From Patescibacteria group bacterium UBA5147 (GTDB lineage Bacteria; Patescibacteriota; Saccharimonadia; UBA4664), in NCBI GenBank assembly GCA_002415345.1, contig DHXV01000001.1, positions 136,305-200,304 on the forward strand: 64,000 bases of DNA, given 5' to 3'. The position numbers and the translations under genes were made by a program. Numbering within the stretch: position 1 is the stretch's first letter; each line of letters begins with the position of its first letter. This document shows, piece after piece, positions 1-64,000 of this stretch. The notes beneath the pieces were generated by a model. It worked only from the letters and a program-made list of their open reading frames with translations. It was not told where the DNA came from and ran no database searches.

Positions 1-1040
1 ACCGACTGCGACCCCTACCACTGAGCCGAGCAGGGTGAGCACCAGGGCCTCGCTGACGAACTGGGTGACGATCTTGTAGTTGGAAGCGCCGATGGCTTTT
101 AAGACCCCGATTTCGCGGCGGCGTTCACGAACGATCATGATCATGGTAAGGAAAGTGATGACTCCGCCCGCCGCCAAGGCACCGATCAGGCTAAACAAGG
201 TGATGCCCCGGATGTTTTCCAACGGTTGCAAGGCCTGTTGCGAAGTATCCTGGGCCGACGTCACGTCGGCGGCGTCGCCAAGGGACGTCTTGATGGCCGC
301 GGTGGTGGCCGCGACGTTGGTGATGGAATCGACCTTCACAGTAGCCGAAGTCACGTCGCTCGGCTGGCCCGAAAGTCGTTGGAGGGTAGCCAGCGGGAAC
401 AAGACGGTGTTGCCGCCGAACCTGGTGCCGGTGTCGTAGATGCCTTTGACCGTGACCGGTGTCCCATAAGCCGTAAAGGTGGACCCGACCGTCAGGTTGT
501 TCTTGGTGGCCAGCGCCGCGCCGATGAGGGCCACGTTATCATTGGAGGCCGCATCGATGGTGCTGCCGGAGGTCAGCTTAATGACTGTTCCCTGGGACGA
601 GGTGGCGTCGGTGGTGCCGGTGGCCGTAACGGGTGGCGTAAAGTTGCCACCCGGACCCGTGCCGTCTCCCCCTCGGTTACGGCGTCCAAGCGTTCCGGCA
701 TCAATGGATGAGACCAAGCTGGTATCCGTCGTCGCCAGCCGCGCCTGAAGTTGCGAGACCACGCTGGTGACATGGGCGGTCTGGGTGATTTTGGTTACCT
801 GGGCGCTGGTCAGAGGTTCCCCGCCGCCTTCAAAACCCTGGGCCCCGGCCGGCGACACGTTGATGGTGTTGCCGATGGAACTCTTGACGCTGTTGATGCG
901 GTTGTCCACGGCCTGCCGCGATAGCAGCATCGTAATGGCCAAACCGACGCTCAAGCCCAATATTATGACAATTGATCCGGTGCGCACTGGATTGCGGAAG
1001 GCGTTTTTTGCCCCGCGAGCGATGAAGCTCATAAAGGTGA
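1..1040 (-). CDS. ABC transporter permease, FtsX/MacB-like (partial; 3' end lies beyond the window start)
   Basis: Open minus-strand frame from the window edge to the ATG at 1038-1040, with GGAG upstream. The translation has an N-terminal TM, a large extracytoplasmic domain and a C-terminal FtsX-type region (..VRERRREIGVLKAIGAS..). Confidence 0.7.
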
Positions 1041-1103
1041 TCTCCGATTATTCTGGTTCTATTTCTAAGCCTAGCGGCTCAGGTTGAGAACAAGCTGATT
1101 TTT

Positions 1104-2111
1104 TTAGCTTGCCAGCGGCAATTTAACCGTAAAGACCGAACCCTGTCCCGGACGGCTCGCCACCTCGATGGTCCCACCGTGCAGGTCGGTGATTTTTTTG
1201 GCAATCGACAGCCCCAGGCCGTAGCCGGCAATCTGCTGTTTGGACCTTGACGAATCGGCGCGATAGAACCGGTCGAAGATGTGCGGGATGTCGAGCGCCT
1301 TGATGCCCTGGCCTTCGTCACGCACCGTAACCAGCGCCCAGTGCCCATGGGTGGTTGCCCCCAGCGTAATCTTTGATTTGGCGGGGCTGTATTTGATAGC
1401 GTTATCAAGCAGAATGGCCAGCAGCTCCACGATGCTGTCGCGGTCGCCCCCGACCGTCAGCTGCCCAATCTGATTGTCTATTTGAACATCCTGTTTCCCT
1501 GAGGCGCCCGCCAGACGTTTAACGGCTACGGCCGAAGCTTCCGCCAGAGCAACCGGGGATTTGGCGATGGTCTGACCATCCTGCTGGGCCAATTTCAACA
1601 AACCGATCGACAGCGCCTCCAGCTTGGCGATTTCTTCCAGGTTGCTTTCAAGCAACTGCCGCGCCTCTCCGCTCGGTAGGTCCTTGCCCCTGAGCGCGAC
1701 CTCGATTTCCGACTTCATGGCCGTCAGCGGCGTGCGTAGCTCGTGCGAGGCATCAGCCGCAAAGCGACCCTGAGCCTCTAGCGCCGCTTCGATCGGCGTG
1801 AGGGTGCGGCGGGCCAGCACGAAACTGGCTCCCCCGGCCATAATTAGGATACCAGCGTTAATAATGACCAGATTAAGCTTGAGCCGGGACTTGGCATCGT
1901 TGAATAATTCCTGCGGCGTGGCGTTGGTCTGGCCGTCGTCCAGGTTGAAACGGAAACCGGGCCCCAGCTGGTAAATCACGCTCTCACGGTGAAAGCTCTG
2001 CTGCAGTTCCTGCTCCGAGGTACCATAAATTACCACACTGAACAGGATACTTATGGCCATGATTATGGCCAGGTACCACAAAGTCAGGCGGAAGGTGGCG
2101 GACTGGAACAT
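1104..2111 (-). CDS. Sensor histidine kinase (HisKA + HATPase_c)
   Basis: Has an H-box (SHELRTPLTAMKS), N/G boxes and a single N-terminal TM. The likely start is MFQSATF, 1 nt after the upstream response regulator's stop (TGAtATG); the listed longer ORF is an upstream extension. Confidence 0.85.
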   Translation of the reverse strand: MFQSATFRLTLWYLAIIMAISILFSVVIYGTSEQELQQSFHRESVIYQLGPGFRFNLDDGQTNATPQELFNDAKSRLKLNLVIINAGILIMAGGASFVLARRTLTPIEAALEAQGRFAADASHELRTPLTAMKSEIEVALRGKDLPSGEARQLLESNLEEIAKLEALSIGLLKLAQQDGQTIAKSPVALAEASAVAVKRLAGASGKQDVQIDNQIGQLTVGGDRDSIVELLAILLDNAIKYSPAKSKITLGATTHGHWALVTVRDEGQGIKALDIPHIFDRFYRADSSRSKQQIAGYGLGLSIAKKITDLHGGTIEVASRPGQGSVFTVKLPLAS

Positions 2112-2112
2112 A

Positions 2113-2811
2113 TCAGTTCGAAACACTAATTTTGTATCCGAAACCGCGAACAGTATGCAGTAAGTTCTGCCCCTTGAACGGTTTATCAATTTTATTGCGC
2201 AGATAGCCGATATAGACTTCCACCGTGTTCGGCAGGATGTCGGCATCGTAATCCCAGACGTGTTCGATGATGGAGTTCTTGGTGAGGACCCGGTTCTGAT
2301 TGCGCATCAGGTATTCCAGCAGCGCGTACTCTTTACTCGACAGGCTGATGGACGTGCCCTCCCGCGAGACGGCATAGGTCGTGGTATCAAGGCGCAGATC
2401 GTCAACGATCAGTTCGCTGCCGATGTGGTCCTTGGGGCGGCGCAGCAGCGCGCGGACGCGGGCCAACAGTTCCTCAAAGGCGAACGGTTTGACTAAATAA
2501 TCATCGGCGCCGGCGTTGAGTCCGGTAACGCGGTCGCTGATAAGGTCCTTGGCCGTGAGCATCAGCACCGGCGTGTGGATGCCTTCGGCGCGGATTTCCT
2601 TACAGATGTCCACGCCTTCGATCAGGCCGGGCAACATGCGGTCCAGAATAATGACGTCGTGCTCGCCGGTCAGGGCGCTGCTGAGGCCCTCGTCGGCGTC
2701 ATACGCCACGTCCACCGCAAACGACTCCTGCTCCAGGCCGCGTTTTAAGGCCCCGGCTATCTTATGTTCGTCTTCGACGACAAGTATTCTCATGCGCCAA
2801 TCATATACCAA
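2113..2811 (-). CDS. OmpR-family response regulator (receiver + winged-helix)
   Basis: N-terminal receiver (ILVVEDE...DVIILD...LMLTA) and C-terminal OmpR/PhoB-type DNA-binding domain (YLRNKID...TVRGFGY). Confidence 0.9.
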   Translation of the reverse strand: MVYDWRMRILVVEDEHKIAGALKRGLEQESFAVDVAYDADEGLSSALTGEHDVIILDRMLPGLIEGVDICKEIRAEGIHTPVLMLTAKDLISDRVTGLNAGADDYLVKPFAFEELLARVRALLRRPKDHIGSELIVDDLRLDTTTYAVSREGTSISLSSKEYALLEYLMRNQNRVLTKNSIIEHVWDYDADILPNTVEVYIGYLRNKIDKPFKGQNLLHTVRGFGYKISVSN

Positions 2812-2876
2812 GATAACTGAGAAACCACTGAATCCCGTCGGGTCCGGGCTTGGAATAAGGCGACCCGGAACTTATA

Positions 2877-3950
2877 ATGCCTGTAATGGTCACTCCTTTT
2901 TCCGGTCTCCCAATTGCTGGTGGCCGCATTATCTTGTTTATTATGGTCGCAACCGTCCTGCTTGGCAGCGGGGTGGCGACGGCCCTGTCGCTCCCGCAGC
3001 CGACCCGCGCCATGGGCTCAGAAAACTTACGCTACCCGGTCGATATCAGCACCAGCTACATCGCCCTGACCAAGCAGATGGCGGCGTTCCAGGACCGCCA
3101 GGTCAAATTCGGCCGCACCGTTGCCAGTACCGATGAAATCCGCACTGAGCTCGCGGATATCCAGTTGGAAGCCGCCACGCGGCAGTACCGCCAGACCAGG
3201 GTCAGTATCCGAAGCCTCGCCGCCAAAGTGGTAGCCTGGGACAGTCAGCTGACGCGCGAAACCGTGGCTTCGGGCGAAGCCGGCGGTGCGGTTGGTTTGA
3301 GCGTTCCCATCCTGCTCTACCATTACGCCCCCGGCGATTTTGCCGCCCAGCTTGAGCATTTAAAGACCCACAGCTACAACGTCGTGGACCTGGATCAGGT
3401 GGCGGCGGCGATGTCGGGCGGGACGCCGTTGCCCGACAAGCCGGTGGTAATTACCTTTGACGACGGCTTCGCCAACCAGCTCCAAGCCTTTGAGACGCTG
3501 CGCCAATACAACATGAAAGCCACCTACTTCATTATCACTGGGGGTACTGCCAGCCGCTGGTGCATCGGGGCCGGCCGTCGCAGCGGCGACCCCCTCCAGC
3601 CCCCTGGCGGCTGCGGCGACAGCTACTTGAATTGGGACCAGGTCCGAATGCTCGACCGTAGCGGACTCATAACCATCGGCGCCCATACGGTGGACCACCA
3701 GAACCTGGCGTCGGACAGTCCCGAGCAACAGCTGTTTGAAATCAGCCAGAGCAAGGTCCAGCTGGAGTCCCAGCTGGGGCACCCGGTGCATCATTTCTGC
3801 TACCCCTACGGCTCGTACAATCAGACGACAGTCGACCTGGTACGCCAAGCCGGTTTCATCACGGCGACCACTACCCTTCCGGGCACCATCCAACCGCCGG
3901 GGTCGCTCTTTACGCTCCGGCGTATCCGCGACACCTTATCGCTGCCTTAG
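2877..3950 (+). CDS. Polysaccharide deacetylase (NodB-homology domain), membrane-anchored or secreted
   Basis: N-terminal hydrophobic segment. Has NodB motifs (VVITFDDGFANQ, TYFIITG, GAHTVDHQNL). Confidence 0.7.
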   Translation: MPVMVTPFSGLPIAGGRIILFIMVATVLLGSGVATALSLPQPTRAMGSENLRYPVDISTSYIALTKQMAAFQDRQVKFGRTVASTDEIRTELADIQLEAATRQYRQTRVSIRSLAAKVVAWDSQLTRETVASGEAGGAVGLSVPILLYHYAPGDFAAQLEHLKTHSYNVVDLDQVAAAMSGGTPLPDKPVVITFDDGFANQLQAFETLRQYNMKATYFIITGGTASRWCIGAGRRSGDPLQPPGGCGDSYLNWDQVRMLDRSGLITIGAHTVDHQNLASDSPEQQLFEISQSKVQLESQLGHPVHHFCYPYGSYNQTTVDLVRQAGFITATTTLPGTIQPPGSLFTLRRIRDTLSLP

Positions 3951-3961
3951 AATAAGAAAAA

Positions 3962-4147
3962 TTAGAAACTGCGGCCGAGGTCATCGATTAAGACATAGAG
4001 ACTAATCAGCAAGGCAAACAACCAGCTGCCCCAATGCGGCGACCAGTCAGGCGTATGGCGCAATCGGTGATAGAGCCGCTCTGCCAGCCGCAAGCAGCCG
4101 AAAACCACGATAAAAACCAGTAAGGCCGCAGCGACGGACTTATACAT
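3962..4147 (-). CDS. Small hypothetical membrane protein (61 aa)
   Basis: ORF with two hydrophobic segments; no recognisable domain. Overlaps the end of the downstream RR by 8 nt. Confidence 0.2.
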   Translation of the reverse strand: MYKSVAAALLVFIVVFGCLRLAERLYHRLRHTPDWSPHWGSWLFALLISLYVLIDDLGRSF

Positions 4148-4559
4148 CGGATTTTTTGGCGACCAGCTGCAGCTTGGAATTGATAAGATCCAGGACTTGG
4201 CGAGGGGTCATTTCGGCCTTCACCAGGTAATCGGCCCCAAAGCTGGTGGCGCGTTTGCGGTCGTCCATATTGGATGAGTTCGTCAAGACTATGATGGGCA
4301 TGGTAGAGAAATCATAGCCGTCGTTCTGTAACGCGCCCAGGACTTCCAGGCCGGACAGTTCCGGCATGTTGATATCGAAGATCGCCAGGCTGGGGTGCTC
4401 GGATTTAACCGCCTCAAAGGCGTCGCGGCCGTTGGTTTTAAGAATTACCTTGAACCCGGCGGAGGTCAGCTTAATCTCATACATGCGAGATATGAACGGG
4501 TCGTCTTCGGCAATCAGGATGATCTTGCCGACCCCAAGTTGTGCGTCATTAATTGCCAC
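4140..4559 (-). CDS. Single-domain (CheY-like) response regulator, paralog A
   Basis: Receiver motifs (ILIAEDD...IFDINMP...KAEMTPRQV). Lies directly downstream of HK 4560-6713. Paralogous to 11634-12035 and 28503-28907. Confidence 0.85.
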   Translation of the reverse strand: MAINDAQLGVGKIILIAEDDPFISRMYEIKLTSAGFKVILKTNGRDAFEAVKSEHPSLAIFDINMPELSGLEVLGALQNDGYDFSTMPIIVLTNSSNMDDRKRATSFGADYLVKAEMTPRQVLDLINSKLQLVAKKSDV

Positions 4560-6713
4560 TTATCCCTCTTTCTTGTTGACTGATGCCGGCCGGAGCGGGA
4601 GTTCGAATCCAAAGGTCGAACCTTTTCCGAGCGAGCTGCTAAACAGTATTGTACCACCTTGGTCCTCAACGACGCGCCGGGCCAGGTACAGCCCCAAACC
4701 GGTGCCGTCCGGACGGACCGTCATCGCGTTATCCGCCCTGAAGAACTTGCTGAACAGCTTCTTCTTGGCCTCTTCCGGAACACCAATGCCGGTATCGGTA
4801 ACCCTAAGGCGCACGTACTGGCCAGTTTGGTCAAGCGTTACGGTTACACTTCCTGTTTGCGTGTAATAGATGGCATTGTCGATGAAATTCATTACAACTT
4901 GACGGGTCTTGTTGTCATCGATTTCCGCCAACGGCAGTGGCAGAGCCGGGGGATCAAAAATAAGCTTAATGTTCTTGGCTGAAGCATGGGTTTCAAGCTG
5001 GCGTACCTCGTCCCTGATCATATCGACCATGTCGGTGGGCTTGGTCTGGATAATGAACCGCCCGGCACTCAGCCGGGAGACGTTCAACAGGTCCGAAATC
5101 AGGTTGACCATCCGCTCCGACGACCCAAAAGCGTAACCCGCGAATTCCGTCTGGGTTTTGCTCATGCGTCCGGCGTCCCCTTCCAGCATCATGCTCAGGT
5201 AGCCCTTGATGGTAGTCAGCGGCGTGCGCAACTGGTGAGATGCCATACTAATGAACTCGTCCTTGGCCTGATCAAGTTCCTTAAGATGGCGGTTGGCAAC
5301 GCGCAGACGGCTGGTAGCATGATCCACCCGCGCCTGCAGAGTTTGGTTGAACTCCTGGATTTCCGCGTAGGCCTTGGCATTCAAAATCGCGACCGCCAGC
5401 TGCTTGGCGATTATTTCCAAGACTTCCAGATCCTGACTGGAATAAATATCGCCAGAGAGCTTATCGCCCAGCAATAAGTAGCCGATGAATTCCTCGCGAG
5501 TTCGCAGCATTAATGATACGCGAATGCCATGCTCGTCGAGTAGTTCCTTGCGCTCACCTTCCGGTAGCTCGTCAGCCACAAGAACCGCATGTTTCAACCG
5601 TTGCAGTTCTGGCACCACCATAAGCCGCATTGGCAGCGGACCGTGATGTTCGATGCGATAGACGCGGTCGTGATTGAATACCACAATCTGTCCGAATTGA
5701 ATATTGAGCTGTTGGCAAATATCCGTGATAGACCGCTTAAGAATACGATCCAGGTCCAATTCATACACCAAAATTTTAGAAAAATTGTTGAGGACGATTT
5801 GGGAATTATAGCGATTCTGAAAGAACATTCGCGCTGTGGCATTTTCAAAGAACCGCCGCAGTGGCTGGAATGAGAAAGCTAAAGTTAAAGCGAGCACAAT
5901 ATAAATAATTTGCTGATCTTGTCTGATGGAAGCTCCAGGAAATAGCAAATTTGAAATGCTGAAAATTGCTCCCCCATACAATACGGCCAGACTCACGAGA
6001 AGCAACACGTACGCTACCGACTTTGCTACAATCGAGCGAATATCCAGAAGGTGATTTTTTAAAATCGAATATGCTATCGAGAATTCGGCAATTAGTAAAA
6101 ATAGCGGACTTAGGGGAATAAGAGCTGAGTTTTTAAATAGCAGCGGTATCACCAGGGTTGCAACTAAGGTTGCGCCAAAACTAAGCGTAATCCCATAGTT
6201 AATATAACGCAGCTGAAGTTTTAAGCGTCCAGTGGCGTGACGGTATTTTCGGTACAGAATTATCGCTCCCGAAACCAAACTAATTATTTGGAGGGCTGCA
6301 AATGATGCTATCGCTGGACCAGTCTGGATTGCAGGCTGACCATTGATGATTTCAACTCGTTGGAATATCAGACCGAGGAAACCTAGGAAGATATTTATTA
6401 CAACCCAGATGACAAAGACTACCGAGAGTTTATTTGTCAGGAATTTTTTTCCTGGAAAAGCACTCACAAATAGATACAGCAGCGACCCCGCGGGGATTGC
6501 CGAAACTAGAATGAATTTCGCCCAGAATAAAGCCGTTTCCGGAGTGTTGGAGTGTAAGGCCAGGTAATTGAATACGGGATACAATCCAATGAAGACAATA
6601 AGCAATGCAAAATAAACATTGGTTGCGCTCCGACTATTTTTTGCATAGATAAACGACGCCAGAATTAAACTGACCAATGAGGTTACGACGGCGATAATGA
6701 TGTCTAGAGTCAT
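4560..6713 (-). CDS. Multi-pass membrane sensor histidine kinase (polytopic N-terminus, GAF-like region, HisKA, HATPase_c), paralog A
   Basis: About 10 predicted TM helices in the N-terminal ~300 aa. Has an H-box (ASHQLRTPLTTIKGY) and an ATPase domain (GTGLGLYLARRVVEDQGGTI). Strongly paralogous to 24662-26896. Confidence 0.9.
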   Translation of the reverse strand: MTLDIIIAVVTSLVSLILASFIYAKNSRSATNVYFALLIVFIGLYPVFNYLALHSNTPETALFWAKFILVSAIPAGSLLYLFVSAFPGKKFLTNKLSVVFVIWVVINIFLGFLGLIFQRVEIINGQPAIQTGPAIASFAALQIISLVSGAIILYRKYRHATGRLKLQLRYINYGITLSFGATLVATLVIPLLFKNSALIPLSPLFLLIAEFSIAYSILKNHLLDIRSIVAKSVAYVLLLVSLAVLYGGAIFSISNLLFPGASIRQDQQIIYIVLALTLAFSFQPLRRFFENATARMFFQNRYNSQIVLNNFSKILVYELDLDRILKRSITDICQQLNIQFGQIVVFNHDRVYRIEHHGPLPMRLMVVPELQRLKHAVLVADELPEGERKELLDEHGIRVSLMLRTREEFIGYLLLGDKLSGDIYSSQDLEVLEIIAKQLAVAILNAKAYAEIQEFNQTLQARVDHATSRLRVANRHLKELDQAKDEFISMASHQLRTPLTTIKGYLSMMLEGDAGRMSKTQTEFAGYAFGSSERMVNLISDLLNVSRLSAGRFIIQTKPTDMVDMIRDEVRQLETHASAKNIKLIFDPPALPLPLAEIDDNKTRQVVMNFIDNAIYYTQTGSVTVTLDQTGQYVRLRVTDTGIGVPEEAKKKLFSKFFRADNAMTVRPDGTGLGLYLARRVVEDQGGTILFSSSLGKGSTFGFELPLRPASVNKKEG

Positions 6714-6722
6714 AACGGCCCC

Positions 6723-7703
6723 TTAGATAATGCGACGCGGAGTATGGTATATCTCATTATAAGCATAACCGGTTCTAAAAAAAACTTGTACTTTGCTTGG
6801 AGCGATTTTCATTACTTCTGCGAGCGCTTTGCTGGCAGGAGGGTATTCAACCATGGCTGCCATAATCGTTATTACTAATCCGTCTTTTGTAGCCTGGAGA
6901 GCAATTAATTCGAAAGCTCTTCCCGCAGCAAACCAATCCGCCGGTGAGTCATGCGGAGTAGAGATTACTCCAATTGTCGGCGAGTTCAGAATGAGGTGAC
7001 GGTCTTTTTTGCCACGAATGCTCAATATCCACGGAGCCAGACTGATTAAAGCGGGTATAACACGGGAAAAGATTGGTCGCAAACCTATCACAAACCCAGG
7101 CATCCCATCGGTGCGAGCTGTGTCGTTTGGGCGCATCCAATGAGCCAGTTCGCGGCCAAATCTGGGCGATCTGGCGATATTTCTTGCGGCATCGACATGA
7201 ATCTCAGCAATCTTGGCGATGGTAGATGATGATGATGTAAAGGCAGTTAAATTGGGAGAAAGTTGTTGGAGGGTTGCTAGCTGTTCTTTCGAAATGAGTT
7301 GACTGGAATAGTTAAGTTTATTGGAGTAGCGTTGTTTGATTGCTTGAAACAGACCATCATCCGCCGTTTTTCCGTGTTGAAATGAAATTGTAATTTCGGT
7401 TGCGTCGAGAGTTACATGAGTGTCTAAACCAAAGTAAGCTGCGGCGATTTCGATATTCTTGGCTACGGCACCAAGGCTTATCCAGCCGCCCCGACCGCTT
7501 GGATCCGAGGCCGGCAATGAGAGTTTTGGATTTAGCTTTAGACAGAGTGACCGCTCTTGGACCTCAAACTCCCAAGGCTGGGTATTGTGAACCGAAGGAG
7601 CCAAAATACCGTAACCGATTAAAAATCTAATCTGTTCTTTGATGCTAGCTTTGCGCGGAAAATTGTTTTCGTTAATATCCCAAGCCAAATAATTTGGGGT
7701 CAT
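6723..7703 (-). CDS. Nitroreductase-fold FMN oxidoreductase, Acg-family-like (two nitroreductase-like halves)
   Basis: N-terminal HNTQPWEF motif typical of the nitroreductase/Acg family. The ~326 aa length fits a tandem-lobe architecture. Overlaps the upstream gene by 4 nt. Confidence 0.55.
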   Translation of the reverse strand: MTPNYLAWDINENNFPRKASIKEQIRFLIGYGILAPSVHNTQPWEFEVQERSLCLKLNPKLSLPASDPSGRGGWISLGAVAKNIEIAAAYFGLDTHVTLDATEITISFQHGKTADDGLFQAIKQRYSNKLNYSSQLISKEQLATLQQLSPNLTAFTSSSSTIAKIAEIHVDAARNIARSPRFGRELAHWMRPNDTARTDGMPGFVIGLRPIFSRVIPALISLAPWILSIRGKKDRHLILNSPTIGVISTPHDSPADWFAAGRAFELIALQATKDGLVITIMAAMVEYPPASKALAEVMKIAPSKVQVFFRTGYAYNEIYHTPRRII

Positions 7704-8836
7704 AGCGGACCCTTGCGGATCATTTCGACTATTGCCTCTCGCTGGTCATTGTCAAGTTCCTTAACCTTCATGGTTTCCGTCAGGGACAAAAAATAACGGC
7801 CAGCCGGCAAATCTTGACCCAAGCTAAGGCGACGAATCAGGAACGCGCCAATTCCCCCGTCCATAATAACCGCACTCGCAATTTGAGGCCGACCAACGAG
7901 CGTACGGTTAATTTGTATCAATGAGGCGAGAGCACGGGTTGGAACATACTTTTCACCGACCAGCTCCATAGCGTAACGCTGTTTGGCGCTCTCTGTTATC
8001 GGTTGACTCAAAATATCTTCAGGCAGTGATCCGAGCAGCCCGTGGAAGAGCTCGGACTTGGGGTCAAGATCATACCGCTCGATATCGATAAGAATGTTGT
8101 CGCCAAGACTGGTGAGCATAAGCACTGGTATTCCAAGCTCCCGAGCGGCAATTCGCAAGCGGATTTTCATTTCAAAGTCATCTATTTCATCAAAGACGGC
8201 AACCGGTTTCGGTGTTCCAAGGAACTGCGTCATTGTCGTTCCGGTTAGCCGACCCAGAAACGACAGCTTTAGGTAGGGATTAAGCTCCCACAGCTGTTGA
8301 GCTAACACCTCTTGCTTCGATAAACCTAGTTGGTGAATGCCAGCGCGGAGGCGGTTTAGATTACACGTCTCAAGTACATCATCGTCACTGAGTCGCAACG
8401 TCCTAATGCCATGTTGGGCCAGGCCCATAGCAATCCCGTTGCCCACCGATAATCCGGCAATACTTACCCTTACTTCACCCAACGTGACCTGTTCATCCGC
8501 AGTGACTAGATTCTGATTGCGGTTGGAGCGGAGGCGCTCAAAATCATCCTGCGCAACCATATGAATCAATTGACCGCTCCAAGGCAAATAGACCCAATTA
8601 CCAACCAAATCAGGTTGGTCGCCGAGCCTCTGGGCCACAAACGCCTTCTGTTGCTCTAGAAAATCTGGTTCCCGGAGCTGCTCAGGATTAAGAATTTCAA
8701 ACAGCTCAGCCACCTGACTGGCAATAATGTCACGTTGCTTCCAGACCGGCTTATCCTGTCGAAGTTTTTCGAGGTCCATTTGGCCATACGAACCCGCTGT
8801 TAGGATTAGCGGTGTTGGGATCATTTCTTGATCCAC
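7700..8836 (-). CDS. E1-like (ThiF/MoeB/MccB-type) adenylyltransferase-fold protein with ~120 aa N-terminal extension
   Basis: Rossmann GxGxxG (IAGLSVGNGIAMGLAQHGI) followed by a DDDVLETCNLNRL motif typical of E1/ThiF; N- and C-terminal extensions. Confidence 0.6.
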   Translation of the reverse strand: MDQEMIPTPLILTAGSYGQMDLEKLRQDKPVWKQRDIIASQVAELFEILNPEQLREPDFLEQQKAFVAQRLGDQPDLVGNWVYLPWSGQLIHMVAQDDFERLRSNRNQNLVTADEQVTLGEVRVSIAGLSVGNGIAMGLAQHGIRTLRLSDDDVLETCNLNRLRAGIHQLGLSKQEVLAQQLWELNPYLKLSFLGRLTGTTMTQFLGTPKPVAVFDEIDDFEMKIRLRIAARELGIPVLMLTSLGDNILIDIERYDLDPKSELFHGLLGSLPEDILSQPITESAKQRYAMELVGEKYVPTRALASLIQINRTLVGRPQIASAVIMDGGIGAFLIRRLSLGQDLPAGRYFLSLTETMKVKELDNDQREAIVEMIRKGPL

Positions 8837-10350
8837 TTCTGCTTCGTCCCCGGCATAAAGTGAGTTACATGTTCATAGTCCCAAAATACCAACTTCGGGC
8901 GAATCTTGTCGCCGTACTCTTCGTATGTACTACGGAATTCGGAATTATCGTGTAGCAATCGAGCCATGACGGCCTCCATCAGCCTGGCCGAAAACTCCGG
9001 AGTATTTTCGGTTTCGGGTTTGAGCTCAAAATTAATTATTAATTTCTGGCGGGCTTTGGTATCGAAATCAACGGTCATGGTGAACTTGCCTGTTAGCTCA
9101 TGGGCGAAGGTGTCGGCGGAAACAACGTGCCGAATTGTCTCAGGGTAAACTTGAAACGCATAGAATGAGACCGAAAAGTCGCTTCGCTCATAGACGTACA
9201 CAAAGGGCAGGTTCCAAATGGTTTCAATTCCTGCTTCCTCGGCCATAGTCCGCAAGTCGAGCCCGTTATCGGAAAACTTCTGCTCCATCTGCGCCAACGT
9301 CACGATGCCGCCATGGTCTTTGAGGTCGTAGCGAATCAGCGGAATACCGCTTGGGGCCGAACAAAAGAGGTTTTGTCCGTCGGCTTCAAAGAAAAATTGC
9401 TCGGGTATGTATTGTGCTAAGGTGGGAAGCTTGGTTGCCTGTCCGAAAATATCCTGATAAAGTTTGGGATTTGTAAGCGCAATTCGACGAATCAGGATGG
9501 CTACAGGAGTTTCGTGGGCCATCGTACCTAAGTCGACCGTGCCATAATGGTTAAGGGTACTCGTCAGAGGGTCATCGATACCGGTCTTGGCGCAAATATA
9601 GTTTCGAAATTCTTCATTAAACCCCTCAGCCGAAAAGACAAAGCCGAGCTTGTAGTCTTTCCAGTTCAGACCAGCGCGGATGCCATCATCGATAATATCT
9701 TTTAAAAATGGCGCATACGAGCCAATAATCACCTGGTCATAATCGTGCCCCAAGTTCTGGACCGCTTTAATGACTTCGGCTTTGTTAATTCCGGGGGTAA
9801 TAATACTAAGGTCATAATTACCTCGCTCCCCCACCCGTCGAATAGCTTCATAGGTAAAGAGGCCACCAATCCATGCCCCCATAGGAAAAGCGACAATATA
9901 GAGCGTGCTTCGCTCATGAATCTTGAAATTATTTCTTAGGTACAGTTCGGCCGAAAGCGCGTATTGATCGTCTTGGACGCTCGTTCGAGGGAAATAGAAC
10001 GGCTCACCAGTCGATCCTGAAGTCGTGGAAATAATCCAACTATGCCCATTTAAACTCCCGCCCCAAACCATCTGGGCTCGGGTAAATCGTCGCAAATACG
10101 AATCCTTATCTAGCAGCGGGAAGTCGGCTAGCGCTTTTTTACTGACCTCAAGAAGATTCAGGCCTGCCTCTTGAAGAATAATTTTATAGGCAGGAACACT
10201 GATACTCATTGCAATAGCCTGATTCAGTGCGCGTCGATAGCCACGCTCAATCCATTCAGCCTCAGGAACCTGAACTAAAAGAGATTCAAGAGCAACCGGA
10301 TTTATCTCTTCGAGGGCTACTTCGGTATCTACTGCGTTATTAGCTATCAT
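8821..10350 (-). CDS. Phenylacetate-CoA ligase / F390-synthetase (CapK) family adenylate-forming enzyme
   Basis: AMP-binding core motif TSGSTGEPF; 509 aa; overlaps the downstream E1-like gene by 16 nt. Confidence 0.65.
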   Translation of the reverse strand: MIANNAVDTEVALEEINPVALESLLVQVPEAEWIERGYRRALNQAIAMSISVPAYKIILQEAGLNLLEVSKKALADFPLLDKDSYLRRFTRAQMVWGGSLNGHSWIISTTSGSTGEPFYFPRTSVQDDQYALSAELYLRNNFKIHERSTLYIVAFPMGAWIGGLFTYEAIRRVGERGNYDLSIITPGINKAEVIKAVQNLGHDYDQVIIGSYAPFLKDIIDDGIRAGLNWKDYKLGFVFSAEGFNEEFRNYICAKTGIDDPLTSTLNHYGTVDLGTMAHETPVAILIRRIALTNPKLYQDIFGQATKLPTLAQYIPEQFFFEADGQNLFCSAPSGIPLIRYDLKDHGGIVTLAQMEQKFSDNGLDLRTMAEEAGIETIWNLPFVYVYERSDFSVSFYAFQVYPETIRHVVSADTFAHELTGKFTMTVDFDTKARQKLIINFELKPETENTPEFSARLMEAVMARLLHDNSEFRSTYEEYGDKIRPKLVFWDYEHVTHFMPGTKQKWIKK

Positions 10351-10399
10351 ATTAGCATTAGCGTATTATAAAAATACCCTAAAAACCAGAGTAGCAACT

Positions 10400-11569
10400 A
10401 TGAACAAACATATCATTGCGCAACGAATGAACCAATTCGACTCTACCCATCTAAGCCGTGCTTTTGCGCGGGCCGCTGCGATGACCAACCCGATCGATCT
10501 AAGTATCGGCTTTCCCGAAGACGATACGCCCGGCATAATCAAGAAAGCCGGTATCAAGGCTATCCAAAATAATAAGACCCGTTATACGCCACCAAATGGC
10601 ACGCTAGCTTTACGCTCGGCCCTGGCTGCCAAGCTTGAACTAATGAACGGCATCGCAGCCACACCGGAAACCGTATCGGTTACACCTGGAGCTACGACGG
10701 GTATTCTGTTGGCCTACCTGGCTTTACTCAATCCAGGTGATGAAATCTTACTGCCGGACCCGTATTTTCCACCGTACCGTGACATCGCCACTATGCTCGG
10801 GGCTGTTCCGGTACTCATTGATACCTTTCCGGACTTCCAACTAACTGCCCGGCGCATTGAACCGCTAATTACCGAAAATACTCGTGTCCTTGTGATAAAT
10901 ACTCCCAATAACCCATCGGGCGCCGTCTATCCGGAGATAGAACTGCGACGGATAGCTCGACTCGCCAGGAAGCACAATATTACAATTATTGCCGACGAGA
11001 TTTATGAGCATTTCGCTTACGATATTCCCCACTTCAGTATCGGGAGTATTTATCATCAAACCTTGACGTTGAACGGATTTTCAAAAGCCTATGCCATGAC
11101 AGGTTGGAGGCTTGGCTATATGGCTGGTCCGCTGGCGATTATTGCAGCCATCAACCAGCTTCAGCAATATATCGTTTTCTCATCGTCATCGATTGCCCAA
11201 GAGGCTGGTGTCGCAGCTTTGCGCTTTGATCCTAGTAAACTAACTGACAAGTACCGGCGCAAGCGGGACCTAGTCCGAGAGTACCTAGCCGATTCGTATC
11301 ATTTAGCCGGCAGCCAGGGGGCCTTTTACGCTTTTATACCGGTGCCGACAGGTCACAACGATATCAGTTTCGCTCGCGCCGCCGTCGAGAAGAACGTGAT
11401 AATCCTTCCATCGAGAGCCTTTTCCATGCATACCGACTACGTGCGCATCGCCTTTGCAACTGATCGGTCAAAATTGGAACGGGGACTCAAAATAATGCGC
11501 GAGTTAGCTACAGACAGCTTGGTGGCAACGCCAATAATAAACGGAGCGGTAGCGGAATCACCAAATTAA
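10400..11569 (+). CDS. PLP-dependent aminotransferase, class I (aspartate/aromatic type)
   Basis: Motifs NPSGAVY and SFSKAYAMTGWRLGY (Lys-containing PLP site); 389 aa. Divergent from the 8821-10350 operon, 49 nt apart. Confidence 0.9.
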   Translation: MNKHIIAQRMNQFDSTHLSRAFARAAAMTNPIDLSIGFPEDDTPGIIKKAGIKAIQNNKTRYTPPNGTLALRSALAAKLELMNGIAATPETVSVTPGATTGILLAYLALLNPGDEILLPDPYFPPYRDIATMLGAVPVLIDTFPDFQLTARRIEPLITENTRVLVINTPNNPSGAVYPEIELRRIARLARKHNITIIADEIYEHFAYDIPHFSIGSIYHQTLTLNGFSKAYAMTGWRLGYMAGPLAIIAAINQLQQYIVFSSSSIAQEAGVAALRFDPSKLTDKYRRKRDLVREYLADSYHLAGSQGAFYAFIPVPTGHNDISFARAAVEKNVIILPSRAFSMHTDYVRIAFATDRSKLERGLKIMRELATDSLVATPIINGAVAESPN

Positions 11570-11633
11570 TATTAGAGTCACCCTCACCGGTTGACAGATT
11601 GAAACTTCTCAGCGAACAGGATACATTATTAGC

Positions 11634-12035
11634 ATGAGTACTAAAGCCAAAGTTGCGATAATTGAAGACGACATTGCGATCGTCCAGATGTACCGGATTA
11701 AGTTTGAGAGTGAAGGTTATAACGTTGAGACCGCCGGCGACGGCATAACAGGTCTTGAATTAATTGAATCATTTTCGCCCGATATTATTTTGCTCGATCT
11801 GATGATGCCTAACATGGACGGCTTGGCCATGCTCCAACGTCTCCGCGGCACCACCGAAGGCAAAAAAGCCCGCGTTGTCGTGCTCACCAATATGGGCGAC
11901 ACCGAGACGGCCACCAAAGTTTACAAAATGGCGGCCGATGATTACATCGTTAAAGCCGAGATGACGCCTAAGCAAGTTGCCGAGCGCGTCAGGCTGCTGC
12001 TGGCCAAGAAGCCGGAAGAGCTGGCCGGCGCCTAA
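11634..12035 (+). CDS. Single-domain response regulator, paralog B (orphan)
   Basis: Receiver motifs (VAIIEDD...ILLDLMMP...KAEMTPKQV); no kinase is adjacent. Confidence 0.85.
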   Translation: MSTKAKVAIIEDDIAIVQMYRIKFESEGYNVETAGDGITGLELIESFSPDIILLDLMMPNMDGLAMLQRLRGTTEGKKARVVVLTNMGDTETATKVYKMAADDYIVKAEMTPKQVAERVRLLLAKKPEELAGA

Positions 12036-12047
12036 TTCGGCGCGGTT

Positions 12048-12824
12048 CTAGTTTTTGCTTAGTTCGGCGGCAATCAGCAAATTGTCGAATAAGGCGGCGA
12101 CCGTCATCGGTCCGACTCCGCCCGGATTCGGCGTGCGCGTGATATCGGTGCGGGCCAGCAGCTCCCGTGACAACTCGCTGGCGGGCGATCCGCAGTCCAC
12201 CACCACGGCACCCGGCTTGATCATGGTGCTGGTTATGGCCTCTGGCGTGCCCGTGGCAGTTACCACGATATCGGCGGCGAGTACTTTTTCCGTAATATCT
12301 TTGGTCGTAATATCGATGCGCTCCACGTGCTCACCGGAGGCTTGCAGCGCGTCCGACAGCGGCTTGCCGATTAGCCGGCCCTGACCCACGACGGCGATCA
12401 GCTGGTTTTTGAGGTCGATGTTATAGGCCGCCAGCAGCCACAAAACCGCCTTTTGCGTCGCAGAGTCATAACGCGGATCGGGGCCCAAGCCGTCCACGTC
12501 CTTGGCAGGATCGACGGCCGCCAGTACCTCATCTGTGATATCTGCGGGGGAAATGGGCAGTTGGACGATAATTCCGGTCACGGGGTTCTGCGAGTTCAAT
12601 GCCTTCACCCGGTTGATAATAGTATCCGCCGTTTCGGTAAACACCGTCACCGGGACACCGATTTCCTCGCCATAGTGAACTTTGGCGGCCAGGTATTTGG
12701 CGGTGGCTTCGTCGTCCCCCATGCTAACAATGGCGAGTCCTGGAATAAAGCCGAGCCCGCGGACAGTGCGCACGTGCCGTTCCTGCAGATACTCGGCGAC
12801 TTGGCGCCCGTCCAGCAGTTTCAT
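12048..12824 (-). CDS. folD: Bifunctional 5,10-methylene-THF dehydrogenase / methenyl-THF cyclohydrolase FolD
   Basis: Motifs GIIVQLP, VDGLGP and PGGVGPMTVA. Confidence 0.9.
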   Translation of the reverse strand: MKLLDGRQVAEYLQERHVRTVRGLGFIPGLAIVSMGDDEATAKYLAAKVHYGEEIGVPVTVFTETADTIINRVKALNSQNPVTGIIVQLPISPADITDEVLAAVDPAKDVDGLGPDPRYDSATQKAVLWLLAAYNIDLKNQLIAVVGQGRLIGKPLSDALQASGEHVERIDITTKDITEKVLAADIVVTATGTPEAITSTMIKPGAVVVDCGSPASELSRELLARTDITRTPNPGGVGPMTVAALFDNLLIAAELSKN

Positions 12825-13564
12825 ACTTCCACTACCACGGCGCGCCCGTCGGTGAAGTATTCGGCGCCGTAGCCGTTGGTAGCCGTCTCTGAGGCCAGCA
12901 CCGAATCGTTCATCCAGACACTTTTTAGCCTGAGAGCACCCTGTTCCTCGAGGGAGTTGACGACAAAAGTGCGCTCACGGTCCAAATTCGGATCAATAGC
13001 ATGGTGGATAAACGGCGGGGACAATTGAACCTTTAACCTGGTATCGAAACTTGCGGCGGCCACCCAAACGCGTTTATCACCTGGCAGGAGCATGCCTGTA
13101 CGCCAAATGCGCACATGATGGCGGCGCTTGAAACTGCCAGCTTTGGTTACTTGTTGGTAAGCCAGGTCCTGGAGGCCAATATTGACGAACAGCGGTGTAA
13201 ACGGACCGGTACGGTACGGCCGTCGTGCGAGCACCGACAATGCTCCGTATAACAGATGAAACGGCGTCCCAGGATTGGCTCGATGCCAGCCGGCCCTGCG
13301 GAAGGTATGCTTAATATCGGCGTCACGCCCAATGAATACCAGATTCATCGGATCCATCTTGGCACCAGTAACGCTGTAACAATTGCGCGGGAGGCGGGCC
13401 GCCTCTTCGTCGGTAAAGTCCATGAGGGCGGTATGCCGCATGAAACGAGGCTTGTAAATTGTCTCAAGGCCGGTGGCGTGGAGAATATAGGCGACTATTC
13501 GCAGCGGCGAGAACGATACCCGTCTGGCAATCCGCTTCATTTGAGGTTGATTTGGGGTTCGCAT
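12821..13564 (-). CDS. Hypothetical protein, LssY C-terminal-like domain
   Basis: DPMNLVFIG..W...RRHHVRIW segments resemble the LssY_C family; weak call. Confidence 0.4.
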   Translation of the reverse strand: MRTPNQPQMKRIARRVSFSPLRIVAYILHATGLETIYKPRFMRHTALMDFTDEEAARLPRNCYSVTGAKMDPMNLVFIGRDADIKHTFRRAGWHRANPGTPFHLLYGALSVLARRPYRTGPFTPLFVNIGLQDLAYQQVTKAGSFKRRHHVRIWRTGMLLPGDKRVWVAAASFDTRLKVQLSPPFIHHAIDPNLDRERTFVVNSLEEQGALRLKSVWMNDSVLASETATNGYGAEYFTDGRAVVVEV

Positions 13565-13595
13565 AACTAAGTAACTATACGCTTTTTAGGCTTGG

Positions 13596-14834
13596 TTGGA
13601 CAGGACCTGGCAGGGGCTGCCGTCGGTTTATCAGGCAAGTTTAAGAAAGATAAGTTATTATTACAAAATGCATCCCAGCCCCAGCGCCATGACCGACCAG
13701 CCCAAGACGACATCAAAGCGCATCTTGGCGTTCGATATCCTGCGCGGCTATTTTATCCTGCTGATTGCCAGCGTCCACCTCCATTATTATCCGTCGCTGC
13801 TGGGACTGTTTGATGGCCGCGGGCAGATTTGGACCTCGGAAGCCGAAGGTTTTTTCTTTATCTCCGGACTCCTGATCGGCATTATCCGGCGGCGGGACAT
13901 CACCACTGGCGGATTTAAGGTTGCCGCCGCCAAACTGTGGCGCCGCAGCGGACGGCTGTACGTGGTGAGCATCGCCTTGAGCATCCTGTATCTGGTGATT
14001 GCCCGGGACGCCGCGTTCTACGGAATTGCCGGCTTCAAAGAAGGGCTCGACCAAACCAGTAATTTTGTCCCGCTGCTCGTACGCGTGGTCACGCTCGGCT
14101 ATAGTTACGGCTGGGCTGATTTCCTCAATTACTACGTGGTCTTCTTGTTCCTGTCCCCCTTCCTGCTTTGGTTGTTGGTGCGACGCCAATGGCTCATTGT
14201 GTTATTGCTGGTTGCGAGCGGCTGGGTGCTCCGCTGGAGCGGCGACTGGGGCACCTTCAACCCCTACCTCCAATGGCAGATCTTCTTCTTCATGGGCGTA
14301 ATCCTGGGATTTTACTGGCCCAGACTCGAGCATGCTTTCCGCTCCCTGCCGTCCGCCAGGCGCAAACTAATCAAAGTTGGCGCGGTTACGGCCAGCACCC
14401 TTATTTATCTCAGCGGCATGATTTTAGTCTTTATCCCCCAGTATTTTGAACACCGGGTTGTGCCGGGCGGATTTTGGGGAGGGGTGACACACTTGATCCA
14501 GACGGCCGCGGCCAATCCGTGGTACCAGTCGATGCTGGTTGACGGGCGTCTGGGGCTGCTCCGGCCGCTGGTCTGGCTGATGGTGTTAGGGGGAATGTAC
14601 GTGATCGTGCGTCGGTTCGAGAGCAGAATTCTGAGAGTTGCAGGTTGGCTGTTGGTCGCGTTTGGGGCAAACTCCCTTTACGCTTATATCCTGCAGAGCG
14701 TGCTGTTGTTTGGCGTGGCGTTCGTTCTGGTACCGAGCGGTTTTATCATCAATTCAATAATTGAAATAAGTATCATCATGCTGGTATGGCTGGCAATCCG
14801 AAAGCGGTTCTTGTTCAGGATTATTCCGCGCTAA
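13596..14834 (+). CDS. Polytopic membrane protein, acyltransferase-3/OpgC-like
   Basis: ILAFDILRGYFILLIA start motif and ~10 TM helices. The true start may be the internal M near 13660. Confidence 0.5.
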   Translation: MDRTWQGLPSVYQASLRKISYYYKMHPSPSAMTDQPKTTSKRILAFDILRGYFILLIASVHLHYYPSLLGLFDGRGQIWTSEAEGFFFISGLLIGIIRRRDITTGGFKVAAAKLWRRSGRLYVVSIALSILYLVIARDAAFYGIAGFKEGLDQTSNFVPLLVRVVTLGYSYGWADFLNYYVVFLFLSPFLLWLLVRRQWLIVLLLVASGWVLRWSGDWGTFNPYLQWQIFFFMGVILGFYWPRLEHAFRSLPSARRKLIKVGAVTASTLIYLSGMILVFIPQYFEHRVVPGGFWGGVTHLIQTAAANPWYQSMLVDGRLGLLRPLVWLMVLGGMYVIVRRFESRILRVAGWLLVAFGANSLYAYILQSVLLFGVAFVLVPSGFIINSIIEISIIMLVWLAIRKRFLFRIIPR

Positions 14835-16111
14835 GCGGTAGCCTTGGTGCAAATCGGGCATTCGTCTTGACGCTTGTTGTCGAGACCCCACACTCTTAGG
14901 GCGCGGGACAAGCTTTCGATATCAGTATACCCGATGAAATCACCCACCCGACGCAGTAACCAACCCAGGTAACCATAAACGTGCAGCTTGCCGTGTTCGA
15001 CGGCCGCCCAGCCGTTGCCAACCGGTATGACACTGGTTGGAGTCTTCTGCCTATAAGTTTTGCGTTTCCCGCCGGCCAGTTTGCTGGCGATATCGGCGGC
15101 AACAAACCTGGCATCGGCGACCGCCGTTTCGGCCGAACCGCCATGAGGCATGGCGGCGTTATCGCCAATCACGTAAAGGTCCGGTCCGGCTTCCATAAAC
15201 TCATTCACCTCCACTCGGCCATTTTTGGCTAGCGTAAAGGAGTCGGCGTTGTTGCGGAAAAACGGATTATTTGCCACTCCGGCCGTCCACACCACGGTTT
15301 TGGTCGTGATGGACTCACCTTTGAGCTGGAGCCGGTCGACGGTCTCACCCTCGACGACCGCGCCGGTCATCACGTGGACGCCCAGCTTCTCCAACCGTTC
15401 CTGGATTCTCTTGGAGTGAGCTTCGCTTGAACGGGGCAACAGACGCGGGGCCGCCTCAACCAGATCAATCCGGTACTTGGGCGCCGAGACGCCGTGCAGG
15501 GCCACGATGCGCTCCATGTATTCGCTGAGGGCTGATGACAGCTCAATGCCGGTGGGGCCGCCGCCGACGATGACATAGTGGAGTTCAGGCTTGTGGCCCT
15601 TAATCAGCTGGTCGTGAAGGTGTTGCTTGAATTCCATGGCGTCGCCGATGGTCTTGATGCCGTAGGAGAATTTGTCGAGTCCCGGGATGCCGAAATAATT
15701 GGTGACGCTGCCGGTCGCTAAAATCAGCTGACCGTAAGGGTAAACCTCGCCGGATGCGCCGGTTACGGTATGGGCCGCGGTATCAACCAGGTTAATAGTA
15801 TCAACGATGATTTTAACCTTGGTGTCGGACAGTAACCCCACCAGCGGGATAGAGGCTTCGGCCCGGGAACCCCCGGTAGCCGCATGATAAAGCTGCGGAA
15901 AATAAGCGAAGGTGTCGGTAGCAGAAATGAGCGTTACGCTCAAGCCTGCTTGGTGGCCGAGGCTTAGGGCGGCGCGAACTCCGGCGAACCCGCCGCCAAC
16001 GATGATGATGTGCTGCCTGGTTGCGGCGGATGGGATGGTTGTCATTAGGTTAATCATAAGCAATATGACAGATAACGTCCAGCCGGGAGCTGCAGGTCGG
16101 GCGGGTTGCAT
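14831..16111 (-). CDS. ndh: Type II NADH:quinone oxidoreductase (NDH-2), FAD/NAD-binding
   Basis: N-terminal dinucleotide-binding site IIIVGGGFAGVRAA and a second GG motif (YVIVGGGPTGIE). The start may be the internal M (MINLMTT..). Confidence 0.8.
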   Translation of the reverse strand: MQPARPAAPGWTLSVILLMINLMTTIPSAATRQHIIIVGGGFAGVRAALSLGHQAGLSVTLISATDTFAYFPQLYHAATGGSRAEASIPLVGLLSDTKVKIIVDTINLVDTAAHTVTGASGEVYPYGQLILATGSVTNYFGIPGLDKFSYGIKTIGDAMEFKQHLHDQLIKGHKPELHYVIVGGGPTGIELSSALSEYMERIVALHGVSAPKYRIDLVEAAPRLLPRSSEAHSKRIQERLEKLGVHVMTGAVVEGETVDRLQLKGESITTKTVVWTAGVANNPFFRNNADSFTLAKNGRVEVNEFMEAGPDLYVIGDNAAMPHGGSAETAVADARFVAADIASKLAGGKRKTYRQKTPTSVIPVGNGWAAVEHGKLHVYGYLGWLLRRVGDFIGYTDIESLSRALRVWGLDNKRQDECPICTKATA

Positions 16112-16182
16112 TCGGTTTTGCTATCAGAGCTGATATAGTTGTTTCATAATGCTTAGCTTTATCTCAAGATTATCGGCAACCA

Positions 16183-17043
16183 ATGAATAAAACCAATAAG
16201 GTGGCTCTGGTCGTCGTGGCCGGGCTGGCGGCAGTCGCATCAATTTTCTTGGTGCTTCATGGCAGCGATCTCACCATCCTCAATCCCAAAGGCCCGATTG
16301 CCGAAAAACAACGCAATCTAATACTGTTTGCGGCGCTGCTTAGCGTCATCGTCGTCATTCCGGTATTTATCCTCACTTTTACCATTGCTTGGAAATACCG
16401 CGCCGGGAACGTGGCCGCTCGTTATACTCCGGACTGGGATTATAATGCCAAGTTGGAAGTCGTCTGGTGGGGTATCCCCTGCGCCATTATCCTGGTGCTT
16501 AGCGTCGTCACCTGGCAGAGCTCCCACGACTTGGATCCGTATAAGCCCCTGGCGGGGTCGGCTAAGCCGATTACCATCCAGGTGGTGGCCTTGCAGTGGA
16601 AATGGCTGTTCATCTATCCGGATCAACAGATCGCAACCGTCAATTACGTTCGGTTCCCTGCTGGCACGCCCGTAAATCTTGAGATTACCGCCGACGCGCC
16701 CATGAACTCGTTTTGGATTCCGGAATTGGGCGGGCAAATTTATGCAATGCCTGGCATGTCCACCGGGTTGCATCTGATGGCCGACTCCGCCGGTAGCTAT
16801 CGGGGGTCATCCGCCAACCTCAGCGGCCGCGGCTTTGCCGGAATGAGATTCGTGGCCGAATCCACCACGCAAGCCGACTTTGACCGCTGGGTTTCCGAAG
16901 TTAGAACGTCGCCGAACCACCTGGACAGCGTCAGTTACGCCAAACTCCAGGAGCCGAGCGAAAATAATGCCCGTACCACTTATGCGACGGCTCAACTGGA
17001 TCTCTATGATAAGGTGATAACCAAGTACATGAGGATAGAATAA
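16183..17043 (+). CDS. cyoA: Quinol oxidase subunit II (CyoA-type, lacks CuA cysteines)
   Basis: Signal peptide/TM plus 2 TM. The cupredoxin region ([18 protein letters not shown]) lacks the CxxxC CuA ligands, consistent with a quinol rather than cytochrome c oxidase. Confidence 0.8.
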
Positions 17044-17047
17044 ATAT

Positions 17048-19021
17048 ATGCTGGGTAAACTAACCTTTGACGCCCTGCCGCACGACCCGATTGTTATCGG
17101 CGGAGCCGTTACCATGGTCCTGGCGATAATCGGCATAATTGCCCTTATCACCTTCCTCAAACGATGGCGGTGGCTGTGGCGTGAATGGCTCACTTCCGTC
17201 GATCCGAAAAAGATTGGCGTGATGTATATCGTGGTCGCCGTGGTCATGTTGCTCCGCGGCGTCATGGATGCGGCCATGATCCGGGCGCAGCAGGCATTAT
17301 CGGTTGGTAGCGCGCACGGCTTCTTAAACTCCGACCACTTCCAACAGATTTTTTCCGCCCACGGCACCATCATGATTTTCTTCGTCGCCATGGGCCTGAT
17401 GTTCGGCCTGATCAACCTGATTGTGCCGCTGCAAATCGGCGCCCGCGACGTCGCCTTCCCGTTCATGAACTCCGTCAGCTTCTGGCTGTTTGCGGCCGGC
17501 ATGGTACTGGTGAACCTGTCGCTGGCCGTGGGAGAGTTCGCCGCCGCCGGCTGGCTGGCCTACCCGCCGCTGTCGGAGTTGGCCTACAGCCCGGGGGTCG
17601 GGGTGGATTATTGGCTGTGGAGCATTCAAATTGCCGGCATCGGCAGTTTGCTGTCCGGGATCAACTTTTTGGTGACGATTCTCAAACTGCGCTGCCCCGG
17701 AATGACGCTGATGAAGATGCCGGTTTTCGTGTGGAGCGTCCTGGTGACAATGGTGATGGTTATTTTCGCCTTCCCTATCCTCACGGCCACGCTCGCCATG
17801 CTGGCGCTGGACCGCACGCTGGGCATGCACTTCTTTACCTCCGGTTTCGGCGGCAATCCCATGATGTACGTCAATCTGATCTGGGCGTGGGGTCATCCGG
17901 AAGTCTACATCCTGGTGCTCCCGGCCTTCGGGATTTACTCGGAGGTGGTGGCGACCTATTCCCGCAAGCGCCTGTTTGGCTATACCTCCATGGTGGTGGC
18001 GCTCATCGCCATCGCTTTCCTGTCGTTCATCGTCTGGCTGCACCACTTCTTTACCATGGGCGCGGGAGCGGACGTTAACGCCTTCTTTGGCATCATGACC
18101 ATGGTGATTGCCATCCCCACCGGCGTTAAGGTCTTCAACTGGCTGTTCACGATGTTCCGCGGCCGGGTGCATTTCAACACCCCGATGCTCTGGTTCATGG
18201 GCTTTGTCACCACCTTTACAATTGGCGGATCGACCGGAGTGCTAATGGCGGTGCCGGCCATCGACTTCCAGATGCATAACAGCCTGTTCCTGGTGGCCCA
18301 CTTCCACAACATGATTATCGGCGGCGTCGTGTTCGGCTATTTTGCCGGCATTACCTACTGGTTCCCTAAGATCTTCGGCTTCAAGCTCAACGAGCGGCTG
18401 GGCCGGTACGCTTTCTGGTGTTGGATCATCGGCTTTTTACTAGCCTTCGTGCCGCTCTATATCCTGGGCATCATGGGCGCCACCCGACGTCTGGACCACT
18501 ACGATGCCTCCATGGGCTGGCAAGGTCTGTTCGTCGTCGCCGGCGTCGGCGTCATGGTGATCCTGCTGGGAATCGGTTTCCAGGTGTTGCAGATGGTGGT
18601 CAGTATCGTCCAGCGCAGGCAGAACATGGATACCACCGGCGACCCATGGGACGGCCGCACCCTGGAATGGTCCACGTCATCGCCGGCACCGTTTTATAAC
18701 TTCGCCATCACGCCGGTTGTCTCCGGACGTGACCCGTTCTGGGCGGCCAAACAGGCCAAGACGCCTGTGCCGACCAACCGCGTCTACGCCGATATAAACG
18801 TACCTAAGAACACGCCGATGGGCCTGATTATCGGCGGACTTAGTTTCCTGGCAGGCTTTGCCGTCATCTGGCACATCTGGTGGCTCGCCGCCTTGGGCCT
18901 GGCCGGCGTTATCCTGAGCTTAATTATCCGCCTGTCCGACGACGATTCCGAATACATTATTTCGGCAGCTGAACTTGAAAAACTGGACCGGGCAGCGGCC
19001 AAAGGAAGGAAATTCGCATGA
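17048..19021 (+). CDS. cyoB: Heme-copper oxidase subunit I (cytochrome bo3 quinol oxidase CyoB-type)
   Basis: 657 aa with conserved motifs [17 protein letters not shown] and HHFFTMG. Confidence 0.95.
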
Positions 19022-19614
19022 CCAGCCTAGTCGCCCCCATCGAAACCGCCCGCATCGAATCGGACGAAAAAACATTGCTCGGTTTCTGGGTCTACCTCAT
19101 GACCGACTGCATCCTCTTCGGCAGCCTGTTTGCCACCTATGCCGTGTTGCACAACAACACCTTCGGCGGGCCCGCCGCCAGCCAACTGTTCAGCCTGCCC
19201 TATGTGTTGGGTGAAACTGTGGTCCTCTTAACTTCCAGCTTCACGGCTGGTTTGGGAATGCTGGCAGCGCACCGCCAGAATAAAAACCAGGTGGTGGTCT
19301 GGTTCAGCGTTACCCTGCTGCTGGGAGCCGCTTTCCTTACCATGGAGCTCACCGAATTTTCCAGACTGATCGCCGACGGCAACAGCTGGCAGCGGAGCGG
19401 CTTCTTGTCGGCGTTCTTCACGCTGGTCGGTACGCACGGCCTCCACATCGCCACCGGCCTCCTGTGGGGCATGGTCCTGCTAATTCAAGTGGCGCGGCGC
19501 GGGCTGGTGCGTGCGACCGTCCGTCGGTTGATGCTGCTGAGTCTGTTCTGGCATTTCCTGGATATCATCTGGATACTGATTTTCTCCATCGTCTTCATGA
19601 TGGGGGCATTATGA
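19018..19614 (+). CDS. cyoC: Quinol oxidase subunit III
   Basis: 198 aa, 5 TM, GTHGLHI motif; overlaps the cyoB stop by 4 nt. Confidence 0.85.
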
Positions 19615-19988
19615 TAAAAATCACTCCGCACGGAACGCTCCTGTCCTACGTCAGTGGCTTCGTGTTTTCGCTCGCGCTCACGTTGACCGTGTTCGTCTTG
19701 GTCAACAACCATGTCACAAGCGGCCACGCGGCTTACTCACACGGCTTTTTGGCCCTGGTTATCATGGGCCTGGCCGTCGTGCAGCTCATCGTTCAATTGG
19801 TGTTCTTCCTGCACCTGGGCGCGGAAGCCAAGCCGCGCTGGAATCTGGCAGTCTTTCTATTCATGATGGTGGTCCTAGTGGTCATTGTCGGCGGGTCACT
19901 GTGGATTATTAATAACCTCAACTACCACATGCTGTCCCCCCAGGATACGAATTCCTTCATCATGAAGGATGAAGGAATCCACCGTTAA
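19610..19988 (+). CDS. cyoD: Quinol oxidase subunit IV (small 3-TM subunit)
   Basis: ATG overlaps the cyoC stop (ATGA). 126 aa, 3 TM. The listed longer ORF 19464-19988 is an upstream extension in the same frame. Confidence 0.6.
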
Positions 19989-20851
19989 TGCGGGACGCCG
20001 TCAACACCTACTACCAGCTAACCAAGCCCGGAATTATTTACGGTAATGCGCTGGCTGCCATCGGCGGGTTTCTCCTGGCGTCAAAGGGCCATTTCGATGT
20101 CCTGTTGTTCGCGGCGATGCTGACTGGCTCCTCTCTGGTGATAGCGTCCGGCTGCGTCTTCAATAACTATTTGGACCGGGAAATTGATGCCCATATGGCG
20201 CGTACCAAGAAGCGGGCGCTGGTCAGTGGGCGGGTGTCCGCACGCAACGCCATCATCTACGCGACCCTGCTGGGTCTGGTTGGCTTCACGGTGCTAGCGA
20301 CCTACACCAACCGGTTGACCGTCGCCATCGGGCTCGTCGGTATTGTCTTTTACGTCATAGTTTATGGCTTCGCTAAGCGGCACTCTGTCCATGGCACTCT
20401 GGTGGGCACGATATCCGGTGCGACGCCGCCGGTGGCCGGTTATTGCGCCGTGACAGGGCGGCTTGATCTGGGAGCTGTGTTGCTTTTTCTGATTCTGGTC
20501 TTCTGGCAAATGCCACATTTTTACGCCATTGCCATGTACCGGGCCAAAGATTACGCCGCAGCCAAGCTGCCGGTGCTGCCAGTAGTTAAGGGTGAGCAGA
20601 TAACCAAAATCCAGATGCTGGTTTACGTCATTGGCTTCATGCTAGCGACGGCCCTCCTGACTGGCTTCGGGTACACCGGCTACGTGTTCCTAGCGGTAAT
20701 GACGCTGATTGGACTTATCTGGCTCAAGTCCAGCCTCCAGGGATTCACAGCCCCGGACAGCAACCTATGGGCTCGCAAAATGTTTAAATTCTCCCTGGTT
20801 GCACTGGTGGTATTCTGCCTGATGATATCCGTAGATAACGCTTTGGCTTAA
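19988..20851 (+). CDS. cyoE: Protoheme IX farnesyltransferase (heme O synthase)
   Basis: UbiA-family motifs NNYLDREIDAHMARTKKR and WQMPHF; start overlaps the cyoD stop (TAATG). Confidence 0.9.
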   Translation: MRDAVNTYYQLTKPGIIYGNALAAIGGFLLASKGHFDVLLFAAMLTGSSLVIASGCVFNNYLDREIDAHMARTKKRALVSGRVSARNAIIYATLLGLVGFTVLATYTNRLTVAIGLVGIVFYVIVYGFAKRHSVHGTLVGTISGATPPVAGYCAVTGRLDLGAVLLFLILVFWQMPHFYAIAMYRAKDYAAAKLPVLPVVKGEQITKIQMLVYVIGFMLATALLTGFGYTGYVFLAVMTLIGLIWLKSSLQGFTAPDSNLWARKMFKFSLVALVVFCLMISVDNALA

Positions 20852-20854
20852 ATT

Positions 20855-21127
20855 ATGTATACTGGAGCTATGATTTTAATTACCCACATCGTCATTGCCC
20901 TATCGAGCCTGGTTTATACGACCTACGTTCTGTTCTCACCTTCGGCCAAAAAGTTGCATGCCTCCTACGCCCTAGTGGGACTGACTCTTGCCACCGGAAC
21001 GGTTCTGGTTATCCGCAATCCGTCTCACCTGACGCAGGGCTGCAGTACAGCACTGCTGTATGTTGGAATTGTCACGGTCGCGATAGTGTCGGCTCACAGG
21101 AAACTGGCAGCAGAGGCAACCCGTTAG
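20855..21127 (+). CDS. Small hypothetical membrane protein (90 aa), last gene of the cyo operon
   Basis: 3 predicted TM; starts 4 nt after the cyoE stop. Confidence 0.4.
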   Translation: MYTGAMILITHIVIALSSLVYTTYVLFSPSAKKLHASYALVGLTLATGTVLVIRNPSHLTQGCSTALLYVGIVTVAIVSAHRKLAAEATR

Positions 21128-21159
21128 TTCGTAAGTAAGTTTGGACATAGGCCGATTTT

Positions 21160-21180
21160 GTATCATGGGGTGATACAATT
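21160..21180 (+). terminator. Perfect 8-bp inverted repeat TTGTATCA-N5-TGATACAA (putative cyo-operon terminator hairpin or operator)
   Basis: Seen directly in the sequence, 33 nt after the 20855-21127 stop; followed by ATTTTGG. Confidence 0.35.
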
Positions 21181-21392
21181 TTGGCCGATCGCATAAATGA
21201 ATAAGACTCAATCTTACCGGAAAGACATTAACTCATTTAGACCGGCATAGACTTAGTGTATCTCCAGTGTATTATGGGTACAGTCCTTTTACGGCTAGCA
21301 GACCATGCCCCCTCGGTTAAGGATTCGGCTCACGCTGCGTAGCGCGATTCGATTCCTCAACCGAGGAAAACGTACCTAGTGAGTGATATGGA

Positions 21393-21755
21393 GTGATTTC
21401 CGTGAACGTGGAACGCGGCATCATAAAGTTCTTCGACCGGACGAAGAAGTTTGGTTTCGTGACTGTCCTCGACGACGATGGCAGCCCCACCAAGCTTGAG
21501 CTCTACCTCCACTACAACAACGGTTTTTTCGTCAGAATGGGCGATACTGAGCCGGAATTCAGGTTCAAAACCGGCACCGTCGTCGATGGCAAGGGCGTCA
21601 GAAACGTGGACATACCCAAGAAGGGTACCTCCATCGTTTTTCTCAGAGGCAAGACTGTCCTGGCTGATGTTGAGAAAGTTGAAAAATGGGCATTCGCGGC
21701 CAACTATGACTCGTTCGGCTACGTAGCCCCAGGCCCCACCATGTCGCCACAATGA
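21393..21755 (+). CDS. Hypothetical protein with cold-shock-domain-like N-terminus (GTG start)
   Basis: GIIKFFDRTKKFGFVTV resembles the CSD RNP1 region (G.VKWFN..KGFGFI). Preferred over the overlapping minus-strand ORF 21357-21761, which has lower protein-likeness. Confidence 0.4.
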   Translation: MISVNVERGIIKFFDRTKKFGFVTVLDDDGSPTKLELYLHYNNGFFVRMGDTEPEFRFKTGTVVDGKGVRNVDIPKKGTSIVFLRGKTVLADVEKVEKWAFAANYDSFGYVAPGPTMSPQ

Positions 21756-21869
21756 GCGCAAATCAAGGCACGCCTACCTCACCGGCTTCGGCCGGTGAGG
21801 GCACTACCCAAGCCTTCAAATATTACTTTTGAAGATTTAGGCAGCGTTTCAAATTAAGCTTTCAGGGCG

Positions 21870-23528
21870 CTAAAAATGATCCCGAACGTGCGCCATGCTC
21901 CAGTCCCAGGACGAGTTGGCTTTCTTGTGGGGGTTGAAGATTCCCTGCGGGTCAAAGATAGCCGTGGTCTCGCGGAACAGGTCGGTGACTTCCTTACCGT
22001 AGGCCTGCTCCAACCAGGGGCCGCGAATCATGCCGTCGTTGTGCTCGCCGCTTAAGCAGCCGTGGTATTTAAGGATGAGCGCGTTGGTCTCATGCATGGC
22101 CGGCTCCAGCTTGGCGCGTTCCTTGGGGTCTTCCAATTTCATCAGCGGGATGATGTGGAAGTTGCCGTCGCCCATGTGGCCCGCAATGGTAGCGAACAAG
22201 TTGTATTTCTTGATAATCTTACGCATTTCCGGCAGGAACTGCGGCAGGTACTGGGTGGGTATTACCAGGTCGTCGATGAACGGGGCGGTGTGCTTGTCTT
22301 TGACCTTGCTGCGAAGCAGTTGGAAGCTCTGGCGGCGCATAATCCAGTATTTTTCCGAGCTGGCTTCGGTGGGATCTTCTTCCTCGGCAGTAATTTCGTA
22401 GTACGCGTGCTTCAGGTCCAGGTCTTTATGCAAGGCCTTAATTTTTGTCCGAACTTCATCAACCGAATCGCCGTTGAATTCCACCATCAGAATCAGCTTG
22501 GGTATTCCCTTTAGCAGCATGAAGCCGTCGGGAATAAGCGTTATGAGCAGATGAATGAACTTTGCCGGCCCCAGCATCTTGAGGAATGACGGCATGAATT
22601 TAATGGACATCCACAAAGTTACATCGTCAAACGATTCGAAAGTGGCGGGCTTATGGGACATGACCTTATTGATGATCTCGCCGAGCTTATCGATGTCTTT
22701 GAGGAACACGATGAGCAGACCCGAATGCGAGCGGGCCGGTACCAGGCTGAATTTGATGTCGGTTGTGAACCCCAGGGTTCCCTGTGCCCCGACAATAAGC
22801 TTAGTCAGGTCAAATACGCCGGTCTCGCGGTCCCACACGTCCCACAGGTTGTAGCCGGTGGAGTTCTTGGAGACATTGGGTTTGGCGGCTTTGATCTGGT
22901 CGTAATGGATCTCGAGCAGCTCGTAGGTCTGGCGATAGACCTGGCCTTCGAAATCCTTTTGGGCACATTTGGCGTCAAGCCCAGCCTTGTCCAACGGCCC
23001 CACGACGTACTCGTTGCCGTCGGCAAAGACCACCGAGAGTTCGGTTACGTATTTTTCGACTTTACCATATTCAAGGCTCTTCTCGCCGCCAGCGTTATTG
23101 TTGACCATACCGCCGACCGTACACATTTCGCGGCTCGCGGGATAGCTTGGCATGATTGCCTTGTGTTCCAGGGTCCGCTTCTCAAAATCGCGATAATAGG
23201 CTCCGGGCTGCACGTGGGCCGCGGTCGAACTCACCTCAAAAATTTCCGTGAAGTGGCGGGTGAAATCCATGATTATGCTGTCGTTAATGGCGCCTCCCGA
23301 CATGTCGGTACCGGCACTACGGGCCGTCAGCGACAGCCCCGGGTTGGCTTTTTTATGGGCTGCCACAAAACTGACCAGAGCCTTGACGTCACCGGCGTCT
23401 TTAGGGAAGGTCACAATTTGAGGTTTAACCTCAAACAGGCTGGCATCGTGGCTGTACTTTTCTATAGTTTCGGCGGAGTCTTCGATTTCGCCTTTCAGGA
23501 ACTTTTGGATATCGTCTTTAAGATTCAT
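21870..23528 (-). CDS. FAD-linked oxidase (GlcD / D-lactate dehydrogenase family)
   Basis: PCMH-type FAD-binding domain (GAQGTLGFTTDIKFSLVP) and a C-terminal FAD-oxidase domain; 552 aa. Confidence 0.85.
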   Translation of the reverse strand: MNLKDDIQKFLKGEIEDSAETIEKYSHDASLFEVKPQIVTFPKDAGDVKALVSFVAAHKKANPGLSLTARSAGTDMSGGAINDSIIMDFTRHFTEIFEVSSTAAHVQPGAYYRDFEKRTLEHKAIMPSYPASREMCTVGGMVNNNAGGEKSLEYGKVEKYVTELSVVFADGNEYVVGPLDKAGLDAKCAQKDFEGQVYRQTYELLEIHYDQIKAAKPNVSKNSTGYNLWDVWDRETGVFDLTKLIVGAQGTLGFTTDIKFSLVPARSHSGLLIVFLKDIDKLGEIINKVMSHKPATFESFDDVTLWMSIKFMPSFLKMLGPAKFIHLLITLIPDGFMLLKGIPKLILMVEFNGDSVDEVRTKIKALHKDLDLKHAYYEITAEEEDPTEASSEKYWIMRRQSFQLLRSKVKDKHTAPFIDDLVIPTQYLPQFLPEMRKIIKKYNLFATIAGHMGDGNFHIIPLMKLEDPKERAKLEPAMHETNALILKYHGCLSGEHNDGMIRGPWLEQAYGKEVTDLFRETTAIFDPQGIFNPHKKANSSWDWSMAHVRDHF

Positions 23529-23584
23529 AACACAAGCATAAACGTTTTATCTGTTGAGCGCCATATGACCTATATCACACCGAG

Positions 23585-24151
23585 CTATGACTGCGCCGCC
23601 TCGAGCATTTTCCTGGTCGTATGATAAAATCGCGCCGAGGCCGCGACTTGGAAGGTTCGTTCTATCCATTGGACCACATTGCCCGACTTCCCCTTTACGG
23701 TTCGCAGTAGCACAAAGACTTCACTGGCCGTAGCTGCAAGAATTTCAAATTCCCCCGTCGGAGATACGGCCGGCAGCTCCAGGTTCGCCGGCAAAGACGC
23801 GGAGATAAACACCACCAGGTGCCGGGTTTCAGGCGTCAGTTCCATAGCCCCAAACGGTGCCTCCAGCAACATTTTCTCCATATCTGAAACGGTGCGGAGA
23901 AAAACCGGTACGCTGTAACCCAGATGCTTCGTGAGGTACTCGTGAATGGTCCGCTCTAATGACGAGCGGTCGGGATGATCCGACTCAAAAAATACATTTC
24001 CGGTCTGTATAAAGCTTCTGACATCGCGAAGTCCTAGCTCCGTGAACAACCCTCGGAGCCTCTCCATACTAACCGCATGGCCGCCGACATTTATCCCCCG
24101 AAGCAGGGCAATGTAGGTTGTCGGCTTGAGGGTACTATTGGATGGTGACAC
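23585..24151 (-). CDS. DUF1697-family protein
   Basis: N-terminal ALLRGINVGGHAV...SFIQTGNVFF signature of DUF1697. Confidence 0.75.
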   Translation of the reverse strand: MSPSNSTLKPTTYIALLRGINVGGHAVSMERLRGLFTELGLRDVRSFIQTGNVFFESDHPDRSSLERTIHEYLTKHLGYSVPVFLRTVSDMEKMLLEAPFGAMELTPETRHLVVFISASLPANLELPAVSPTGEFEILAATASEVFVLLRTVKGKSGNVVQWIERTFQVAASARFYHTTRKMLEAAQS

Positions 24152-24563
24152 GGGCCTTCATACTGGGATTAAGATGATTGTGAAAGCCGAAGTCACCCTT
24201 TTTGGTCAGCGTTACGGTCTTGCTTTGGCCCGCGGCAATGACACCAACATTCAGCTCCGGATCATCGGTATGAATGGGGTGCGGATCAGAGTCAACCTGA
24301 ATCTGCTCCGACGATCGGTTGGTGAATGTTATTGACTGGCCGGCATTCACCTTGGTTTGAGCCGGACTGAAGCCGCTATCGTTGTAGACGACGCTGACTG
24401 TGGCATTAGTCTGGGGCGAGCCGGTGGCATTGGATATCGGCGAAACTGTCGGACTAGACGAAGGTTGGACAGAAGACGACCGATTCATCATTGCCAGCGC
24501 AATCAATAGGCCGACAATCACAACTACGGCAACCAAACCAACAACAAGCTTTTTCATAACCAT
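24135..24563 (-). CDS. Secreted/anchored cupredoxin-like small protein
   Basis: N-terminal TM/signal and a Ser/Pro linker. The beta-rich domain carries DSDPHPIH and HNHLNP His clusters that suggest metal binding; weak family assignment. Confidence 0.45.
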   Translation of the reverse strand: MVMKKLVVGLVAVVVIVGLLIALAMMNRSSSVQPSSSPTVSPISNATGSPQTNATVSVVYNDSGFSPAQTKVNAGQSITFTNRSSEQIQVDSDPHPIHTDDPELNVGVIAAGQSKTVTLTKKGDFGFHNHLNPSMKARVTIQ

Positions 24564-24661
24564 TCCTCGCTATACTAAATGAATTACAGCTTATCGCAGA
24601 TAACCGCCTTGTCAAAGGTATTTTTTTCCAAAACCCAACGCCTCAGTTCAATGCCAATTTG

Positions 24662-26896
24662 CTATTTAATGGTTCTCGGCGAGACCGTAATTTGTGATGA
24701 GGGCAGTTTAAACCCGAACGTGCTGCCTGTGCCAACAACAGACTCAAAGATAATAGTGCCCCCTTGGTCTTCGATAACACGCTTTGCCAGGTATAACCCA
24801 AGACCTGTGCCATCGGGACGAGCCGCCTTGGCATTTTCGGCACGATAGAACTTAGCAAACAGTTTCGATTGCTCGGCCAGTGGCACGCCCATGCCGCTAT
24901 CGATAACTTTCAGGACAGTTTCCTCGGTGTCTTGAAATAATTCCACCCGAATACTGCCTTTTTGCGTGTAATAAATGGCGTTGTCGATAAAGTTCATTAT
25001 GACCTGGCGGGTCTTGCTCTCGTCGACCAGAATGTTTGATAACCCACCTGATGGTGGATTATATATGAGCTCAAGGCTCTTGCGCGCGGCAGAAGGCAAC
25101 AGCTCTCGGACCTCCTCCTCAACCATGTGAGCGATATCGACGGTCTGGCGTTGGATGTTGAAGCGGCCCGAGCTGAGCCGGGAAGCATTCAGCAGATCGC
25201 TCGACATACCCACCATGCGCTCGGAGGCTTCGAGGGCGACATGGATATAATCGCGCTGGCTTGAGGTCATGTTGTTTTTATCATCATCAAGTGCCATCGA
25301 CAAGTAACCGTTTATAGCAGTTAGCGGGGTTCCGAGCTGGTGCGATGCCATCGCTATAAAATCATCCTTGGCTTTATCGAGCGTTTTAAGGATATGGTTG
25401 GCGTTACTGAGGCGATCAGTGGCCTGTCGAATGCGTTCCTGCAGCGTTTCATTGAAATGCGCTATCTCCTCGTAGGCGCGGGCGTTGGTAACGGATACGG
25501 CCAGCTCTTTGCGCAGGATATTCAGTACCCTTATATCTTGGGCGGAGTAGATGCCGCCGCTTAGCTTATGTCCCAAGAATAGATATCCGACGATTTCCCC
25601 CTGGGTTTCAAGGGTAAGCACAACACGAATGTTGTGCGCGTCCAAGAGGTCTTTTACTTTGCTTGGGCGTAGTTCATCCGCCACCAGGATTGGTTTGTTG
25701 AAAGCTTTGGCGATCTCGACGGTTAAGGGTGCCTTTGGTTTGAGACCATAGTGGGAGTGCCGATAGAGTTTGCCTTGGCCGAGAACCAAAAATTGTCCGG
25801 TCGACAAACGCATGGGCTGACAGATATCCTTGAGACATTTGTTAAGCATTGGCTCAAGTAATAATTCCGAGACTAAACTGCTGCTGACGCTGTCAAGGAG
25901 CACCTGGGCATCGTAGCTGTCATGGAAAAAGACGCGGTCGGTCACACGTTCAAAGAACCGGCGCAGTGGCTGGTAGGTGACCGCCAGTATGATGGCGAGA
26001 ATGGTAAAGACAGCCATTTCACTGTTCGTGAAGCGGCCACCTGGGAATAGGAACTGTCCGGTGGCAAAGATACCAAGCCCGTACAATCCGGTTAGAGTAG
26101 CCAACAGCAGAAGGTAGGCAACCGAGCGAGCGACTACCTGGCGGATATTGAACAGGCGATGGGCCACGATAGCATAAGCAAAGAAACCGATCGTAAATAA
26201 AGTAGCCAAAAAACCAAATCTAGCCGCAATGGCATTGCCGGTAATTAACGGTATGACAACGTTGGTAGTAAAGCCGACTACCAGCGTTAGGAAAAGCCCC
26301 AGGAAGACATAACTCAGCTGTAGCCGTTCAACTCTATTCCTTGTCCTGCGGAACTTGTGGAAAAGATTAGATAATGACAGTGCCATCCAAGTTAAGAAAT
26401 ACAAGGGAAAGAGCCCATACAGCGGACCTAACACGATATTATTACCCGTAGTAACAGAGGAAGAAACGCCCGCAACGATTAATTTTGTAAATACGAGTAA
26501 AACCAGGATGGGAGGAGTCGTTAGAGCCAGCATGGTAATGATTCGCTTCTTCGTAGTTTGAGAGTTCGGATAGCTTTCCGGGAACTCCAGCGAAAACAGC
26601 GTGATGAAGAAGGTAATAAAAGCAGCTCCGATGAACGGAACCACGGCCATAAATGACAGTAGTGGATTCGATCCGTTGGCGCTCTGGTCAAAGTAACTTG
26701 TGGCGCTCCAGACTACGAACGACAAGCTCAACCAAGCAAAAATAATATTTGCCCGTTGACGTGGAGACTGGAGCCAGACAACCAAGCCCAAGACAGCCAC
26801 CGAGGAGAGGACCAAAATAATTAGAACAAGTGATAAAAGTATCATGCTTATGTTTAATATAGCACGCGCAAGCGGACAACGGAGGCCGACGGGCAA
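24662..26896 (-). CDS. Multi-pass membrane sensor histidine kinase, paralog B of 4560-6713
   Basis: Same architecture as paralog A and collinear similarity over ~450 aa (..ASHQLGTPLTAINGYLSM.. / ..GTGLGLYLAKRVIEDQGGTI..). Confidence 0.9.
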   Translation of the reverse strand: MPVGLRCPLARAILNISMILLSLVLIILVLSSVAVLGLVVWLQSPRQRANIIFAWLSLSFVVWSATSYFDQSANGSNPLLSFMAVVPFIGAAFITFFITLFSLEFPESYPNSQTTKKRIITMLALTTPPILVLLVFTKLIVAGVSSSVTTGNNIVLGPLYGLFPLYFLTWMALSLSNLFHKFRRTRNRVERLQLSYVFLGLFLTLVVGFTTNVVIPLITGNAIAARFGFLATLFTIGFFAYAIVAHRLFNIRQVVARSVAYLLLLATLTGLYGLGIFATGQFLFPGGRFTNSEMAVFTILAIILAVTYQPLRRFFERVTDRVFFHDSYDAQVLLDSVSSSLVSELLLEPMLNKCLKDICQPMRLSTGQFLVLGQGKLYRHSHYGLKPKAPLTVEIAKAFNKPILVADELRPSKVKDLLDAHNIRVVLTLETQGEIVGYLFLGHKLSGGIYSAQDIRVLNILRKELAVSVTNARAYEEIAHFNETLQERIRQATDRLSNANHILKTLDKAKDDFIAMASHQLGTPLTAINGYLSMALDDDKNNMTSSQRDYIHVALEASERMVGMSSDLLNASRLSSGRFNIQRQTVDIAHMVEEEVRELLPSAARKSLELIYNPPSGGLSNILVDESKTRQVIMNFIDNAIYYTQKGSIRVELFQDTEETVLKVIDSGMGVPLAEQSKLFAKFYRAENAKAARPDGTGLGLYLAKRVIEDQGGTIIFESVVGTGSTFGFKLPSSQITVSPRTIK

Positions 26897-26929
26897 TTGA
26901 TGCCCGTCGGCCCCTCTGGCAGCTGAATA

Positions 26930-28402
26930 TCAACGAGGAGCGTGGCGGCTCAGCAATACAAGGTTATCCTGGACCCGCTGGAGTAGGGTTGGAACCATAT
27001 CTAGCAGGCGGATTTCGGTCGGCAGCTCGCGGCCGGGGAACATCTGTCCGTAGGCCTGAGGCGAACCTGCGGACATGGCCACCTGCACCTCCAACAGATC
27101 GATTGATGCTAAATGAAGGGACTCCCCGGACAATGGCCCGCCCTTGACAGGGCCATTGCGAAAAGTAATCGGCTCCCCAGCGAGGAGCCGGAAGGGCATG
27201 CTAAAGCTGCTTAGGAGTCTCAATACCCCACTGCGCATGGTCATGATCCAGGTAGTGCAGCCATCATCAATCGAATCAAGCACTACCTTACCTAGTAGAC
27301 TTAGGAGGGCAAGTTGCCGTTCTGACGACCCTACAAGCATCGGATCAAGTGCCAGCCGTGAGATTTCTCGGTGCTGAGTTTTGTCGATATCGGCTGGGAG
27401 CGGGGCAAAGGTCTCCGCTTGATGGCCGAGCAGTTCGGAGTGCCCAATCAGGCGGGCCGATCCAACCACTTGGCCTTGATCGTCCGAAACGACGTACAGG
27501 GCGCAATCGGGACTAGTATCAAACTCGTCGTGAGGCACGCCGGACTGTCCAACCGGGCACTCCATGAGGCCGGACTCGCAGTAGGCAGCGTGCCGAATAC
27601 GTAAAGCCGCGGCGCGATCCTTGGCTGTGAGTGCCTCTCTGGCTCTGTAGGCGTAGACGCGACGGGCTTTGATAAGCCAGTTCTGGTCACCGTAGGTCTT
27701 TTTAACCTCCTGAACAACCCAGCCCGAGTCCGCAAACCATGTTTCGATGTCCTTCTCGGTAGCAAAATGGTAGGGCCCGGCCTCACCGAGCAGCTTGATG
27801 ACGAGATTGATGAGGTAAACCACGAACAGCGACAGGAAAATCCTGCGTGTATGCGCCGGCTTGTTCTGCTCGCGGGCAAGCCTGCCATGAACTCGCAGTA
27901 TCTCCAGCGGCTTGGCGCCGGCGCGAGGCGTTGATACCAATAATGTGGCGCCGGATTTCGCGATGCCGGCCGCATGTTTGAGCGTGGCGTGAGGATCGGC
28001 GGTCGCGTACAAGCTGTTGACCATCACTACGTAGTTGAATGGCCCCCCAATGCCCTGCTCGGGGAGCGAGGCGTTCAGGTCGGCGCTCAAGAAGCTGACA
28101 GCGTTTCCGCACTTTTTACTGGCCCGCGTCAGCATCGACGGCGAAGAGTCTACGCCCGTTATGGCGCATTCAATTCCACGGTTAAGGATTACCGATGGTA
28201 GATTGCCGGTGCCGCAGCCCAAATCAACTATCTTGGCCGAACCTGTCAGGTTAAGAAGATCGACGGTTTCATCCAACATCGTCTGGTACGGAATAAGTTT
28301 CCCTATCCCGTCGTAAAACTTCGCATAGATTCCCCATAAGCAACGATTAAGCATCATTGACTCATTTCTATCGACACTGTGGGTATTATGGGCATAGTAC
28401 AA
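26930..28402 (-). CDS. Fusion protein: N-terminal class I SAM-dependent methyltransferase + C-terminal GNAT-fold (N-acyl-amino-acid/autoinducer-synthase-like) domain
   Basis: SAM motif I VDLGCGTGNL in the N-terminal half. The C-terminal half has a GNAT-like pattern (YVVSDDQGQVVGSARL...REISRLALDP). Confidence 0.55.
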   Translation of the reverse strand: MYYAHNTHSVDRNESMMLNRCLWGIYAKFYDGIGKLIPYQTMLDETVDLLNLTGSAKIVDLGCGTGNLPSVILNRGIECAITGVDSSPSMLTRASKKCGNAVSFLSADLNASLPEQGIGGPFNYVVMVNSLYATADPHATLKHAAGIAKSGATLLVSTPRAGAKPLEILRVHGRLAREQNKPAHTRRIFLSLFVVYLINLVIKLLGEAGPYHFATEKDIETWFADSGWVVQEVKKTYGDQNWLIKARRVYAYRAREALTAKDRAAALRIRHAAYCESGLMECPVGQSGVPHDEFDTSPDCALYVVSDDQGQVVGSARLIGHSELLGHQAETFAPLPADIDKTQHREISRLALDPMLVGSSERQLALLSLLGKVVLDSIDDGCTTWIMTMRSGVLRLLSSFSMPFRLLAGEPITFRNGPVKGGPLSGESLHLASIDLLEVQVAMSAGSPQAYGQMFPGRELPTEIRLLDMVPTLLQRVQDNLVLLSRHAPR

Positions 28403-28502
28403 CAGAACTCCCTCGCGGGAGTTAAGTCAGTATCATCTTAGTTGTGCCTATGGTTAGCGGTCAAGGAATAATGCATCGACAAAACTCCGGCGCACCAAGT
28501 GG

Positions 28503-28907
28503 CTAGTCCGCTGGTACGCCCGGAATATCACCTCTAGTATAGCCGGCCAAGATACCGCGAACGATTTCTTCCACCTGCTTAGGCTTATTTTCGCTCTTAA
28601 TGATGTAGCGGACGGCGCCCAGCTCAAGAGCCGCTTGAACGTCAGTATTGCCGGCGAGATTGGTAAGGACCACGACTGGGATATTCCTGACTTCCGGGTC
28701 GCTTTTGATCTTCCTCAGTACCTCCATGCCGTTAAGTTTAGGCATCATGATGTCGAGTAAAACCAGATCCGGCCTTTGGGAGCGGATCTTATCAAGACCG
28801 TCCTCGCCGTCGGATGCAACCGATACTTCGTATCCGTTCGACGAGAATATTATTTGATACATCCGTGACAGCAACGGATCATCTTCGATAACAAGTACCT
28901 TGGACAT
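28503..28907 (-). CDS. Single-domain response regulator, paralog C
   Basis: Receiver motifs (VLVIEDD...VLLDIMMP...KSENKPKQV). Confidence 0.85.
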   Translation of the reverse strand: MSKVLVIEDDPLLSRMYQIIFSSNGYEVSVASDGEDGLDKIRSQRPDLVLLDIMMPKLNGMEVLRKIKSDPEVRNIPVVVLTNLAGNTDVQAALELGAVRYIIKSENKPKQVEEIVRGILAGYTRGDIPGVPAD

Positions 28908-28992
28908 TACAACTCCTTATTTGAGGTAATGATACATCACATACAGATATAGCGGAAACCCGATTATGGCTCCTCACCCCGTACTCTCCAAA

Positions 28993-29022
28993 ACAAAAAC
29001 CCCATAAAATATGGGGTTTTTG
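28993..29022. terminator. Bidirectional intrinsic terminator hairpin (AAAAACCCCATAAAATATGGGGTTTTT)
   Basis: 6-7 bp GC-containing stem flanked by an A-run and a T-run, between convergently arranged transcription units. Confidence 0.55.
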
Positions 29023-29043
29023 TTGACTATGTCTTAACTTGCG

Positions 29044-29377
29044 CTAATTCAGAGCCGGCTTTGCAACCGTAACAAAATCCTCTACCTTGGTAACTTCGTC
29101 TTTGTCTACCAGGATAATCGGACCGGGCTTGCCATCGGGCGTATGCGTGAACACGATGAATTGTTTGGATTCAAAGATGGCCACGATCTCGTATCGGTTC
29201 TCCTGCTCTTCGAGCTGGCCGACTTCGGCATACCACCTTTTTTTGCTATTGGTATAGCTAAGGCTAAAGATGCGATGTTCAAGGATAGGCAGCCGGAATT
29301 GAGATTCCAGCCCCTTTATAACTCCTTGATAGGCTATTTCCGCCTCAAGCTTTTTGACATTCGGTACAAAGAACTGC
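29044..29377 (-). CDS. Hypothetical protein (111 aa from MQFFVPN..)
   Basis: ORF downstream of the RRM gene. The listed ORF start overlaps the RRM gene; an internal ATG at 29375-29377 is more plausible. Confidence 0.35.
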
Positions 29378-29389
29378 ATTGGTGCAGTT

Positions 29390-29686
29390 CTAGTAGCGAC
29401 GGTCGCCGCCGCCGAAGCTCTGGCGAGGACCACGGTCTTCCTTAGGCTTGGCAATGTTGACGACGATAGTACGCCCGTCGACTTCTTTGCCGTTGAGACC
29501 GTCGATTGAAGCCTGTGCTTCCTGGTCGGTGCTCATCTCAACGAAAGCGAAACCCTTTGAACGGTTGGTGTCGCGGTCCATGATGACGGCGGCGCTGACG
29601 ACTGTGCCGTAAGCGGCAAACAGATCTTTGAGCTGGTCTTCGTTAACGTTAAAACTTAATGATCCGATGAATAGCTTTGCTGCCAT
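29390..29686 (-). CDS. RRM-type RNA-binding protein with Gly/Arg-rich tail
   Basis: RNP2 (LFIGSLSF) and RNP1 (KGFAFVEM) motifs; C-terminal RGG-like tail; 98 aa. Confidence 0.85.
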   Translation of the reverse strand: MAAKLFIGSLSFNVNEDQLKDLFAAYGTVVSAAVIMDRDTNRSKGFAFVEMSTDQEAQASIDGLNGKEVDGRTIVVNIAKPKEDRGPRQSFGGGDRRY

Positions 29687-29996
29687 ATATGTATCTCCTT
29701 ACCCAGAACTCTTTAATGTGCTCCGGAATAAGATTGTGGCGAGCCGCTGTGGGAATAGCGGCTAAACGAAATCGACAAGTTTATAGCTTGTTTCTAGATT
29801 GTAATGATTATAGCACAATTGATCCGTTTTGTCATTCGTTCGTACCCGAAGCCCTAATTTACGGCTGCGCTGCGTCTACCTCGGCCCCGCTCTGAATCAC
29901 CTCTGCGGCTTTGTATGTAAAAGCAGGCCAGATATTATATGAGCTTGATATCACCCAGAACAACAATTAGCACGAAGCTAACTTCCTCAACCCGAG

Positions 29997-30374
29997 CTAC
30001 TTCTTTGCTGCTTTCTTAGCTTGATTATAGGCTATAGCAGAACGAATGAGAGTCTTTAGCGATTCCTCATTGATTCTATCGCCTTCAAAGTATTTGATGG
30101 CTCGTCTCTGGTTACCTGCAAGTTCGTCGTTGAATATATTATCCGGGTCCGGCAGGCTCGCACCGTACAAAAAGCCGAGCTTTACACTGGTATTAAAAGC
30201 CATTCCAACCGCTATGATCCCATCATGCGACCAAACAGGCGAACCCATCCACTTCCATTCCTCTACTACCTCGGGGTCAGCCTCGTGAAACAGTTGGCGA
30301 AGCCGGGCCAACGCTGGTCCACGCCAATCGGTGAGACCTGCTATCAGACTATCGATCTTTTCGGTCGGATTCAT
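29997..30374 (-). CDS. DUF1801 (YdhG-like) domain protein
   Basis: 125 aa with the typical ...WKWMGSPVWSHDG... core. Confidence 0.7.
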   Translation of the reverse strand: MNPTEKIDSLIAGLTDWRGPALARLRQLFHEADPEVVEEWKWMGSPVWSHDGIIAVGMAFNTSVKLGFLYGASLPDPDNIFNDELAGNQRRAIKYFEGDRINEESLKTLIRSAIAYNQAKKAAKK

Positions 30375-30465
30375 AAAGTCACACCTCCACAGGCGGTCAG
30401 CTTATGAGTTTTTTATTCATTTGTTTATTATACCAAACAAAATGACCCATACTGACCTTTTTAAA

Positions 30466-30510
30466 CATAAGTGCTATGGAGGGCCATCGTGCTTGCTGTT
30501 GCAATTGAAA
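30466..30510 (-). repeat. tRNA-Lys 3'-end-derived direct repeat, copy R1
   Basis: Minus-strand reading is CAATTGCAACAGCAAGCACGATGGCCCTCCATAGCACTTATGTTT. It starts at the stop codon of 30511-31068 and has no terminator hairpin. Confidence 0.8.
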
Positions 30511-31068
30511 TTAGTTTTCTAACCCAATTATTCTAACAATCTCATCAATTTCAACTCTTTTCGGAGTATCTATATTAATTACCTTACCGATTTGTAGTGC
30601 TGCATATTTATCGGGGTCTTCCGGAGCCGCATTTTCTAGATAATTTTCGCGGTCAGCATGCCCAATGTGACGCTCACCCGACTCATTGCGGCCTATGAAT
30701 CGCTGTTTTCTAGTCTCAAAATCGGTTGAGCAATATATCTCAATTACGTTCGGCTGATATCTTCCAATAAGTTCTTGCAGTCTCGGCTGGGCAAAAGATC
30801 TTTCAAATGCATTTTCAATCATCACCGATTGGCCAGCCGCCATCATGGTTTCTGCCAAGGTATATACAAAATCGTTGGATACTTTTCCGAGAGTTCTTGA
30901 CCATTCCCTATCATTGATACCTAAGTTATCAAATAGAAATTCTTTAATCGTGTCTTTAGCGATCAGGGGTATGCCAAGCTTTGTCGATAACGGTTTGGCG
31001 ATTGTAGTTTTTCCAGAAGCGGGTAAGCCGTTGATAATAATCAAATTCATACGGATATCATAAAACAA
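30511..31068 (-). CDS. P-loop NTPase, small kinase-like (AAA_33/zeta-toxin-like fold)
   Basis: Walker A GLPASGKTT near the N-terminus; ~170-185 aa. The start may be the internal MNLII. Confidence 0.65.
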   Translation of the reverse strand: MFYDIRMNLIIINGLPASGKTTIAKPLSTKLGIPLIAKDTIKEFLFDNLGINDREWSRTLGKVSNDFVYTLAETMMAAGQSVMIENAFERSFAQPRLQELIGRYQPNVIEIYCSTDFETRKQRFIGRNESGERHIGHADRENYLENAAPEDPDKYAALQIGKVINIDTPKRVEIDEIVRIIGLEN

Positions 31069-31146
31069 AAAAGGCTCCCGGAGGAGTTTTTTTAAGCATA
31101 AGTGATATGGATGGCCATCGTAGTAGCTATTGCTACTGAATTACGG
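31067..31146 (-). repeat. tRNA-Lys 3'-end-derived direct repeat R2 plus terminator hairpin
   Basis: Core at 31092-31146 (..CAGTAGCAATAGCTACTACGATGGCCATCCATATCACTTATGCTTAAAAAAA) begins 25 nt after the stop of 31171-31674. Hairpin GGCTCCCGGAGGAG plus a T-run at 31067-31092. Confidence 0.8.
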
Positions 31147-31170
31147 ATACACCGAAGGCCAACTTCGCTG

Positions 31171-31674
31171 TTACGGGTGAGCATTTTCTCTTGTAAAGAA
31201 CGCGTATGACTCGGTGTTGTACTCTTTGAGTGGCCATACCGCCATCCCCTGCTCCTGCCAAAGCGCAAACTCTGCAACGCCCGCTTCCATCGTAAAACGA
31301 CTGCAAACTGTGCAATATGGTTCCCCGGCCTTCGTCAATTCCCCATCCCCATTCACACGCATAAAGTACAATCGCGAACCGGCCAGCTTATCGGGATTAC
31401 GTTTACTGGCATCTAACACGGCTCGCCACTCGGCATGAATACAGCAGGTTTTATCAAACAACGGCTTGAGCGTTTGGGTGTACTCACGTGAGCAAGTTCG
31501 GCTAGCTTCATCATCAAGCGGCGGCCCGTTGTAGCCTTCGCCGATAATCACCCCATCGCTTACGATGACCGAGCCGCAGCGTGCCTTTAGGCACTTGGCC
31601 TGGCGCGCAATTCGAGCAGCTTCGTTAAACCAGTTTTCTGCATCTTTGACTTCGTTTTCGGCAAGAAACTTCAT
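31171..31674 (-). CDS. CMP/dCMP-type zinc deaminase family protein
   Basis: HAE zinc/catalytic motif (CCIHAEWRA) and PCxxC (PYCTVCS); N-terminal GSVIV..GEGYN. The listed ORF start at 31761 reads through the repeat/terminator; the real start is MKFLAE at 31674. Confidence 0.65.
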   Translation of the reverse strand: MKFLAENEVKDAENWFNEAARIARQAKCLKARCGSVIVSDGVIIGEGYNGPPLDDEASRTCSREYTQTLKPLFDKTCCIHAEWRAVLDASKRNPDKLAGSRLYFMRVNGDGELTKAGEPYCTVCSRFTMEAGVAEFALWQEQGMAVWPLKEYNTESYAFFTRENAHP

Positions 31675-31692
31675 TAAGTAATCATAGCAAAC

Positions 31693-31773
31693 AAAAAAGA
31701 CCTCCGAAGTAGTCTTTTTAAGCATGAGTGCGATGGAGGGCCATTGTGCTGGCTGTTGCAACTGAAACTACTG
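31693..31773 (-). repeat. tRNA-Lys 3'-end-derived direct repeat R3 plus terminator hairpin
   Basis: Core at 31719-31773 (CAGTTGCAACAGCCAGCACAATGGCCCTCCATCGCACTCATGCTTAAAAAG). AAAAGAC...GTCTTTT hairpin at 31693-31719. Confidence 0.8.
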
Positions 31774-31965
31774 ATTTCAGAGCATTTATCGCTCAGCTAG
31801 GGTAGGTTGCAGGGACGAATATCGTTATCAATACATTCCTTAAGTTCCTGTATTTGTACAAACTGCTTATAGTCATTCGTATATACTGGTTACGCTTATA
31901 ATGATCCAAATCCCAAATTTGGATGACATCCGGCAAATTGGCTAAAGCTAAGCTCATGATATCCT

Positions 31966-32631
31966 TTGCATATGAACGATCAACTATCGCGATACCAGGC
32001 TTTCGAAACATTTAAAGAGGTGCCACGCATCGACGTGAAGCGCTGCTTTGTTGCGGCACAATATTTTGGGACCTTGGAGCGCGGGAATACTCGCTATCTA
32101 CCCAAGTTGACGCGCCAAGATTTTGTTGATCGGCTGCAAACTTCAAAAGATTATGCTCAAACAATTCTTGAACCAGAACTGGATGAGAGAATTTTGGAGG
32201 GAAACTATCCAAAACGGTTGAAGATGTATAACGCGTGTACCTGGTATATAGGTGTGGTATTCGCCGATGAAGTTGGAGTATGGAAAGGCGCGGGCGGCCT
32301 CCCAGTGGCCTGGACGTACGGTTCTTTGGAGGATACGGCACGCTATGTGAGCCATGCCCTCCGGAGCAACGAAACGATACTCCCTGCACGGGCTAGGCGC
32401 GTGATACCCCGCATCACCCTTAACCTCAATCTTATTGAACAGGAGCCTTATCTTTATCCAATCATTGCCCCTGGAGCAACTATGGGCCGCGGTCTCAATG
32501 GACGCCCTTACACCCACTTTGAGCTCATGAATGGTGATATTGAGGATGGCTGCATGCGCTCGATTGCCTTGGCTCATCAGGGGCGGTCAAAGTTTCTTGC
32601 ATATGTTGGAATGAAAAATATAAAAAAATAA
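31966..32631 (+). CDS. Hypothetical protein (221 aa), plus-strand gene inside the cassette array
   Basis: Long ORF with no recognised domain, convergent to its neighbours. Followed by hairpin TAACGGCTCTACAGAGCTGTTA at 32628-32649. Confidence 0.45.
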   Translation: MHMNDQLSRYQAFETFKEVPRIDVKRCFVAAQYFGTLERGNTRYLPKLTRQDFVDRLQTSKDYAQTILEPELDERILEGNYPKRLKMYNACTWYIGVVFADEVGVWKGAGGLPVAWTYGSLEDTARYVSHALRSNETILPARARRVIPRITLNLNLIEQEPYLYPIIAPGATMGRGLNGRPYTHFELMNGDIEDGCMRSIALAHQGRSKFLAYVGMKNIKK

Positions 32632-32704
32632 CGGCTCTACAGAGCTGTTATTTCATAATGATTCCTGGAGGCCATCGTAGATGTTACCGCAACTAAAATT
32701 TGCG
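32628..32704 (-). repeat. tRNA 3'-end-derived direct repeat R4 (chimeric Lys/His type) plus bidirectional hairpin
   Basis: Minus reading: TAGTTGCGGTAACATCTACGATGGCCTCCAGGAATCATTATGAAATAACAGCTCTGTAGAGCCGTTATTTTTTT. The tail matches the flank of tRNA-His at 47925-47965. Confidence 0.7.
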
Positions 32705-33004
32705 AAGCAGCAGAGTAACTACTATTCCCAGCTCAATAATAAATAGCGGTATGTACGTAATTACTAATGGCTTTTCTTTATGCTTGACGCTGAATATTGC
32801 GAATATGCCAGCTTGCAATGCATAGAAAGACCACGTAACCAGAGACACTCCCTGTAAGTTACTCGCTGTTACGACGTTATAGAGCTGGGGCAGGGTAACT
32901 ATAGGCATACAAATGCCTACTACTGTGGTGAGTTTGTCTAGGTTCTTATTTTGAGTTTTTCTTATATACATTGCCCACAGTATAGCAAACAAAAAGGCTC
33001 CCAA
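32693..33004 (-). CDS. Small membrane protein (103 aa, TTG start)
   Basis: 3 predicted TM helices; repeat R4 begins at its stop codon. Confidence 0.4.
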   Translation of the reverse strand: MGAFLFAILWAMYIRKTQNKNLDKLTTVVGICMPIVTLPQLYNVVTASNLQGVSLVTWSFYALQAGIFAIFSVKHKEKPLVITYIPLFIIELGIVVTLLLRKF

Positions 33005-33010
33005 GCGGAA

Positions 33011-33062
33011 GTCTTTTTATCATAAGTGCTATGGAGGGCCATCGTGCTTGCTGTTGCAACTG
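33011..33062 (-). repeat. tRNA-Lys 3'-end-derived direct repeat R5 (closest match to the tRNA flank)
   Basis: CAGTTGCAACAGCAAGCACGATGGCCCTCCATAGCACTTATGATAAAAAGAC; identical to R6/tRNA-Lys from GATGG to CTTATG. Confidence 0.8.
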
Positions 33063-33154
33063 GAATACAAACAAGTGCCCCCTCCATTTGCCAATTATAT
33101 AATCAAGTTTCAACTACCAGCGCAATCAACCTTTGATACCAATTTTTTGATATC

Positions 33155-33523
33155 TCAGAAAATAATCTCTTTACCATCTGGACAAACGAAGCCATATGGC
33201 TGGTGAGCCGTCAGGGCTTTCTTTAGTACATCATTGTATTGCGGATTGGAAGGGAAAACCGCTTTACGCATATCAGGAAACTCGAATATAAAAGGATTAA
33301 CATCATGGCGAATAGCTGGCTGGCCGCCACACTCAGAGACCGCCACGTTATATTTTCTATTTCGCTCCGCGCTGGTGTCTTTAATGTGGGAGTATACAAA
33401 TGGGCTCGATGCTACTGCTAAGATGAAAAGTAGAAAAAAAACTAGTGCACCCCAACCTGCCGGACGATGTGATAACTTCACTATCTCAGAAAATGTTGAG
33501 AGCCCACGTTTTGCCATTACCAC
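33155..33523 (-). CDS. Hypothetical secreted/membrane protein (122 aa)
   Basis: N-terminal hydrophobic segment; no recognised domain. Confidence 0.35.
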   Translation of the reverse strand: MVMAKRGLSTFSEIVKLSHRPAGWGALVFFLLFILAVASSPFVYSHIKDTSAERNRKYNVAVSECGGQPAIRHDVNPFIFEFPDMRKAVFPSNPQYNDVLKKALTAHQPYGFVCPDGKEIIF

Positions 33524-33560
33524 TATGGTACGACAAAACGTGGGCCAAGGCTATTCAGCC

Positions 33561-35834
33561 CTAGGAAACGGCGGCCAAGACGAGACCTGCGATGTCAACT
33601 TGTCCTTGGGCGCTTGGATGCGGATACCCGAAATATCTTGTTTGCTGGAGGTCATCGATAGGACTCGTTGATAAAGTGCCCGAACTCCGTAAATCAACGA
33701 CTATCACCCCACTGGATGAAAGTGGCGTAATGTAGCCAGTGTCGAGGTAATCGATGACCTCGTTTGCCCCTTCATGTGGGGCCGTTGTAGAATCGTGATC
33801 CGCGCACGTACTAGTGCTGTTCATTATGTGCGGATACGTAATAACGACCTTTCTCACGGCCGGATCTTGAATCGATGCGGCAGTGAACAATCCCGATAAA
33901 GCCGTCGGCGAGGTGGCTAGAAAAGTCGTCAGGTTAGCCTTAATTGTGTCCGTGTCGGGACATTGACCTCTCGTTGTCTCTAGCCACGGTTTGGCATTCA
34001 GGTCGACTGAGTCTACCGAGAATTGAACGTAATAGTTCGTCAAAGCGTCTGCAAAATTAATGTCATCGGCACCCCCATCTGCCGATACGACGTTCCACGA
34101 TCCTGCGAATGCAGAGAGTATGTTTTCCATCTCTGACTGTTGACCACATCCAGGGCATCCTGTCGATGCTGTCGAAGGGAAGTCTGCAGACTTTGCCCCG
34201 CTCATAGCATAGACGTACGCCGTCATCTGCCATCTGACCGGAACGCTCCTTTCCGTGTTGAATTGGTCAACGGCCCTGCTGGGCCACGAAAATGAAGCAT
34301 CGTTTGGATCTAATGCGGGAGCGGTAGTTCGGTCTATACATGTCCCCGAGTAGTCTCCGTTCAACGAATATGCGAGCTGAGCGTAGACATAACCAGCATA
34401 GTTACATGGCTCATCCAAAAACTGATTGTGGCCACTGGAGTAGCTATCGCCAGCCGCAACCCAGACGGGTGCGAAAGGTGTTATGTAACTTCCAGTCCCC
34501 TGAGTGCCTAGTCCATTTGCATCAATGACCACGGCGTTAGAGATATATACGTTGTTAGGCTCCAATGGAAGCACACTAACTCCAACCTTGATAGAGCTAG
34601 GGGCGGTTCCACCTGAAATGCAGATACTTTTTGTCGTACTAGCCGCACCAACTGAAACGGCCACACTTGCAGGACAAGAAACGCTACTGAGGCCAACCGT
34701 AACATCCACATCATAGAAATGCGTGGCGTTCGTGACAGCAGAAGTAACGCTGCTCACACTTGCCGAAGATGAGCTATAGACGCCGCTGATTTTGTATAGC
34801 AAGCCATAGTAGTTCGCACCAATATAGACGTTGCCGAAACCATCAAGGGCGAGGCCAGGAGCGCCTCCAAAGACGTTGGCCGGATTGGTGACTGTTCCAT
34901 TTGAGTCGATCCTATATACAGCGCCACTAGAGCCTCCACCGACAAAAATGTTGCCTGCATTATCAGCATCTACTGCGTAGGGCGATGATGCCAGAGTTGC
35001 AAACGTTGACATTATGCCGCTTGAGTTCACAACCTTTATTAAGCGATTGCCTGTATCAGAGATATAGACTTTGCCATCCGCGTAAACAGCACCATTAGCG
35101 TAGCTGAGGCTAGATGATGTAGCTACACCAGTAGTGTTACCTTGATAACCATTACCCGCAACAGTTGATATCACACCATTGACGTTGATTTTGCGAATAC
35201 GGAACTGGCCTGAGTCTGCGATATACAGTTCTTTTGTCGCATCGTCATAACTGAGATTACCAAGGCTACCGAGTCGAGCAGACGTTGCAGCAGCGCCGTC
35301 ACCAACGTCAGTTGGATCATTTGGGTTATGCGTGGAAGTATAGTACTGACCAGCATAAGTCGTTATGACCCCGGCAGGATTAACTTTGCGAACAAGGTGA
35401 TGACTTGAGTCGGCAATGAATACCGTTCCATCTGAAGTCACAGCAACACCCGACGGCTGAAACAGATTTGCTCCTGTTGCGGGGCCACCATCCCCTAGAT
35501 TGGTGGCGCCTGCGGTGGCGCCGTTGCCGGCAAACAACGAAGTGTTTCCAGTTGAAAGCTCGACTTTGCAAACAACATTATGGTTTTCGTCCGCAACATA
35601 TGCATACCCATTGTGACCAATTGCTACAGCGGAACCCTTATTGAAGACGACAGACGTCCCTGAACGAATGGTAGAATCACAAGTTACGCCTGTGCCAATA
35701 GAGTTTCCGGCTACGACGGTGATAGTAGAGGCATTTGCAGTTTGGCTTACAAGCGTGAATAATGCACTTACCAAAACTATGGCAGTTGAAAACGCAAAAA
35801 CTCGATGTTTAGTGCATCCTCGAATGATGTTCAT
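33561..35834 (-). CDS. Secreted NHL-repeat beta-propeller protein with C-terminal SGNH/GDSL-hydrolase-like domain
   Basis: Signal peptide. Repeated NHL-like units (VAVTSDGTVFIADSSHHLVRKV, LYIADSGQFRIRKI, VYISDTGNRLIKVV). A C-terminal GDS(x)G block is present (WVAAGDSYSSGHNQF). Confidence 0.6.
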   Translation of the reverse strand: MNIIRGCTKHRVFAFSTAIVLVSALFTLVSQTANASTITVVAGNSIGTGVTCDSTIRSGTSVVFNKGSAVAIGHNGYAYVADENHNVVCKVELSTGNTSLFAGNGATAGATNLGDGGPATGANLFQPSGVAVTSDGTVFIADSSHHLVRKVNPAGVITTYAGQYYTSTHNPNDPTDVGDGAAATSARLGSLGNLSYDDATKELYIADSGQFRIRKINVNGVISTVAGNGYQGNTTGVATSSSLSYANGAVYADGKVYISDTGNRLIKVVNSSGIMSTFATLASSPYAVDADNAGNIFVGGGSSGAVYRIDSNGTVTNPANVFGGAPGLALDGFGNVYIGANYYGLLYKISGVYSSSSASVSSVTSAVTNATHFYDVDVTVGLSSVSCPASVAVSVGAASTTKSICISGGTAPSSIKVGVSVLPLEPNNVYISNAVVIDANGLGTQGTGSYITPFAPVWVAAGDSYSSGHNQFLDEPCNYAGYVYAQLAYSLNGDYSGTCIDRTTAPALDPNDASFSWPSRAVDQFNTERSVPVRWQMTAYVYAMSGAKSADFPSTASTGCPGCGQQSEMENILSAFAGSWNVVSADGGADDINFADALTNYYVQFSVDSVDLNAKPWLETTRGQCPDTDTIKANLTTFLATSPTALSGLFTAASIQDPAVRKVVITYPHIMNSTSTCADHDSTTAPHEGANEVIDYLDTGYITPLSSSGVIVVDLRSSGTLSTSPIDDLQQTRYFGYPHPSAQGQVDIAGLVLAAVS

Positions 35835-36046
35835 TTCGACTTCCTTAACCGGTCGGTACTGCGTTTCCCGACTCAGCCCCCTTCACTCACGGAAGCAAGT
35901 AGAGAGAGCTGATCGCGAACGCCATAAGGAGTATACCTTAAGTGGTAAGAATTATCCGTGATGTCGAATCGGCGTATTTTAGACTTACAAAATTTCGACT
36001 AATTTTCCACCTAGTTGAAAAGTTATTGAAACAACTTAGGCAAAAC

Positions 36047-36068
36047 AAAAAACCCTTACGGGTTTTTT
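36047..36068 (-). terminator. Intrinsic terminator after tRNA-Lys (AAAACCCGTAAGGGTTTTTT)
   Basis: Perfect 7-bp stem, GTAA loop and a T-run on the minus strand, 15-36 nt after the tRNA CCA end. Confidence 0.7.
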
Positions 36069-36082
36069 AAGCATAAGTGCTA

Positions 36083-36159
36083 TGGAGGGCCATCTGGGAT
36101 TCGAACCCAGGACACGGGGATTAAGAGTCCCCTGCTCTAACCAACTGAGCTAATGGCCC
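36083..36159 (-). tRNA. tRNA-Lys (anticodon CTT), CCA encoded
   Basis: Manual cloverleaf: acceptor GGGCCAT/ATGGCCC, D-arm GCTC-AGTTGGTTA-GAGC, anticodon arm GGGGA-CTCTTAA-TCCCC, T-arm CTGGG-TTCGAAT-CCCAG. Confidence 0.9.
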
Positions 36160-36229
36160 GAAATGTGAAACAGTCATAATCCTACCCGAAACAGCACTTT
36201 TAGGCAAGAACTATGAGGGGAATAATTAC

Positions 36230-36305
36230 TGGTGCGCCCGGAGGGACTTGAACCCCCGACACCTTGGTTCGAAGCCAAGTGCTCTATCCACTGAGCTACG
36301 AGCGC
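36230..36305 (-). tRNA. tRNA-Arg (anticodon TCG), CCA encoded
   Basis: Acceptor GCGCTCG/CGGGCGC, anticodon arm CTTGG-CTTCGAA-CCAAG, T-loop TTCAAGT. Confidence 0.85.
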
Positions 36306-36439
36306 ACATTGAGTTGTACGGACAGCGCAACTAAGTATTTATAGCAGATTTTAGCAACTTTGACTAGGATTGCGCATGATAACGACACTAATAATGCCAG
36401 CTCCGGTAGTTAACCGGAACTGGCATTTTTGGATAGGAG

Positions 36440-37903
36440 CTAGAGGTCGAAAATGTCCGTTTCCAGGCGTTTGACAGCCTCGATTCCGCTGATTGAGCCT
36501 CGGTTGGGGTTATCCAACTGCGATTGGATATCAGCGACCAGTTTGCCCCTCCACCCGGTTGCTGCGGCTGGGGCACTGGCCTGAGCGAGTACCGCCCGCA
36601 GGGCGGCCGAAACCGTCCACGCCTGCGTGCGCTCCGGCATATTGGTAGCGGCAACCGCGCGTTGGCCGCTGGCCATCTCCGGCAGGTAAATAACTCGGCC
36701 ATCGGTATCGACGTACCAGAATTCGTAGCACTGGCGCGACTTGTTGATGCCGTTAAGGATGCGGTCTTCAATCTCTTCCGCGAGCGGAGCCAGGCCCTGG
36801 CGGCGCAACCCCCGTGCAAAGAAATTGGAGTTGACCGCCCATGAGACTTTGGCGCCCTGATAGTCCCAGTACGGCACTAAACTGGCATATTTGAGTCCGC
36901 GCATCCGTAGGCCGACGTCGGTGATAAACTCCGAACTGAACATTTTCCCGACGATGCTCGAGACATACGACTGCGTTTCACTCTCTGGGAGCCCGTCGAA
37001 CAGCCGGGTATCGAGCAACTCCGCCGGGAGAGAGGTGGCCGTTCGAACAAGCCGGGGCAGTGCGCCAACGGCCGGACGATCCAAGGCCATAGCAAAGCTT
37101 TGGCGATCAGGCATCCAGAATTGTTCGAGCGTGGTTTGGCGCAGGGTGGCGGCCTGGTCAAGCCACCGGGGGCAGTTAGCATGGTCCGGAAAGAGCTCCG
37201 CGCCATCCAACAAGGCGTCATACGCCAGACCCTGGACCTCGATTGAAGCCATGGGCGCATCGGGGTTAGCCAGCGAACCGTCCTCGTGCAGGTACGACGT
37301 TTGTCCGTCGCGCAATCCCTGATAGCCATGGCCACGCGGGTTGGTACGACAGAATTCAAGCAGTCCAAGCTCACTGGCGGCGATCCGATGGCTCAACCAG
37401 GCCAACGCCGACAGGGCTGACTCCGCGAGTGTGGTAATGGTACCGTCGCGGCGGACAATCCGCGTCGCCAGGACCTCCGGTCCGTGGTGCCTGACGTGAG
37501 CTGCTATTAACCGGACGAACTGTGGGGTCGCATCGACCGTACCGTAATAACAAAGCTCACTTTCGGTGCCGCCCCACTTCGCCGCCAGCTCATGCAAAAT
37601 AGCGGCTTGGTCCGGTCCGATGAGTTCACCGCCGATAATCAGGTTGCGGTACTCGTGGTGAATCCGGCCCGGCTCTTCCTCCGAAATAGAGTTGGCTTGT
37701 TCGCCCTGCAATCTGGACAGCGAGATGAGAATGCGAGCCGAGAGCGCGGGGTAGTACGGTACCAGGTCGAGACCCACAATGAGGCTGTCGCGCCCAAAAA
37801 TCGCCCATTTGAAGAGCTTGTAGTTGGACGCCTGAATGCCGTCCAGCGTAATGACGCTCATGAGATCGCCGAAAAGTCCCGGCAGTGTCGCATACGGGCG
37901 CAT
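36440..37903 (-). CDS. Amylo-alpha-1,6-glucosidase / glycogen-debranching-enzyme C-terminal-domain family protein
   Basis: 487 aa (alpha/alpha)6-barrel-like sequence (..YYGTVDATPQF.., ..EFWYVDTDG..). Locally GC-rich relative to the surrounding window. Confidence 0.55.
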   Translation of the reverse strand: MRPYATLPGLFGDLMSVITLDGIQASNYKLFKWAIFGRDSLIVGLDLVPYYPALSARILISLSRLQGEQANSISEEEPGRIHHEYRNLIIGGELIGPDQAAILHELAAKWGGTESELCYYGTVDATPQFVRLIAAHVRHHGPEVLATRIVRRDGTITTLAESALSALAWLSHRIAASELGLLEFCRTNPRGHGYQGLRDGQTSYLHEDGSLANPDAPMASIEVQGLAYDALLDGAELFPDHANCPRWLDQAATLRQTTLEQFWMPDRQSFAMALDRPAVGALPRLVRTATSLPAELLDTRLFDGLPESETQSYVSSIVGKMFSSEFITDVGLRMRGLKYASLVPYWDYQGAKVSWAVNSNFFARGLRRQGLAPLAEEIEDRILNGINKSRQCYEFWYVDTDGRVIYLPEMASGQRAVAATNMPERTQAWTVSAALRAVLAQASAPAAATGWRGKLVADIQSQLDNPNRGSISGIEAVKRLETDIFDL

Positions 37904-38010
37904 GGAATCGGTCCTTCCGACGAGTAGGGAGATTGGTTTTCAAGGTATGGGGCTACTATAGTACGAAATATACCGAATACAAGCCAAATTAATCTAAAAA
38001 TAATTGCTCT

Positions 38011-38086
38011 TGGTGCGCCTGAAGGGATTCGAACCCCCGACACCCAGTACCGGAAACTGGTGCTCTATCCCCTGAGCTACAGGCGC
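38011..38086 (-). tRNA. tRNA-Arg (anticodon CCG), CCA encoded
   Basis: Acceptor GCGCCTG/CAGGCGC, D-arm GCTC-AGGGGATA-GAGC, anticodon arm CCAGT-TTCCGGT-ACTGG, T-loop TTCGAAT. Confidence 0.85.
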
Positions 38087-38254
38087 GTACGGCCCACCAA
38101 TCGTGGTGAGCCTTCCTAGCGTAATATGAACGAGGGCTTAACTCAACCGTTAGAGCGACAGATTTGCCGCTCTAACGATTTGATAATCTCCTAGAGCCCT
38201 GTGTCATAGGAGCCGCTTGAGTTAAGTTGAAAGTTCGTTGGCTGAGCCGACTTG

Positions 38255-39043
38255 TTATTTGCCGTTAGACGAGACTATGGCAACCCAGCCAACAGCTAAC
38301 ACGAGCGCCAACAGTGACAAGAAGTAATTCGCCCAGTGAACGCTCGGCTTTGGCTGACCGCTAGCTTTCAGGTCCCGCAACTGACGGTAGCGCCCGGCTA
38401 GCCCCGATGGGACCACCAAGAAGCTCAAAACGCCATTGCTGCCCAGGATAGCAGAGGCGGTCAACATGCCCCACATTTCCCATAGGTGTCCGCTGACCAG
38501 TTCCTTGCTGCGTTTGAGTGAAGCCATAATACCCAAATTCTCGGCAAACATTGCGGCTGGGGCCAAACTGAACCAAAGGCCAAAGATTATCCCTGGAACG
38601 ATCAGTAACAACGTACCGCCAGCTACGATGAGCCCCGTTAGAACGGTCAGGCCTGCGACCGGCAACAGCTTCGACACTGCCTGCGAAAAGAGTTCCTTGC
38701 CGCTGTATGCGACATCATTAATACCGGCAGCGGTGATAGCGGAATAGAGCGAGATAAACATGGCAATAATCGCCAGATAAACCACTGCAAGAATCAGAAA
38801 TGCCGGAGCCGCCAAATGAACCACACTAAAAATGATAGCCGCTACGACTCCGGCAATCACGGTCAAGATAAGCGCTGAAACGAACCGGAGCACCGCGAGC
38901 AAGCTCGATGTGCCGTTAATCGACAACAGGTGGGCCAAGCTCTTAATAACCAGTGGAAACGGGTTGGAAGTATACTCCTGCAAGATGGGCGATGATACGG
39001 AGGGTTCGGAAATCGGGGCGGTACTCGGAATTGATGGATCCAT
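38255..39043 (-). CDS. Polytopic membrane protein, function unknown
   Basis: 262 aa with ~6 TM helices and a Pro/Ser-rich N-terminus. Confidence 0.5.
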   Translation of the reverse strand: MDPSIPSTAPISEPSVSSPILQEYTSNPFPLVIKSLAHLLSINGTSSLLAVLRFVSALILTVIAGVVAAIIFSVVHLAAPAFLILAVVYLAIIAMFISLYSAITAAGINDVAYSGKELFSQAVSKLLPVAGLTVLTGLIVAGGTLLLIVPGIIFGLWFSLAPAAMFAENLGIMASLKRSKELVSGHLWEMWGMLTASAILGSNGVLSFLVVPSGLAGRYRQLRDLKASGQPKPSVHWANYFLSLLALVLAVGWVAIVSSNGK

Positions 39044-39136
39044 ATAAAACAGTCCTTGTTATAGCGGATTCTGATAAACAACTTTAGTATCCCTGATTGC
39101 TTGGACTTCAGTCAACTTCTCGTTTAAGCTTATGAT

Positions 39137-39529
39137 ATGGAAACACCCGCCTCAGAAGAGGTTAAAACCGCCCTCGAGAACAGCGTCAGCTGGTATTTGG
39201 CAGACAAGCTTCATGACGCCACCGTATCGATAGCGATCAAGAAATACCTCACCAGCAATAACCTCCTGGTCTATTTAACACGTTGCAACGTAGCCGAAAC
39301 TTCGGTTCCAAGGGTTAAGGTTCAGATATTACAGCGGGTCGAGGGCGGCGTTCATGAATCAAGTTACCAATTGTATATCGACCACCGTCTGGAAAAGACC
39401 CAAAACGATATGCTTTTCGGCACCGATAAGGCCAGCGACGGCAGTAAAATCGAAAACGTCAGCGAAGTCGAAGCCAAGCAGCTCCTGGAATTGGTCAATT
39501 CTCTGCAAAACGCCCGCCAGACCCTTTGA
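39137..39529 (+). CDS. Hypothetical protein (130 aa)
   Basis: ORF only; no domain recognised. Confidence 0.35.
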   Translation: METPASEEVKTALENSVSWYLADKLHDATVSIAIKKYLTSNNLLVYLTRCNVAETSVPRVKVQILQRVEGGVHESSYQLYIDHRLEKTQNDMLFGTDKASDGSKIENVSEVEAKQLLELVNSLQNARQTL

Positions 39530-39540
39530 CCATCCGCCCG

Positions 39541-40104
39541 TTACCGGGACGATTGAGCCGAAAGCGTGCCGCTGACGACCGAGCCCAGAGCAGCCTTTAA
39601 GCTTGCCAGCGGGAGGAGCGAAGCGTCAGCCCTACAGCCGGTTTTGGGCTCAATATAATAGATATTTTGACTTCCGACATGCGCTACAATCTCCCCGCCC
39701 TTGTCGGTGTCATAGGTAATTATTCCCAGCGGTGCCGATGATGCGCTACATCCGGCCGCTTCCAGGCGCTTGCTGGAAAAACCGACCGAATTCACGGCCT
39801 GGTCGCCAGCCAGATACACGGCCGTAGAGTCCAAATCCTTGAGCCTGCCAGGAGCCGCGAAAATCAGCGCCAGGTCTGAAATATCATAGATGAAGGACGG
39901 AGGAGCCAGCGGCGTAGCGGTTGTGGCAGGCGTGACCGAAACCCCGGGGGCCGTCGAGATTACGACTCTGGTTATGGGGGTGGGCGTCGGCCCCACGAGT
40001 GCCGCCTTATGGGCATGGAGATATTCCGCCACCAACAAAATGGCCAGTACGACTAGCCCAAGAATAAGCTCGAACATAAATCCCGATTTGCTGTCGTACC
40101 TCAT
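39541..40104 (-). CDS. Hypothetical membrane-anchored protein with Thr/Pro-rich linker
   Basis: N-terminal TM and a TPTPITRVVISTAPGVSVTPATTATP linker; 187 aa. Confidence 0.4.
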   Translation of the reverse strand: MRYDSKSGFMFELILGLVVLAILLVAEYLHAHKAALVGPTPTPITRVVISTAPGVSVTPATTATPLAPPSFIYDISDLALIFAAPGRLKDLDSTAVYLAGDQAVNSVGFSSKRLEAAGCSASSAPLGIITYDTDKGGEIVAHVGSQNIYYIEPKTGCRADASLLPLASLKAALGSVVSGTLSAQSSR

Positions 40105-40922
40105 ACGGTACCGGCCGCAAGTTCAACGTCCAGTATGGCTTCACTCCTAAGTTCCGCTTCGTAAGCCTTGGCTCCCCCTCTGAAACCAAAGAGCCGTTTG
40201 GTATAAACCAAATAAATAACCGCGGCGATGTTGACGACGAGAGCCGCTACTTTTATTGTCGTGGCACCTACGATGACTTCATAAATTTCGAACGGTATGA
40301 ACCCGGACGTGGCAACCGCGGCAAAATACTCGCCCCATCGCTGCATGAGCCAGAGTCCCACGCCCTCGGTTATTTCAATGAGGCCGTAGACCACGACGCC
40401 GACGGTCACCCAGATAAGCGTCGACCCGCTAATCGCCAAACTCTTATGAATCAGGCTGACAATGGCCGAGGAATTCACGTCGTAGTTAAAACCAGCTGCC
40501 GCCGATTGGATGGCGGGGAAATTTTGATCAAACAAGTGCTGGAGGCTGCCTTTCTCATCGCTGAACTGCTCAATGGCGTAGGCTATAAGCAGCAGCCCTA
40601 CACCGCGCAGGAACCGTTCCGCACCCAGTAACCGCAGGATAAAGGCTTGACGGATAGCCTTGCCGCGGGCAATATGAGGGACACTTGCCAGCGGGCCGGA
40701 GATTACCGGTGCTCCCAGAACAAAATCGCCGCAACGCAGGCACCGCCACGCCTCGCCATGAGCTGTCGTCGTATTCAGGCGGTCACGCAGTTTCGTGGTG
40801 CCGGGGCCCGTAGGCCGGTAGGTCAAATGACCTTTGGTGGCACATACCCGAAGTTCCCAACGCTTAAACGGGTTACCGGGATGTGGCTTGGTGGCGGTGA
40901 ACATCATGGTTCCATTATCCAC
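40101..40922 (-). CDS. Membrane protein, DUF2127-like
   Basis: C-terminal 4-TM region with a YGLIEITEGVGLWL...WGEY pattern; tentative. Confidence 0.4.
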   Translation of the reverse strand: MDNGTMMFTATKPHPGNPFKRWELRVCATKGHLTYRPTGPGTTKLRDRLNTTTAHGEAWRCLRCGDFVLGAPVISGPLASVPHIARGKAIRQAFILRLLGAERFLRGVGLLLIAYAIEQFSDEKGSLQHLFDQNFPAIQSAAAGFNYDVNSSAIVSLIHKSLAISGSTLIWVTVGVVVYGLIEITEGVGLWLMQRWGEYFAAVATSGFIPFEIYEVIVGATTIKVAALVVNIAAVIYLVYTKRLFGFRGGAKAYEAELRSEAILDVELAAGTV

Positions 40923-40950
40923 GGACTTAATTTTAAAAACAAATGATTGA

Positions 40951-41682
40951 TCATCGCGGTTTTAAGGAGTACGCGCCCAGTATTAAAGCAACCATCACGA
41001 AACCGACAATTACAGCGACGTCGAAGGACAGGTTCCCCGTCCATGCCGTGTGGGTCTTGATTTCCTTCATTGCTTCAACCACATAGGTAATGGGCATGAC
41101 ATCGGAGAAATAGCGCAGGAAAGATGCCATATCGTCGCGCGGGGTGAACAGCCCGCAGGTTAGAAACTGCGGCAGTACGAAGGCCGGCATGAACTGCACA
41201 GCCTGGAATTCGTTCTTGGCATAGGCGCTAAAGAACAGCCCGAGGGACATGCCGAGCATACCGGCGAGGACGGCTATTGTCAGCAGCGAAACGGTACTGC
41301 CCGCAATCGGAACGTTGAAGACCACGATCGTAAAGAAACTGGCGATCGAAGCCTGCAGAAAGGCCAGCAGAGCAAAAGCTCCGGCGTAGCCGAACAGGAT
41401 GTCCAACCGCGAGGCCGGTGAGATCAGCAGCCGCTCCAGCGTGCCCGATGTCCGCTCGCGCAGCACGGCCACCGAAGTCACAATAAACATCAAGGTGAAG
41501 GGAATGATTCCCAGAATGAGCGGCGCAATGCCGTCGAAGACCCGGCTATTCTGCTCAAAGACGTAACTGAGAATAATCAGCAGGATGCTCGGCACGAACA
41601 ATATCAAGGCCAGAGTGCGATGATCGTGCCTCAGCTGCTTAAGGACGCGCAGCATGGTTGCAAAGGTTCGTTTGAAACTCAT
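40951..41682 (-). CDS. ABC-2 type exporter permease
   Basis: 243 aa with 6 TM, a typical ABC-2 family profile; 4-nt overlap with the upstream ATPase. Confidence 0.8.
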   Translation of the reverse strand: MSFKRTFATMLRVLKQLRHDHRTLALILFVPSILLIILSYVFEQNSRVFDGIAPLILGIIPFTLMFIVTSVAVLRERTSGTLERLLISPASRLDILFGYAGAFALLAFLQASIASFFTIVVFNVPIAGSTVSLLTIAVLAGMLGMSLGLFFSAYAKNEFQAVQFMPAFVLPQFLTCGLFTPRDDMASFLRYFSDVMPITYVVEAMKEIKTHTAWTGNLSFDVAVIVGFVMVALILGAYSLKPR

Positions 41683-42392
41683 TTAGATTCTCCCAAGGCC
41701 AGTTTTAAAAACGCGCCTTCCATGTTTGATGCGCCGGTGCTTGCAATTAGTGAGGTTGGAGCCCCTGACGCCAACACCCTGCCATCGCGGACAAACATAA
41801 TCTCATCGCAGTGGTCGGCTTCGTCCATGACGTGGCTGGTAACGAGCAGGGTTATCCCCTTGTCCGCCAAATCCCTGAACGTCGACCATAATTTCTGACG
41901 CAAAACAGGGTCCAAGCCTACTGTCGGTTCGTCCAGAAGCAGGACTTTGGGGCTTCCGAGCAGGGCCACGGCCAACGAAACCCGTGCACGCTCGCCACCC
42001 GATAGATGCGCTACGATGGCGTCGGCAAATTCCGTGAGATCTACCTCGGCTATGACCGCCTTGACCTGTGATTTTTCGGCACCAAGCAGCGCGGCGAAAT
42101 AGGATAGGTTCTCGGTGACGGTTAGGTCCGAATAAACCGAAGGGTCCTGGGTGACATAACCCACCACGGAATGGAGCCTCTTCGAACCAGCCGGCATCCC
42201 CAAGACCGTAACGCTTCCTTTGGAAAAACGTTGTAGCCCCAGGATGGCACGAATAATCGTGGTCTTCCCCGCTCCCGAAGGTCCCAACAGACCGATGATC
42301 CTGCCGGACAACAGTGAAGCCGAAATGCCGGTCAGGATGGGATTTTTATCTATCCGAACGCTTAAATCCCGAATCTCAATAGCTGTATTCAT
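41679..42392 (-). CDS. ABC transporter ATP-binding protein
   Basis: Walker A GPSGAGKTT, signature LSGGERARVSLAVAL, Walker B LLLDEPT. Confidence 0.9.
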   Translation of the reverse strand: MNTAIEIRDLSVRIDKNPILTGISASLLSGRIIGLLGPSGAGKTTIIRAILGLQRFSKGSVTVLGMPAGSKRLHSVVGYVTQDPSVYSDLTVTENLSYFAALLGAEKSQVKAVIAEVDLTEFADAIVAHLSGGERARVSLAVALLGSPKVLLLDEPTVGLDPVLRQKLWSTFRDLADKGITLLVTSHVMDEADHCDEIMFVRDGRVLASGAPTSLIASTGASNMEGAFLKLALGESK

Positions 42393-42466
42393 ATGCGTAT
42401 CATAGGAGAAAAGGTGAAGAATAAAAAGCTATACCGGTAAGCAGCCTCGGCATACAATCGGCTATA

Positions 42467-43183
42467 ATGCTTACCATGAACACTCACCTATCCCCTCATC
42501 CGGCCGAGCAACACAAATCCCACCGGGCAAACTGGCTCCGGGCCGCCGTTCTGGGGGTGGATGACGGGATAGTTTCCACCTCGAGTCTGATGTTGGGGGT
42601 CACCGCCGCATCCGGTAACTCCGCGGCCACTTTAACGGCCGGTATCGCCGGACTAGCCGCCGGGGCTTTGTCGATGGCGGTCGGCGAGTACATTTCGGTC
42701 AGCTCACAAAAAGATGCCGAGCTGGCGGATATACAAATCGAAGAGCGCTCATTGGCGACAAACCCCATTGGTGAATTAGCCGAGCTGGCCACTATTTATG
42801 AACTCCGCGGACTGGACCCAGAGCTCGCCAAGCAGGTTGCCCGCCAGCTTCAAGATCACGACGGGGTAAAAGCCCACGTCCGTGACGAGCTTGGAATCGA
42901 CCATGCCGCCCTGGCAAACCCCTTGCAAGCGGCCCTGGCGTCGTCGGCGGCATTTTCTTTTGGGTCGGCGGTACCGATTGTGGCGGCGCTCATCGCCACC
43001 GGCCAGACCGGCGTATTGGCCATTATCATCAGCTCGCTCGCCGCCCTGGCTATCGCCGGAGCAATCAGCGCTTATTTGGGCGGGGGCAACAGAATATGGG
43101 CGGCCGGACGCGTCTTTATCGGCGGCGGATTGGCCATGGCGATTACCGCGTTTATCGGCCATCTCATTGGTTCGCGTCTTTGA
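42467..43183 (+). CDS. VIT1/CCC1-family iron/manganese transporter
   Basis: GVDDGIVSTSSLMLGV motif, a central cytoplasmic Glu-rich segment and 5 TM. Confidence 0.8.
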   Translation: MLTMNTHLSPHPAEQHKSHRANWLRAAVLGVDDGIVSTSSLMLGVTAASGNSAATLTAGIAGLAAGALSMAVGEYISVSSQKDAELADIQIEERSLATNPIGELAELATIYELRGLDPELAKQVARQLQDHDGVKAHVRDELGIDHAALANPLQAALASSAAFSFGSAVPIVAALIATGQTGVLAIIISSLAALAIAGAISAYLGGGNRIWAAGRVFIGGGLAMAITAFIGHLIGSRL

Positions 43184-43196
43184 GCCCGTTGGCGGT

Positions 43197-43718
43197 TTAG
43201 AACTTTACGGGTATCGCCAGGCTATCGTCATTCTTGGGTAAGCCCGAGGGGTTATCCTTATGGAGAACCAGCGTTCCAACACCGCTTGGTGTCCCGCTGA
43301 ATTCCAATGTCGCCGTAAACGGAAACATTGCATCCGTCATCCAGTCGCCCTGCAATGTTGCCGGGGCTTGAGCAATTACTTTCCCGCCAGCATCCTTGAG
43401 CTCAATCGGAAATTGAGCCTCAAATGACCAATTACCGGGAACCTGACCTACGATATGCAAAGGACTGGACGCTCTTGCGCCAGCCAAAGGGGTATATACC
43501 GAGATGTTGACGCCTTTGTCCGATTTGTAGCTGTAAATCGGCTGCCTTGATGCCGCTTCGGTGGCTTTTTGCACCTGCACCTGCAAGTCATCTTTTTGTC
43601 GGCTGAGTTCCTGGACTTGAGTTTGCTGCCAAACGTAAACACTAAACCCAACGGCTATCAGCAATAGGGCAACGATAAGGCCAACCAAAAGGCGTTTCAT
43701 GGTAATCCCCGCTTTCAT
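43197..43718 (-). CDS. Secreted protein with Gmad2-like Ig domain
   Basis: Signal/TM, a coiled segment, then the pattern SPLHIVGQVPGNWSFEAQFPIEL..G.VIA...A...MTD..PF.ATLEF. Confidence 0.45.
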   Translation of the reverse strand: MKAGITMKRLLVGLIVALLLIAVGFSVYVWQQTQVQELSRQKDDLQVQVQKATEAASRQPIYSYKSDKGVNISVYTPLAGARASSPLHIVGQVPGNWSFEAQFPIELKDAGGKVIAQAPATLQGDWMTDAMFPFTATLEFSGTPSGVGTLVLHKDNPSGLPKNDDSLAIPVKF

Positions 43719-43781
43719 ATTCTGAATCTATTGTATTACCAGCAGCGAAATTTTGGCTATGATGAGTGTCACTAGGAAATA

Positions 43782-44237
43782 CTAGGCATCGAGTTGGGTT
43801 TCCATATGCTTGAGCAACCGTCCATTCAGTTCCTCGAGTTTCATCAAGGCTTTCTGAAACTCGGTAATATCAATGGCCACGGTGTAGATACCGACCACCT
43901 CGCCGTCCTCTTTAATCGGCTCAACTCGAATATCGTTATAGTAGATATCACCTTCATCACCACCTTTAAGAGTGCTTTTGAACATTTCCCTGACGCCCTT
44001 TTTACCTGCCAAGGGCCGTTTCTTGATAGCAGTTAGCCTCTCAGCTTCGCTTGCGGGCAACCAATCGGCATCGGTCTTACCGATCAAATTTTCGCTTGCC
44101 ATGCCAGGATGGGTATTGAAAAATTGGGTATAACACAAATCTAAATCCTGCTGCGATATCGCCACGCCCGAGTTACGCAGTGATTTTTCCAAGACCGACC
44201 GACTATCCTTGATCTCCGTAAGGAGTTTCTTATCCAT
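43782..44237 (-). CDS. Stand-alone PAS-domain protein
   Basis: 151 aa, PAS-like core, no output domain. Confidence 0.5.
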   Translation of the reverse strand: MDKKLLTEIKDSRSVLEKSLRNSGVAISQQDLDLCYTQFFNTHPGMASENLIGKTDADWLPASEAERLTAIKKRPLAGKKGVREMFKSTLKGGDEGDIYYNDIRVEPIKEDGEVVGIYTVAIDITEFQKALMKLEELNGRLLKHMETQLDA

Positions 44238-44427
44238 TTAAATTCTCCAGTGCAACAAAACTAAATACTCGGCATGAACTATGACACTTCGAATTTAACT
44301 GATAATTTTCAGTCTATCATCAGACAATGTGCCAAAATTGTAATAAGCGCGAATCAATTAAAGGTCACCCTCAAGCCTTTTGTGAGCAGTTAGAAGAGGT
44401 CACTAGTGAAATGAGCATTACACTCGG

Positions 44428-45498
44428 CTATCCGGCTCGCGCTTGTAGCTCTTTGATCTCCTGTTTTAGCTCAACCATCTTTAGCTCGCGGGCAACCATA
44501 AAACCGTTCAATTCCTCAACTTCTTTAATTCGCACTTCAAGTTGCTTCTCCGCCTGTTTGGTATTGGTAATGTCATGAAAACTCCATACCCGGCCAATTA
44601 TTTTGTCATTAACGCGTTGAGGGACAGAATTTCGCTCGAACGCTTTGCCATCCTTAAGCTCAAATACCTCCGTAGTCCTGGCATCAGGATTGTCGTGCAG
44701 ATCTTCTACTTTCTTCATAAAACCAATGGGGTCAGTAAGCTGATTGGACACGAATTGAATAACCTTCATCACATCATGCGGGTACATAATCTCTTGCGGG
44801 ATATTCCACATGGAGGTGTACTGCTTGTTATAGAGGATAATGTTCCAGTCCGAGTCGGCCACCAGTATCCCATCCGACATTGATTCGATGGTGGTGTTAA
44901 CCAATGAGAGACTTTCTTCTACGGTGACTTGCGCAGTTATTCGATCGAGAGTTTCCGCGAACTTAATACCCAAAATATTGATTACGCGCTCTTCCTCGAA
45001 CGAGAATTCTCCGGCGTACATTCGGCAACATAAGAGGATAAGTTCGGGCTGCGCGCTTGGGATAACTGGTATGAACAGAGCAGATTTTACCGATAGATGC
45101 CGAACCATCTCAGGCAGGGTACCATCCCCCGGTTGCTTGAGCCGCACGGGCTTACGATCCTTATAAATGTTCTCGAAAACACTCCCCTCAATTTGCCCTG
45201 CCAGCTCGCTAGCCTCGGATCGGGAAAGGCCAATGCCCTCAAGGGTTGTATAGCTTAGGCCTGCCTTGTCGACCTCAATGAGAATACCAACGTCAACTGA
45301 GAACATTTTACAGATACTGGCCACAAACGTACTGCTAGCCTTGGCCTTATCCTCGATTCCTGAAAGTTCCGAGCTTATCTGGTAAAGGACCGATACCGAG
45401 TTAAGTGTGGTTTGGAGTTCATCCGTGCTCTCCTTAATCTCCTCTTTGAGACTAAGAATCTCGTTCTGAGCCGCGGCCATTTGCTGCTGGATATCCAT
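44428..45498 (-). CDS. Coiled-coil + GAF/PAS sensor protein without output domain
   Basis: N- and C-terminal heptad-like segments flank GAF-like and PAS-like (..DGILVADSDWNIILYNKQY..) regions. Confidence 0.5.
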   Translation of the reverse strand: MDIQQQMAAAQNEILSLKEEIKESTDELQTTLNSVSVLYQISSELSGIEDKAKASSTFVASICKMFSVDVGILIEVDKAGLSYTTLEGIGLSRSEASELAGQIEGSVFENIYKDRKPVRLKQPGDGTLPEMVRHLSVKSALFIPVIPSAQPELILLCCRMYAGEFSFEEERVINILGIKFAETLDRITAQVTVEESLSLVNTTIESMSDGILVADSDWNIILYNKQYTSMWNIPQEIMYPHDVMKVIQFVSNQLTDPIGFMKKVEDLHDNPDARTTEVFELKDGKAFERNSVPQRVNDKIIGRVWSFHDITNTKQAEKQLEVRIKEVEELNGFMVARELKMVELKQEIKELQARAG

Positions 45499-45516
45499 TG
45501 TTTAACCTATCTATTA

Positions 45517-46707
45517 TTATTCCGGAAGGACGTAGACGCCGCAGGTCTTGTTATAAAGGGCCGGCGGGCCTCCCTTTTCGATGCCGATTTCGCCAAAGGA
45601 AAAGAAGCCTATCATCGGCACGTCCCCACCCAGGCGGGATTCTATATTGGAAATCTCAGTCTGGGCATCATCGCCCAGAAATAGCAGCCTGGAAACGCAA
45701 TCGGCGACAAGTATTAACGCCGGAGGCTTACCTTCCAGCGCCTCCTTGGCCTCATTGGCGGCCTCGGTCGAAGCCAGCAGTATGGATTCTTTTGACCCTT
45801 TCATGATTCTCACGATGGTGTTCTCCGGCACTTCTGAAACAAAGGTAATAGAGTTGTCCTCGATTGATGCCGATAAAGGGTCGCGCACGACATACTCTCC
45901 GGTTGCCATGGGAATACCAAGCGGGTGACCGCTGGCAAAACCGTAAAACTTAGAGAAATCGAAACCCTTAATGTCCTCTTCTAGGTAATCCATATAGAGT
46001 TCAAGAGCCGGCTGGCCGTCAAGCTCTTTGACCGTCTTGCCCTCAGCTTTAGTGACCACCAGGTTACGTCCAGTCGGCTCCCAACCATGCCGTAACGAGA
46101 TGCCCTGAGGCGAATCGGACACAATCAAGGCGCCCGTGATTGCATCACGGTGTACCTGGTCGTTCATAATCTGAACGGATTTTTTGAAGTGCAGATTATC
46201 GGCTGAGCCACCACCAAAGAAGCGGAAAAAACTGCCAAACTCACGGAAAGCTTCATAGAGCGCATCCGTGACCACTCCTTTGGTCATCGAGGCATCGGCA
46301 AAGACCAACAATACCTGATTTTGCGGGTGTCCCTTGGGAACCGATAATGTCGCTGCCAGATTTCCCAAATGCCTGCCGGCCTCTTTGGCATCTTGGCTCA
46401 AATTGTCGCTGGAGCCGACTCTCACCTTCAAGGTATCGGACTGGATTATTGCCACGCCCAAGCCATCGGGATAGATTTTTCCATTACAAATAAGACTTGG
46501 CGCAGTGCACCCAACCAAAGGAGTGTCACCAGTAACTGAGCGTATCCCATCAATGGCATTTTGTTCGTCGTATTGCTCGGTCATAAACACGACCGCCAAC
46601 GGAAAAGGGCCCTTTAACTGGCCCTTGGCCGCACGGGCCGCTTCTATGCCGGCACGATGAGAATCGGCGGTATTTTGACTAAGTCCTACGCCCGCAATCG
46701 TTTTCAA
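45517..46707 (-). CDS. FIST-domain signalling protein (FIST_N + FIST_C)
   Basis: 396 aa with an N-terminal ..AGVGLS....AG.EAARAA.. pattern and an overall FIST profile. Confidence 0.6.
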   Translation of the reverse strand: MKTIAGVGLSQNTADSHRAGIEAARAAKGQLKGPFPLAVVFMTEQYDEQNAIDGIRSVTGDTPLVGCTAPSLICNGKIYPDGLGVAIIQSDTLKVRVGSSDNLSQDAKEAGRHLGNLAATLSVPKGHPQNQVLLVFADASMTKGVVTDALYEAFREFGSFFRFFGGGSADNLHFKKSVQIMNDQVHRDAITGALIVSDSPQGISLRHGWEPTGRNLVVTKAEGKTVKELDGQPALELYMDYLEEDIKGFDFSKFYGFASGHPLGIPMATGEYVVRDPLSASIEDNSITFVSEVPENTIVRIMKGSKESILLASTEAANEAKEALEGKPPALILVADCVSRLLFLGDDAQTEISNIESRLGGDVPMIGFFSFGEIGIEKGGPPALYNKTCGVYVLPE

Positions 46708-46839
46708 AGTATCTCACCCCACAATTATTATCTCTATCTTGAACCGTAGCACGTTTAGGTATCGCTTAGTATGGGTAACCCCTTGAATCGACTGTCAGGT
46801 TTCGCGAAATACCTTGGCAGACCTACCCAGGCAAACTGA

Positions 46840-47370
46840 CTATTTTGCCGCTTCGAATGCTCCCTTCAGCGGAGCAATATCAAGTTTAACCATTGGCATC
46901 ATGGCCTCCATCAATGCCTTTTTCTGCTGAGGCGTGGCCGATGAATCGCTCATCATTTCGCCTAAAGCCGTTGGAATAATCTGCCAGGTTATACCAAACT
47001 TATCGGTGATCCAGCCGCACTGCTGAGGTGCTCCCCCGTCCAATAACTTGTCCCAGACTCCGTCTAATTCTTCCTGAGTATCTAATTCGACTACAAAAGA
47101 TATCGCACCCGTCATCTCAAACTGCGGGCCCCCGTCCAAGCACATGAACTCTTGCTCGTTAAGCTCAAAAACCCCTGTGAGTACCTTGCCTACCAGCTCG
47201 TTTTCGCCTGGTATGCCCTGGTTTCCGGCATATCGCTCGATGTGGGTTATTCTCGAATTCCTGAACGTCGAGACGTAATAATTCATGGCCTCTTCGGCAT
47301 TACCCTGGAACCAAATACACGGTTTGATCGTTTCCATAATCCAATCCCCAATATCGGCGGATTGTAACAT
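46840..47370 (-). CDS. VOC-superfamily protein, PhnB/3-demethylubiquinone-methyltransferase-like (DUF) family
   Basis: Canonical start region M.TIKPCIWFQGNAEEA found at an internal ATG (47337), so the real start is probably 47337. Confidence 0.7.
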   Translation of the reverse strand: MLQSADIGDWIMETIKPCIWFQGNAEEAMNYYVSTFRNSRITHIERYAGNQGIPGENELVGKVLTGVFELNEQEFMCLDGGPQFEMTGAISFVVELDTQEELDGVWDKLLDGGAPQQCGWITDKFGITWQIIPTALGEMMSDSSATPQQKKALMEAMMPMVKLDIAPLKGAFEAAK

Positions 47371-47417
47371 GCGAATAAATAAAAAAACTATGGATAATAT
47401 ATATATTGGAGCAAGAT

Positions 47418-47452
47418 TTTATTCGAATAATTGCTATGGGGCCGTATCGTGA
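47418..47452 (-). repeat. Diverged copy (R7) of the tRNA-3'-end-derived repeat family
   Basis: Minus reading: CACGATACGGCCCCATAGCAATTATTCGAATAAAA, versus CACGATGGCCCTCCATAGCACTTATGCTTAAAA in R1-R6. Confidence 0.55.
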
Positions 47453-47628
47453 ACGACATCAGAGCTATTTGGCAGAGCCGCGACATTGTAATTTATTACT
47501 AATTCTTGTATATAGTACCCTAACGGATCTGCTTCGCTCATTTACACGCCTCACAACCACTTGCTGAATTATCTGGCTCAACCATTCTTACTAGCGACTA
47601 CCAAGTTACCTACCAAGAGGAGAAAACA

Positions 47629-47835
47629 GTGTTAAGATTCCGTGGTTTGCCTCAGAGTATAAAGAGAGAGGCCATTATTAGAATGTTAATAATTGGAGTC
47701 ATTCTCTCCCTGTCTGCACCCACGATTTTACGTGCAGTCCTTTATTTTTTCGTATTCTCTATTTTCATTGGGCACACTTTCCTTAGCGGGGCTCAAGCTA
47801 TGAAAGAAGAGATGAATCCATCGAGGCCTAAGTAA
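47629..47835 (+). CDS. Small hypothetical membrane protein (68 aa)
   Basis: 2 TM; followed by hairpin GCCACCTTTGGTGGC plus a T5 run at 47881-47900. Confidence 0.3.
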   Translation: MLRFRGLPQSIKREAIIRMLIIGVILSLSAPTILRAVLYFFVFSIFIGHTFLSGAQAMKEEMNPSRPK

Positions 47836-47880
47836 CCTGTCAACATACCGAGGGACGGCGGCCTTTCTACCGTCCCAATT

Positions 47881-47900
47881 GCCACCTTTGGTGGCTTTTT
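47881..47900 (+). terminator. Intrinsic terminator (GCCACC-TTT-GGTGGC-TTTTT)
   Basis: Seen in the sequence after the 47629-47835 ORF. Confidence 0.5.
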
Positions 47901-47928
47901 ATATATCAAATATCTTGAATAACAAAAT

Positions 47929-47948
47929 AACGGCTCTGTGAAGCCGTT
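47929..47948 (-). terminator. Intrinsic terminator after tRNA-His (AACGGCT-TCACAG-AGCCGTT + T-run)
   Basis: 7-bp stem on the minus strand followed by ATTTTGTTATT. Confidence 0.5.
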
Positions 47949-47965
47949 ACTTGATATATAATTCC

Positions 47966-48043
47966 TGGGGCGAGTGATGGGGCTTGAACCCACGACCTAC
48001 GGTACCACAAACCGTCGCTCTAACCAACTGAGCTACACCCGCC
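47966..48043 (-). tRNA. tRNA-His (anticodon GTG) with extra 5' G(-1), CCA encoded
   Basis: G-1 + acceptor GCGGGTG/CACTCGC, discriminator C, anticodon arm ACGGT-TTGTGGT-ACCGT, T-loop TTCAAGC. Confidence 0.85.
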
Positions 48044-48103
48044 ATGTTGAACCAGTTAAATTTAACCGTTTTGAGGGAAAAAGTCTAGGCTCATGATGAT
48101 TAC

Positions 48104-48180
48104 TGGTGCCCCCGGCAGGGTTCGAACCTGCGACCATTGGCTTAGAAGTCCACTGCTCTATCCAGCTGAGCTACGGGGGC
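48104..48180 (-). tRNA. tRNA, probable Arg (anticodon TCT), with weak anticodon stem
   Basis: Perfect acceptor (GCCCCCG/CGGGGGC), D-arm (GCTC-AGCTGGATA-GAGC) and T-arm (GCAGG-TTCGAAC-CCTGC). Loop CTTCTAA, but the flanking stem GTGGA/GCCAA pairs only 3 bp. Confidence 0.6.
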
Positions 48181-48225
48181 ATGAGGGCATTATACAAGAA
48201 ACGACCCCACTGGGCCGAATTCTAT

Positions 48226-48300
48226 TGGAGCGGGTGAGGGGAATCGAACCCCTATAGCCTGCTTGGAAGGCAGGTACATTAACCGTTATGCTACACCCGC
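48226..48300 (-). tRNA. tRNA-Gly (anticodon TCC), CCA encoded
   Basis: Acceptor GCGGGTG/CACCCGC, anticodon arm CCTGC-CTTCCAA-GCAGG, T-arm AGGGG-TTCGATT-CCCCT. Confidence 0.85.
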
Positions 48301-48324
48301 GTTCTCTTACCTTTACAATTTCAC

Positions 48325-48400
48325 TGGTCGGGGTGAAAGGACTCGAACCTTCGACCTCATGCTCCCAAAGCACGCGCGCTACCAGCTGCGCCACACCCCG
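48325..48400 (-). tRNA. tRNA-Pro (anticodon TGG), CCA encoded
   Basis: Acceptor CGGGGTG/CACCCCG, D-arm GCGC-AGCTGGTA-GCGC, anticodon arm CGTGC-TTTGGGA-GCATG, T-loop TTCGAGT. Confidence 0.85.
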
Positions 48401-48444
48401 ATGAACTTGGTAATTATAGGTTACCGGAGGGTTTAGGGTCAAAT

Positions 48445-48490
48445 GAGTCTGCCTACATGCCTTTTGCCAAATAAAAAGCACCCGGAAGCT
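48445..48490 (-). terminator. Terminator hairpin downstream of HU gene
   Basis: CCCGGAAGCT-ACGCAG-AGCTT-AA-CCGGG bulged stem followed by TGCTTTTTATTT on the minus strand. Confidence 0.45.
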
Positions 48491-48531
48491 ACGCAGAGCT
48501 TAACCGGGCGAACTTTACGCAGAACGAACTA

Positions 48532-48804
48532 CTAGCGGATAGTTTCCTTAAGCCGCTTCCCTGCCCTAAAACGCGGCATAGCCATCTCGGGAATATGGAT
48601 CTCAGCTCCCGTTTGGGGGTTAACGCCGCGACGGGCGGCCCGTTTTCCGAGGTCAAAAGTGCCAAAGCCGGTAATTGATACCTTCTCACCCTTACTGACA
48701 GTTCGTTCAATAATCGATACCAGTGTCGATAACGTGTGCTCAACCTGACGCTTGGTCGTATTGGTCTCCGCAGCTAGCGTCTCGATTAACTGTTGCTTTG
48801 TCAT
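48532..48804 (-). CDS. hup: Nucleoid-associated protein HU
   Basis: 90 aa with motifs MTKQQLIETLA, GFGTF and RNPQTG. Confidence 0.9.
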   Translation of the reverse strand: MTKQQLIETLAAETNTTKRQVEHTLSTLVSIIERTVSKGEKVSITGFGTFDLGKRAARRGVNPQTGAEIHIPEMAMPRFRAGKRLKETIR

Positions 48805-48978
48805 CCAAATCTCTCCGTTACGTACGTACTGTACCTGTCGGATTTAGTCTTCGCAAGGCTGTAAACCTACAAATATTAGGGTATATAAACTGCAACATCG
48901 TTGTTCAGATGCTGTATCTATTTCCATAAAGATATAATCACGCCGGATTCTTGAGCGAGCTTAACGATTACCGAGTAA

Positions 48979-49779
48979 TTACAGCTCTGAATATCTAATA
49001 ATTTGCTTAGCCGATTTTGCGAGGCCGGTTGATGAATCGGTATCTATGAGAAGTGAGCACAATTGCATGCGACCGCCCTCTTCCAGCTCGTTGCGGCTGG
49101 ATTGGTCGCTGAGCCAACGTTTGATGATTACGTCGGACTTTACGCCCAGGCATGAATCCAAGCTGCCGACCATGCCCACGTCGGTGATATGGGCCGTGCC
49201 GCCGGCGAACACCATCGCGTCGGCGGTGGGAATGTGCCAATGGTCGCCGATAACAGCCGTCACGCGGCCGTCAAGGTACTGACCGATAACCAGCTTTTCG
49301 CTGGAAAAATCGCCGTGGAAGTTGACGATGCGGGCGGTGAGCTGCTCGTTCTTGGTTTCTTCCAGAATGGCATCGATCACTTGAAGCGGATTGTCGATGA
49401 CGGCCGGAAAGGCGCCCACGATTTGGCCGAGCAGGCTGACGATTAGCACGCGGCCGTACGGCGTCTCGGCTATCTTATAGCGCCGGCCGGGCGTACCTTC
49501 CGGGTAATTGGCGGGCCGGGCTACCGGCCCCTTAGCGTCTTCGAGCATCGGGAAGACCTCCGGACGCTTGGTGGTCCAGTTGCCGCCGGTAAAAAAGTCC
49601 ACCCCCGCGGTCTGCATGTCAGCGATGGACGACAGTTGCATGCCCTTGCCGTGGCTCAGGTTTTCGCCTTGGGCGATGACAAAGTCGGCGCCGGTTTCCG
49701 CGAGTAAATCAGGCAACAGTTTCTGAACGGTCTTGCGTCCCGCCTTGCCCATGATGTCGCCGATGTAGAGGATTTTCAT
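48979..49779 (-). CDS. ymdB: YmdB-family metallophosphoesterase (2',3'-cyclic-nucleotide phosphodiesterase-like)
   Basis: Start MKILYIGDIMGKAGRK at 49779; metallophosphatase motifs (GDHWH, GNH). The listed 327-aa ORF is an upstream extension. Sits immediately downstream of rny, as in Firmicutes. Confidence 0.8.
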   Translation of the reverse strand: MKILYIGDIMGKAGRKTVQKLLPDLLAETGADFVIAQGENLSHGKGMQLSSIADMQTAGVDFFTGGNWTTKRPEVFPMLEDAKGPVARPANYPEGTPGRRYKIAETPYGRVLIVSLLGQIVGAFPAVIDNPLQVIDAILEETKNEQLTARIVNFHGDFSSEKLVIGQYLDGRVTAVIGDHWHIPTADAMVFAGGTAHITDVGMVGSLDSCLGVKSDVIIKRWLSDQSSRNELEEGGRMQLCSLLIDTDSSTGLAKSAKQIIRYSEL

Positions 49780-51305
49780 TATTTTGCAAACTCGATTGCC
49801 CGCGTTTCGCGGATTACACTGACTTTGATGATGCCGGGATACTTGAGCGTCGCCTCGATCTTGATGGCGATGTCGCGGGCCATTTTGATAGCGGTGAGGT
49901 CGTCGATATGGTCGGGTTTGACGATAATGCGCAGCTCGCGGCCGGCCGAGATGGCGTAGCACTTGTTGATGCCGGGAAATGTCATGGCCAGATTTTCCAA
50001 CTCGGTCATGCGCTTGGCGTAGTTTTCCAGGGTATCGCCGCGGGCGCCGGGGCGGCTGGCGCTCAAAGCGTCGACGACGCGAATAATCAACGCCTCGGGA
50101 GTCGTGGCTTCCACGTCGTCGTGGTGGGCGGTAATGGCGTGGACGATGGCCGGCTCCATGCCGTATTGCTCGGCCAGTTGGCCCCCGATGTGGTGGTGGC
50201 CGCCTTCCACCTCATGACTGACGGCCTTGCCGATGTCGTGCAGCAGGGCTGAGGTCTTGGCAATCCGAACATCGGCGCCGATTTCCTTGGCGATCATACC
50301 AGCCAGATGCGTCATCTCCACCGAATGCTTAAGCACGTTCTGACTGAAACTGGTGCGGAACTTCAACTGTCCCAGCAGCACCACCATTTCCTTGGGCACG
50401 CCAACGACGCCGGTTTGCTTGAGGGCTTTTTCGCCGGCTTCCTTAACCATCTTGTCCACTTCGGTCTGGGCTTTGGCGACAACTTCTTCGATGCGGCCAG
50501 GATGAATGCGGCCGTCGGACAGCAGTTTTTCCAACGCGACCCTGGCAACCTGGCGGCGCATGGGGTCAAAACTGGAGAGCACGATAGCCCCGGGTGTTTC
50601 GTCGACGATGATATCGACTCCGGTTGCCCGTTCCAAGGCCTGGATGTTGCGGCCTTCCTTGCCGATGATGCGGCCCTTCATCTCATCGGACGGCAGCGCA
50701 ACCGTGGTAATGGTACGTTCGACGGTCTGTTCGGAGGCGATGCGCTCCATGGCCGTGGCAATAATCATGCGGGCCGATTCCTCGGCTTCGCTGGCGGCTT
50801 CCGCCTGGAGTTTACTGACCAGCTTGACCAGGTCGGCGCTGATGTCACGTTCGGTGACCTTGAGCAGTTTCTCGCGGGCTTCATCCTTGCTTAGTCCGGC
50901 GATCTTTTCCAGGTTCTCCTGCTGCTTCACCCGGATGGCGCGCAATTCGTCTTTAACGTGGTCGAGGTCGGCTTCATGGGCGCGAACTTTTTCCTGGCGT
51001 TTATCGAGTTCATCGAGCTTGGCGTCGAGGGACGACTGCCTCTTTAACAGCTGCTGCTCGGTGGCCGACAATTCGCGGCGGCGTTCGCTGTCCTCACGCT
51101 TAGCATCCTGAGCCTCTTTGAGGGCCTCGGCTTTGGCTTCAAGAATAGTCTCCTTGGCTTGTGCCTTGGCGGCATCAACAAGCTGCTTCGCGGTTGCAGA
51201 AGCAGAATCGGTGCGTCGTTTACCGACGGCATAGTGATACGAATAACCGGCAGCGCCGCCAACAAGAATAGCCGGCAAGGCCGTGTATAACAGGATTAAG
51301 TCCAT
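49779..51305 (-). CDS. rny: Ribonuclease Y (N-terminal TM, coiled-coil, KH, HD domain)
   Basis: 508 aa with KH (IIGKEGRNIQALE) and HD (LLHDIGKA) motifs; stop overlaps the ymdB start by 1 nt. Confidence 0.95.
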   Translation of the reverse strand: MDLILLYTALPAILVGGAAGYSYHYAVGKRRTDSASATAKQLVDAAKAQAKETILEAKAEALKEAQDAKREDSERRRELSATEQQLLKRQSSLDAKLDELDKRQEKVRAHEADLDHVKDELRAIRVKQQENLEKIAGLSKDEAREKLLKVTERDISADLVKLVSKLQAEAASEAEESARMIIATAMERIASEQTVERTITTVALPSDEMKGRIIGKEGRNIQALERATGVDIIVDETPGAIVLSSFDPMRRQVARVALEKLLSDGRIHPGRIEEVVAKAQTEVDKMVKEAGEKALKQTGVVGVPKEMVVLLGQLKFRTSFSQNVLKHSVEMTHLAGMIAKEIGADVRIAKTSALLHDIGKAVSHEVEGGHHHIGGQLAEQYGMEPAIVHAITAHHDDVEATTPEALIIRVVDALSASRPGARGDTLENYAKRMTELENLAMTFPGINKCYAISAGRELRIIVKPDHIDDLTAIKMARDIAIKIEATLKYPGIIKVSVIRETRAIEFAK

Positions 51306-51406
51306 AAAAGCCCTAAATAACCGGCGGGATAAGGTCAGAAAAGCCGGGTTGCAGTAAAAATCGGATAATAGGTACGTTTATATTAAACGTGAAGTTGAGA
51401 CAAAAT

Positions 51407-51799
51407 TCAAGCTTTGGGTTTGGTTACATGGGCTTCGGAGCCATATACCGGCATTGCAATGACGCCGACCGGAGTTTCTGGCAAGGCCTTGGCCCCATCA
51501 ATAATCCAACGCTCGCCGTCAGTTCCCGCGACCGGAATCTTAAGTTGTGACGCCAGCGCATTGACGACCGTGTGTCCGATTCTCAGCGATGTGAATGAAC
51601 CTGGCCCGCTGAAAATAATGATGCCTGTGAGGCCGTTAAAGTCGGTGCCATTCTGGGCCAAGAATTCGGCAAGCGTTCCAAGGAGCTCATCAGCCAGCCG
51701 GCGGGCGCTCTCCCACTCGCGGGCTGAGATAACGGTTCCGGCAGCGTCCACTATATATATGTAGGTCGTCGGCCCGGCAGTTTGTAAGGCAAGGATCAT
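51407..51799 (-). CDS. tsaB: tRNA threonylcarbamoyladenosine biosynthesis protein TsaB (short, N-terminal domain only)
   Basis: 130 aa with an IFSGPGSFTSLRIG motif; short TsaB forms are common in reduced genomes. Confidence 0.7.
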   Translation of the reverse strand: MILALQTAGPTTYIYIVDAAGTVISAREWESARRLADELLGTLAEFLAQNGTDFNGLTGIIIFSGPGSFTSLRIGHTVVNALASQLKIPVAGTDGERWIIDGAKALPETPVGVIAMPVYGSEAHVTKPKA

Positions 51800-51801
51800 G
51801 A

Positions 51802-52287
51802 TTACAGTCCTTCGATAAGTTCGGATGAGCGCTGTCCGCCAGCCGTTAGGCTAAGTGTTCGCTCCGTCTCGCCGGTTACAGTGAACTGAATTACCAGGCG
51901 GTCGGGCGGCAACTTAGCGTCGGCGACCCCGGCCCATTCGATGACGGTGATGACGTTCGGGTCGGCCACGTCTTCCGCCAGTTCCTCACCCACGATGCCG
52001 CCCTCAGCCAGTCGGTAAAGGTCGTAATGATGGATCTCCAGCCCCGTTTCGCCAAGATAGGCATTGCTGAGCGTAAAGGTGGGACTGGTTACCCTACCAT
52101 TGTATGACAGCGCGCGGGCCAGACCCTGCACGAACGTGGTCTTGCCGCCGCCCAGGTCGCTCGCCAGCTCGATCGTCTCCCCACCCCTGAGCAGTTTGGC
52201 CAACCGTGCCGCCAAGGCTTGGGTTTCGGAAGGCCCGATAGTAGTAATTTCGTAGGTCATGTCTGAACTCATAGATAATATAGCCAA
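51802..52287 (-). CDS. tsaE: tRNA threonylcarbamoyladenosine biosynthesis ATPase TsaE
   Basis: Walker A LASDLGGGKTTFVQGLA and a TSPTFTL motif. The start is possibly the internal MTYEIT (~52258). Confidence 0.85.
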   Translation of the reverse strand: MAILSMSSDMTYEITTIGPSETQALAARLAKLLRGGETIELASDLGGGKTTFVQGLARALSYNGRVTSPTFTLSNAYLGETGLEIHHYDLYRLAEGGIVGEELAEDVADPNVITVIEWAGVADAKLPPDRLVIQFTVTGETERTLSLTAGGQRSSELIEGL

Positions 52288-53635
52288 TGGTAAGACCCAC
52301 TAGTACAAAGAGCAACCAGCGGCCGCCCCCGGTCGACGTACCGGCCACGAGCGGTTTCGCAGATTTAATAACTTTGGCTTCTTTAACGGCCTTGGCCTTG
52401 GGGGTGGTAACGGCCTTTGCCGTGGCGGCCTTTTTGGTCGTGGTTGCTTTCTTGGCAGCCGTCGCGGCGGCGGCCTTTAGGGCAGTGGCGGTTGCGATGG
52501 CAACCGCGGGAGCCGTAACCAGGTTAACTGTGCCCGGCGTTGGAGTTGTCGACCAGCCCCATACGCTACCGTCGAAGGCCCATGACTGGCCAGGTTTCGC
52601 GGCATCATAACTAATCGTTTCGCCAACCTGCGCGCCGACAGGATCAAACATCGCTACACTGGAGCCGGCATTGGCCAGACCTAATTGCGACACAGCTGAA
52701 GTCAAATAATAATATTGGCCGGCATCAAGGATCAGCGTCCCAAAAGTATAATGATCGCCCAAACTTTTCCCGGTCCTCAAGGTATAGCCGTTTAAATTGA
52801 ACGGTTCGTCCGTTGCGTTGTAGAGTTCGATAAACTCCGCGGCAGCGTCTGAGTCGGGAGCTACAGGATCTGGCAACAGTTCGGTAATGATCGGCGGGAC
52901 TATCACGGCGGCCGTTTCAACGGCCCCGAAGCCGGAGGACTCGACGGCCGGGTCAACTTGCGGCAATGCTGGCGTTGCAGCAGGAGACGGACTCGGAGTC
53001 GAGGAAGGTGCGGCGCTCAGCGTCGGAGTCACGGCAGCAACCTGCACGGTTGCTGCCGCCTCGGTGCCCACGAGCTTTAACGTATTAGCCGCCAAGCTTG
53101 TTGTCGTACCCGTCCAGTGCCAGCCGTCATTAAAGAGCGCCCACGACGCCCCCGCCACGGATTGCGCCCAGGCAATCTGGTTGATCTGGACACCCGCAGC
53201 GTCCAATATAGTTACGGAACCGCCTGAATTGACCAGCGCGATATGAGAAACCGCCGACGTGATTGATACGTAGCCACCAGCCGGGATGACCGTCATGGGA
53301 AGCCTATAACTGGTACTGGCAGTTTTCAGCACATACCCGGTAACGTCCATCGGTTGCCCGTTGGGATTAAACAGCTCAATGAACTCATCCGCCGCATCCG
53401 TTTGTGGCGAAACCGGATCCACGAGCAACTCGTTGACGACCGGCGGCAGCATAATGGTCGCCTGGGCAGTGGCGGGCTCAAGCGTTCCTGCCGAGGAGGC
53501 AGCCACACTACTCGCGACGATCTCAGCGCTTTTCGCGCTGGATATATCGATCAGATGAAGAGCTAACGGAACCCCGAACAATCCAAGAAAATTACCAGAA
53601 ACCAGACCGATACAAAGAGCGTTGCGAAGCGACAT
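52094..53635 (-). CDS. Secreted protein with two lamin-tail-domain (LTD) repeats and C-terminal membrane anchor
   Basis: Signal peptide, then two ELL(V/P)DPV..D..(E/A)EFIEL(F/Y)N LTD cores. Has an Ala/Lys/Thr-rich linker and a TM (WLLFVLVGLTIGYIIY). The frame continues ~190 nt into tsaE in another frame. Confidence 0.55.
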   Translation of the reverse strand: MSLRNALCIGLVSGNFLGLFGVPLALHLIDISSAKSAEIVASSVAASSAGTLEPATAQATIMLPPVVNELLVDPVSPQTDAADEFIELFNPNGQPMDVTGYVLKTASTSYRLPMTVIPAGGYVSITSAVSHIALVNSGGSVTILDAAGVQINQIAWAQSVAGASWALFNDGWHWTGTTTSLAANTLKLVGTEAAATVQVAAVTPTLSAAPSSTPSPSPAATPALPQVDPAVESSGFGAVETAAVIVPPIITELLPDPVAPDSDAAAEFIELYNATDEPFNLNGYTLRTGKSLGDHYTFGTLILDAGQYYYLTSAVSQLGLANAGSSVAMFDPVGAQVGETISYDAAKPGQSWAFDGSVWGWSTTPTPGTVNLVTAPAVAIATATALKAAAATAAKKATTTKKAATAKAVTTPKAKAVKEAKVIKSAKPLVAGTSTGGGRWLLFVLVGLTIGYIIYEFRHDLRNYYYRAFRNPSLGGTVGQTAQGWGDDRAGERPGRRQDHVRAGSGPRAVIQW

Positions 53636-53733
53636 GATGAGGGATTCCTTAAAATAAGCTGAACACCCTCATGAACAATGAAGCTAGCTTAAACGAACAA
53701 AAACCGAATTACAACCCTTTTATGTAAACGCTT

Positions 53734-55773
53734 ATGGTACGATACCTCTATATGCGTATTTCGGATGCCGAGTTAAAGAAATTGCTCCTTGGACCAGGTC
53801 AGGTCAAGGAAGCCGCGCTGACTGAAATCATGCCCAAGGAGGACAGCGGCGAGTCGCTGCTGACGGCGGTTATCAAGAAGAAGTTGCTGAGCGAAAAGGA
53901 ACTGACCAAGCTTTATGCCCAGAGCCTGAACGTCCCCTATGTCGAGCTGGACGATATCAAGATCCCGCGCGACCTGTTGCTCAAAATTCCTGAGCGAATC
54001 GCCCGCAAGTACCAGGTAGTCTTATTTGGCATCGAGGAGGACCAGCTGCAACTGGCCATGGCCGACCCGGAAGACTTCCAGGCCGCCGACTTCATTACCA
54101 AGCAGATCGGCTCCAAGGTCAAGATTTCGATTGCCCCGGCCCCGGATATCCTGGCCGCCATCGACCAGTACAAGGGCAACATTTCCAGCGAAATCACCAA
54201 GGCCATCAAGGACTCGAGCGCCGACGTCGACAGCCAGCAGGAAAAGGTGTCGGCCAAGGACCTGGCCGAAGACGCGCCCATCGCCAAAACCGTCAACGTC
54301 ATTTTGGAATACGCCGTTAAGAGCCGGGCCTCCGACATCCACCTGGAGCCACGAGAAAACATCGTGCAGGTGCGCTACCGCATTGACGGCGTGCTGCGCG
54401 AAACCATGACCCTGCCCAAGCCGATCCTGGCCGCCGTAGTCAGCCGCATCAAGATTTTGAGCAACCTCAAAATCGACGAGCACCGCGTTCCGCAGGACGG
54501 CCGCTTCAAGTTTTCCCTGGGCCAGAAGCAGGTAGCTTTGCGCGTTTCCACCTTACCCATCATGGACGGCGAAAAGGTGGTTATGCGTATTCTCGATGAG
54601 TCCACTCGCGCGCTGACGCTCGAGGAGCTAGGTTTTGAAGGCCGGAGCCTGGAGATTATCGGACGCAACCTGCATAAGCCGCACGGGATGACGTTGGTGA
54701 CCGGGCCGACCGGCTCCGGAAAATCCACCACCCTATATTCCGTCCTGAGCCTGCTGAATACCGACGGCGTCAACATTTCCACCATTGAAGACCCGGTAGA
54801 ATACCGCGTAGGCGGCGTGAATCAGACCCAGGTGAACCCCAAGGCCGGAATGACTTTTGCCTCCGGACTCCGAGCCCTGCTCCGCCAGGACCCCAACATC
54901 ATCATGATCGGGGAGATCCGCGACGGCGAAACCGCCGACCTGGCCGTACAGGCCGCCTTAACCGGACACGTCGTGCTCTCCACCCTACACACCAACAACG
55001 CGGCCACCACCCTGCCCCGGCTACTGGATATGGGCATCGAGCCGTTCCTGATTGCCTCCACTGTGAACACCGTCATCGGCCAGCGCCTCGTACGCCGCCT
55101 CTGCCAGGTGTGCCGCCTCACCTTTATCCCGGAAGGCGCGGAGCTGACCAACATCAAGCGCGATTTCCAACTGGATATCGCCCTTAAGCACTTTGCCGAG
55201 ATGCATGGTAACCCGGCTCCCGCCACTGAACAGGCTGTCCCCTCTCCCGTGGCCCAAGATGCACCCGCCCCCAAAGTCGCCAGCATCGGCGCCACGGAGC
55301 ACAAGAAAGGCCGGATCATTGAGCCGTCAGGAGCGATTGAAACCGCCAAGAGCATTCTCGATAAGATTGCCGCCGACCCCAACATCATCAACCGCTCGGC
55401 CGGCGACGCCAAGAAAGCCGCCGACGCGCCCGAGCTCCCACCGGTAACACCCCAACCCAACAGCGAGACTGCCCCCGTTGTAGCTGCACCGATCGATACG
55501 TCCAAACTCAAGAGCGGGCAGTTCGTGCTGTATAAAGCGGGCCCCGGATGTGAGGCCTGCAACGGTGCCGGCTACCAGGGCCGCATCGGCATCTACGAGG
55601 TCCTGGAAGTGAGCGACTCGCTGTCCCGCATGATCGTTGGCCACGCTACGGCCGACGATATCCAAATGCAGGCCGTTCGCGACGGCATGCTCACCATGCA
55701 ACAGGACGGCTTCGTCAAAGCCCTTATGGGCAGCACCACTATTGAAGAAATCCTCCGAGTAACACGGGAATAA
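53734..55773 (+). CDS. pilB: Type IV pilus assembly ATPase PilB (GspE family) with long internal low-complexity insertion
   Basis: T2SSE_N domain, Walker A GPTGSGKSTT, Asp/His boxes, and a C-terminal Cys motif (CQVCR...GCEACNGAG) split by a ~110-aa Ala/Pro-rich insert. Confidence 0.95.
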   Translation: MVRYLYMRISDAELKKLLLGPGQVKEAALTEIMPKEDSGESLLTAVIKKKLLSEKELTKLYAQSLNVPYVELDDIKIPRDLLLKIPERIARKYQVVLFGIEEDQLQLAMADPEDFQAADFITKQIGSKVKISIAPAPDILAAIDQYKGNISSEITKAIKDSSADVDSQQEKVSAKDLAEDAPIAKTVNVILEYAVKSRASDIHLEPRENIVQVRYRIDGVLRETMTLPKPILAAVVSRIKILSNLKIDEHRVPQDGRFKFSLGQKQVALRVSTLPIMDGEKVVMRILDESTRALTLEELGFEGRSLEIIGRNLHKPHGMTLVTGPTGSGKSTTLYSVLSLLNTDGVNISTIEDPVEYRVGGVNQTQVNPKAGMTFASGLRALLRQDPNIIMIGEIRDGETADLAVQAALTGHVVLSTLHTNNAATTLPRLLDMGIEPFLIASTVNTVIGQRLVRRLCQVCRLTFIPEGAELTNIKRDFQLDIALKHFAEMHGNPAPATEQAVPSPVAQDAPAPKVASIGATEHKKGRIIEPSGAIETAKSILDKIAADPNIINRSAGDAKKAADAPELPPVTPQPNSETAPVVAAPIDTSKLKSGQFVLYKAGPGCEACNGAGYQGRIGIYEVLEVSDSLSRMIVGHATADDIQMQAVRDGMLTMQQDGFVKALMGSTTIEEILRVTRE

Positions 55774-55779
55774 TAAACC

Positions 55780-57000
55780 ATGGCAACATTCAGCTACAGT
55801 GCACGTGACAAGGCCGGCCTCATCCAAAAAGGCAGCTTATTTGCGGCCGACCGCGCCGCCGCCACGGCCAGCCTGGGCGAAAAGGGTCTGACCCCCATCC
55901 TGGTAAAAGAGGCCGCCGTTACTTCCAGCGATAATATGGGCCTCGTGGAACGCTTGTCCGGCGGAAACCGGGTAAAGCTGGCTGACAAGGTTATATTCAG
56001 CCGCCAGTTCGCCACCATGGTCAACGCCGGCGTGCCGCTGGTCCAATCACTCAACATCCTGCGTGAACAAACCGAATCCAAGAAGCTCAAGGCCGTGGTG
56101 GGCGAAGTCGCCAAACAGGTCGAAGGCGGGTCAACCTTGGCCGCCGCGCTCGGCGGGCATCCCGAGGTCTTCAATGACATCTACGTCAACATGGTCAAGG
56201 CCGGCGAAGCCGGCGGTATTCTGGACCAGGTCTTGGACCGGCTGGCCATCCAGCAGGAAAAAGACGCCGAAATCGTCAGCAAAGTAAAAAGCGCCATGAT
56301 TTACCCTATGGTCATCACCATCGCCACCTTCGCCGCCTTCTTCTTCCTCATGACCGTGATCGTGCCAAAACTGGCCAGCATCTTTGCCGATGCCGGGGCA
56401 AACCTGCCAATTTATACTAAAATCATGCTGGCCATCTCCGGTTTCCTAGTGCATTCATGGTGGCTGCTGCTGATTATCATCGCCACCGTGTTCATAAGTT
56501 TTACCCGTTGGATCCATACCACCAGCGGCAAGCGTATCGTCGACCGAGCCATGCTCAAGGCCCCCATAATCGGTCCTATTTTAGTCAAGGTCAACGTCGC
56601 CCGCTTCGCCCGGACCTTCGGCTCGCTGATGGCATCAGGAATATCGGTTCTTGAAGCCATAAACGCCACCAAAAGCGCCCTTGGCAACAGCGTGTATCAG
56701 GACGAGCTGACCGACGTCGCTCAAAAGGTCAAGAACGGCCGCCCCATGAGCGAGCCGATCCGTGCCTCCAAGAACTTCCCCCCCATCGTCGGCCAGATGC
56801 TGAGCGTCGGCGAGGAAACCGGCCAGCTGGACGAAATCCTGCTGAAACTGGCCGGGTTTTACGAGCGTGAAGTCGATACGGTTATTGCCGGCATCACCAG
56901 CATCATCGAGCCAATACTTATCATCGTACTCGGCGGCATGGTGGGCTTCATCGTTATTTCCGTCTTTGGGCCGATTTCCAGCATATCCAATTCGGTTTAG
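55780..57000 (+). CDS. pilC: Type IV pilus inner-membrane platform protein PilC (GspF family)
   Basis: 406 aa with two GspF repeats (..GVPLVQSLNIL.. / ..GISVLEAINAT..) and 3 TM. Confidence 0.9.
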   Translation: MATFSYSARDKAGLIQKGSLFAADRAAATASLGEKGLTPILVKEAAVTSSDNMGLVERLSGGNRVKLADKVIFSRQFATMVNAGVPLVQSLNILREQTESKKLKAVVGEVAKQVEGGSTLAAALGGHPEVFNDIYVNMVKAGEAGGILDQVLDRLAIQQEKDAEIVSKVKSAMIYPMVITIATFAAFFFLMTVIVPKLASIFADAGANLPIYTKIMLAISGFLVHSWWLLLIIIATVFISFTRWIHTTSGKRIVDRAMLKAPIIGPILVKVNVARFARTFGSLMASGISVLEAINATKSALGNSVYQDELTDVAQKVKNGRPMSEPIRASKNFPPIVGQMLSVGEETGQLDEILLKLAGFYEREVDTVIAGITSIIEPILIIVLGGMVGFIVISVFGPISSISNSV

Positions 57001-57096
57001 GTATTGCAAATAATACCTATTTGTGCTATAATGAGAGATTGGACCATCCTACGCATCCGCGTGTGAGCCAAGTACCCGCTCTGAGAGGAGCATGAT

Positions 57097-57678
57097 ATGA
57101 AAGTTGATTTCACAGGCCTGCAGGATGCCTGGACTATATTCGCCGCATACTTTGGATCATCATCTATCGGGAATCGCATTAGTCTCATTGCCATCGTAGT
57201 AATTCTCGGCGTGGCACTGTTTCAAATGTTTCGTCACAGCTCCCGGCGCTACTACCTACTGCTCGCCGCTTTTGGCTTGTCGATCGGCTCAGGCTACGGT
57301 GCCTTCGTCGGGTTGACGAAGTACGTTTTGCCCGAGCTCACCTTTGTCACCGCAGTTAACCGGCCGATAATAGCCGCTGTCGCCGCGACATTGGTGTCCC
57401 TGATAGTCGTATATTACCTGTCTCACCGCATTCTTGACGACAAGCCTCGCAGATCGGGGCAAAAGCGCAAGAAGGGCAACGACAGCCTGGCCACAGAGAC
57501 AGGGTACTTTGGCAATACCAAGGCCGACTCGAGCAGTATCGATTGGCTGAGTGACAGAGCCCTTGAGCAAGAAGTCAGGAAATCCTTCGAGGACAAAGGA
57601 GTGTTTCCTACTCCAATGCAGGTCGGCAACGAAATCATGGCACGTCGAGAACTGCGCGATAAGCCCAAAACCAGCTAG
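57097..57678 (+). CDS. Hypothetical membrane protein (193 aa)
   Basis: 4 TM N-terminal region plus a charged C-terminus. Followed by hairpin CGACCCCTC..GAGGGGTCG and a T-rich run at 57695-57740. Confidence 0.4.
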   Translation: MKVDFTGLQDAWTIFAAYFGSSSIGNRISLIAIVVILGVALFQMFRHSSRRYYLLLAAFGLSIGSGYGAFVGLTKYVLPELTFVTAVNRPIIAAVAATLVSLIVVYYLSHRILDDKPRRSGQKRKKGNDSLATETGYFGNTKADSSSIDWLSDRALEQEVRKSFEDKGVFPTPMQVGNEIMARRELRDKPKTS

Positions 57679-57767
57679 CCCCATTCCCACCCACGACCCC
57701 TCTGGCACATTGCCGGAGGGGTCGGTTTCGTTGTTGGCCTTTTGAGGGTGAAATGAGGATAAGTATA

Positions 57768-57797
57768 TTGACACCGTAACCACAAGCACTTTATAGT
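57768..57797 (+). promoter_or_regulatory. Sigma70-like promoter for the pilin gene (TTGACA-18 nt-TATAGT) with an overlapping 6-bp inverted repeat CCACAA..TTGTGG
   Basis: Seen directly in the sequence ~70 nt upstream of the GTG start; the strong SD AAGGAGGTG lies 7 nt before the start. Confidence 0.45.
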
Positions 57798-57868
57798 TGT
57801 GGTACATAGAGCTCAGGGCTTTATCCAAAGGTTTCGTCTATCCCATCAATATAAGGAGGTGAGCACTC

Positions 57869-58312
57869 GTGCTTAAGAACATCACTAAAAAAGAAGGCGG
57901 TTTTACGCTCTTAGAGCTTTTAATCGTTATCGTCATCATCGGCATTCTTGCCCTGTTGATTATCCCGAACATCACATCGGCACCTAAGAAGGCCCGTGAC
58001 ACAGACCGTAAGACCGCTCTTGGAGCAATTCAGAAGGGTATGGAAGAATACTTCATTTCGAACAACTCGTATCCTACTCAGGCAACCTGGCAGGCTGACC
58101 TCACCGCAGGCGCCACCCCGTATCTGAAGACCATTCCAACTGATCCCAAGAACACCGGTGTATACGTATACACCTACACTGAAGGCACTCCAGTCGGCGG
58201 CTTCACACTTAAGGCTTGCCTCGAAAACTCCAACGACAATGGCAAGAACGTCACGACTGACGCGACTTGTACGGGAGCCACCAAGGCCTTTACCCTGCTC
58301 AGCGCCAACTAG
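57869..58312 (+). CDS. pilA: Type IV pilin (major pilin candidate; GTG start)
   Basis: Class III signal: KKEGG|FTLLELLIVIVIIGILA (G-1, F+1, E+5); 147 aa; a C-terminal Cys pair. Confidence 0.8.
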   Translation: MLKNITKKEGGFTLLELLIVIVIIGILALLIIPNITSAPKKARDTDRKTALGAIQKGMEEYFISNNSYPTQATWQADLTAGATPYLKTIPTDPKNTGVYVYTYTEGTPVGGFTLKACLENSNDNGKNVTTDATCTGATKAFTLLSAN

Positions 58313-58385
58313 GATTGACTTCCTAACTAAAAACGACCCCCAAGCGGGGTCGTTTTTAGTTAGCGTAACCGTTATAATACAATCT

Positions 58386-58787
58386 ATGACGCACACTAAA
58401 GAAGGCGGCTTCACTCTCATCGAGCTGGTCGTGACAACGGTCGTACTTTCAACAATGTTCCTGGCAATTCTCGGGCTGTTCGGTACGCTTCGAGATATCA
58501 ATGCCCGGGCTAACAATCTGACGATTGCCACCGAAGCAGCGCAACAACAGCTTGAATCGTTCCGCAATCTACCCTATGGCTCGATTACCGTCGGCACTCA
58601 GAACACGACCTCGCAATTGGCAAGCTACCCAATGCTTGGAGCTGCCCGATCGTCATCTTCCGTCGTGACATTGGCTGATAATCGTGGACTCAAGAAGCTG
58701 GTCATTACCCTCACCTATTACGACGGCAGGATCCAAAAGCAGCTCCAGATATCTACCCTCATTGCAATGAGCGGGATTAACCGATGA
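58386..58787 (+). CDS. Type IV pilin-like protein (minor pilin)
   Basis: MTHTKEGG|FTLIELVVTTVVL prepilin N-terminus. The listed ORF 58158-58787 is an upstream extension. Confidence 0.65.
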   Translation: MTHTKEGGFTLIELVVTTVVLSTMFLAILGLFGTLRDINARANNLTIATEAAQQQLESFRNLPYGSITVGTQNTTSQLASYPMLGAARSSSSVVTLADNRGLKKLVITLTYYDGRIQKQLQISTLIAMSGINR

Positions 58788-59473
58788 GTGGCCGACTAGC
58801 CAGTGAAGGCGGGTTTTCATTATTGGAACTGCTGGTTGCCATCAGCATAACTACCGTTCTGTTGCTAATAGCAGACAACTTCGTGATTGATGGCACCTTA
58901 AGCGCTAATATCGCGTACAACAAGACCACCATCCAGAGCAATACCAAGTCGGCCGTGGAAAACGTGGCCCGTACTATCAGGTCGGCTAAGTCCGTGGAGG
59001 CTACTAACTCCCAGCCGGATCCCAATCCGCCCATACCGGCTAATCCTTACAGTTGGACCGCCGTGGCGGGTAATAATGCGACGCTGATTCTGGCGGTGCC
59101 TGCCCGAGATACCGGCAATAACCTGCTTTACGTGGACGGTCTCCATAGCAATATATACACCAACGACGTTATCTTCTACCTGGACTCGGCAACCAACCGG
59201 CTTTACAAGCGCACCATTGCCAACGCGGTAGCCGGTAACGCGGCCAAAACGACCTGCCCACCGGCGTTATCGTCCTCCAGCTGCCCACCGGACAGCATCA
59301 TTGTAGAAGATATCGCGGGCCTGAGTACGACCTACTTGAATGCCGCCAATGTCAGCGTGGCCGTACCCAGCGGTACCGAAGCAGTGGGGTACTCCGTGAC
59401 TGAAACGACGAACATCGGCACACGTTCGTACTCCAGCACCTACTCGACGATTACCGCCTTGAGGAACAAATAA
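58784..59473 (+). CDS. Type IV pilin-like protein (minor pilin)
   Basis: LASEGG|FSLLELLVAISITTVLLLIA prepilin N-terminus; 229 aa. Confidence 0.7.
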   Translation: MSGRLASEGGFSLLELLVAISITTVLLLIADNFVIDGTLSANIAYNKTTIQSNTKSAVENVARTIRSAKSVEATNSQPDPNPPIPANPYSWTAVAGNNATLILAVPARDTGNNLLYVDGLHSNIYTNDVIFYLDSATNRLYKRTIANAVAGNAAKTTCPPALSSSSCPPDSIIVEDIAGLSTTYLNAANVSVAVPSGTEAVGYSVTETTNIGTRSYSSTYSTITALRNK

Positions 59474-59474
59474 C

Positions 59475-60950
59475 ATGACACTCCTAGCTATTCGCAATCA
59501 ACCGGCCGGGTCACCTGATCGCTCGGGCGGCTACGTCCTGCTATTGACCCTTATTCAAGGCATGGTTTTCCTGACAATCCTTATGGGCATAATTACTCTG
59601 TCGATGGAAAATTACAAAACCGCTAACCAGTCGGCTAAGGACATGGTGTCCTTATCGGCTGCGGAGGCCGGTGCTGATGCGGCAATCTTCAACTTGAACG
59701 TGGCCTCGAACAGCGGCAGCAATTATGCGGGAACCACTCCTCCGGTTGGCGGCGCGTGTTCCCTAGCGACATCGGCAACGTCCAGCGCGGCGGCCGTGGT
59801 ACTGACGAACCAGCCTCAGTCATATGTAACCTACGAATCATGCATTATCGACAGCTCCGCCGGCCCCAACATGGAGCGAACGATTTACAGCGTGGGCAAG
59901 GCCTACGCCAAACAGGGGGCACCTCATCCGCAGTCGGTCCGACGGGTCAAGCTCATTACCTCGGCCCAAGTATCTGGGAACTATTCGGTACATACCGGCA
60001 ACGGCGGGTTGGTGATGTCCAACTCGGCGACCATCGCCAACGGTAACGTCTATGTGAACGGCAGTCTCTCCATGATCAACACAGCCCAAATCGGCAGCTC
60101 AGCTGCGCCGGCTCAGGTATACGTCGCCAACTACTCCTGTCCTAAAACCGCCCCCTACACCGGGTATCCGTCACTTTGTGCTTCCGGGGAGCCTATTACC
60201 ATGGACAATACGGCGCATATTTACGCCGACGTCCATGCCAACGGGCAGGTCACCGGAACAGGAATGAGCAATGGCGGGTTGGTGCAATCCACCGGCGTAG
60301 CCACCCTCCCTCTGCCCACCTACGACCGAGCCGCCCATCAGAGCCGTGTCACCACCACTATCAACGGTAATCAAAGTTGCGGCGGGTCTGCCACTCTGAC
60401 CTTTCCGGCCAATACCAAAATCACTGGCGACCTCAGCGCCGGTAATAACTGCCAAGTAATCCTCAAAGGCGACCTGTGGGTGACCGGTAATATAACCCTC
60501 AACCAGAAAGCCCTCATAATTACCGATGCGGCCGTCGCCGCCATCCCGACAATTATGGTCGACGGCTCAACCGGCGTGGTCTTTAATCAGCAGTCCGGCG
60601 CGGCCACCAACGCCTCCGGCATAGGGACACAGTTTGTTACCTTCTACTCCACGGCCGGTTGCTCACCCAACTGTGCCGATGTCACTGACGCCGACCTGTT
60701 CAACTCGACACCGATAACCACTATCAACCTTGGTAACCAATCCTTGTCGGCCGGCTCACGCTTCTTTGCCCGCTGGAGCACCATATCGGTGGCGCAGGGC
60801 GGGGCTATCGGGTCAGTAGCAGGTCAGCGGATTTTGCTCAGCAACTCTGGCAGCATCTCATTCTCGTCCAACCTGGGCACTACCACCTACTCCTGGGTGG
60901 CCCGCTATTACGAGCCGGTTCCGGTTCCTGATGCGCGCAGTACCAACTAA
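59475..60950 (+). CDS. Large pilus-associated protein (PilX/PilY-like candidate, N-terminal TM, beta-rich Gly/Asn/Thr-rich body)
   Basis: Hydrophobic N-terminus (GGYVLLLTLIQGMVFLTILMGII) lacking E+5; 491 aa; located between the minor pilins and pilM. Confidence 0.4.
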   Translation: MTLLAIRNQPAGSPDRSGGYVLLLTLIQGMVFLTILMGIITLSMENYKTANQSAKDMVSLSAAEAGADAAIFNLNVASNSGSNYAGTTPPVGGACSLATSATSSAAAVVLTNQPQSYVTYESCIIDSSAGPNMERTIYSVGKAYAKQGAPHPQSVRRVKLITSAQVSGNYSVHTGNGGLVMSNSATIANGNVYVNGSLSMINTAQIGSSAAPAQVYVANYSCPKTAPYTGYPSLCASGEPITMDNTAHIYADVHANGQVTGTGMSNGGLVQSTGVATLPLPTYDRAAHQSRVTTTINGNQSCGGSATLTFPANTKITGDLSAGNNCQVILKGDLWVTGNITLNQKALIITDAAVAAIPTIMVDGSTGVVFNQQSGAATNASGIGTQFVTFYSTAGCSPNCADVTDADLFNSTPITTINLGNQSLSAGSRFFARWSTISVAQGGAIGSVAGQRILLSNSGSISFSSNLGTTTYSWVARYYEPVPVPDARSTN

Positions 60951-60988
60951 AGTGATACAATATTCAAAATGGCTATGGTTATAATACA

Positions 60989-62044
60989 ATGAGACGTCCG
61001 CCGCTTATCTACCATGATCAGCCCCTGTTTGGTTTTGATATTGGCACCCGTACGGCCAAAGTCCTCCAACTAGGGTCGCATGGCAAAAAGAAGCCTGTCC
61101 TGGGATACGGGTTGGCCAACTTCCCGGAGGAGGCAATCGTTGAGGGGATTATCGTCGACCCGCAGGAAATTGCCGCGGCGTTGCTGCCCCTGCTGAAGAA
61201 AATGACCTGCGGTAATATCTCGGCTAAACGAGTGGCCGCCTCGTTGCCGGTCGCCAAAGTGTTTACCCGCGTGCTCGACTTGCCGCCGATGAACCCGGCC
61301 GACCTGGGGGCCGCCGTCCGGCTTGAGGCCGAACAGTATATCCCGGTACCCCTGCCCGATCTCTACATCGACTACGAAATCATTGAACAGCAGGCGGAAC
61401 ACATCGAAGTGCTGATGGTGGCAGCCCCGCGGTCCATCGTCGACTCCTATATGAAGTTGTTCGAAGCATTGAATCTGGACGTTGCGTTCATTGAGTCAAG
61501 CTTGTCCGCCGTCACCCGCGCCATTCTGGCAGCTTCGCCTCTGGATCAGACTACGCTGGTGGCCGACTTCGGGTCCCAGTCCATCGACCTGACCGTCCAC
61601 GACCGCGTCATCCGCCTGACCGACACGATTGATTTGGGCGGCGACGATATCACCCATCAGCTGGCGGAGTCTCTCCAGATTACCCACGACCAAGCCCATG
61701 ACATCAAGGTTAAATTCGGCCTGAATAAATCCGGCCTTCAGACAAAAGTCCAGTCCGCGTTGGCGACACAACTGAGGACCATTACCGATGAGATGCGCCG
61801 GGTGATGAAGTACTACCAGGACCGCGGACACGACCGACGGCCGATCCAAATGGTGATGCTGGCGGGCGGCAGCGCCAGCATGCCCGGTCTCGTAGAATAC
61901 CTGAGTGCTCAGCTGGGAATTCCGGTTGTCATCGCCGATCCGTGGATTGGACTTGAGTTCAAGAACGTCCAGCATGTGTCCAGACATGAAGCCCCTGCCT
62001 ATACCACGGCCATCGGGCTGGCCCGACTGGATGGCGCACTATGA
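60989..62044 (+). CDS. pilM: Type IV pilus assembly protein PilM (actin-like ATPase fold)
   Basis: 351 aa with ..FGFDIGTRTAKVL.. and ..MLAGGSASMPGLVEYL.. motifs. Confidence 0.85.
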   Translation: MRRPPLIYHDQPLFGFDIGTRTAKVLQLGSHGKKKPVLGYGLANFPEEAIVEGIIVDPQEIAAALLPLLKKMTCGNISAKRVAASLPVAKVFTRVLDLPPMNPADLGAAVRLEAEQYIPVPLPDLYIDYEIIEQQAEHIEVLMVAAPRSIVDSYMKLFEALNLDVAFIESSLSAVTRAILAASPLDQTTLVADFGSQSIDLTVHDRVIRLTDTIDLGGDDITHQLAESLQITHDQAHDIKVKFGLNKSGLQTKVQSALATQLRTITDEMRRVMKYYQDRGHDRRPIQMVMLAGGSASMPGLVEYLSAQLGIPVVIADPWIGLEFKNVQHVSRHEAPAYTTAIGLARLDGAL

Positions 62045-62580
62045 TTAACCTCCTCCCATCGGCGCGCAAAGACGAAATCCGCTTTGCCAAATTAAACCGA
62101 ATCGTACTGCGGTATCTGCGTCTGGTGCTGCTGCTGATTGTCGTTATCGGCGGGATCCTCGGGGGAACGATATATTACCTCGGAGTCTTGAACACCCATG
62201 CCACCGCCGATATCGCGGCCAAGAACCTGGAGATTTCAGCTGGAGCACCGTTCATCAAGCAAGCCAAGGACGTCAGCGACCGGCTACTTGCCATCAAGAC
62301 TATCCAATCTTCCCAAACCCGATTTTCTTCGCTCCTTGATGACCTGGCTAAAATGCTTCCTCAAGGCGTCGCCATCGATACCATCACCCTCACCGGCGAC
62401 GATACCAAACCGGTTCGGGTAGCCGTGAGCGGTAACACCTACAATTCGATGCTCGCCTTCCGCGACGCCGTAGCAAAATCGTCCCGTATCAGCGGCGTGG
62501 ATTTGGAATCAATCAGCCAAGACGTTGCCGGGTTCCACGCCGGGGTTGTAATCGGCTTCAAGAAGGGGCAGGCACGATGA
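62041..62580 (+). CDS. pilN: Type IV pilus assembly protein PilN
   Basis: N-terminal ..MINLLPSARKDEIRFAKLNR.. plus a single TM; overlaps the pilM stop. Confidence 0.75.
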   Translation: MINLLPSARKDEIRFAKLNRIVLRYLRLVLLLIVVIGGILGGTIYYLGVLNTHATADIAAKNLEISAGAPFIKQAKDVSDRLLAIKTIQSSQTRFSSLLDDLAKMLPQGVAIDTITLTGDDTKPVRVAVSGNTYNSMLAFRDAVAKSSRISGVDLESISQDVAGFHAGVVIGFKKGQAR

Positions 62581-63128
62581 CCCCAAAGAAATTTTTCTTC
62601 ACCTTGATGGGTATTATCGTGTTGCTGATTGCGGCCAGCGGCTACGGCTATTATTACGCGATTACCCGCATTAACGCGTCCAAGGCGGAACTGGCAATGA
62701 CCCTGACCGACCAGGAAGCAGCCCAGCAGCAGCTGGACGACATGGCCAAGCTACGACTCCAGTACAACCGCGATATCCTGCCGATTCTACCCCGCATTAT
62801 CGACGCCTTGCCCCGGACCAAGAACCAGACCGAGATTCTGGCCCAACTGCAGTCGATTGCCGCCGAGAGCGGACTTTCACTGACCAATGTGTCGCTACCC
62901 AGCGCCACCGGATTGCCGGGGGACACTTCGCAGACGGTTAAATCGGGCACCGTGCTTGCCCTTCCGATCAGCTTTCAACTCCAGGGTACCTACGCCCAGC
63001 TACAAGCCTTCCTGACCCGAGTTGAGAACTTAAGCCGCTTTACCAACATTACAAGCCTGGCCATAAGCCATGCCGAAAAAAACAACGTAACCTACTCAAT
63101 GACCGTTAACGCCTATATAAAGCCATGA
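62577..63128 (+). CDS. pilO: Type IV pilus assembly protein PilO
   Basis: TM plus coiled-coil plus a C-terminal domain; translationally coupled to pilN. Confidence 0.65.
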   Translation: MTPKKFFFTLMGIIVLLIAASGYGYYYAITRINASKAELAMTLTDQEAAQQQLDDMAKLRLQYNRDILPILPRIIDALPRTKNQTEILAQLQSIAAESGLSLTNVSLPSATGLPGDTSQTVKSGTVLALPISFQLQGTYAQLQAFLTRVENLSRFTNITSLAISHAEKNNVTYSMTVNAYIKP

Positions 63129-63403
63129 AGATGAAATTTAAACTCAAATTTGACCCAAAAACCATTCTGCCCGCGTTGCAGCGAGCCAAGCCGTACCTGA
63201 TAGGTGCACTCCTAATCGGGGTATTCGGCTACACGGCCTATGCTGTTAACGACGCCTTGAACGTGACTCCCGCAGCTGCACCAACCCCTTCACCCCGGGT
63301 AACCTTCGACAAGACGACTATCACCGCCATCAAGAACCTGAACGTGGTCTCCGGGCAGGTCCCCAGCGGAGACATCGGCAAGGACAACCCCTTTACCCGT
63401 TAG
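63125..63403 (+). CDS. Small membrane-anchored protein downstream of pilO (PilP-like position)
   Basis: 92 aa, one TM; translationally coupled (ATGA overlap). Confidence 0.3.
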   Translation: MKMKFKLKFDPKTILPALQRAKPYLIGALLIGVFGYTAYAVNDALNVTPAAAPTPSPRVTFDKTTITAIKNLNVVSGQVPSGDIGKDNPFTR

Positions 63404-63426
63404 GTTTGAGGGTCGGCTGGGATGAG

Positions 63427-63624
63427 CTATGGTTTGCGGCGGTTCATCCAACCCAGTGGGTTATGACGCCAGCCACCACTCTTGCCGCCTTCACCGGATC
63501 CGGCTGCCTGCTCGAGCTCTACTAGCATTGCTTGAGCCTGCTGCTTCAACCGTGCGAACTTGGCAAGCTCCACGTCCAATGGACTTTCGGGGATAATGAC
63601 GGTTCCGCGCTTAATATTCGTCAC
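63427..63624 (-). CDS. Hypothetical small protein (65 aa)
   Basis: ORF only. Confidence 0.2.
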   Translation of the reverse strand: MTNIKRGTVIIPESPLDVELAKFARLKQQAQAMLVELEQAAGSGEGGKSGGWRHNPLGWMNRRKP

Positions 63625-63630
63625 TGTTTC

Positions 63631-64000
63631 TTAGATCCAGACGACGGCAACCGCCACCATTATTACGCCGAGCAACGTTGCTCCGGCCAGCTCACCAATT
63701 TTTGAGATTAGCCTTTCAGGTTCGGTTAGGCTTTGAGTCGCCATAACAAAGCCCTTATTATCAGAATTATGTACCAGTACGGCGGCTTGGCGCGAGCCAT
63801 TGGTGGGCTTCCAGGTGAAGCGGTTATCAGCGTGGCCCCGTGCGTAAACAAAGGTACCCGCCGGCGGCGCCTGGACAACATCCGTCAGGTTCACAACATC
63901 ACCGTATATATTGGTGGCAACCGTTCTGCCCTGTTCATCAAAAACGTAGACACCCGGATACAGCTCACGCTCCGACGCCGTCGTCGGAGTTGGTCCGATT
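63631..64000 (-). CDS. Hypothetical protein, possibly 5'-truncated by the window end
   Basis: Listed ORF 63631-63894. The same frame stays open upstream to the window edge, so the start may lie outside the window. Confidence 0.3.
   Translation of the reverse strand, partial: IGPTPTTASERELYPGVYVFDEQGRTVATNIYGDVVNLTDVVQAPPAGTFVYARGHADNRFTWKPTNGSRQAAVLVHNSDNKGFVMATQSLTEPERLISKIGELAGATLLGVIMVAVAVVWI

Follow-up and report, generated by a model that had tools for sequence, protein, structure and literature searches.

What does a compact cassette do that encodes an ANL ligase and an E1-like protein, two different kinds of ATP-dependent enzyme for activating carboxylates, next to a nitroreductase-fold flavoenzyme? 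The cassette lies in a stretch of 64,000 nucleotides (hereafter the window) from Patescibacteria group bacterium UBA5147. A preliminary description took it for a small tailoring cassette for either an amino-acid-derived metabolite or a C-terminally modified peptide. The analysis presented here confirmed the family and fold assignments of these enzymes. The cassette appears to be a new form of the oxazolone pathway discovered in recent years, one driven by a ligase. A probability of about one half is given to its reading as a ligase-driven oxazolone/N-acyl-amino-acid pathway that is coupled to a sensor kinase. An ORF check of the window found all four previously named ORFs (ACG, THIF, LIG and AT) exactly at their coordinates within the following unit:

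3962-4147, minus strand: small ORF of 61 aa for a hydrophobic membrane protein, sharing 8 nt with the end of REC1
4140-4559, minus strand: REC1, a stand-alone CheY-like receiver, abutting the kinase
4560-6713, minus strand: 7TM-GAF-HisKA-HATPase sensor histidine kinase, which follows ACG after 9 nt
6723-7703, minus strand: ACG, an Acg-family FMN oxidoreductase, 326 aa
7700-8836, minus strand: THIF, a ThiF/E1-like enzyme, 378 aa
8821-10350, minus strand: LIG, a PaaK-fold ANL adenylate-forming ligase, 509 aa
10351-10399: AT-rich control region of 49 nt between the divergent LIG and AT genes
10400-11569, plus strand: AT, a divergent class Ib aminotransferase (Asp/aromatic/prephenate type), 389 aa
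11634-12035, plus strand: REC2, another stand-alone receiver, following AT

The overlaps of 4 nt between ACG and THIF (7700-7703) and of 16 nt between THIF and LIG (8821-8836), as well as the 49-nt gap to the aminotransferase gene, had been described exactly. The extent of the operon, however, has to be revised: the trio stands, but the whole unit, a 9-gene module, spans positions 3962-12035, with the minus-strand operon running past ACG to the kinase, REC1 and the 61-aa ORF with gaps of at most 9 nt or overlaps. The kinase, both receivers and the 61-aa ORF had been overlooked. The 16-nt overlap rests on a GTG start of THIF at 8836, whereas one public gene call (P0121, 359 aa) begins at Met20. 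As residues 1-20 (P-x-I-L-x-x-G-x-Y) are conserved over 35 homologs, the long GTG start is supported. The LIG/AT control region, with TATAAT and three GCTAAT repeats around the start codon of LIG, is nearly 100% conserved with the related locus L001, even though the proteins on either side share only 85% identity; a consensus promoter scan stayed at chance level. The 61-aa ORF has no family match. It is, however, found at the same position in L005 (63% identity) and L001 (33%), and gene calls for it exist in L087, L089 and L090.

Neighbourhoods were counted across diverse CPR classes, in 49 well-flanked loci. THIF was adjacent in all of them, the 7TM kinase adjoined the cassette in 48 and ACG was present in 33-38. 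AT occurred in 25 loci and a Leu/Trp-dehydrogenase-like enzyme (ELFV) in 22, never both together (exactly one of the two in 47/49), and the dehydrogenase replaces AT one-for-one in other lineages. This exchange supports the earlier assignment of the aminotransferase to the cassette. Moreover, ThiF-Acg, LIG-ThiF, Acg-hydrolase and ThiF-hydrolase fusions were found. As the gene set recurs in 49/49 loci and in many CPR classes, the arrangement is far beyond chance, which agrees with the idea of a tailoring cassette for a small molecule derived from an amino acid, conserved and inherited together. The trio is the enzyme core of a larger module that is conserved across ultrasmall CPR/Patescibacteria. 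This CPR-wide distribution and the near-obligatory link to a 7TM kinase and receivers had been missed before.

The remark that the gene set does not match a textbook pathway is outdated, as publications of 2021-2025 describe just this combination, a ThiF protein and a nitroreductase-fold oxidase, as the oxazolone synthetase module. TrzS, OxzB and TyzBC were shown by experiment to be oxazolone synthetases, and the ThiF-cyclase/flavin-oxidase Rv1355c/TrzS (OxzB) converts N-acyl amino acids to 4-arylidene oxazolones (JBC 2023, 2025). THIF covers positions 14-344 of the Rv1355c/TrzS profile (NCBIfam NF005901, an equivalog model with a cutoff of 476 bits) with 274 bits, including its N-terminal extension, and ACG matches positions 370-666 with 85 bits. 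On this profile evidence, THIF and ACG together are a split Rv1355c/TrzS (OxzB). Natural CPR ThiF-Acg fusions of 722-761 aa match the same profile end to end (377-381 bits, positions 11-646); the two proteins are fused in at least six CPR loci and encoded by adjacent, overlapping genes in the window. Both the fused proteins (~380 bits) and the split pair (274 + 85 bits) score below the equivalog cutoff, and by this measure the CPR proteins are relatives, not equivalogs.

The ATP site of THIF is intact, with G128-x-S-x-G132, D153, N159-x-N-R162, K174 and D219 being invariant in 35 homologs. D219 aligns with the Asp of the ThiF motif LDCTDN; in TrzS, D217 is the Asp needed for cyclase activity. 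THIF is proposed to be an ATP-dependent cyclase, equivalent to the N-terminal half of TrzS/OxzB or to TyzB. For ACG, the earlier assignment to the Acg-type nitroreductase-fold oxidoreductases holds (NF047509, 215.6 bits, cutoff 199), and the choice between Acg and SagB falls on Acg. ACG matches MsAcg 2YMV (E=8e-9) and shares with it the N-terminal FMN-site motif APSxHNTQPW, which at least 93% of 47 members of the family retain. Its score is higher for the Acg/Rv3131 model than for the C-terminal half of TrzS. To our knowledge, no catalytic role has been proven for Acg-type proteins. ACG is proposed to be a flavin-dependent oxidase of the nitroreductase superfamily that acts as a C-alpha/C-beta desaturase.

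From these relations we infer the chemical steps, substrates and product of the pathway, the role of the product and its sensing. LIG would adenylate a carboxylic acid and couple it to a hydrophobic or aromatic amino acid at the amino group, yielding an N-acyl amino acid. This step would proceed without acyl-CoA and would stand in for the acyl-CoA N-acyltransferase OxzA/TyzA/TrzA. THIF would then adenylate the carboxylate of the N-acyl amino acid, so that the amide oxygen could close a 5(4H)-oxazolone ring, and ACG would desaturate C-alpha/C-beta with O2, leading to an oxazolone with a 4-alkylidene or 4-arylidene group. An alpha/beta-hydrolase may, in some lineages, open the ring of this oxazolone to yield an N-acyl dehydroamino acid. 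AT, or the Leu/Trp-type dehydrogenase, would interconvert an amino acid and a 2-oxo acid; it is proposed to supply or recycle one of them, and could also provide a 2-oxo acid as acyl donor. The co-transcribed 7TM-GAF kinase and the two CheY-like receivers would be tied functionally to the pathway, the membrane sensor most likely detecting the product or a related lipid-like molecule, by analogy with synthase/receptor pairs.

Counted for this reading were the split Rv1355c/TrzS match, the invariant ATP site including D219 and the lack of Cys/CxxC motifs in THIF, the fold and motifs of LIG together with the lack of an acyltransferase in LIG-type loci, co-occurrence and fusions, the types of AT and ELFV, the FeeM-like or decarboxylase genes at the kinase slot, the mosaic tract and the co-variation of the 7TM domain. 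Counted against it were the sub-cutoff Rv1355c scores, the Acg-nearer oxidase, the fact that PaaK relatives are mostly CoA ligases, the lack of ACG in about 10 of the 49 loci, the occurrence of the kinase without the cassette, the modest rank-based co-variation and the receivers without output domains.

A signalling role is hinted at by the almost constant attachment of the cassette to a sensor kinase in the membrane. The kinase contains HisKA_7TM (53 bits), GAF, HisKA and HATPase_c domains, while REC1 (Response_reg, 73 bits) and REC2 (84 bits) lack any output domain and, as judged by Pfam, any DNA-binding output. REC1 is conserved downstream of the kinase, and REC2 beside AT or ELFV in most loci. 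Within the kinase gene a GC3 break separates the 7TM part (0.42) from the transmitter (0.68), and THIF, ACG and the 7TM domain form a low-GC3 mosaic tract in the window. The 7TM domain is 53-57% identical to distant ELFV-type loci, but only 27-41% to near relatives, the transmitters of which are 79-82% identical to that of the window. Its similarity follows that of THIF (r=0.57) and ACG (r=0.66) more closely than that of the transmitter in the same protein (r=0.28). In a Pearson partial Mantel test this co-variation reached a partial r of 0.52-0.56 (p<=0.0005), with physical adjacency as a confounder, and in a rank-based test with non-linear controls it was modest (r=0.18, p=0.002) and partly confounded by physical adjacency.

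In kinase orthologs without the cassette, the same slot holds FeeM/TIGR03694/AHL-synthase-like N-acyltransferases (E=1e-11, with Acetyltransf_5 exceeding its cutoff); N-acyl amino acids are the products of the enzyme class to which the FeeM-like ones belong. Other orthologs have amino-acid decarboxylases in this slot, and further gene sets at the same kinase encode PlsC-type acyltransferases, CMAS-like methyltransferases and a fatty-acid desaturase. As the kinase family also occurs without the cassette, the kinase is not a dedicated partner. This lack of exclusiveness and the lipid-related gene sets would fit a less probable alternative with the same chemistry, in which N-acyl amino acid or oxazolone lipids would be made by the cassette as parts of the envelope and the 7TM kinase would be a membrane-state sensor that controls adjacent lipid-remodelling genes instead of a product receptor. 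DesK is a comparable membrane-state sensor. In line with this, tyrazolones were described as lipids, and the neighbours of the cassette in the window (polysaccharide deacetylase, OpgC/Acyl_transf_3, LssY_C) are envelope-related. However, a hypervariable 7TM domain that is mosaic with THIF and ACG, and not with its own transmitter, would be unexpected for a generic membrane-fluidity sensor, the decarboxylase-type cassettes contain no lipid enzymes, and the receivers without DNA-binding output also speak against it.

LIG belongs to an unannotated, mostly CPR family with at least 2587 homologs in total and 353 GTDB species representatives. Searches of its sequence against Pfam, NCBIfam and PDB sequences yielded zero matches even at E=10, and a profile search against PDB gave a weak PaaK-type hit (E=8e-6) over the N-terminal 100 residues only. 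Yet the closest folds to its AF2 model (pLDDT 85, pTM 0.83) were, according to Foldseek, PaaK1 (E=3e-22, TM 0.74-0.76), BT_0428, HCL and ClxA, the last with a structure containing a bound aryl-acid adenylate. LIG thus has the fold of a PaaK-type ANL enzyme and the core motifs A3, A5, A7, A8 and A10 (invariant T110-S-G-S-T-G-x-P117, Y269-G-T-V-D273, R340-Y-D-L-x-D345, E388-R-x-D391 and K503), and the initial call of a PaaK/CapK-like ligase is upheld by the fold and weakly by the profile. LIG is proposed to form the N-acyl amino acid in an ATP-dependent manner, and no GNAT or FeeM-like acyltransferase was found in LIG-type loci. Formation of an amide by LIG is an assumption, as its PaaK relatives are mostly CoA ligases. 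The aminotransferase call was confirmed by Pfam (Aminotran_1_2, 208 bits) and by matches to AspAT, prephenate AT and aromatic AT in PDB (219-230 bits).

It appears unlikely that these enzymes serve the catabolism or housekeeping of an aromatic or branched-chain amino acid, in which transamination or deamination would give a 2-oxo or aryl acid for a PaaK-like CoA ligase, the ThiF and nitroreductase proteins would have unrelated redox or cofactor roles and the kinase would be a nutrient sensor. JGI labels LIG homologs as phenylacetate-CoA ligase, the fold is nearest to PaaK1 and BT_0428, and both AT and ELFV are catabolic-type enzymes. Nevertheless, LIG fails every PaaK and AMP-binding sequence model, genes for paa, IOR, thiolase or other CoA-pathway enzymes are absent from every locus examined, ThiF-Acg and LIG-ThiF fusions bind the three enzymes into one pathway, and the ThiF protein is specifically TrzS-like.

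The other option of the preliminary description, a RiPP-like C-terminal modification of a peptide by an MccB/PaaA-type peptide adenylase and a SagB-like dehydrogenase, has become very improbable. An extra N-terminal region of the E1-like protein, which had suggested this option, is indeed present (~105 aa instead of ~120). MccB and PaaA, however, align with THIF only over a core of 220-234 residues (best matches in that comparison: AclA, ThiF and MoeB), and the N-terminal region is covered by the Rv1355c/TrzS profile. The search for short substrate ORFs around the trio yielded no precursor, the intergenic gaps at the locus being at most 64 nt and the sole small conserved ORF encoding the hydrophobic membrane protein; a YcaO protein, protease or transporter is likewise absent from the cassette, and the oxidase is of the Acg type. 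An activation of sulfur-carrier or ubiquitin-like proteins, or an E1-based anti-phage system, can practically be dismissed: the generic ThiF/MoeB/E1 and PADLOC E1-E2 matches over the Rossmann region are weak (<=42 bits over ~90 residues), no PADLOC model of CBASS Cap2, Bil or 6A-MBL matched beyond this core, the other cassette proteins had no PADLOC match, the 35 THIF homologs lack a conserved Cys or CxxC motif, and no locus contains a ThiS/MoaD/Ubl, E2 or JAB gene or any small beta-grasp gene.

Comparison with known systems places the cassette as follows. The MccB/PaaA adenylases share with THIF an E1-like core plus an additional N-terminal domain, but structural comparison found no match to the N-terminal domain, and THIF, unlike them, is encoded without a precursor peptide and in a context of small-molecule metabolism. 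LIG resembles the PaaK-type ligases PaaK1/2, BT_0428 and HCL and the aryl-acid ligase ClxA in its overall two-domain fold, in a helical microdomain at the N-terminus, in the P-loop TSGSTGxP and in a catalytic Lys at the C-terminal end; it differs in being ~80 aa longer, in its low identity of 12-18%, in being missed by the Pfam AMP-binding and NCBIfam PaaK models, in lacking a paa or CoA-pathway context and, putatively, in using an amine in place of CoA as acceptor nucleophile. Within the Acg family (M. tuberculosis Acg/Rv2032, Rv3131 and Rv3127; MsAcg structure 2YMV), ACG passes the subfamily cutoff and has the shared motif APSxHNTQPW. The mycobacterial proteins belong to the DosR regulon and are orphans without an assigned reaction, whereas ACG is part of a ThiF-type pathway, to which it is in some cases even fused.

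In LuxM/LuxN and CqsA/CqsS a synthase is encoded beside a polytopic kinase, and agr has a specificity region comprising agrB, agrD and the sensor gene agrC. The CPR cassette has no homology to these systems, its receivers lack a DNA-binding output and its kinase family also pairs with other cassettes. The likeness would be one of function, not membership: genes for small-molecule biosynthesis lie directly upstream of a multi-TM kinase, the sensor and the enzymes are hypervariable beside a conserved transmitter and receiver, and the mosaic tract covers the enzymes and the sensor domain.

The closest relatives are the oxazolone systems OxzAB (Pseudoalteromonas rubra), TyzACB and TrzAS (Mycobacterium tuberculosis; TrzS = Rv1355c), as the two window proteins match both halves of the Rv1355c profile and the CPR relatives include fusions of the TrzS-like 722-aa architecture. 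In contrast to these systems from Proteobacteria, Actinomycetota or Planctomycetota, the cassette is found in CPR hosts, a PaaK-fold ANL ligase takes the place of the missing OxzA/TyzA/TrzA-type acyl-CoA N-acyltransferase in the window and LIG-type loci, and the oxidase is nearer to Acg/Rv3131 than to the C-terminal half of TrzS. Furthermore, an aminotransferase or Leu/Trp-type dehydrogenase is added as a constant partner, and a 7TM histidine kinase with receivers is almost always attached.

The preliminary description gave the coordinates of all four genes exactly, along with overlaps of 4 nt and 16 nt and a divergent gap of 49 nt. Its operon stands for the genes it comprised, i.e., those of the Acg-type FMN oxidoreductase (ACG), the ThiF/E1-like protein (THIF) and the PaaK-fold ligase (LIG), but not for its end at 6723, as a 7TM sensor kinase gene starts only 9 nt downstream and is followed by a CheY-like receiver (REC1) and a small ORF. 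As these, together with a second receiver (REC2), extend the gene set, the unit is taken as 3962-12035:

3962-4147, minus strand, hydrophobic 61-aa ORF with an 8-nt overlap with the end of REC1
4140-4559, minus strand, REC1, stand-alone receiver directly after the kinase
4560-6713, minus strand, 7TM sensor kinase, 717 aa, HisKA_7TM-GAF-HisKA-HATPase
6723-7703, minus strand, ACG, 326 aa
7700-8836, minus strand, THIF, 378 aa
8821-10350, minus strand, LIG, 509 aa
10400-11569, plus strand, class Ib aminotransferase (AT)
11634-12035, plus strand, REC2, stand-alone receiver after AT, on the opposite strand to the kinase

The 16-nt overlap requires a GTG start of THIF at 8836, whereas one public gene call (P0121) begins at Met20 (359 aa). 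As residues 1-20 include a P-x-I-L-x-x-G-x-Y motif that is kept in 35 homologs, the long start is preferred. The divergent region 10351-10399 shows an almost perfect conservation with locus L001, although the flanking proteins are just 85% identical. It includes a TATAAT sequence and a triple GCTAAT repeat reaching into the LIG start codon, and may represent a shared operator or a short-leader promoter. A scan for promoters and terminators did not exceed chance level. The 61-aa ORF is found at the same position in loci L001, L005, L087, L089 and L090, and as some of these are without a ligase cassette it is assigned to the kinase-receiver chassis. A second, ordinary two-component system, made up of a HisKA kinase and a DNA-binding response regulator of the OmpR type, is located at about 1104-2793 on the minus strand, just past a polysaccharide deacetylase (seen as L087 6921-8154). 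A transcriptional output, which the stand-alone receivers do not have, could come from this system.

ACG reached 215.6 bits against the NCBIfam Acg family of FMN-binding oxidoreductases (cutoff 199), aligns to MsAcg (2YMV) and has the motif APSxHNTQPW in common with it, which bears out its earlier assignment to the Acg type. In M. tuberculosis, Acg-type proteins are orphan proteins of the dormancy regulon. The best family for THIF, whose ThiF domain comprises residues 107-239, was the "Rv1355c family protein", whose 722-position profile it matches at 14-344 with 274 bits, the next ThiF family reaching only 58 bits. As ACG covers positions 370-666 of the same profile, the two proteins are regarded as the split form of a ThiF-nitroreductase fusion. 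The TrzS (Rv1355c) residues D217, R540 and Q651 were compared using E. coli ThiF and MsAcg as proxies. Structurally, the THIF core was closest to AclA from Tenacibaculum discolor (PDB 9egb), whose 2025 entry carries the words "in complex with substrate"; AclA may be another small-molecule ThiF-like enzyme relevant to the mechanism. AT belongs to the Asp/aromatic/prephenate type. For LIG, sequence searches of Pfam, NCBIfam and the PDB yielded no match, even at E=10, and its PaaK kinship was revealed only via structure and family profile. The AF2 model (pLDDT 85, pTM 0.83) is that of a PaaK-type ANL enzyme, with PaaK1 as the closest structural neighbour (E=3e-22, TM 0.74-0.76), followed by BT_0428, HCL and ClxA, and the family profile matched PaaK-type chains with E=8e-6. 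This fold and the invariant ANL motifs confirm the adenylate-forming, PaaK-like ligase proposed before.

At least 2587 homologs of LIG were found, the best matches being 52-99% identical, and a pattern scan yielded 353 GTDB species representatives, the 80 best of which come from a wide range of Patescibacteria classes or are MAGs of doubtful label. This large and highly conserved family (median pairwise identity 53% between members from the various CPR classes) is covered by no Pfam or NCBIfam model, and a testable function can now be proposed for it. The neighbourhood of the trio is conserved: among 49 loci with enough flank, THIF adjoins LIG in all 49, the 7TM kinase is adjacent in 48 and ACG in 33-38. 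This offers a first pathway context for Acg-type proteins. An aminotransferase is present in 25 of these loci and a dehydrogenase of the Leu/Trp type (ELFV; LeuDH 229 bits, TrpDH 205 bits, ScyB model 270 bits) in 22; the two never occur together (0/49), and two loci have neither. Gene order is shuffled among lineages while the set itself is maintained. At least six ThiF-Acg fusions (722-761 aa) exist, and the fused protein matches the Rv1355c profile end to end and far above every other family. A natural LIG-ThiF fusion of 889 aa in L026 (3024-5693) provides a Rosetta-stone link between the two enzymes as consecutive steps. In 21 of 80 loci, though not in the window, the set is joined by an accessory alpha/beta-hydrolase of the enol-lactonase/MCP-hydrolase-like kind; it is fused to Acg in seven loci (L012, L029, L043, L048, L077, L079, L082) and to ThiF in one (L074), and stands alone in about 12. 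In the complete 1.23-Mb Saccharibacteria genome CP064992.1 (L031), the genes for AT and the kinase are broken into two ORFs apiece, and neither ThiF nor Acg has its full length; the cassette looks degraded, and pseudogenisation may be under way in that lineage. CPR-type cassettes also occur in several MAGs titled "uncultured Gammaproteobacteria" (L018-L020, L022, L024, L035, L038, L047, L049, L058, L083, L084), one being a complete chromosome of 938 kb (OZ246401.1); these taxonomic labels look wrong.

The kinase gene contains a sharp break in GC3 between its 7TM third (0.42) and its transmitter third (HisKA-HATPase, 0.68), with the GAF domain at 0.54. REC1 (0.69) lies within the range of the flanking genes (0.61-0.79), while ACG has 0.42 and THIF, LIG and AT have 0.51-0.52. 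The break agrees with a domain-level mosaic in sequence similarity. Compared with the syntenic Saccharimonadales loci L007-L009, identity is 79-82% for the transmitter, 61-64% for GAF, 60-64% for the ligase and 62-65% for AT, but merely 28-41% for the 7TM domain and 42-47% for ThiF. Compared with the distant ELFV-type loci L018, L021 and L049, the 7TM domain is 53-57%, ThiF up to 51% and the transmitter 34-37% identical. Similarity of the 7TM domain correlated with that of ThiF (r=0.57, 43 loci) and Acg (r=0.66, 32 loci), and less with that of its own transmitter (r=0.28). In partial Mantel tests controlled for transmitter and ligase the correlation was r=0.52-0.56 (p<=0.0005), while that between transmitter and ThiF vanished (r=0.02). 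Under a stricter test, based on ranks and controlled with quadratic terms, a modest r=0.18 (p=0.002) remained, with adjacency as a confound; ThiF lies away from the kinase in only four loci, and pairs involving these gave a partial r of 0.54. The low median pairwise identities of 7TM (0.30), GAF (0.31) and ThiF (0.37) against the high ones of transmitter (0.52) and ligase (0.53) fit a conserved chassis with hypervariable parts. Further GC dips occur in the window at 30-34 kb and 44-48 kb, and compositional heterogeneity is thus not unique to the cassette. The window also has seven tRNA genes in three minus-strand clusters (36086-36305, 38014-38086, 47969-48400).

When loci were collected from the kinase sensor region, the kinase family was also found without the cassette, and the idea of a dedicated cassette partner was rejected. 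These loci show a variable synthase slot beside the conserved kinase and receiver, in the syntenic order FolD ... REC <- X -> kinase -> REC -> small ORF/deacetylase. Slot X holds the ligase-type cassette in L093, L094, L099, L103, L117 and L119, an approximately 245-aa FeeM-type protein upstream of the kinase orthologs in L090, L091, L098, L102 and L126, and unknown proteins in further loci. In L095 and L096 it holds a PLP-dependent decarboxylase of the Orn/Arg type, directly upstream of the kinase and accompanied by a methyltransferase and an unknown protein of 394 aa, and in L123 a pyruvoyl histidine decarboxylase at the same position; these decarboxylase sets are candidates for further amine-type signal cassettes. 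The 245-aa proteins match FeeM, Acetyltransf_5 and TIGR03694, and AHL synthases weakly (best E=1e-11; Acetyltransf_5 above its gathering cutoff, most of the proteins being missed by Pfam), and are usually accompanied by a PlsC-like acyltransferase and SAM methyltransferases, in L091 also by a fatty-acid desaturase. TIGR03694, NCBI's "PEP-CTERM/exosortase system-associated acyltransferase", is presumably the family that makes N-acyl amino acids. The latter goes back to work from 2011, according to the passage of PMC4897644 that cites it. Every alternative slot set derivatises amino acids and one class yields N-acyl amino acids directly, which supports the chemistry proposed here for the ligase-type cassette.

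Rv1355c is TrzS, which converts N-acyl-tryptophan into N-acyl tryptazolones by ATP-dependent cyclisation and subsequent O2-dependent desaturation, the substrate being supplied by the acyl-CoA N-acyltransferase TrzA (PMC12856293). Oxazolones do not survive treatment with acid or methanol (PMC12856293). TyzACB (PMC10404671) and OxzAB (bioRxiv 10.1101/2020.06.11.147165) share this mode of action, and according to a 2025 review no ThiF-like enzyme other than this one is known to have a small molecule as its substrate (PMC12596934). In the cassette, LIG would use ATP to couple an amino acid to a free acid, giving an N-acyl amino acid; ThiF would adenylate the carboxylate of this intermediate and close the oxazolone ring, and Acg would desaturate the oxazolone. 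Where present, the hydrolase could open the oxazolone (azlactone) ring. AT or ELFV would connect the amino acid and its 2-oxo acid, and the acyl donor might be this 2-oxo acid or else a fatty or organic acid obtained by scavenging. For the chemical class of the product we regard the odds as about even. Kinase and receivers would sense the pathway product. Alternatively, they might respond to the state of the membrane and regulate the cassette accordingly; because of the mosaic, sensing of the product is favoured. Readings that place the same folds elsewhere, i.e., LIG in a paa-like catabolic pathway or THIF in a RiPP or MccB-like modification, in sulfur-carrier E1 or Ubl activation or in an anti-phage E1 system, appear improbable. 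A primary-amide cycle (acylation, oxidation, hydrolysis to the 2-oxo acid and re-amination by AT/ELFV) was judged energetically implausible.

Taken further, product sensing could amount to a pherotype-like, diversifying chemical signalling in CPR/Patescibacteria with oxazolones or N-acyl amino acid derivatives as signals, to which we give a probability of roughly 0.25. Kinase transmitter, CheY-like receivers and PaaK-fold ligase would form the conserved chassis, and ThiF cyclase, Acg oxidase and the 7TM domain a hypervariable specificity unit that would be swapped between lineages as a block and replaced elsewhere by FeeM/AHL-synthase-like or decarboxylase cassettes. A signalling role of the cassette as such is held with less confidence than the chemical class. 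The hypothesis is directly testable, as co-transcription with a membrane sensor kinase is near-constant for the pathway and the sensor domain of this kinase appears to co-vary with ThiF and Acg. The physiological role of oxazolones was called unresolved by their discoverers, who suggested signalling (PMC12856293; bioRxiv 10.1101/2020.06.11.147165). If true, this would be the first such role for oxazolones and Acg-type proteins, and ultrasmall episymbionts would gain a channel for cell-cell or symbiont-host communication. The variable slot beside this single kinase family may offer a general means of finding small-molecule signalling in CPR.

The finding is real, its conservation is strong, and known biology explains it only in part. 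In the literature searched, CPR bacteria were not linked to oxazolones, N-acyl amino acid synthases or AHL-type synthases, and a Cell 2023 Tn-seq paper and a PNAS 2024 perspective on Saccharibacteria do not mention these genes. The described oxazolone systems reside in Proteobacteria, Actinomycetota or Planctomycetota, whereas the cassette in the window belongs to CPR, and the CPR ThiF-Acg fusions score 377-381 bits against the Rv1355c equivalog, below its 476-bit cutoff. All described systems rely on a GNAT/AHL-synthase-like acyltransferase; in contrast, the LIG-type loci examined contained no OxzA-type acyltransferase and have a PaaK-fold ligase. With the strict equivalog cutoff not reached and the defining acyltransferase absent, the cassette is a ligase-driven, kinase-coupled new variant of the oxazolone synthetase system, which would extend the recently discovered oxazolone pathway to Patescibacteria in an acyl-CoA-independent form that suits their minimal metabolism.

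Follow-up and report, generated by a model that had tools for sequence, protein, structure and literature searches.

Integrons (IntI, attI and attC), including chromosomal super-integrons and integrase-less attC clusters, form long co-oriented arrays of mostly one-gene units, in which every unit carries the repeated site at its 3' end, the site moves together with its upstream gene, small enzymes and toxin-antitoxin pairs make up the cargo, and the contents can differ wholly between close relatives. Their attC sites are conserved in structure and not in sequence, and a single promoter at the array head is used. Modules moved by host Xer recombinases, such as the pdif modules of Acinetobacter and dif-integrating elements, are small, carry short sites, do not encode their own recombinase and build up arrays when they integrate again and again at a single chromosomal site; successive pdif sites point in alternating directions. 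Among tRNA-linked repeats of E. coli, for instance the 178-bp repeats after tyrT, copies of the last ~19 nt of the tRNA lie downstream of the tRNA gene, and one unit with the same content is tandemly duplicated. tRNA-targeting islands, as catalogued in Islander, leave an intact tRNA with direct repeats of its 3' end behind it, each new insertion moves older material away from the tRNA, and the elements are kilobases long with an integrase of their own or fragments of one; Prochlorococcus tycheposons are tandem islands of this type in which degenerate partial tRNAs are scattered (bioRxiv 10.1101/2020.12.28.424599). Gene capture has been connected with SSV-type archaeal integrases, which have their att site within the integrase gene; in such cases elements are trapped beside tRNA genes with repeated tRNA segments (PMC7253208).

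Within the 64-kb window (the whole stretch of DNA analysed here, from a Saccharimonadia bacterium of the candidate phyla radiation), a tRNA-Lys(CTT) gene placed by ARAGORN and Rfam is accompanied on its downstream side by five further co-oriented copies of its last 12 nt and flank. The segment 29838-36160 is best explained as a hypervariable array of cassettes that has the 3' end of this tRNA as its anchor. When resolved by comparison with relatives, each copy consists of a 25-nt non-tRNA arm (P-arm), the 12-nt tRNA 3' end and a looser flank, behind which there are usually a terminator hairpin, a -10-like box and the start codon (ATG) of the following gene. From the tRNA end to the distal end, the features are:

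36083-36159, minus strand: tRNA-Lys(CTT); Rfam 70.2 bits, ARAGORN.
36083-36094, minus strand: shared core, the last 12 nt of the tRNA, GATGGCCCTCCA, common to every repeat copy.
36036-36082, minus strand: tRNA trailer with type-1 flank TAGCACTTATGCTTAAAAAA, terminator hairpin CCCGTAAGGG (-13.2 kcal/mol, z -3.1) and T-run; conserved in sister species L033.
33155-35834, minus strand: unit 1, two genes, a 757-aa NHL-repeat protein (33561-35834) and a 120-aa ORF without family match (33155-33517).
32972-33068, minus strand: repeat R5, P-arm 33044-33068, core 33032-33043, flank 33013-33031, then hairpin, T-run and a TATACT box whose end is 7 nt ahead of the ATG.
32693-32971, minus strand: unit 2, a 92-aa predicted three-helix membrane protein without Pfam match.
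32624-32702, minus strand: repeat R4, degenerate (nhmmer 48 bits), P-arm 32677-32702, core 32666-32676 (GATGGCCTCCA, one C missing), type-2 flank; its hairpin is also positioned to terminate the convergent plus-strand gene.
31972-32631, plus strand: unit 3, a 219-aa ORF on the opposite strand without family match.
31675-31770, minus strand: repeat R3, P-arm 31746-31770, core AATGGCCCTCCA at 31734-31745, flank, hairpin and TATGAT box; flank and hairpin homologous to the tRNA trailer of related locus L002.
31171-31674, minus strand: unit 4, a 167-aa dCMP/cytidine deaminase (Pfam), with an eroded core-like remnant GTTGGCCTTCGG downstream at about 31146-31165.
31051-31144, minus strand: repeat R2, P-arm 31120-31144, core GATGGCCATCCA at 31108-31119, flank, hairpin and TATGAT box.
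30511-31050, minus strand: unit 5, a 179-aa P-loop kinase, AAA_33/cytidylate-kinase-like (Pfam).
30458-30513, minus strand: repeat R1, P-arm 30489-30513, core 30477-30488, flank 30458-30476, no hairpin, then a TATAAT box.
29838-30374, minus strand: probable sixth unit, a DUF1801 protein (29997-30374, Pfam) and a 160-nt tail; no intact repeat at its distal end, and conserved synteny with L033 resumes at 29837.

A reading made from the sequence alone had placed the array at 30466-36160; its repeats were confirmed, but comparison with L033 delimits a variable segment of 29838-36040, which also takes in the DUF1801 gene. The deaminase and the P-loop kinase named in that sequence-only reading agree with Pfam, and of its NHL-propeller/SGNH protein the NHL repeats were recovered, whereas no SGNH match appeared among families with E <= 0.01. 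G+C content in the variable segment is 0.43-0.51, below the 0.53-0.59 of the flanks. For the window's other six tRNAs there is no second copy of the 3' end. Genes for a type IV pilus set are also present in the window: Pfam identifies PilB, PilC, PilM and pilins, and PilN and PilO were recognised by eye only.

Searching for the 31-nt core plus flank GATGGCCCTCCATAGCACTTATGCTTAAAAA with up to 3 mismatches gave matches at 30458, 31089, 31715, 33013 and 36064, all on the minus strand, against a chance expectation of 0.00 from 100 shuffles, which establishes the copies of the tRNA-Lys end as real. A 19-nt extension had been taken for the conserved arm; it matches R1, R3 and R5 with diverged versions in R2 and R4, and the arm has to be corrected to about 25 nt, positions -36 to -12 counted from the CCA end. 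Between -36 and 0 the information content is high, upstream of -38 conservation is gone, and the sharp 5' edge of the P-arm lies directly behind an unrelated gene in every copy. Invariant positions (T-27, G-25, C-24, A-22, A-34, A-13 and C-12) alternate with randomised ones (position -17, for example, has C11 G10 T6 A6), and this juxtaposition points to selection on the arm, so that the motif from -36 to 0 appears to be a discrete, selected element. No conserved secondary structure was found in the P-arm and tRNA end on either strand, and therefore the repeat is not attC-like. The core is the centre of a partial dyad symmetry (ACGATGG-CCCT-CCATAGC) with a score of 6.0 of 12 vs a median of 2.85 at other centres, the arrangement seen in simple recombinase core sites. 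Behind the tRNA, R5, R4, R3 and R2 stand stable hairpins with T-runs (z-scores -1.8 to -3.3), and none follows R1 (z = +1.7), as the sequence-only reading had noted; the stems vary from copy to copy while the hairpin itself is kept, and a TGnTAT(G/A)AT-like box stands 6-8 nt ahead of the next ATG. The copy most like the tRNA copy is R1, the farthest from the tRNA, and no age gradient along the array was seen. Many copies are eroded, among them R4, one near 4170 in L026 and the remnants after the deaminase.

The same architecture was found in 18 Saccharimonadia loci with 36 P-arm copies at a median spacing of 689 nt (169-3051), always co-oriented within a locus and oriented as tRNA-Lys wherever one falls in the fetched stretch. 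Against a generic intergenic repeat, the motif occurs in the window and every related locus only in co-oriented arrays, downstream of tRNA-Lys(CTT) where the fetched stretch includes the tRNA. Variation among relatives, which the sequence-only reading had predicted, is extensive: between the window and sister species L033 both flanks are conserved (81-87% identical), and the stretches enclosed by them (6.2 kb in the window, 2.6 kb in L033) do not share a single gene, while the array of L035 holds yet another gene set. Because the genes that relatives carry in the same row are entirely different, the array looks like a gene-capture site. Individual cassettes also recur at other positions in other genomes, in agreement with the shuffling that had been proposed. 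The deaminase is the fifth gene in the window, first in L002, where ~90% identical DNA lies directly after tRNA-Lys, and second in L026 (80% identical protein); the BrnT/BrnA unit of L016 is the first unit of L009, the SnoaL-like unit of L016 is the third unit of L008, and in L008 DUF1801 is flanked by two repeat copies. When window R3 is aligned with the tRNA junction of L002, flank, hairpin, promoter and deaminase gene are homologous, and to the left of the core one has the P-arm and the other the tRNA T-arm, which puts the breakpoint at the core; L016 and L009 give the same pattern. Behind the deaminase stands GCAATAGCTACTAC in the window and GCAATAGCCACTAC in L026, so the P-arm goes with the upstream gene. 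P-arm lineages cross genomes: the nearest relative of the R2 P-arm is copy 190 of L016 in another genome (92%), and identity within loci (0.635) is barely higher than between loci (0.589). In L030, a relative without repeats, a deaminase and a kinase (38% identical to that of unit 5) adjoin the tRNA cluster, so part of the gene content of the array may be old. Since all same-species contigs are 100% identical, no recent, strain-level gain or loss was seen.

Likeness to integrons holds at the level of organisation only. Co-oriented, mostly one-gene units, a repeated site at the unit 3' end that moves with the upstream gene, the type of cargo and the turnover between close relatives are alike; unlike integrons, the array has no intI and no attI and is anchored on a tRNA gene, its site is ~37 nt of conserved sequence without conserved hairpin, and each unit apparently has its own terminator and promoter. 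Across the window and related loci the cargo comprises small enzymes (kinases, NUDIX, HIT, deaminase, APH, methyltransferase, glyoxalase), DUF1801 and toxin-antitoxin pairs. With tRNA-targeting islands the array shares the intact tRNA with direct repeats behind it, scattered degenerate partial tRNAs and a presumed displacement of older material by successive insertions, and the identity block, limited to the 3' end, fits one of the integrase crossover sublocations in tRNA genes that Williams is said to have described in 2002. Unlike those islands, its units are ~0.4-1 kb, none of the 18 loci has an integrase and every repeat has a conserved non-tRNA arm. Small modules, short sites, a recombinase encoded elsewhere and arrays at one site recall Xer-moved modules, and the flank TTATGCTTAAA presumably resembles, imperfectly, the XerD arm of dif; the spacing, however, varies between flank types, the site is a tRNA end and not dif, and the copies are direct repeats. 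In contrast to the tyrT repeats of E. coli, the stretches that separate the copies here are unrelated to one another. As for SSV-type capture, an open frame runs on the antisense strand of the P-arm in almost all copies, but its coding signal is weak (pN/pS 0.68 vs 0.61-0.75 in two other-strand frames), its peptide has no protein match and no integrase halves flank the units.

We consider it about an even chance (roughly 0.5) that the cassette array was made by site-specific recombination at an att site in the tRNA 3' end, with the recombinase acting in trans. A unit, in the tRNA sense, comprises the flank (~17 nt), usually a terminator hairpin and -10-like box, one gene or sometimes two, the P-arm and the 12-nt tRNA 3' end. 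Units would be gained, lost and reshuffled by conservative site-specific recombination in or beside the 12-nt core, in which a circular cassette with a P-arm-core-flank junction pairs with the tRNA or with any of the internal copies. The P-arm would be a putative recombinase-binding site travelling with the upstream gene like attC in integrons, and the gene for the enzyme would lie at another place in the genome or on a different replicon. Neither the window nor about 15 related loci yielded a recombinase, and none of the 18 loci contains an integrase or a recognisable fragment of one, in line with what the sequence-only reading had remarked for the array; searches of viral contigs, phages and plasmids did not find the repeat, and no circular contig or circular junction was seen. 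Window and L033 have a common flank and hairpin after the tRNA and diverge beyond, with boundaries after the terminator and before the RRM promoter, so that not all turnover occurs at the tRNA core. The earlier idea of serial site-specific insertion is therefore supported in part: architecture and turnover fit, whereas neither recombinase, circle junction nor strain-level change was found and the window/L033 boundaries misfit simple insertion at the core.

Those boundaries are what would be expected if whole arrays were replaced through flanking homology, that is, if repeats and conserved flanking genes merely supplied homology for RecA-dependent exchange of transformed DNA and arrays or units were swapped without a site-specific enzyme. 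The encoded type IV pilus set, the natural transformation reported for Saccharibacteria, and exact matches of the repeated module that reach ~30 nt, the 30-nt ones linking copies in different genomes, count for this explanation. We nevertheless hold it to be unlikely, as it leaves unexplained how dozens of unrelated genes each came to carry one 25-nt arm in an identical place and why invariant arm positions stand beside saturated ones, and at only ~60% for most pairs of copies, arm identity is too low for efficient homologous exchange.

Somewhat more doubtful is a history of conventional islands, in which integrase-bearing elements entered the tRNA-Lys 3' end serially, each leaving a displaced tRNA end, and deletions removed the integrases and most genes until single genes stayed between old att sites. 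Direct repeats behind an intact tRNA are the classical island footprint, tandem integrations with scattered partial tRNAs are described for tycheposons, several copies are eroded and the G+C content is below that of the flanks; yet the 18 loci lack any integrase or recognisable remnant of one, the units are uniformly tiny, random deletion would not yield the same sharp-edged arm behind unrelated genes in every copy, and the mixture of invariant and randomised positions speaks for selection on it. It is very improbable that the repeat, copied from the trailer of tRNA-Lys, marks the boundary of transcription units (3'-end signal, terminator and promoter) and is kept for that function with no role in recombination. 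This would account for the hairpins that persist while their stems diverge, for the T-runs and for the box before the ATG, a promoter layout also present at repeat-less genes such as those of L030. The best-conserved part of the repeat, however, lacks a conserved fold and sits upstream of the terminator, at a position where none of the known signals is required, the repeat is absent elsewhere in the 64 kb, and neither turnover nor the presence of one cassette in different positions is explained.

If site-specific capture at the tRNA-Lys end is the correct reading, a freshly inserted gene would be insulated and immediately expressed, because a predicted terminator and a promoter-like box adjoin each junction.

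The 3' end of the minus-strand tRNA-Lys(CTT) gene (12 nt) recurs in five repeats downstream of it, all in one orientation and with the intact tRNA at one end of the series (R1 to R5, R1 being the farthest). A 31-nt string, these 12 nt extended by the 19 nt that follow, was matched, with at most 3 mismatches, at four positions, all on the same strand, where none is expected by chance in the 64-kb window. The features are as follows.

36083-36159, minus strand: tRNA-Lys(CTT) (tRNA prediction; Rfam, 70 bits)
33013, 31715, 31089 and 30458, same strand as one another: matches to the 31-nt string
32624-32702: R4, the degenerate fifth copy

A hairpin with a T-run follows the tRNA-Lys and 4 of the 5 repeat copies, and none was found after R1. 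When coordinates, 31-nt matches and hairpins were re-checked, the account of the tRNA, its repeats and their hairpins given in the sequence-only reading proved right in all essentials. The other six tRNAs of the window have no second copy of their 3' ends. Whereas miniature transposable or REP-type repeats occupy many dispersed intergenic sites in both orientations, the copies here are confined to a single co-oriented array, in the 64-kb window as in each related locus, and the generic dispersed repeat that had been held out as the alternative was thus not borne out. The copy at tRNA-Lys is closest in sequence to R1, the farthest one, and no age gradient is seen along the window array.

Scanning one genome per species for the exact pattern detected the element in nine Saccharimonadia assemblies, a metagenome scan yielded six more contigs, and four related loci (L026, L033, L034 and L035) were added by look-ups via neighbouring or cassette proteins; diverged copies are missed by exact-pattern scans. 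With a profile of the repeat, 36 copies that have the conserved non-tRNA arm, which we call the P-arm, were detected across 18 loci, their median spacing being 689 nt. Copies within any one locus are always co-oriented, and wherever the retrieved sequence includes tRNA-Lys they share its orientation. With the copies aligned at CCA, conservation spans -36 to 0, a block made up of the 25-nt P-arm and then the 12-nt tRNA end, or core. Upstream of -38 conservation is gone and the 3' ends of unrelated genes start. The flank 3' of CCA is looser than P-arm and core: type 1 reads TAGCACTTATGCTTAAAA and continues into a variable hairpin, type 2 is type 1 minus 2 nt with a AATAACGGCTCT...AGAGCCGTTATT hairpin, and further variants are also present. 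Within arm and core, invariant positions (T-27, G-25, C-24, A-22, A-34, A-13 and C-12) are interleaved with fully randomised ones, and because of this interleaving the pattern argues for the P-arm as a selected, putatively protein-binding motif and not a young duplicate that has yet to diverge.

Other origins of the P-arm were considered. A position-by-position comparison by eye found it unrelated to T-arm and D-arm at the invariant positions, and a tRNA remnant was rejected; by eye, it may partly resemble the D-arm (TCAGTTGG). An attC-like or tRNA-like fold was likewise rejected, as RNAalifold found neither strand of 34 distinct copies to fold into a conserved structure (energies 0.0 and -0.09) and Rfam matches were true tRNAs only. 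A partial dyad, ACGATGG-CCCT-CCATAGC, is centred in the core and scores highest, at 6.0/12, when its centre is set at -4.5, the median being 2.85. Read on the strand opposite to the tRNA, nearly every copy of the P-arm forms an open frame, with the consensus (M)LWRAIVxA(V/I)ATE(I/V/L)(R/Q).

30477-30513, plus strand: antisense P-arm frame
31108-31144, plus strand: antisense P-arm frame
31734-31770, plus strand: antisense P-arm frame
33032-33068, plus strand: antisense P-arm frame (the frame occurs also in L003, L009, L016 and other related loci)

Substitutions in this frame look synonymous, but the statistics are weak (pN/pS 0.68, no better than two opposite-strand frames); the ORFs end after 17-36 codons and a peptide search retrieved no database protein, and on these grounds a coding P-arm was rejected. 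The frame might be an echo of a gene overlapping attP in some autonomous element yet to be discovered, or a product of chance.

The sequence-only reading had proposed that the tRNA-Lys locus be compared across relatives for variation in its cassettes, and the locus is indeed variable: between syntenic anchors, the window and L033, from a sister species, have no gene in common, and cassettes recur elsewhere. The 487-aa protein adjoining the tRNAs has a counterpart in L033 that is 77% identical, with synteny on both sides.

Window 38153-36041, L033 9754-11862: syntenic block spanning tRNA-Lys, flank and terminator
Between anchors, window (6.2 kb): NHL protein, 120-aa ORF, 3-TM protein, 219-aa opposite-strand ORF, deaminase, kinase, DUF1801
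Between anchors, L033 (2.6 kb): NUDIX, one intact P-arm copy, OmdA, HIT, 206-aa ORF
Window 29837-26908, L033 14443-17368: syntenic block beginning at the promoter of an RRM gene

Yet another gene set occupies the array position in L035. DUF1801 lies outside the coordinates of the sequence-only reading, but as it is inside the variable segment of the window and stands between two repeat copies in L008, another related locus, it is probably a sixth unit. The fixed distal border in both window and L033 is an RRM-domain RNA-binding protein (29390-29686) with its conserved promoter and 5' leader (29687-29837). Just past the array, a 490-aa fusion of a methyltransferase and a FeeM-like (N-acyl amino acid synthase-like) domain at 26930-28402 is kept in L033. 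On the other side, a 487-aa glycoside-hydrolase-like gene (36440-37903; region 36306-38010) lies between tRNA-Arg(CCG) and tRNA-Arg(TCG), which are about 80-560 nt apart in most other Saccharimonadia loci examined; this insertion is common to the window, L033, L034 and L035, and in two further loci with a gene about 50% identical (L036, L037) the gene does not adjoin the tRNA cluster.

No tRNA-Lys array was present in L028/L029, which were found via a deaminase homologue. In L030/L031 of the Saccharimonadales (8420-10510), tRNA-Arg(CCG) precedes genes for a kinase, a SET-domain protein and a deaminase, tRNA-Lys and repeats being absent at this place; the locus may represent the array in an ancestral or eroded state, and since kinase and deaminase are there without repeats, part of the cargo may be ancient. 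Contigs of the relatives L034, L005 and L006 end, and that of L013 starts, exactly at the tRNA-Lys CCA or within the repeat core, which makes the array a place where assemblies break repeatedly; repeats and population heterogeneity would both give such breaks. An identical neighbouring protein was found on 13 contigs. Sequence retrieved from seven of these places matches the window at 100% identity wherever the two overlap, and no strain-level variation was detected among these seven same-species places.

Nearly all cassette contents differ from genome to genome, and the few shared units change position. Counted from tRNA-Lys, the deaminase gene comes fifth in the window; it stands directly 3' of tRNA-Lys in L002, with about 90% nucleotide identity to the window, and is second in L026, behind an APH kinase. 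Similarly, the BrnT/BrnA pair is the first unit of L009 and the third of L016, and a SnoaL-like gene is the third unit of L008 and the second of L016. On their left side, the shared deaminase and BrnT/BrnA units have a homologous flank, as well as a homologous hairpin and promoter in the case of the deaminase, while left of the 12-nt core one genome has a P-arm where the other has the tRNA body; the putative breakpoint is thereby located at the core. To its right, the deaminase has the same P-arm subtype in window and L026, and the P-arm thus goes with the upstream gene. Subtypes are common to different genomes, the nearest relative of R2 being copy 190 of L016 (92%), and P-arm identity is 0.635 within and 0.589 between loci. 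Eroded core-like remnants occur right after the deaminase stop in the window (GTTGGCCTTCGG, 31146-31170) and after the deaminase stop at about 3600-3660 of L002 (GTTGGCCCGCCGGCAATTATTCGTAAAATAACGG), and also after the deaminase at 5105-5141 of L026; they look like the trace of a lost unit.

Array anatomy and core dyad fit a simple recombination site centred on the tRNA end, and we give a probability of about one half to the array having been built by conservative site-specific recombination at such a site. A circular cassette with P-arm, core and flank would recombine with tRNA-Lys or an internal copy, and the product would read core, incoming flank with terminator and promoter, gene, incoming P-arm and core, which is the order observed. 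The recombinase would have to act in trans. The remark of the sequence-only reading that no integrase is in sight held up both in the window, where no tyrosine or serine recombinase was found by Pfam, precomputed annotations or reading of translations, and in the neighbourhoods of the 18 loci, where no recombinase or integrase was found next to the arrays. Three scans of viral contigs gave 0 matches to the element and phage and plasmid collections gave chance matches only, so a phage or plasmid source was rejected, as was a large element upstream of the lone L010 copy, since the 6.9 kb there hold metabolic genes only. Short metagenome contigs showed no terminal overlaps that would indicate circular cassettes.

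Homologous recombination alone appears improbable, roughly as a one-in-five prospect, in accounting for the array. Window and L033 have flank and hairpin after the tRNA in common and diverge beyond, which points to part of the turnover taking place outside the core; a whole-array swap via flank homology after natural transformation would be one route for this, and a type IV pilus set is encoded in the window. However, homologous exchange leaves unexplained how unrelated genes were joined to the P-arm at a fixed position. The pilus cluster (53734-63128), relevant to DNA uptake, comprises PilB ATPase, PilC, pilins with an N-methylation motif and PilM by Pfam, with PilN and PilO-like genes read by eye only. 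The window, from a candidate phyla radiation host, also encodes a respiratory set at 14831-20851 with a type II NADH dehydrogenase-like flavoprotein, quinol/cytochrome oxidase subunits I and II, further subunits and a UbiA-family haem O synthase-like gene.

Intact tRNA and direct repeats of its 3' segment recall islands that integrate at tRNAs by tyrosine integrases, but whereas such islands hold an integrase gene, usually beside an att site, none was found in the 18 loci. Islands of this type also excise as circles with an attP junction and leave an empty attB in other strains; here the same-species contigs are all identical, and terminal overlaps were absent from the contigs examined. Decay of conventional islands is rather unlikely, as it explains neither the uniform small units nor the constant arm nor the absence of integrase remnants. 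Tycheposon arrays share the tRNA-end direct repeats, the present arrays being without their integrases and size. As with pdif modules, the array would rely on an enzyme encoded elsewhere. A dif or pdif site has 28 nt (11-nt XerC arm, 6-nt centre and 11-nt XerD arm) and resembles the host dif. The flank TTATGCTTAAA bears an imperfect resemblance to the XerD arm; the putative left arm is the tRNA end, which is not dif-like, and the spacing shifts by 2 nt between flank types. Location of the array at the replication terminus was also rejected, as the cumulative G-C skew maximum near 28 kb is weak, local and unconvincing.

The likeness to integrons drawn in the sequence-only reading stands for layout (mostly single-gene cassettes with contents that vary between relatives), for the repeat at each 3' end and for the type of cargo. 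It fails for intI, the tyrosine recombinase that adjoins the first cassette on the attI side in integrons and was not found in the window or next to related arrays, and for attC, an imperfect palindrome with a single-stranded hairpin fold (R''-L''...L'-R'), whereas the repeat here has only a short core dyad. Integron cassettes are usually without promoters and expressed from a common Pc. Here each unit is preceded by a T-run hairpin and a candidate -10-like box. This box, TGnTAT(G/A)AT-like, lies after the T-run, 6-8 nt 5' of ATG and without a Shine-Dalgarno sequence.

Window 32972-32990, 31675-31695 and 31051-31070: TGnTAT(G/A)AT-like box
L030 8520-8555 and 9225-9250: TGnTAT(G/A)AT-like box

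It is present at cassette and non-cassette genes alike, and a consensus promoter scan of the window was not above chance. Its short distance from the ATG suggests that cassette transcripts may be leaderless, and its recurrence at both kinds of gene that leaderless mRNAs may be common in the lineage. A purely regulatory role of the repeat is the least probable alternative, leaving P-arm, turnover and restriction to a single locus unexplained.

We class the array as a tRNA-anchored recombination hotspot. More tentatively, with odds nearer one in three, it may be an undescribed integron-like capture platform of Saccharimonadia, with one-gene cassettes, the tRNA-Lys(CTT) 3' end as anchor, an att site of about 37-54 nt and a recombinase encoded elsewhere; cassettes with their own terminator and promoter would be inserted and excised via P-arm, tRNA end and flank. 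A full-text literature search brought up no account of an array of this kind from Saccharibacteria or Patescibacteria.

Bacteria of the candidate phyla radiation have very small genomes with few recognisable mobile elements, and how they acquire accessory genes is therefore poorly understood. The tRNA-Lys locus is a defined, recurrent hotspot, with complete turnover, from one sister species to another, of small nucleotide-salvage and detoxification enzymes and of toxin-antitoxin pairs. The conserved 37-nt element is a simple metagenome probe for arrays and their cargo, and the array accounts for assembly breaks at tRNA-Lys in these genomes and points to a natural insertion site for Saccharibacteria genetics. 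If a trans-acting recombinase drives the array, integrons would be joined by a second cassette system, evolved independently of them, that is based on a tRNA end and delivers its cassettes expression-ready, and if the array is a capture platform, it would be a main route of accessory-enzyme exchange in these reduced genomes.

Follow-up and report, generated by a model that had tools for sequence, protein, structure and literature searches.

The tRNA-His locus and its variable interval

Downstream of tRNA-His, in a 64-kb window of a Saccharibacteria genome (the whole stretch of DNA analysed, 64,000 nucleotides), lies a short interval that an earlier note had read as a variable, tRNA-anchored site linked to a tRNA-Lys array by exchange of att-like sequences. 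Is this interval a place where DNA inserts at the tRNA end, which sequences belong to the inserted unit, and what is the repeat-like element within it, R7? The tRNA-His/PhnB interval appears to be a fairly ordinary small tRNA-anchored insertion site. The insert, located between tRNA-His and the VOC/PhnB gene, is about half a kilobase long and lineage-specific, and carries one orphan membrane-protein gene. The features of the locus are:

46840-47392, minus strand: VOC/PhnB-like gene with its promoter (PF06983, E=9e-40)
47393-47917, no strand assigned: lineage-specific segment, without nucleotide homology to the matching intervals of L017/L112, L018, L032 and L118 (blastn)
47417-47451, minus strand: R7 (47418-47452 in the earlier note), reading CACGATACGGCCCCA and then TAGCAATTATTCGAATAAAA from 47451 to 47417
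47629-47835, plus strand: 68-aa ORF that begins with GTG and encodes two hydrophobic segments; ribosome-binding site GAGGAG, 7 nt upstream
47852-47905, plus strand: two hairpins 3' of the 68-aa ORF (terminator scan, fold z=-3.2)
47918-47965, minus strand: tRNA-His trailer (GGAATTAT...) and intrinsic terminator, the "GGAAT-type" junction module (terminator scan, fold z=-4.6)
47966-48042, minus strand: tRNA-His(gtg), intact, CCA encoded (ARAGORN; Rfam tRNA, 65.7 bits)

The tRNA-His gene is the last of a Pro-Gly-Arg-His tRNA cluster. Its sequence is 100% identical in the related genomes L017 and L018, and the L118 sequence reads the same. We propose that tRNA-His is both the anchor and the target of insertion. 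Its terminator stem spans 47952-47925 on the minus strand (AACGGCTTCACAGAGCCGTT, followed by a T-run). On the plus strand, the second of the two hairpins 3' of the 68-aa ORF (47881-47895; GCCACCTTTGGTGGC with the T-run TTTTTATATA) resembles a terminator and points towards that of tRNA-His. The convergent pair previously placed at 47881-47900 and 47929-47948 was confirmed, with fold z-scores of -3.2 and -4.6. Modules homologous to the GGAAT-type follow tRNA-His in L018 and L118 and lie internally in L017.

The gap between tRNA-His and PhnB is 574 nt. The small membrane ORF reported between the repeat copy and tRNA-His was found as described, at 68 aa, and it is the sole cargo of the insert, with its own terminator downstream. 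It matched no Pfam or NCBIfam family, and its single other cluster among 5.8e9 and 1.84e9 proteins was 96% identical; this homologue is encoded on an 18.4-kb Logan contig. Rfam searches at permissive thresholds over the insert and the L017 interval returned nothing meaningful and no partial tRNA.

The mechanically called PhnB ORF covers 46840-47370 on the minus strand (176 aa). The true coding sequence is almost certainly 46840-47337 (165 aa, ATG at 47337); the 1366 homologues at E<=1e-30, many of them labelled Saccharibacteria, are mostly 165 aa, and an extended -10 promoter, TGtTACAAT, is conserved at 47369-47361 in the promoter alignment. PhnB with 55 nt of promoter (46840-47392) is conserved, and its position beside the tRNA-His cluster is kept in four genomes, those other than the window being L017, L018 and L032. 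PhnB had been placed inside the variable unit. Its conservation and position do not support this placement, and PhnB appears instead to belong to the conserved backbone and to delimit the variable site on its distal side.

Contents of the tRNA-His site in related genomes

Comparison of related genomes bore out the claim that the site downstream of tRNA-His is variable. The stretch between tRNA-His and PhnB, directly after the tRNA, holds something different in each of five genomes whose tRNA-His is identical or almost so, and PhnB follows in four of the five:

Window: 68-aa ORF
L018: 95-aa ORF
L118: DUF2975 gene
L017: NUDIX, 37-aa, 110-aa and M16 peptidase genes
L032: 178 nt, no ORF

The limits of blastn homology on the PhnB side fall at 47392 against L112 and at 47372 against L018. 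On the tRNA side they fall at 47966 (L112), 47924 (L018) and 47918 (L118). From these alignments, the variable unit appears to be confined to about 47393-47917/47965.

Two relatives carry a second tRNA end. In L032 the tRNA-His 3' end recurs as a direct copy (20/21) that has a terminator of its own. The copy scored 37 against a shuffle maximum of 20 and is a clean duplication that stops 106 nt before the PhnB ATG. In L017 a 762-nt NUDIX segment lies between the intact tRNA-His (followed by TAGCACTTATTC and a terminator) and an internal junction in which CTCGCCACAA is joined to GGAATTAT and a terminator. The internal junction aligns to the tRNA-His junction of the window, including 9 nt of the tRNA (81%, E=2e-6). 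A degenerate tRNA-His 3' half of about 40 nt upstream of it was considered and rejected as not significant, as only the last 9 nt and the trailer align. An L032 insert of 6.4 kb that separates tRNA-Pro from tRNA-Gly was also considered as an integrase carrier; its products are AAA ATPases and a P-type ATPase, with no integrase among them.

Within the species, 11 of the 14 loci first compared were 100% identical to the window, with L003 at 99.8% and L113 at 99.5%. The within-species assemblies (JGI, ENA, Logan and NCBI GCA_002429365.1) all derive from one study; because every contig with these genes has this single origin, they hold no within-species presence/absence information, and neither a presence/absence polymorphism nor an excised circle was observed among these identical assemblies. 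Several contigs end at suggestive places: L113 exactly at 47966, L007 at 47995 and the UBA contig at 47439. We rejected the contig ends near R7 as a population fork, since co-occurring species with an identical tRNA would also explain them. The end of L011 was discarded because it terminates in Nextera adapter sequence, and L116 because it is a scaffold with an N-gap mis-joined within tRNA-His. A contig search for relatives with the FIST protein recovered UBA5145 (71%) alone, and the PhnB side showed no synteny. A scan of viral contigs for Lys/His junctions, tRNA 3' halves and two Lys-array proteins found nothing.

Junction modules shared with the tRNA-Lys array

The features of the tRNA-Lys array that bear on the tRNA-His site are:

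30432-33064, minus strand: Lys-array repeats R1 (30432-30509), R2 (31063-31140), R3 (31689-31766) and R5 (32987-33064), E=1e-25 to 1e-27
32619-32697, minus strand: R4 hybrid junction, in which a P arm and core of Lys type (…CTACGATGGCC-TCCA) continue into a trailer and terminator of His type (GGAATCATTATGAAATAACAGCTCTGTAGAGCCGTTATTTTT)
36042-36159, minus strand: tRNA-Lys(ctt) (36083-36159) with junction R6 (CCA followed by TAGCACTTATGCTTAAAAAA and a hairpin), Lys-repeat profile E=3e-11

R1, R2, R3 and R5 separate single-gene segments and share one layout: a hairpin between an A-run and a T-run, a TAGCAC trailer, the last 12 nt of tRNA-Lys and a conserved non-tRNA arm of about 21 nt. R6 serves as the reference for the TAGCAC-type trailer, which is common to R1, R2, R3, R5, the tRNA-His junction of L017 and R7.

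R4 combines the two types of junction. Its core is of the tRNA-Lys type (TGGAGG-CCATCG), it matches the Lys-repeat profile at E=0.0035, and its terminator (fold z=-6.7) also ends a convergent 221-aa gene at 31966-32631 on the plus strand. Among homologues of this gene none adjoins tRNA-His, and one distant homologue adjoins tRNA-Asn. The earlier note had the tRNA-His flank fused into R4, and this was confirmed by three comparisons: the flank is 79% identical to R4 over 38 nt in the repeat finder; its Smith-Waterman score against R4 is 49, whereas the next unrelated stretch of the window reaches 28; and a profile built solely from the tRNA-His trailers of four junctions in other genomes, with window sequences excluded, found R4 (E=6e-5 and 1.3e-4) and the tRNA-His junction (E=1.4e-6) and nothing else in the window. 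Of the R7/R4 similarities, that of R4 stands above background (49 against 28; E=6e-5) and that of R7 to the Lys repeats does not (29 and 27 against 26 and 25).

The sharing is also seen in the opposite direction. On contig Ga0167666_1000310 of the sister genome L017 a Lys-type trailer (CCA followed by TAGCACTTAT...) lies directly 3' of tRNA-His, and this junction matches the Lys-repeat profile at E=0.036. Both junction types, TAGCAC and GGAAT-terminator (the AACGGCTCT...GAGCCGTT hairpin), therefore occur at both tRNA-His and tRNA-Lys. A search for further dispersed copies, as suggested in the earlier note, found the His-type module at tRNA-His junctions, at the internal L017 junction and at R4 only (64-kb window and 12 loci from other genomes, ~0.2 Mb). 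Within the ~0.2 Mb searched the module is not a dispersed terminator or a REP/MITE-like repeat.

Many tRNA genes, of the window and of relatives alike, have the trailer motif G-N-A-A-T-Y-A-T after their CCA; the motif also occurs between adjacent tRNA genes without any insertion. The "att-like" similarity is in part this general tRNA 3'-trailer motif of the lineage. As a separate observation, the His-type hairpin stem is conserved across species and the Lys-array hairpins differ between segments. This pattern is also compatible with a terminator native to tRNA-His and insertions that occur immediately past it.

R7 as a possible former tRNA-His junction

R7 had been described as a diverged copy of the cassette repeat, about 50 nt upstream of PhnB. 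The distance holds for the mechanical ORF start only; the CCA-equivalent of R7 (47439-47437) lies 99 nt before the real ATG, compared with 106 nt for the tRNA-end copy in L032. The resemblance to the Lys cassettes was not upheld. Against the profile of R1, R2, R3 and R5, R7 scored 3.4 bits (E=3.5, rank 12 in the match list), and with R7 as the query the best matches, R5 (29) and R1 (27), were not above the background of 26 and 25.

A different result was obtained with an independent query, consisting of the last 14 nt of tRNA-His and 27 nt of trailer from the sister genome L017. R7 was the best match in the whole window on both strands (score 33, 21/24 ungapped at 47419-47442). The true tRNA-Lys junction scored 32, and the next place outside tRNA junctions and Lys-array repeats scored 23. 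None of 300 block-shuffled windows reached 33. As controls, 18 other tRNA-junction queries gave off-target maxima of 21-31 in the window. The R7 score alone is worth roughly a p of a few percent, and the location of R7, on the right strand and inside the 574-nt gap, contributes a further factor of about 0.005. When anchored at the CCA, R7 is identical at 21/28 positions to the L017 tRNA-His junction, at 19/28 to the tRNA-Lys junction of the window and at <=14/28 to 24 other tRNA junctions. These comparisons supported the interpretation of R7 as a probable relic of the Lys-type trailer that follows tRNA-His in L017.

The tRNA portion of R7 is short. R7 has only 6-7 nt in common with tRNA-His (GGCCCCA), and a direct search of the window for a copy of the tRNA-His 3' half scored 14, below the mean of 16 in shuffled sequence, and gave no significant match. 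The candidate repeat of a tRNA 3' fragment at the distal boundary of the insert consists of GGCCCCA and trailer only, with the junction search at 33 against a control maximum of 31. No terminator hairpin follows R7, unlike every other junction, and its fold is unremarkable (z=-0.67). We propose that R7 may be the relic of a former tRNA-His 3' end (GCCCCA) with a TAGCAC-type trailer, that is, a displaced distal junction. It would be better described as a decayed tRNA-end-plus-trailer junction than as a copy of a Lys cassette repeat.

Proposed insertion at the tRNA-His 3' end and alternative explanations

These results suggest that in this Saccharimonadia lineage the tRNA-His 3' end has probably been a target of repeated site-specific insertion, with R7 as a displaced and eroded former junction. 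The ancestral order would have been tRNA-His, trailer and terminator, about 100 nt, and PhnB. Small segments without a recombinase gene of their own would insert at the last few nucleotides of tRNA-His, each supplying a replacement CCA end, trailer and intrinsic terminator, such that tRNA-His remains intact and properly terminated. The earlier tRNA end and trailer would be displaced towards PhnB and decay there. The resident insert would then extend from CCA to CCA (47966 to 47437, 529 nt) and hold the one orphan 68-aa membrane-protein gene. The precise empty junction is predicted to be tRNA-His joined to TAGCAATTAT (empty site, ...CTCGCCCCA joined to TAGCAATTATTCG), and the circular junction of the excised segment would be ...GTCGTTCACGATACGGCCCCA joined to GGAATTATATATC.

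Because both junction types occur at both loci, the two loci may draw on one segment pool or one recombination system. Of the link that the earlier note had made between the two tRNA loci, the common junction sequences stand (R4 and the tRNA-His junction of L017), whereas exchange of att sequences is something that we infer, no recombinase having been found. Cutting and joining would be carried out by a trans-acting site-specific recombinase encoded elsewhere, most likely a tyrosine or serine integrase. This enzyme is hypothetical, because none was found among the genes checked: no integrase or recombinase domain was recorded for the window genes examined (those between ~4.8 and 57.4 kb that were called on identical contigs, and ten further ORFs), and none for the tRNA-His regions of relatives in the precomputed domain hits of L017 and L018 or in nine selected L032 ORFs. 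We infer both the activity of such an enzyme and the origin of R7 by its action. No functional mobilising element was seen in the 64-kb window.

An unlikely alternative is that the site is a hotspot without site-specific integration. The interval between two conserved anchors, PhnB and the tRNA cluster with its native terminator, would be exchanged when DNA taken up by natural transformation recombines through its homologous flanks, or would change through illegitimate indels, and R7 would be a chance AT-rich resemblance. Homology to L018 and L118 passes through the tRNA-His terminator and stops just past it (47924 and 47918), as expected of a native terminator. R7 was not significant against the Lys-repeat profile (E=3.5) or as a tRNA-His 3' half, one control query reached 31 by chance, and no recombinase was found among the checked window genes. 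The window also encodes type IV pilus and T2SS-like genes, which are compatible with DNA uptake in Saccharibacteria. A hotspot of this kind nevertheless accounts neither for the 20/21 copy of the tRNA-His end in L032 nor for the L017 junction where a tRNA end and trailer occur a second time. It also leaves unexplained the His-type trailer and terminator fused exactly at the CCA end in the tRNA-Lys array, and the position of the best off-target match to the L017 junction inside the 574-nt gap and in the right orientation.

Rather less likely still, PhnB could be an old and now fixed cassette of the tRNA-His site, with R7 its upstream junction and not the scar of the 68-aa insert alone. The order of R7, 99 nt and PhnB, co-directional with the tRNA, resembles that of the Lys-array segments (core, trailer, ~100 nt, gene). 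Homology between the window and L017 covers PhnB and 55 nt only and is broken on both sides, and PhnB homologues are found in unrelated contexts, in L021 and in L026 beside tRNA-Asn. Against this, PhnB stays between the tRNA cluster and the VIT1/ABC genes in both the window and L017, and it adjoins tRNA-His in L018 and L032 at 70-86% identity, so that it looks vertically inherited. No junction-like sequence was seen downstream of PhnB (46708-46839, by eye), and the repeat finder reported no repeat family there.

Least probable is a functional explanation, in which constraint on tRNA 3' trailers and terminators, or local duplication of a useful terminator, accounts for the similarities without exchange between loci: the G-N-A-A-T-Y-A-T motif after the CCA of many tRNA genes, including adjacent ones, and the quality of the modules as bidirectional terminators agree with it, but R4 and R7 do not adjoin tRNA genes and so cannot be maintained by tRNA processing, R4 matches the His module over linker, 12-bp stem and loop-flanking bases (E=6e-5) where other window terminators do not, and its tRNA-Lys acceptor end in register with a His trailer is a recombinant junction and not a free-standing terminator.

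Beyond recurrent insertion at tRNA-His, we consider it conceivable, although doubtful, that Saccharimonadia possess an integron-like, tRNA-anchored system of gene capture, in which a host or helper recombinase shuttles single-gene segments that have none of their own (each with a CCA end, trailer and terminator) among tRNA 3' ends. If so, the recombinase would recognise the extreme 3' ends of at least Lys-CTT and His-GTG, and movement between two docking sites would have left the tRNA-His site, R7 and the hybrid R4 as its traces.

Relation to known systems

Saccharibacteria and other CPR bacteria have genomes of roughly 1 Mb. Accessory-gene gain in CPR bacteria is not well documented, in that we found no description of tRNA-anchored insertion sites in Saccharibacteria or CPR bacteria in the literature searched. 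The tRNA-His locus and the tRNA-Lys array suggest that certain tRNA genes accumulate accessory DNA at their CCA ends, the smallest units being single genes, and the occurrence of the same end modules at two tRNA genes points to recombination activity. Taken alone, the tRNA-His site is a minor and in part decayed case of something familiar. Tandem insertions that displace partial tRNA or tmRNA ends are well established, as are att-flanked segments that have lost their integrase (10.1101/2020.12.28.424599; PMC3146451; PMC5704250).

Islander-type islands (PMC4383910) likewise have an intact tRNA at one end, here tRNA-His at 47966-48042, and a copy of the tRNA 3' end at the other, which is clear in L032 and in the window would be the eroded R7. 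In both, the inserted DNA restores the tRNA end and contents vary between relatives. In contrast to those islands, the inserts here are tiny (178-762 nt from CCA to CCA where both ends are defined), no integrase lies next to the tRNA, the insert holds the 68-aa ORF only, and only a very short stretch of the tRNA is repeated (6-21 nt at His, 12 nt at Lys).

The ssrA islands of Dehalococcoides also occupy a streamlined genome and arise by serial insertion downstream of one small-RNA gene; their units are bounded by a ~20-bp direct repeat of the 3' end, some of them without integration genes (PMC3146451). A conserved non-gene motif just upstream of that repeat has its analogue here in the conserved arm GTTGCAACAGCAAGCAC next to the Lys cores. 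The Dehalococcoides islands measure 10-30 kb, many with a serine recombinase module (DsiB), and target the T-loop of tmRNA (PMC3146451), whereas no unit here has such a module and the target is the CCA end of a tRNA.

CIMEs, which accrete at tRNA-Lys and other streptococcal sites, are similarly att-flanked, lack integration and transfer genes and stand in tandem beside the target 3' end (PMC5704250). The tRNA-His site likewise lacks genes for recombination or transfer. Its attL, at the end of tRNA-His, is clear, and R7 would be an eroded attR (E=3.5; 33 against a control of 31). CIMEs are seen as decayed ICEs or IMEs beside a mobilising functional element (PMC5704250); none was seen here, and the Lys-array units look uniform. 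Tycheposons of Prochlorococcus likewise lie beside tRNA genes in a small streamlined genome. Successive integrations push older ones inward and leave scattered partial tRNAs and remnants, and one element family uses several tRNA genes (10.1101/2020.12.28.424599). They are defined by tyrosine recombinase and replication modules, whereas the units here are single genes; no tyrosine recombinase with a replication or packaging module was present in the window, the L017 and L018 domain hits checked or the nine L032 ORFs.

Integron arrays and CALINs (PMC4889954) resemble the Lys array, and not the tRNA-His site, in their single-gene units, repeats of ~80 nt, mostly uniform orientation and lack of an internal recombinase. 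They differ in that no intI or attI was found here and each repeat contains a tRNA 3' end. An intI with attI and a Pc promoter was sought in the window, where no recombinase domain was recorded, and the arrays abut tRNA genes instead. Folding into an attC-like bulged hairpin was rejected for the Lys repeats and R4, which as single-stranded DNA form no more than three short local hairpins. Of the six folds, five were unremarkable (z from +0.7 to -1.6), and R2 reached z=-4.0, from the same short hairpins.

Organization of the tRNA-His locus

The source of the window is a member of the Saccharimonadia (Saccharibacteria/TM7) from soil or permafrost. Proteins closely homologous to its VOC protein carry the labels Candidatus Saccharibacteria or Saccharimonadales, and one study yielded the assemblies that contain identical DNA (JGI, ENA, Logan; NCBI GCA_002429365.1). 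Convergent terminators and a small ORF were located beside tRNA-His, as the earlier note had described.

Features of the locus, listed outward from tRNA-His toward PhnB
47966-48042 (-), tRNA-His(gtg), final gene of the Pro-Gly-Arg-His cluster
directly after tRNA-His (-), trailer GGAATTAT...
stem 47952-47925 (-), strong tRNA-His terminator hairpin, after the trailer
47881-47895 (+), second terminator, convergent with the tRNA-His terminator
47629-47835 (+), 68-aa ORF with GAGGAG ribosome-binding site
between the 68-aa ORF and R7, 176 nt of non-coding DNA
47417-47451 (-), R7, between the non-coding stretch and the PhnB gene
ORF start listed at ATG 47370, VOC/PhnB-like gene (PF06983)

PhnB homologues are 165 aa long and their conserved part begins at ATG 47337; an extended -10 box before the gene, TGtTACAAT (47369-47361), is kept in relatives. 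The 68-aa ORF is a predicted orphan gene: two very large protein sets contain just a single further cluster, at 96% identity. Promoter-like hexamers occur on both strands of the AT-rich stretch 47485-47514 between R7 and this ORF: TTGTAA-17-TATATA on the plus strand is directed at the ORF, and TATACA-16-TACAAT on the minus strand would read via R7 into PhnB.

A variable unit between tRNA-His and PhnB

By way of PhnB homologues with 70-86% identity, three further genomes were reached that have PhnB shortly after this tRNA cluster. A fifth context, L118, was reached via an HU protein that is identical in the window and L017.

Gene order after tRNA-His in relatives
L017/L112 (JGI 3300015194): tRNA-His, NUDIX (convergent), 37-aa, 110-aa, M16 peptidase, PhnB; beyond PhnB, VIT1, ABC ... 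tRNA-Arg, tRNA-Arg, tRNA-Lys
L018: tRNA-His, 95-aa ORF, PhnB
L032: tRNA-His, 178 nt without an ORF, PhnB
L118: tRNA-His, then a DUF2975 gene

Nucleotide homology between the window and its relatives spans the tRNA cluster to 47966 (L112), and extends through the terminator to 47924 in L018 and 47918 in L118. PhnB and its promoter (46840-47392) form a second homologous block. Between the two blocks no nucleotide homology was found with L112, L018, L118 or L032, and the variable unit is therefore ~47393-47917/47965. Of the stretch 46840-47960, for which the earlier note suggested a look for presence/absence variation in related genomes, this unit varies in content but PhnB does not: it is conserved backbone and not cargo. 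On the far side of PhnB, the FIST, PAS_7, PAS_4 and Gmad2 block that separates it from VIT1 (window 43197-46707) is missing in L017, where PhnB adjoins VIT1 and a rhodanese gene is inserted further along instead.

Insertion signatures at tRNA-His ends

L032 has a second copy of the tRNA-His 3' end CAATCCCCATCATTCGCCCCA, which matches at 20/21 positions and lies 178 nt downstream, with a score of 37 against a shuffle maximum of 20. Each copy has its own terminator, and the second terminates 106 nt ahead of the PhnB ATG. Within the 178-nt ORF-less unit (9717-9872) there are a terminator and a perfect hairpin, CATGAACAGTCAGTGACTGTTCATG; the unit could be what remains of a deleted element, or a mobile unit of minimal size.

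In L017, TAGCACTTATTC... comes immediately after tRNA-His, with a terminator behind it; this trailer is of the type found after the window tRNA-Lys and every core of the tRNA-Lys array (Lys-repeat profile E=0.036). A second junction, CTCGCCACAA joined to GGAATTATTATAATGATAACGGCTCTACGGAGGCGTTATTTTTG, lies 762 nt beyond the first and aligns with the window tRNA-His junction, including 9 nt of tRNA (81%, E=2e-6). This double junction indicates that a NUDIX segment entered at the CCA end and pushed the previous end away together with its trailer and terminator.

Other tRNA genes of this cluster carry insertions as well. L032 carries a 6.4-kb insert between tRNA-Pro and tRNA-Gly (2525-8975) with two AAA ATPases and a P-type ATPase, in which no integrase was found. 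L018 has a rearranged cluster (4583-5137), in which a 99-aa membrane ORF separates Gly from Pro. L003/L115 (JGI 3300014820) is the same as the window over 12 kb except for 14 mismatches and 3 gaps, nearly all in the ~60-nt tRNA-Arg(tct)-tRNA-His spacer (window 48043-48103), a sharply local replacement within the tRNA cluster.

The tRNA-His module in repeat R4

The recurrence of the tRNA-His flank in R4, a repeat of the tRNA-Lys array (32619-32697, -), was borne out. The two share 79% identity across 38 nt, with a Smith-Waterman score of 49, where the next unrelated window site reaches 28. An independent profile, built from four tRNA-His trailer modules that were all from other genomes, matched the window just twice, at the tRNA-His junction (E=1.4e-6) and at R4 (E=6e-5). 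R4 reads ...CTACGATGGCC-TCCA followed by GGAATCATTATGAAATAACAGCTCTGTAGAGCCGTTATTTTT, a tRNA-Lys acceptor end (minus one C) fused in register to a His-type trailer and terminator.

Part of this similarity is not specific. The trailer motif G-N-A-A-T-Y-A-T directly follows CCA at many tRNA genes of the lineage, even where the next gene is another tRNA. Examples are GTAATTAT, GCAATTAT, GGAATTAT and GTAATCAT, at window positions 36160-36229, 37950-38010, 48043-48103 and 48181-48225 and in L017, L018 and L118. The motif may be a lineage-specific 3'-processing or termination signal; since it is widespread, the linker part of the junction similarity is a general tRNA feature, and specificity for the His module lies in the hairpin AACGGCTCT...GAGCCGTT alone. 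The stem of this hairpin is kept across species, whereas Lys-array hairpins vary by segment, a pattern also expected if the terminator is native to tRNA-His and segments are inserted right behind it; R4 speaks against that reading, since it carries the module away from any tRNA-His. Homologous recombination between the conserved flanks may have replaced some of the content, but would leave the duplicated ends in L032 and L017 unexplained.

R7 as a probable eroded junction

The earlier note had read R7 as a diverged Lys-array repeat, a reading to be given up if the similarity did not exceed background. It fails on that count: R7 matched a profile of four good Lys repeats with E=3.5, and as a query gave best scores of 29 (R5) and 27 (R1), only just over a background of 26 and 25. 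The L017 tRNA-His junction (14 nt of tRNA and 27 nt of trailer) was then used as an independent query of the whole window. R7 was its top match on either strand (21/24, score 33; GCCCCATAGCAATTATTCGAATAA vs GCCCCATAGCACTTATTCTTATAA), above the true tRNA-Lys junction (32); the next place outside tRNA junctions and Lys-array repeats scored 23. None of 300 block-shuffled windows reached 33 (maximum 32). As a control with the statistics of real sequence, eighteen other junction queries were run; their off-target maxima were 21-31, so the score of R7 alone is only moderately significant.

Anchored at CCA, R7 is identical at 21/28 positions to L017-His, 19/28 to window-Lys and 17/28 to L017-Lys, and at no more than 14/28 to 24 other tRNA junctions. 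The match is on the correct strand within the 574-nt tRNA-His-PhnB gap, and its CCA-equivalent (47437) lies 99 nt ahead of the PhnB ATG; in L032 the corresponding distance of the bona fide copy is 106 nt. R7 is probably a real but eroded former junction of a tRNA-His end and trailer. It shares GCCCCA alone with tRNA-His, has lost any terminator hairpin, and was not recovered when the tRNA-His 3' half was used as a direct query of the window.

Several contigs end near these sites: DIZM01000022 (UBA assembly) at the CCA of R7 (window 47439), L113 exactly at the tRNA-His 3' end (47966), L007 30 nt within tRNA-His (47995), presumably as expected for k=31, and a 286-kb JGI contig within the 221-aa gene of the Lys array (32328). 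Ends that coincide with junctions in independent assemblies could reflect population forks or co-occurring species. The ends of L011 (adapters) and L116 (N-gap) were rejected as artefacts.

A proposed shared junction pool and comparison with known systems

Junctions of the TAGCAC type occur at tRNA-Lys, in the Lys-array repeats, at L017 tRNA-His and at R7. Those with the GGAAT terminator occur at tRNA-His in the window, L018 and L118, internally in L017, and in R4 of the Lys array. Because each type is present at both tRNA loci, the loci share one segment pool or one recombination activity. Most probably, site-specific recombination inserts small segments at the last nucleotides of tRNA-His; every segment would supply its own CCA end with trailer and terminator, while earlier junctions would be pushed toward PhnB and decay there. 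The link that the earlier note drew between the two loci holds in the form of these shared end modules; the recombinase acting at tRNA-His is inferred. No integrase or recombinase domain was recorded for any checked window gene or, as far as checked, in the relatives' intervals, and the junction sequences had no matches in viral contigs. Overall, the observation behind that proposal was confirmed in part, and its interpretation is partly supported.

Islands targeted to tRNA or tmRNA genes show displaced 3' fragments (PMC4383910), and tandem ssrA islands of Dehalococcoides have a conserved non-gene motif beside each repeat (PMC3146451). The behaviour of the tRNA-His site matches both, as well as CIME/accretion structures (PMC5704250) and tycheposon islands, with the displaced end clear in L032 and only probable (R7) in the window; the element-borne integrase that some of these systems call for was not found. 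An integron was rejected: no attC-like fold was seen, and no intI among the checked window genes. No description of such sites in Saccharibacteria was found in the searched literature. The tRNA-His locus is a small, partly decayed, integrase-less tRNA-anchored insertion site. The more unusual, putative aspects lie mainly in the Lys array: single-gene units, end modules common to two tRNA genes, and possibly, for a CPR bacterium, a recombinase acting in trans.

Observations on the Lys array

In L026 (7794-10634), a distant low-GC relative, the gene immediately after tRNA-Asn encodes a 59% homologue of the 221-aa Lys-array protein; two genes of VOC/PF06983 type and further small genes come next, and inspection by eye showed no obvious end repeats. 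The 103-aa protein of one array segment (32693-33004, -) resembles SemiSWEET transporters (NF037969, E=1.6e-12, under the curated cut-off). The Lys repeats have a conserved non-tRNA arm that folds into a mini-hairpin (minus strand, 31113-31140 and 33037-33064), TTGC/GCAA in R5 and AGTAGC/GCTACT in R2, where one pair shows a compensatory change. The Lys core ATGG-CCCT-CCAT is itself an inverted repeat, and both elements could be putative recombinase-binding sites.
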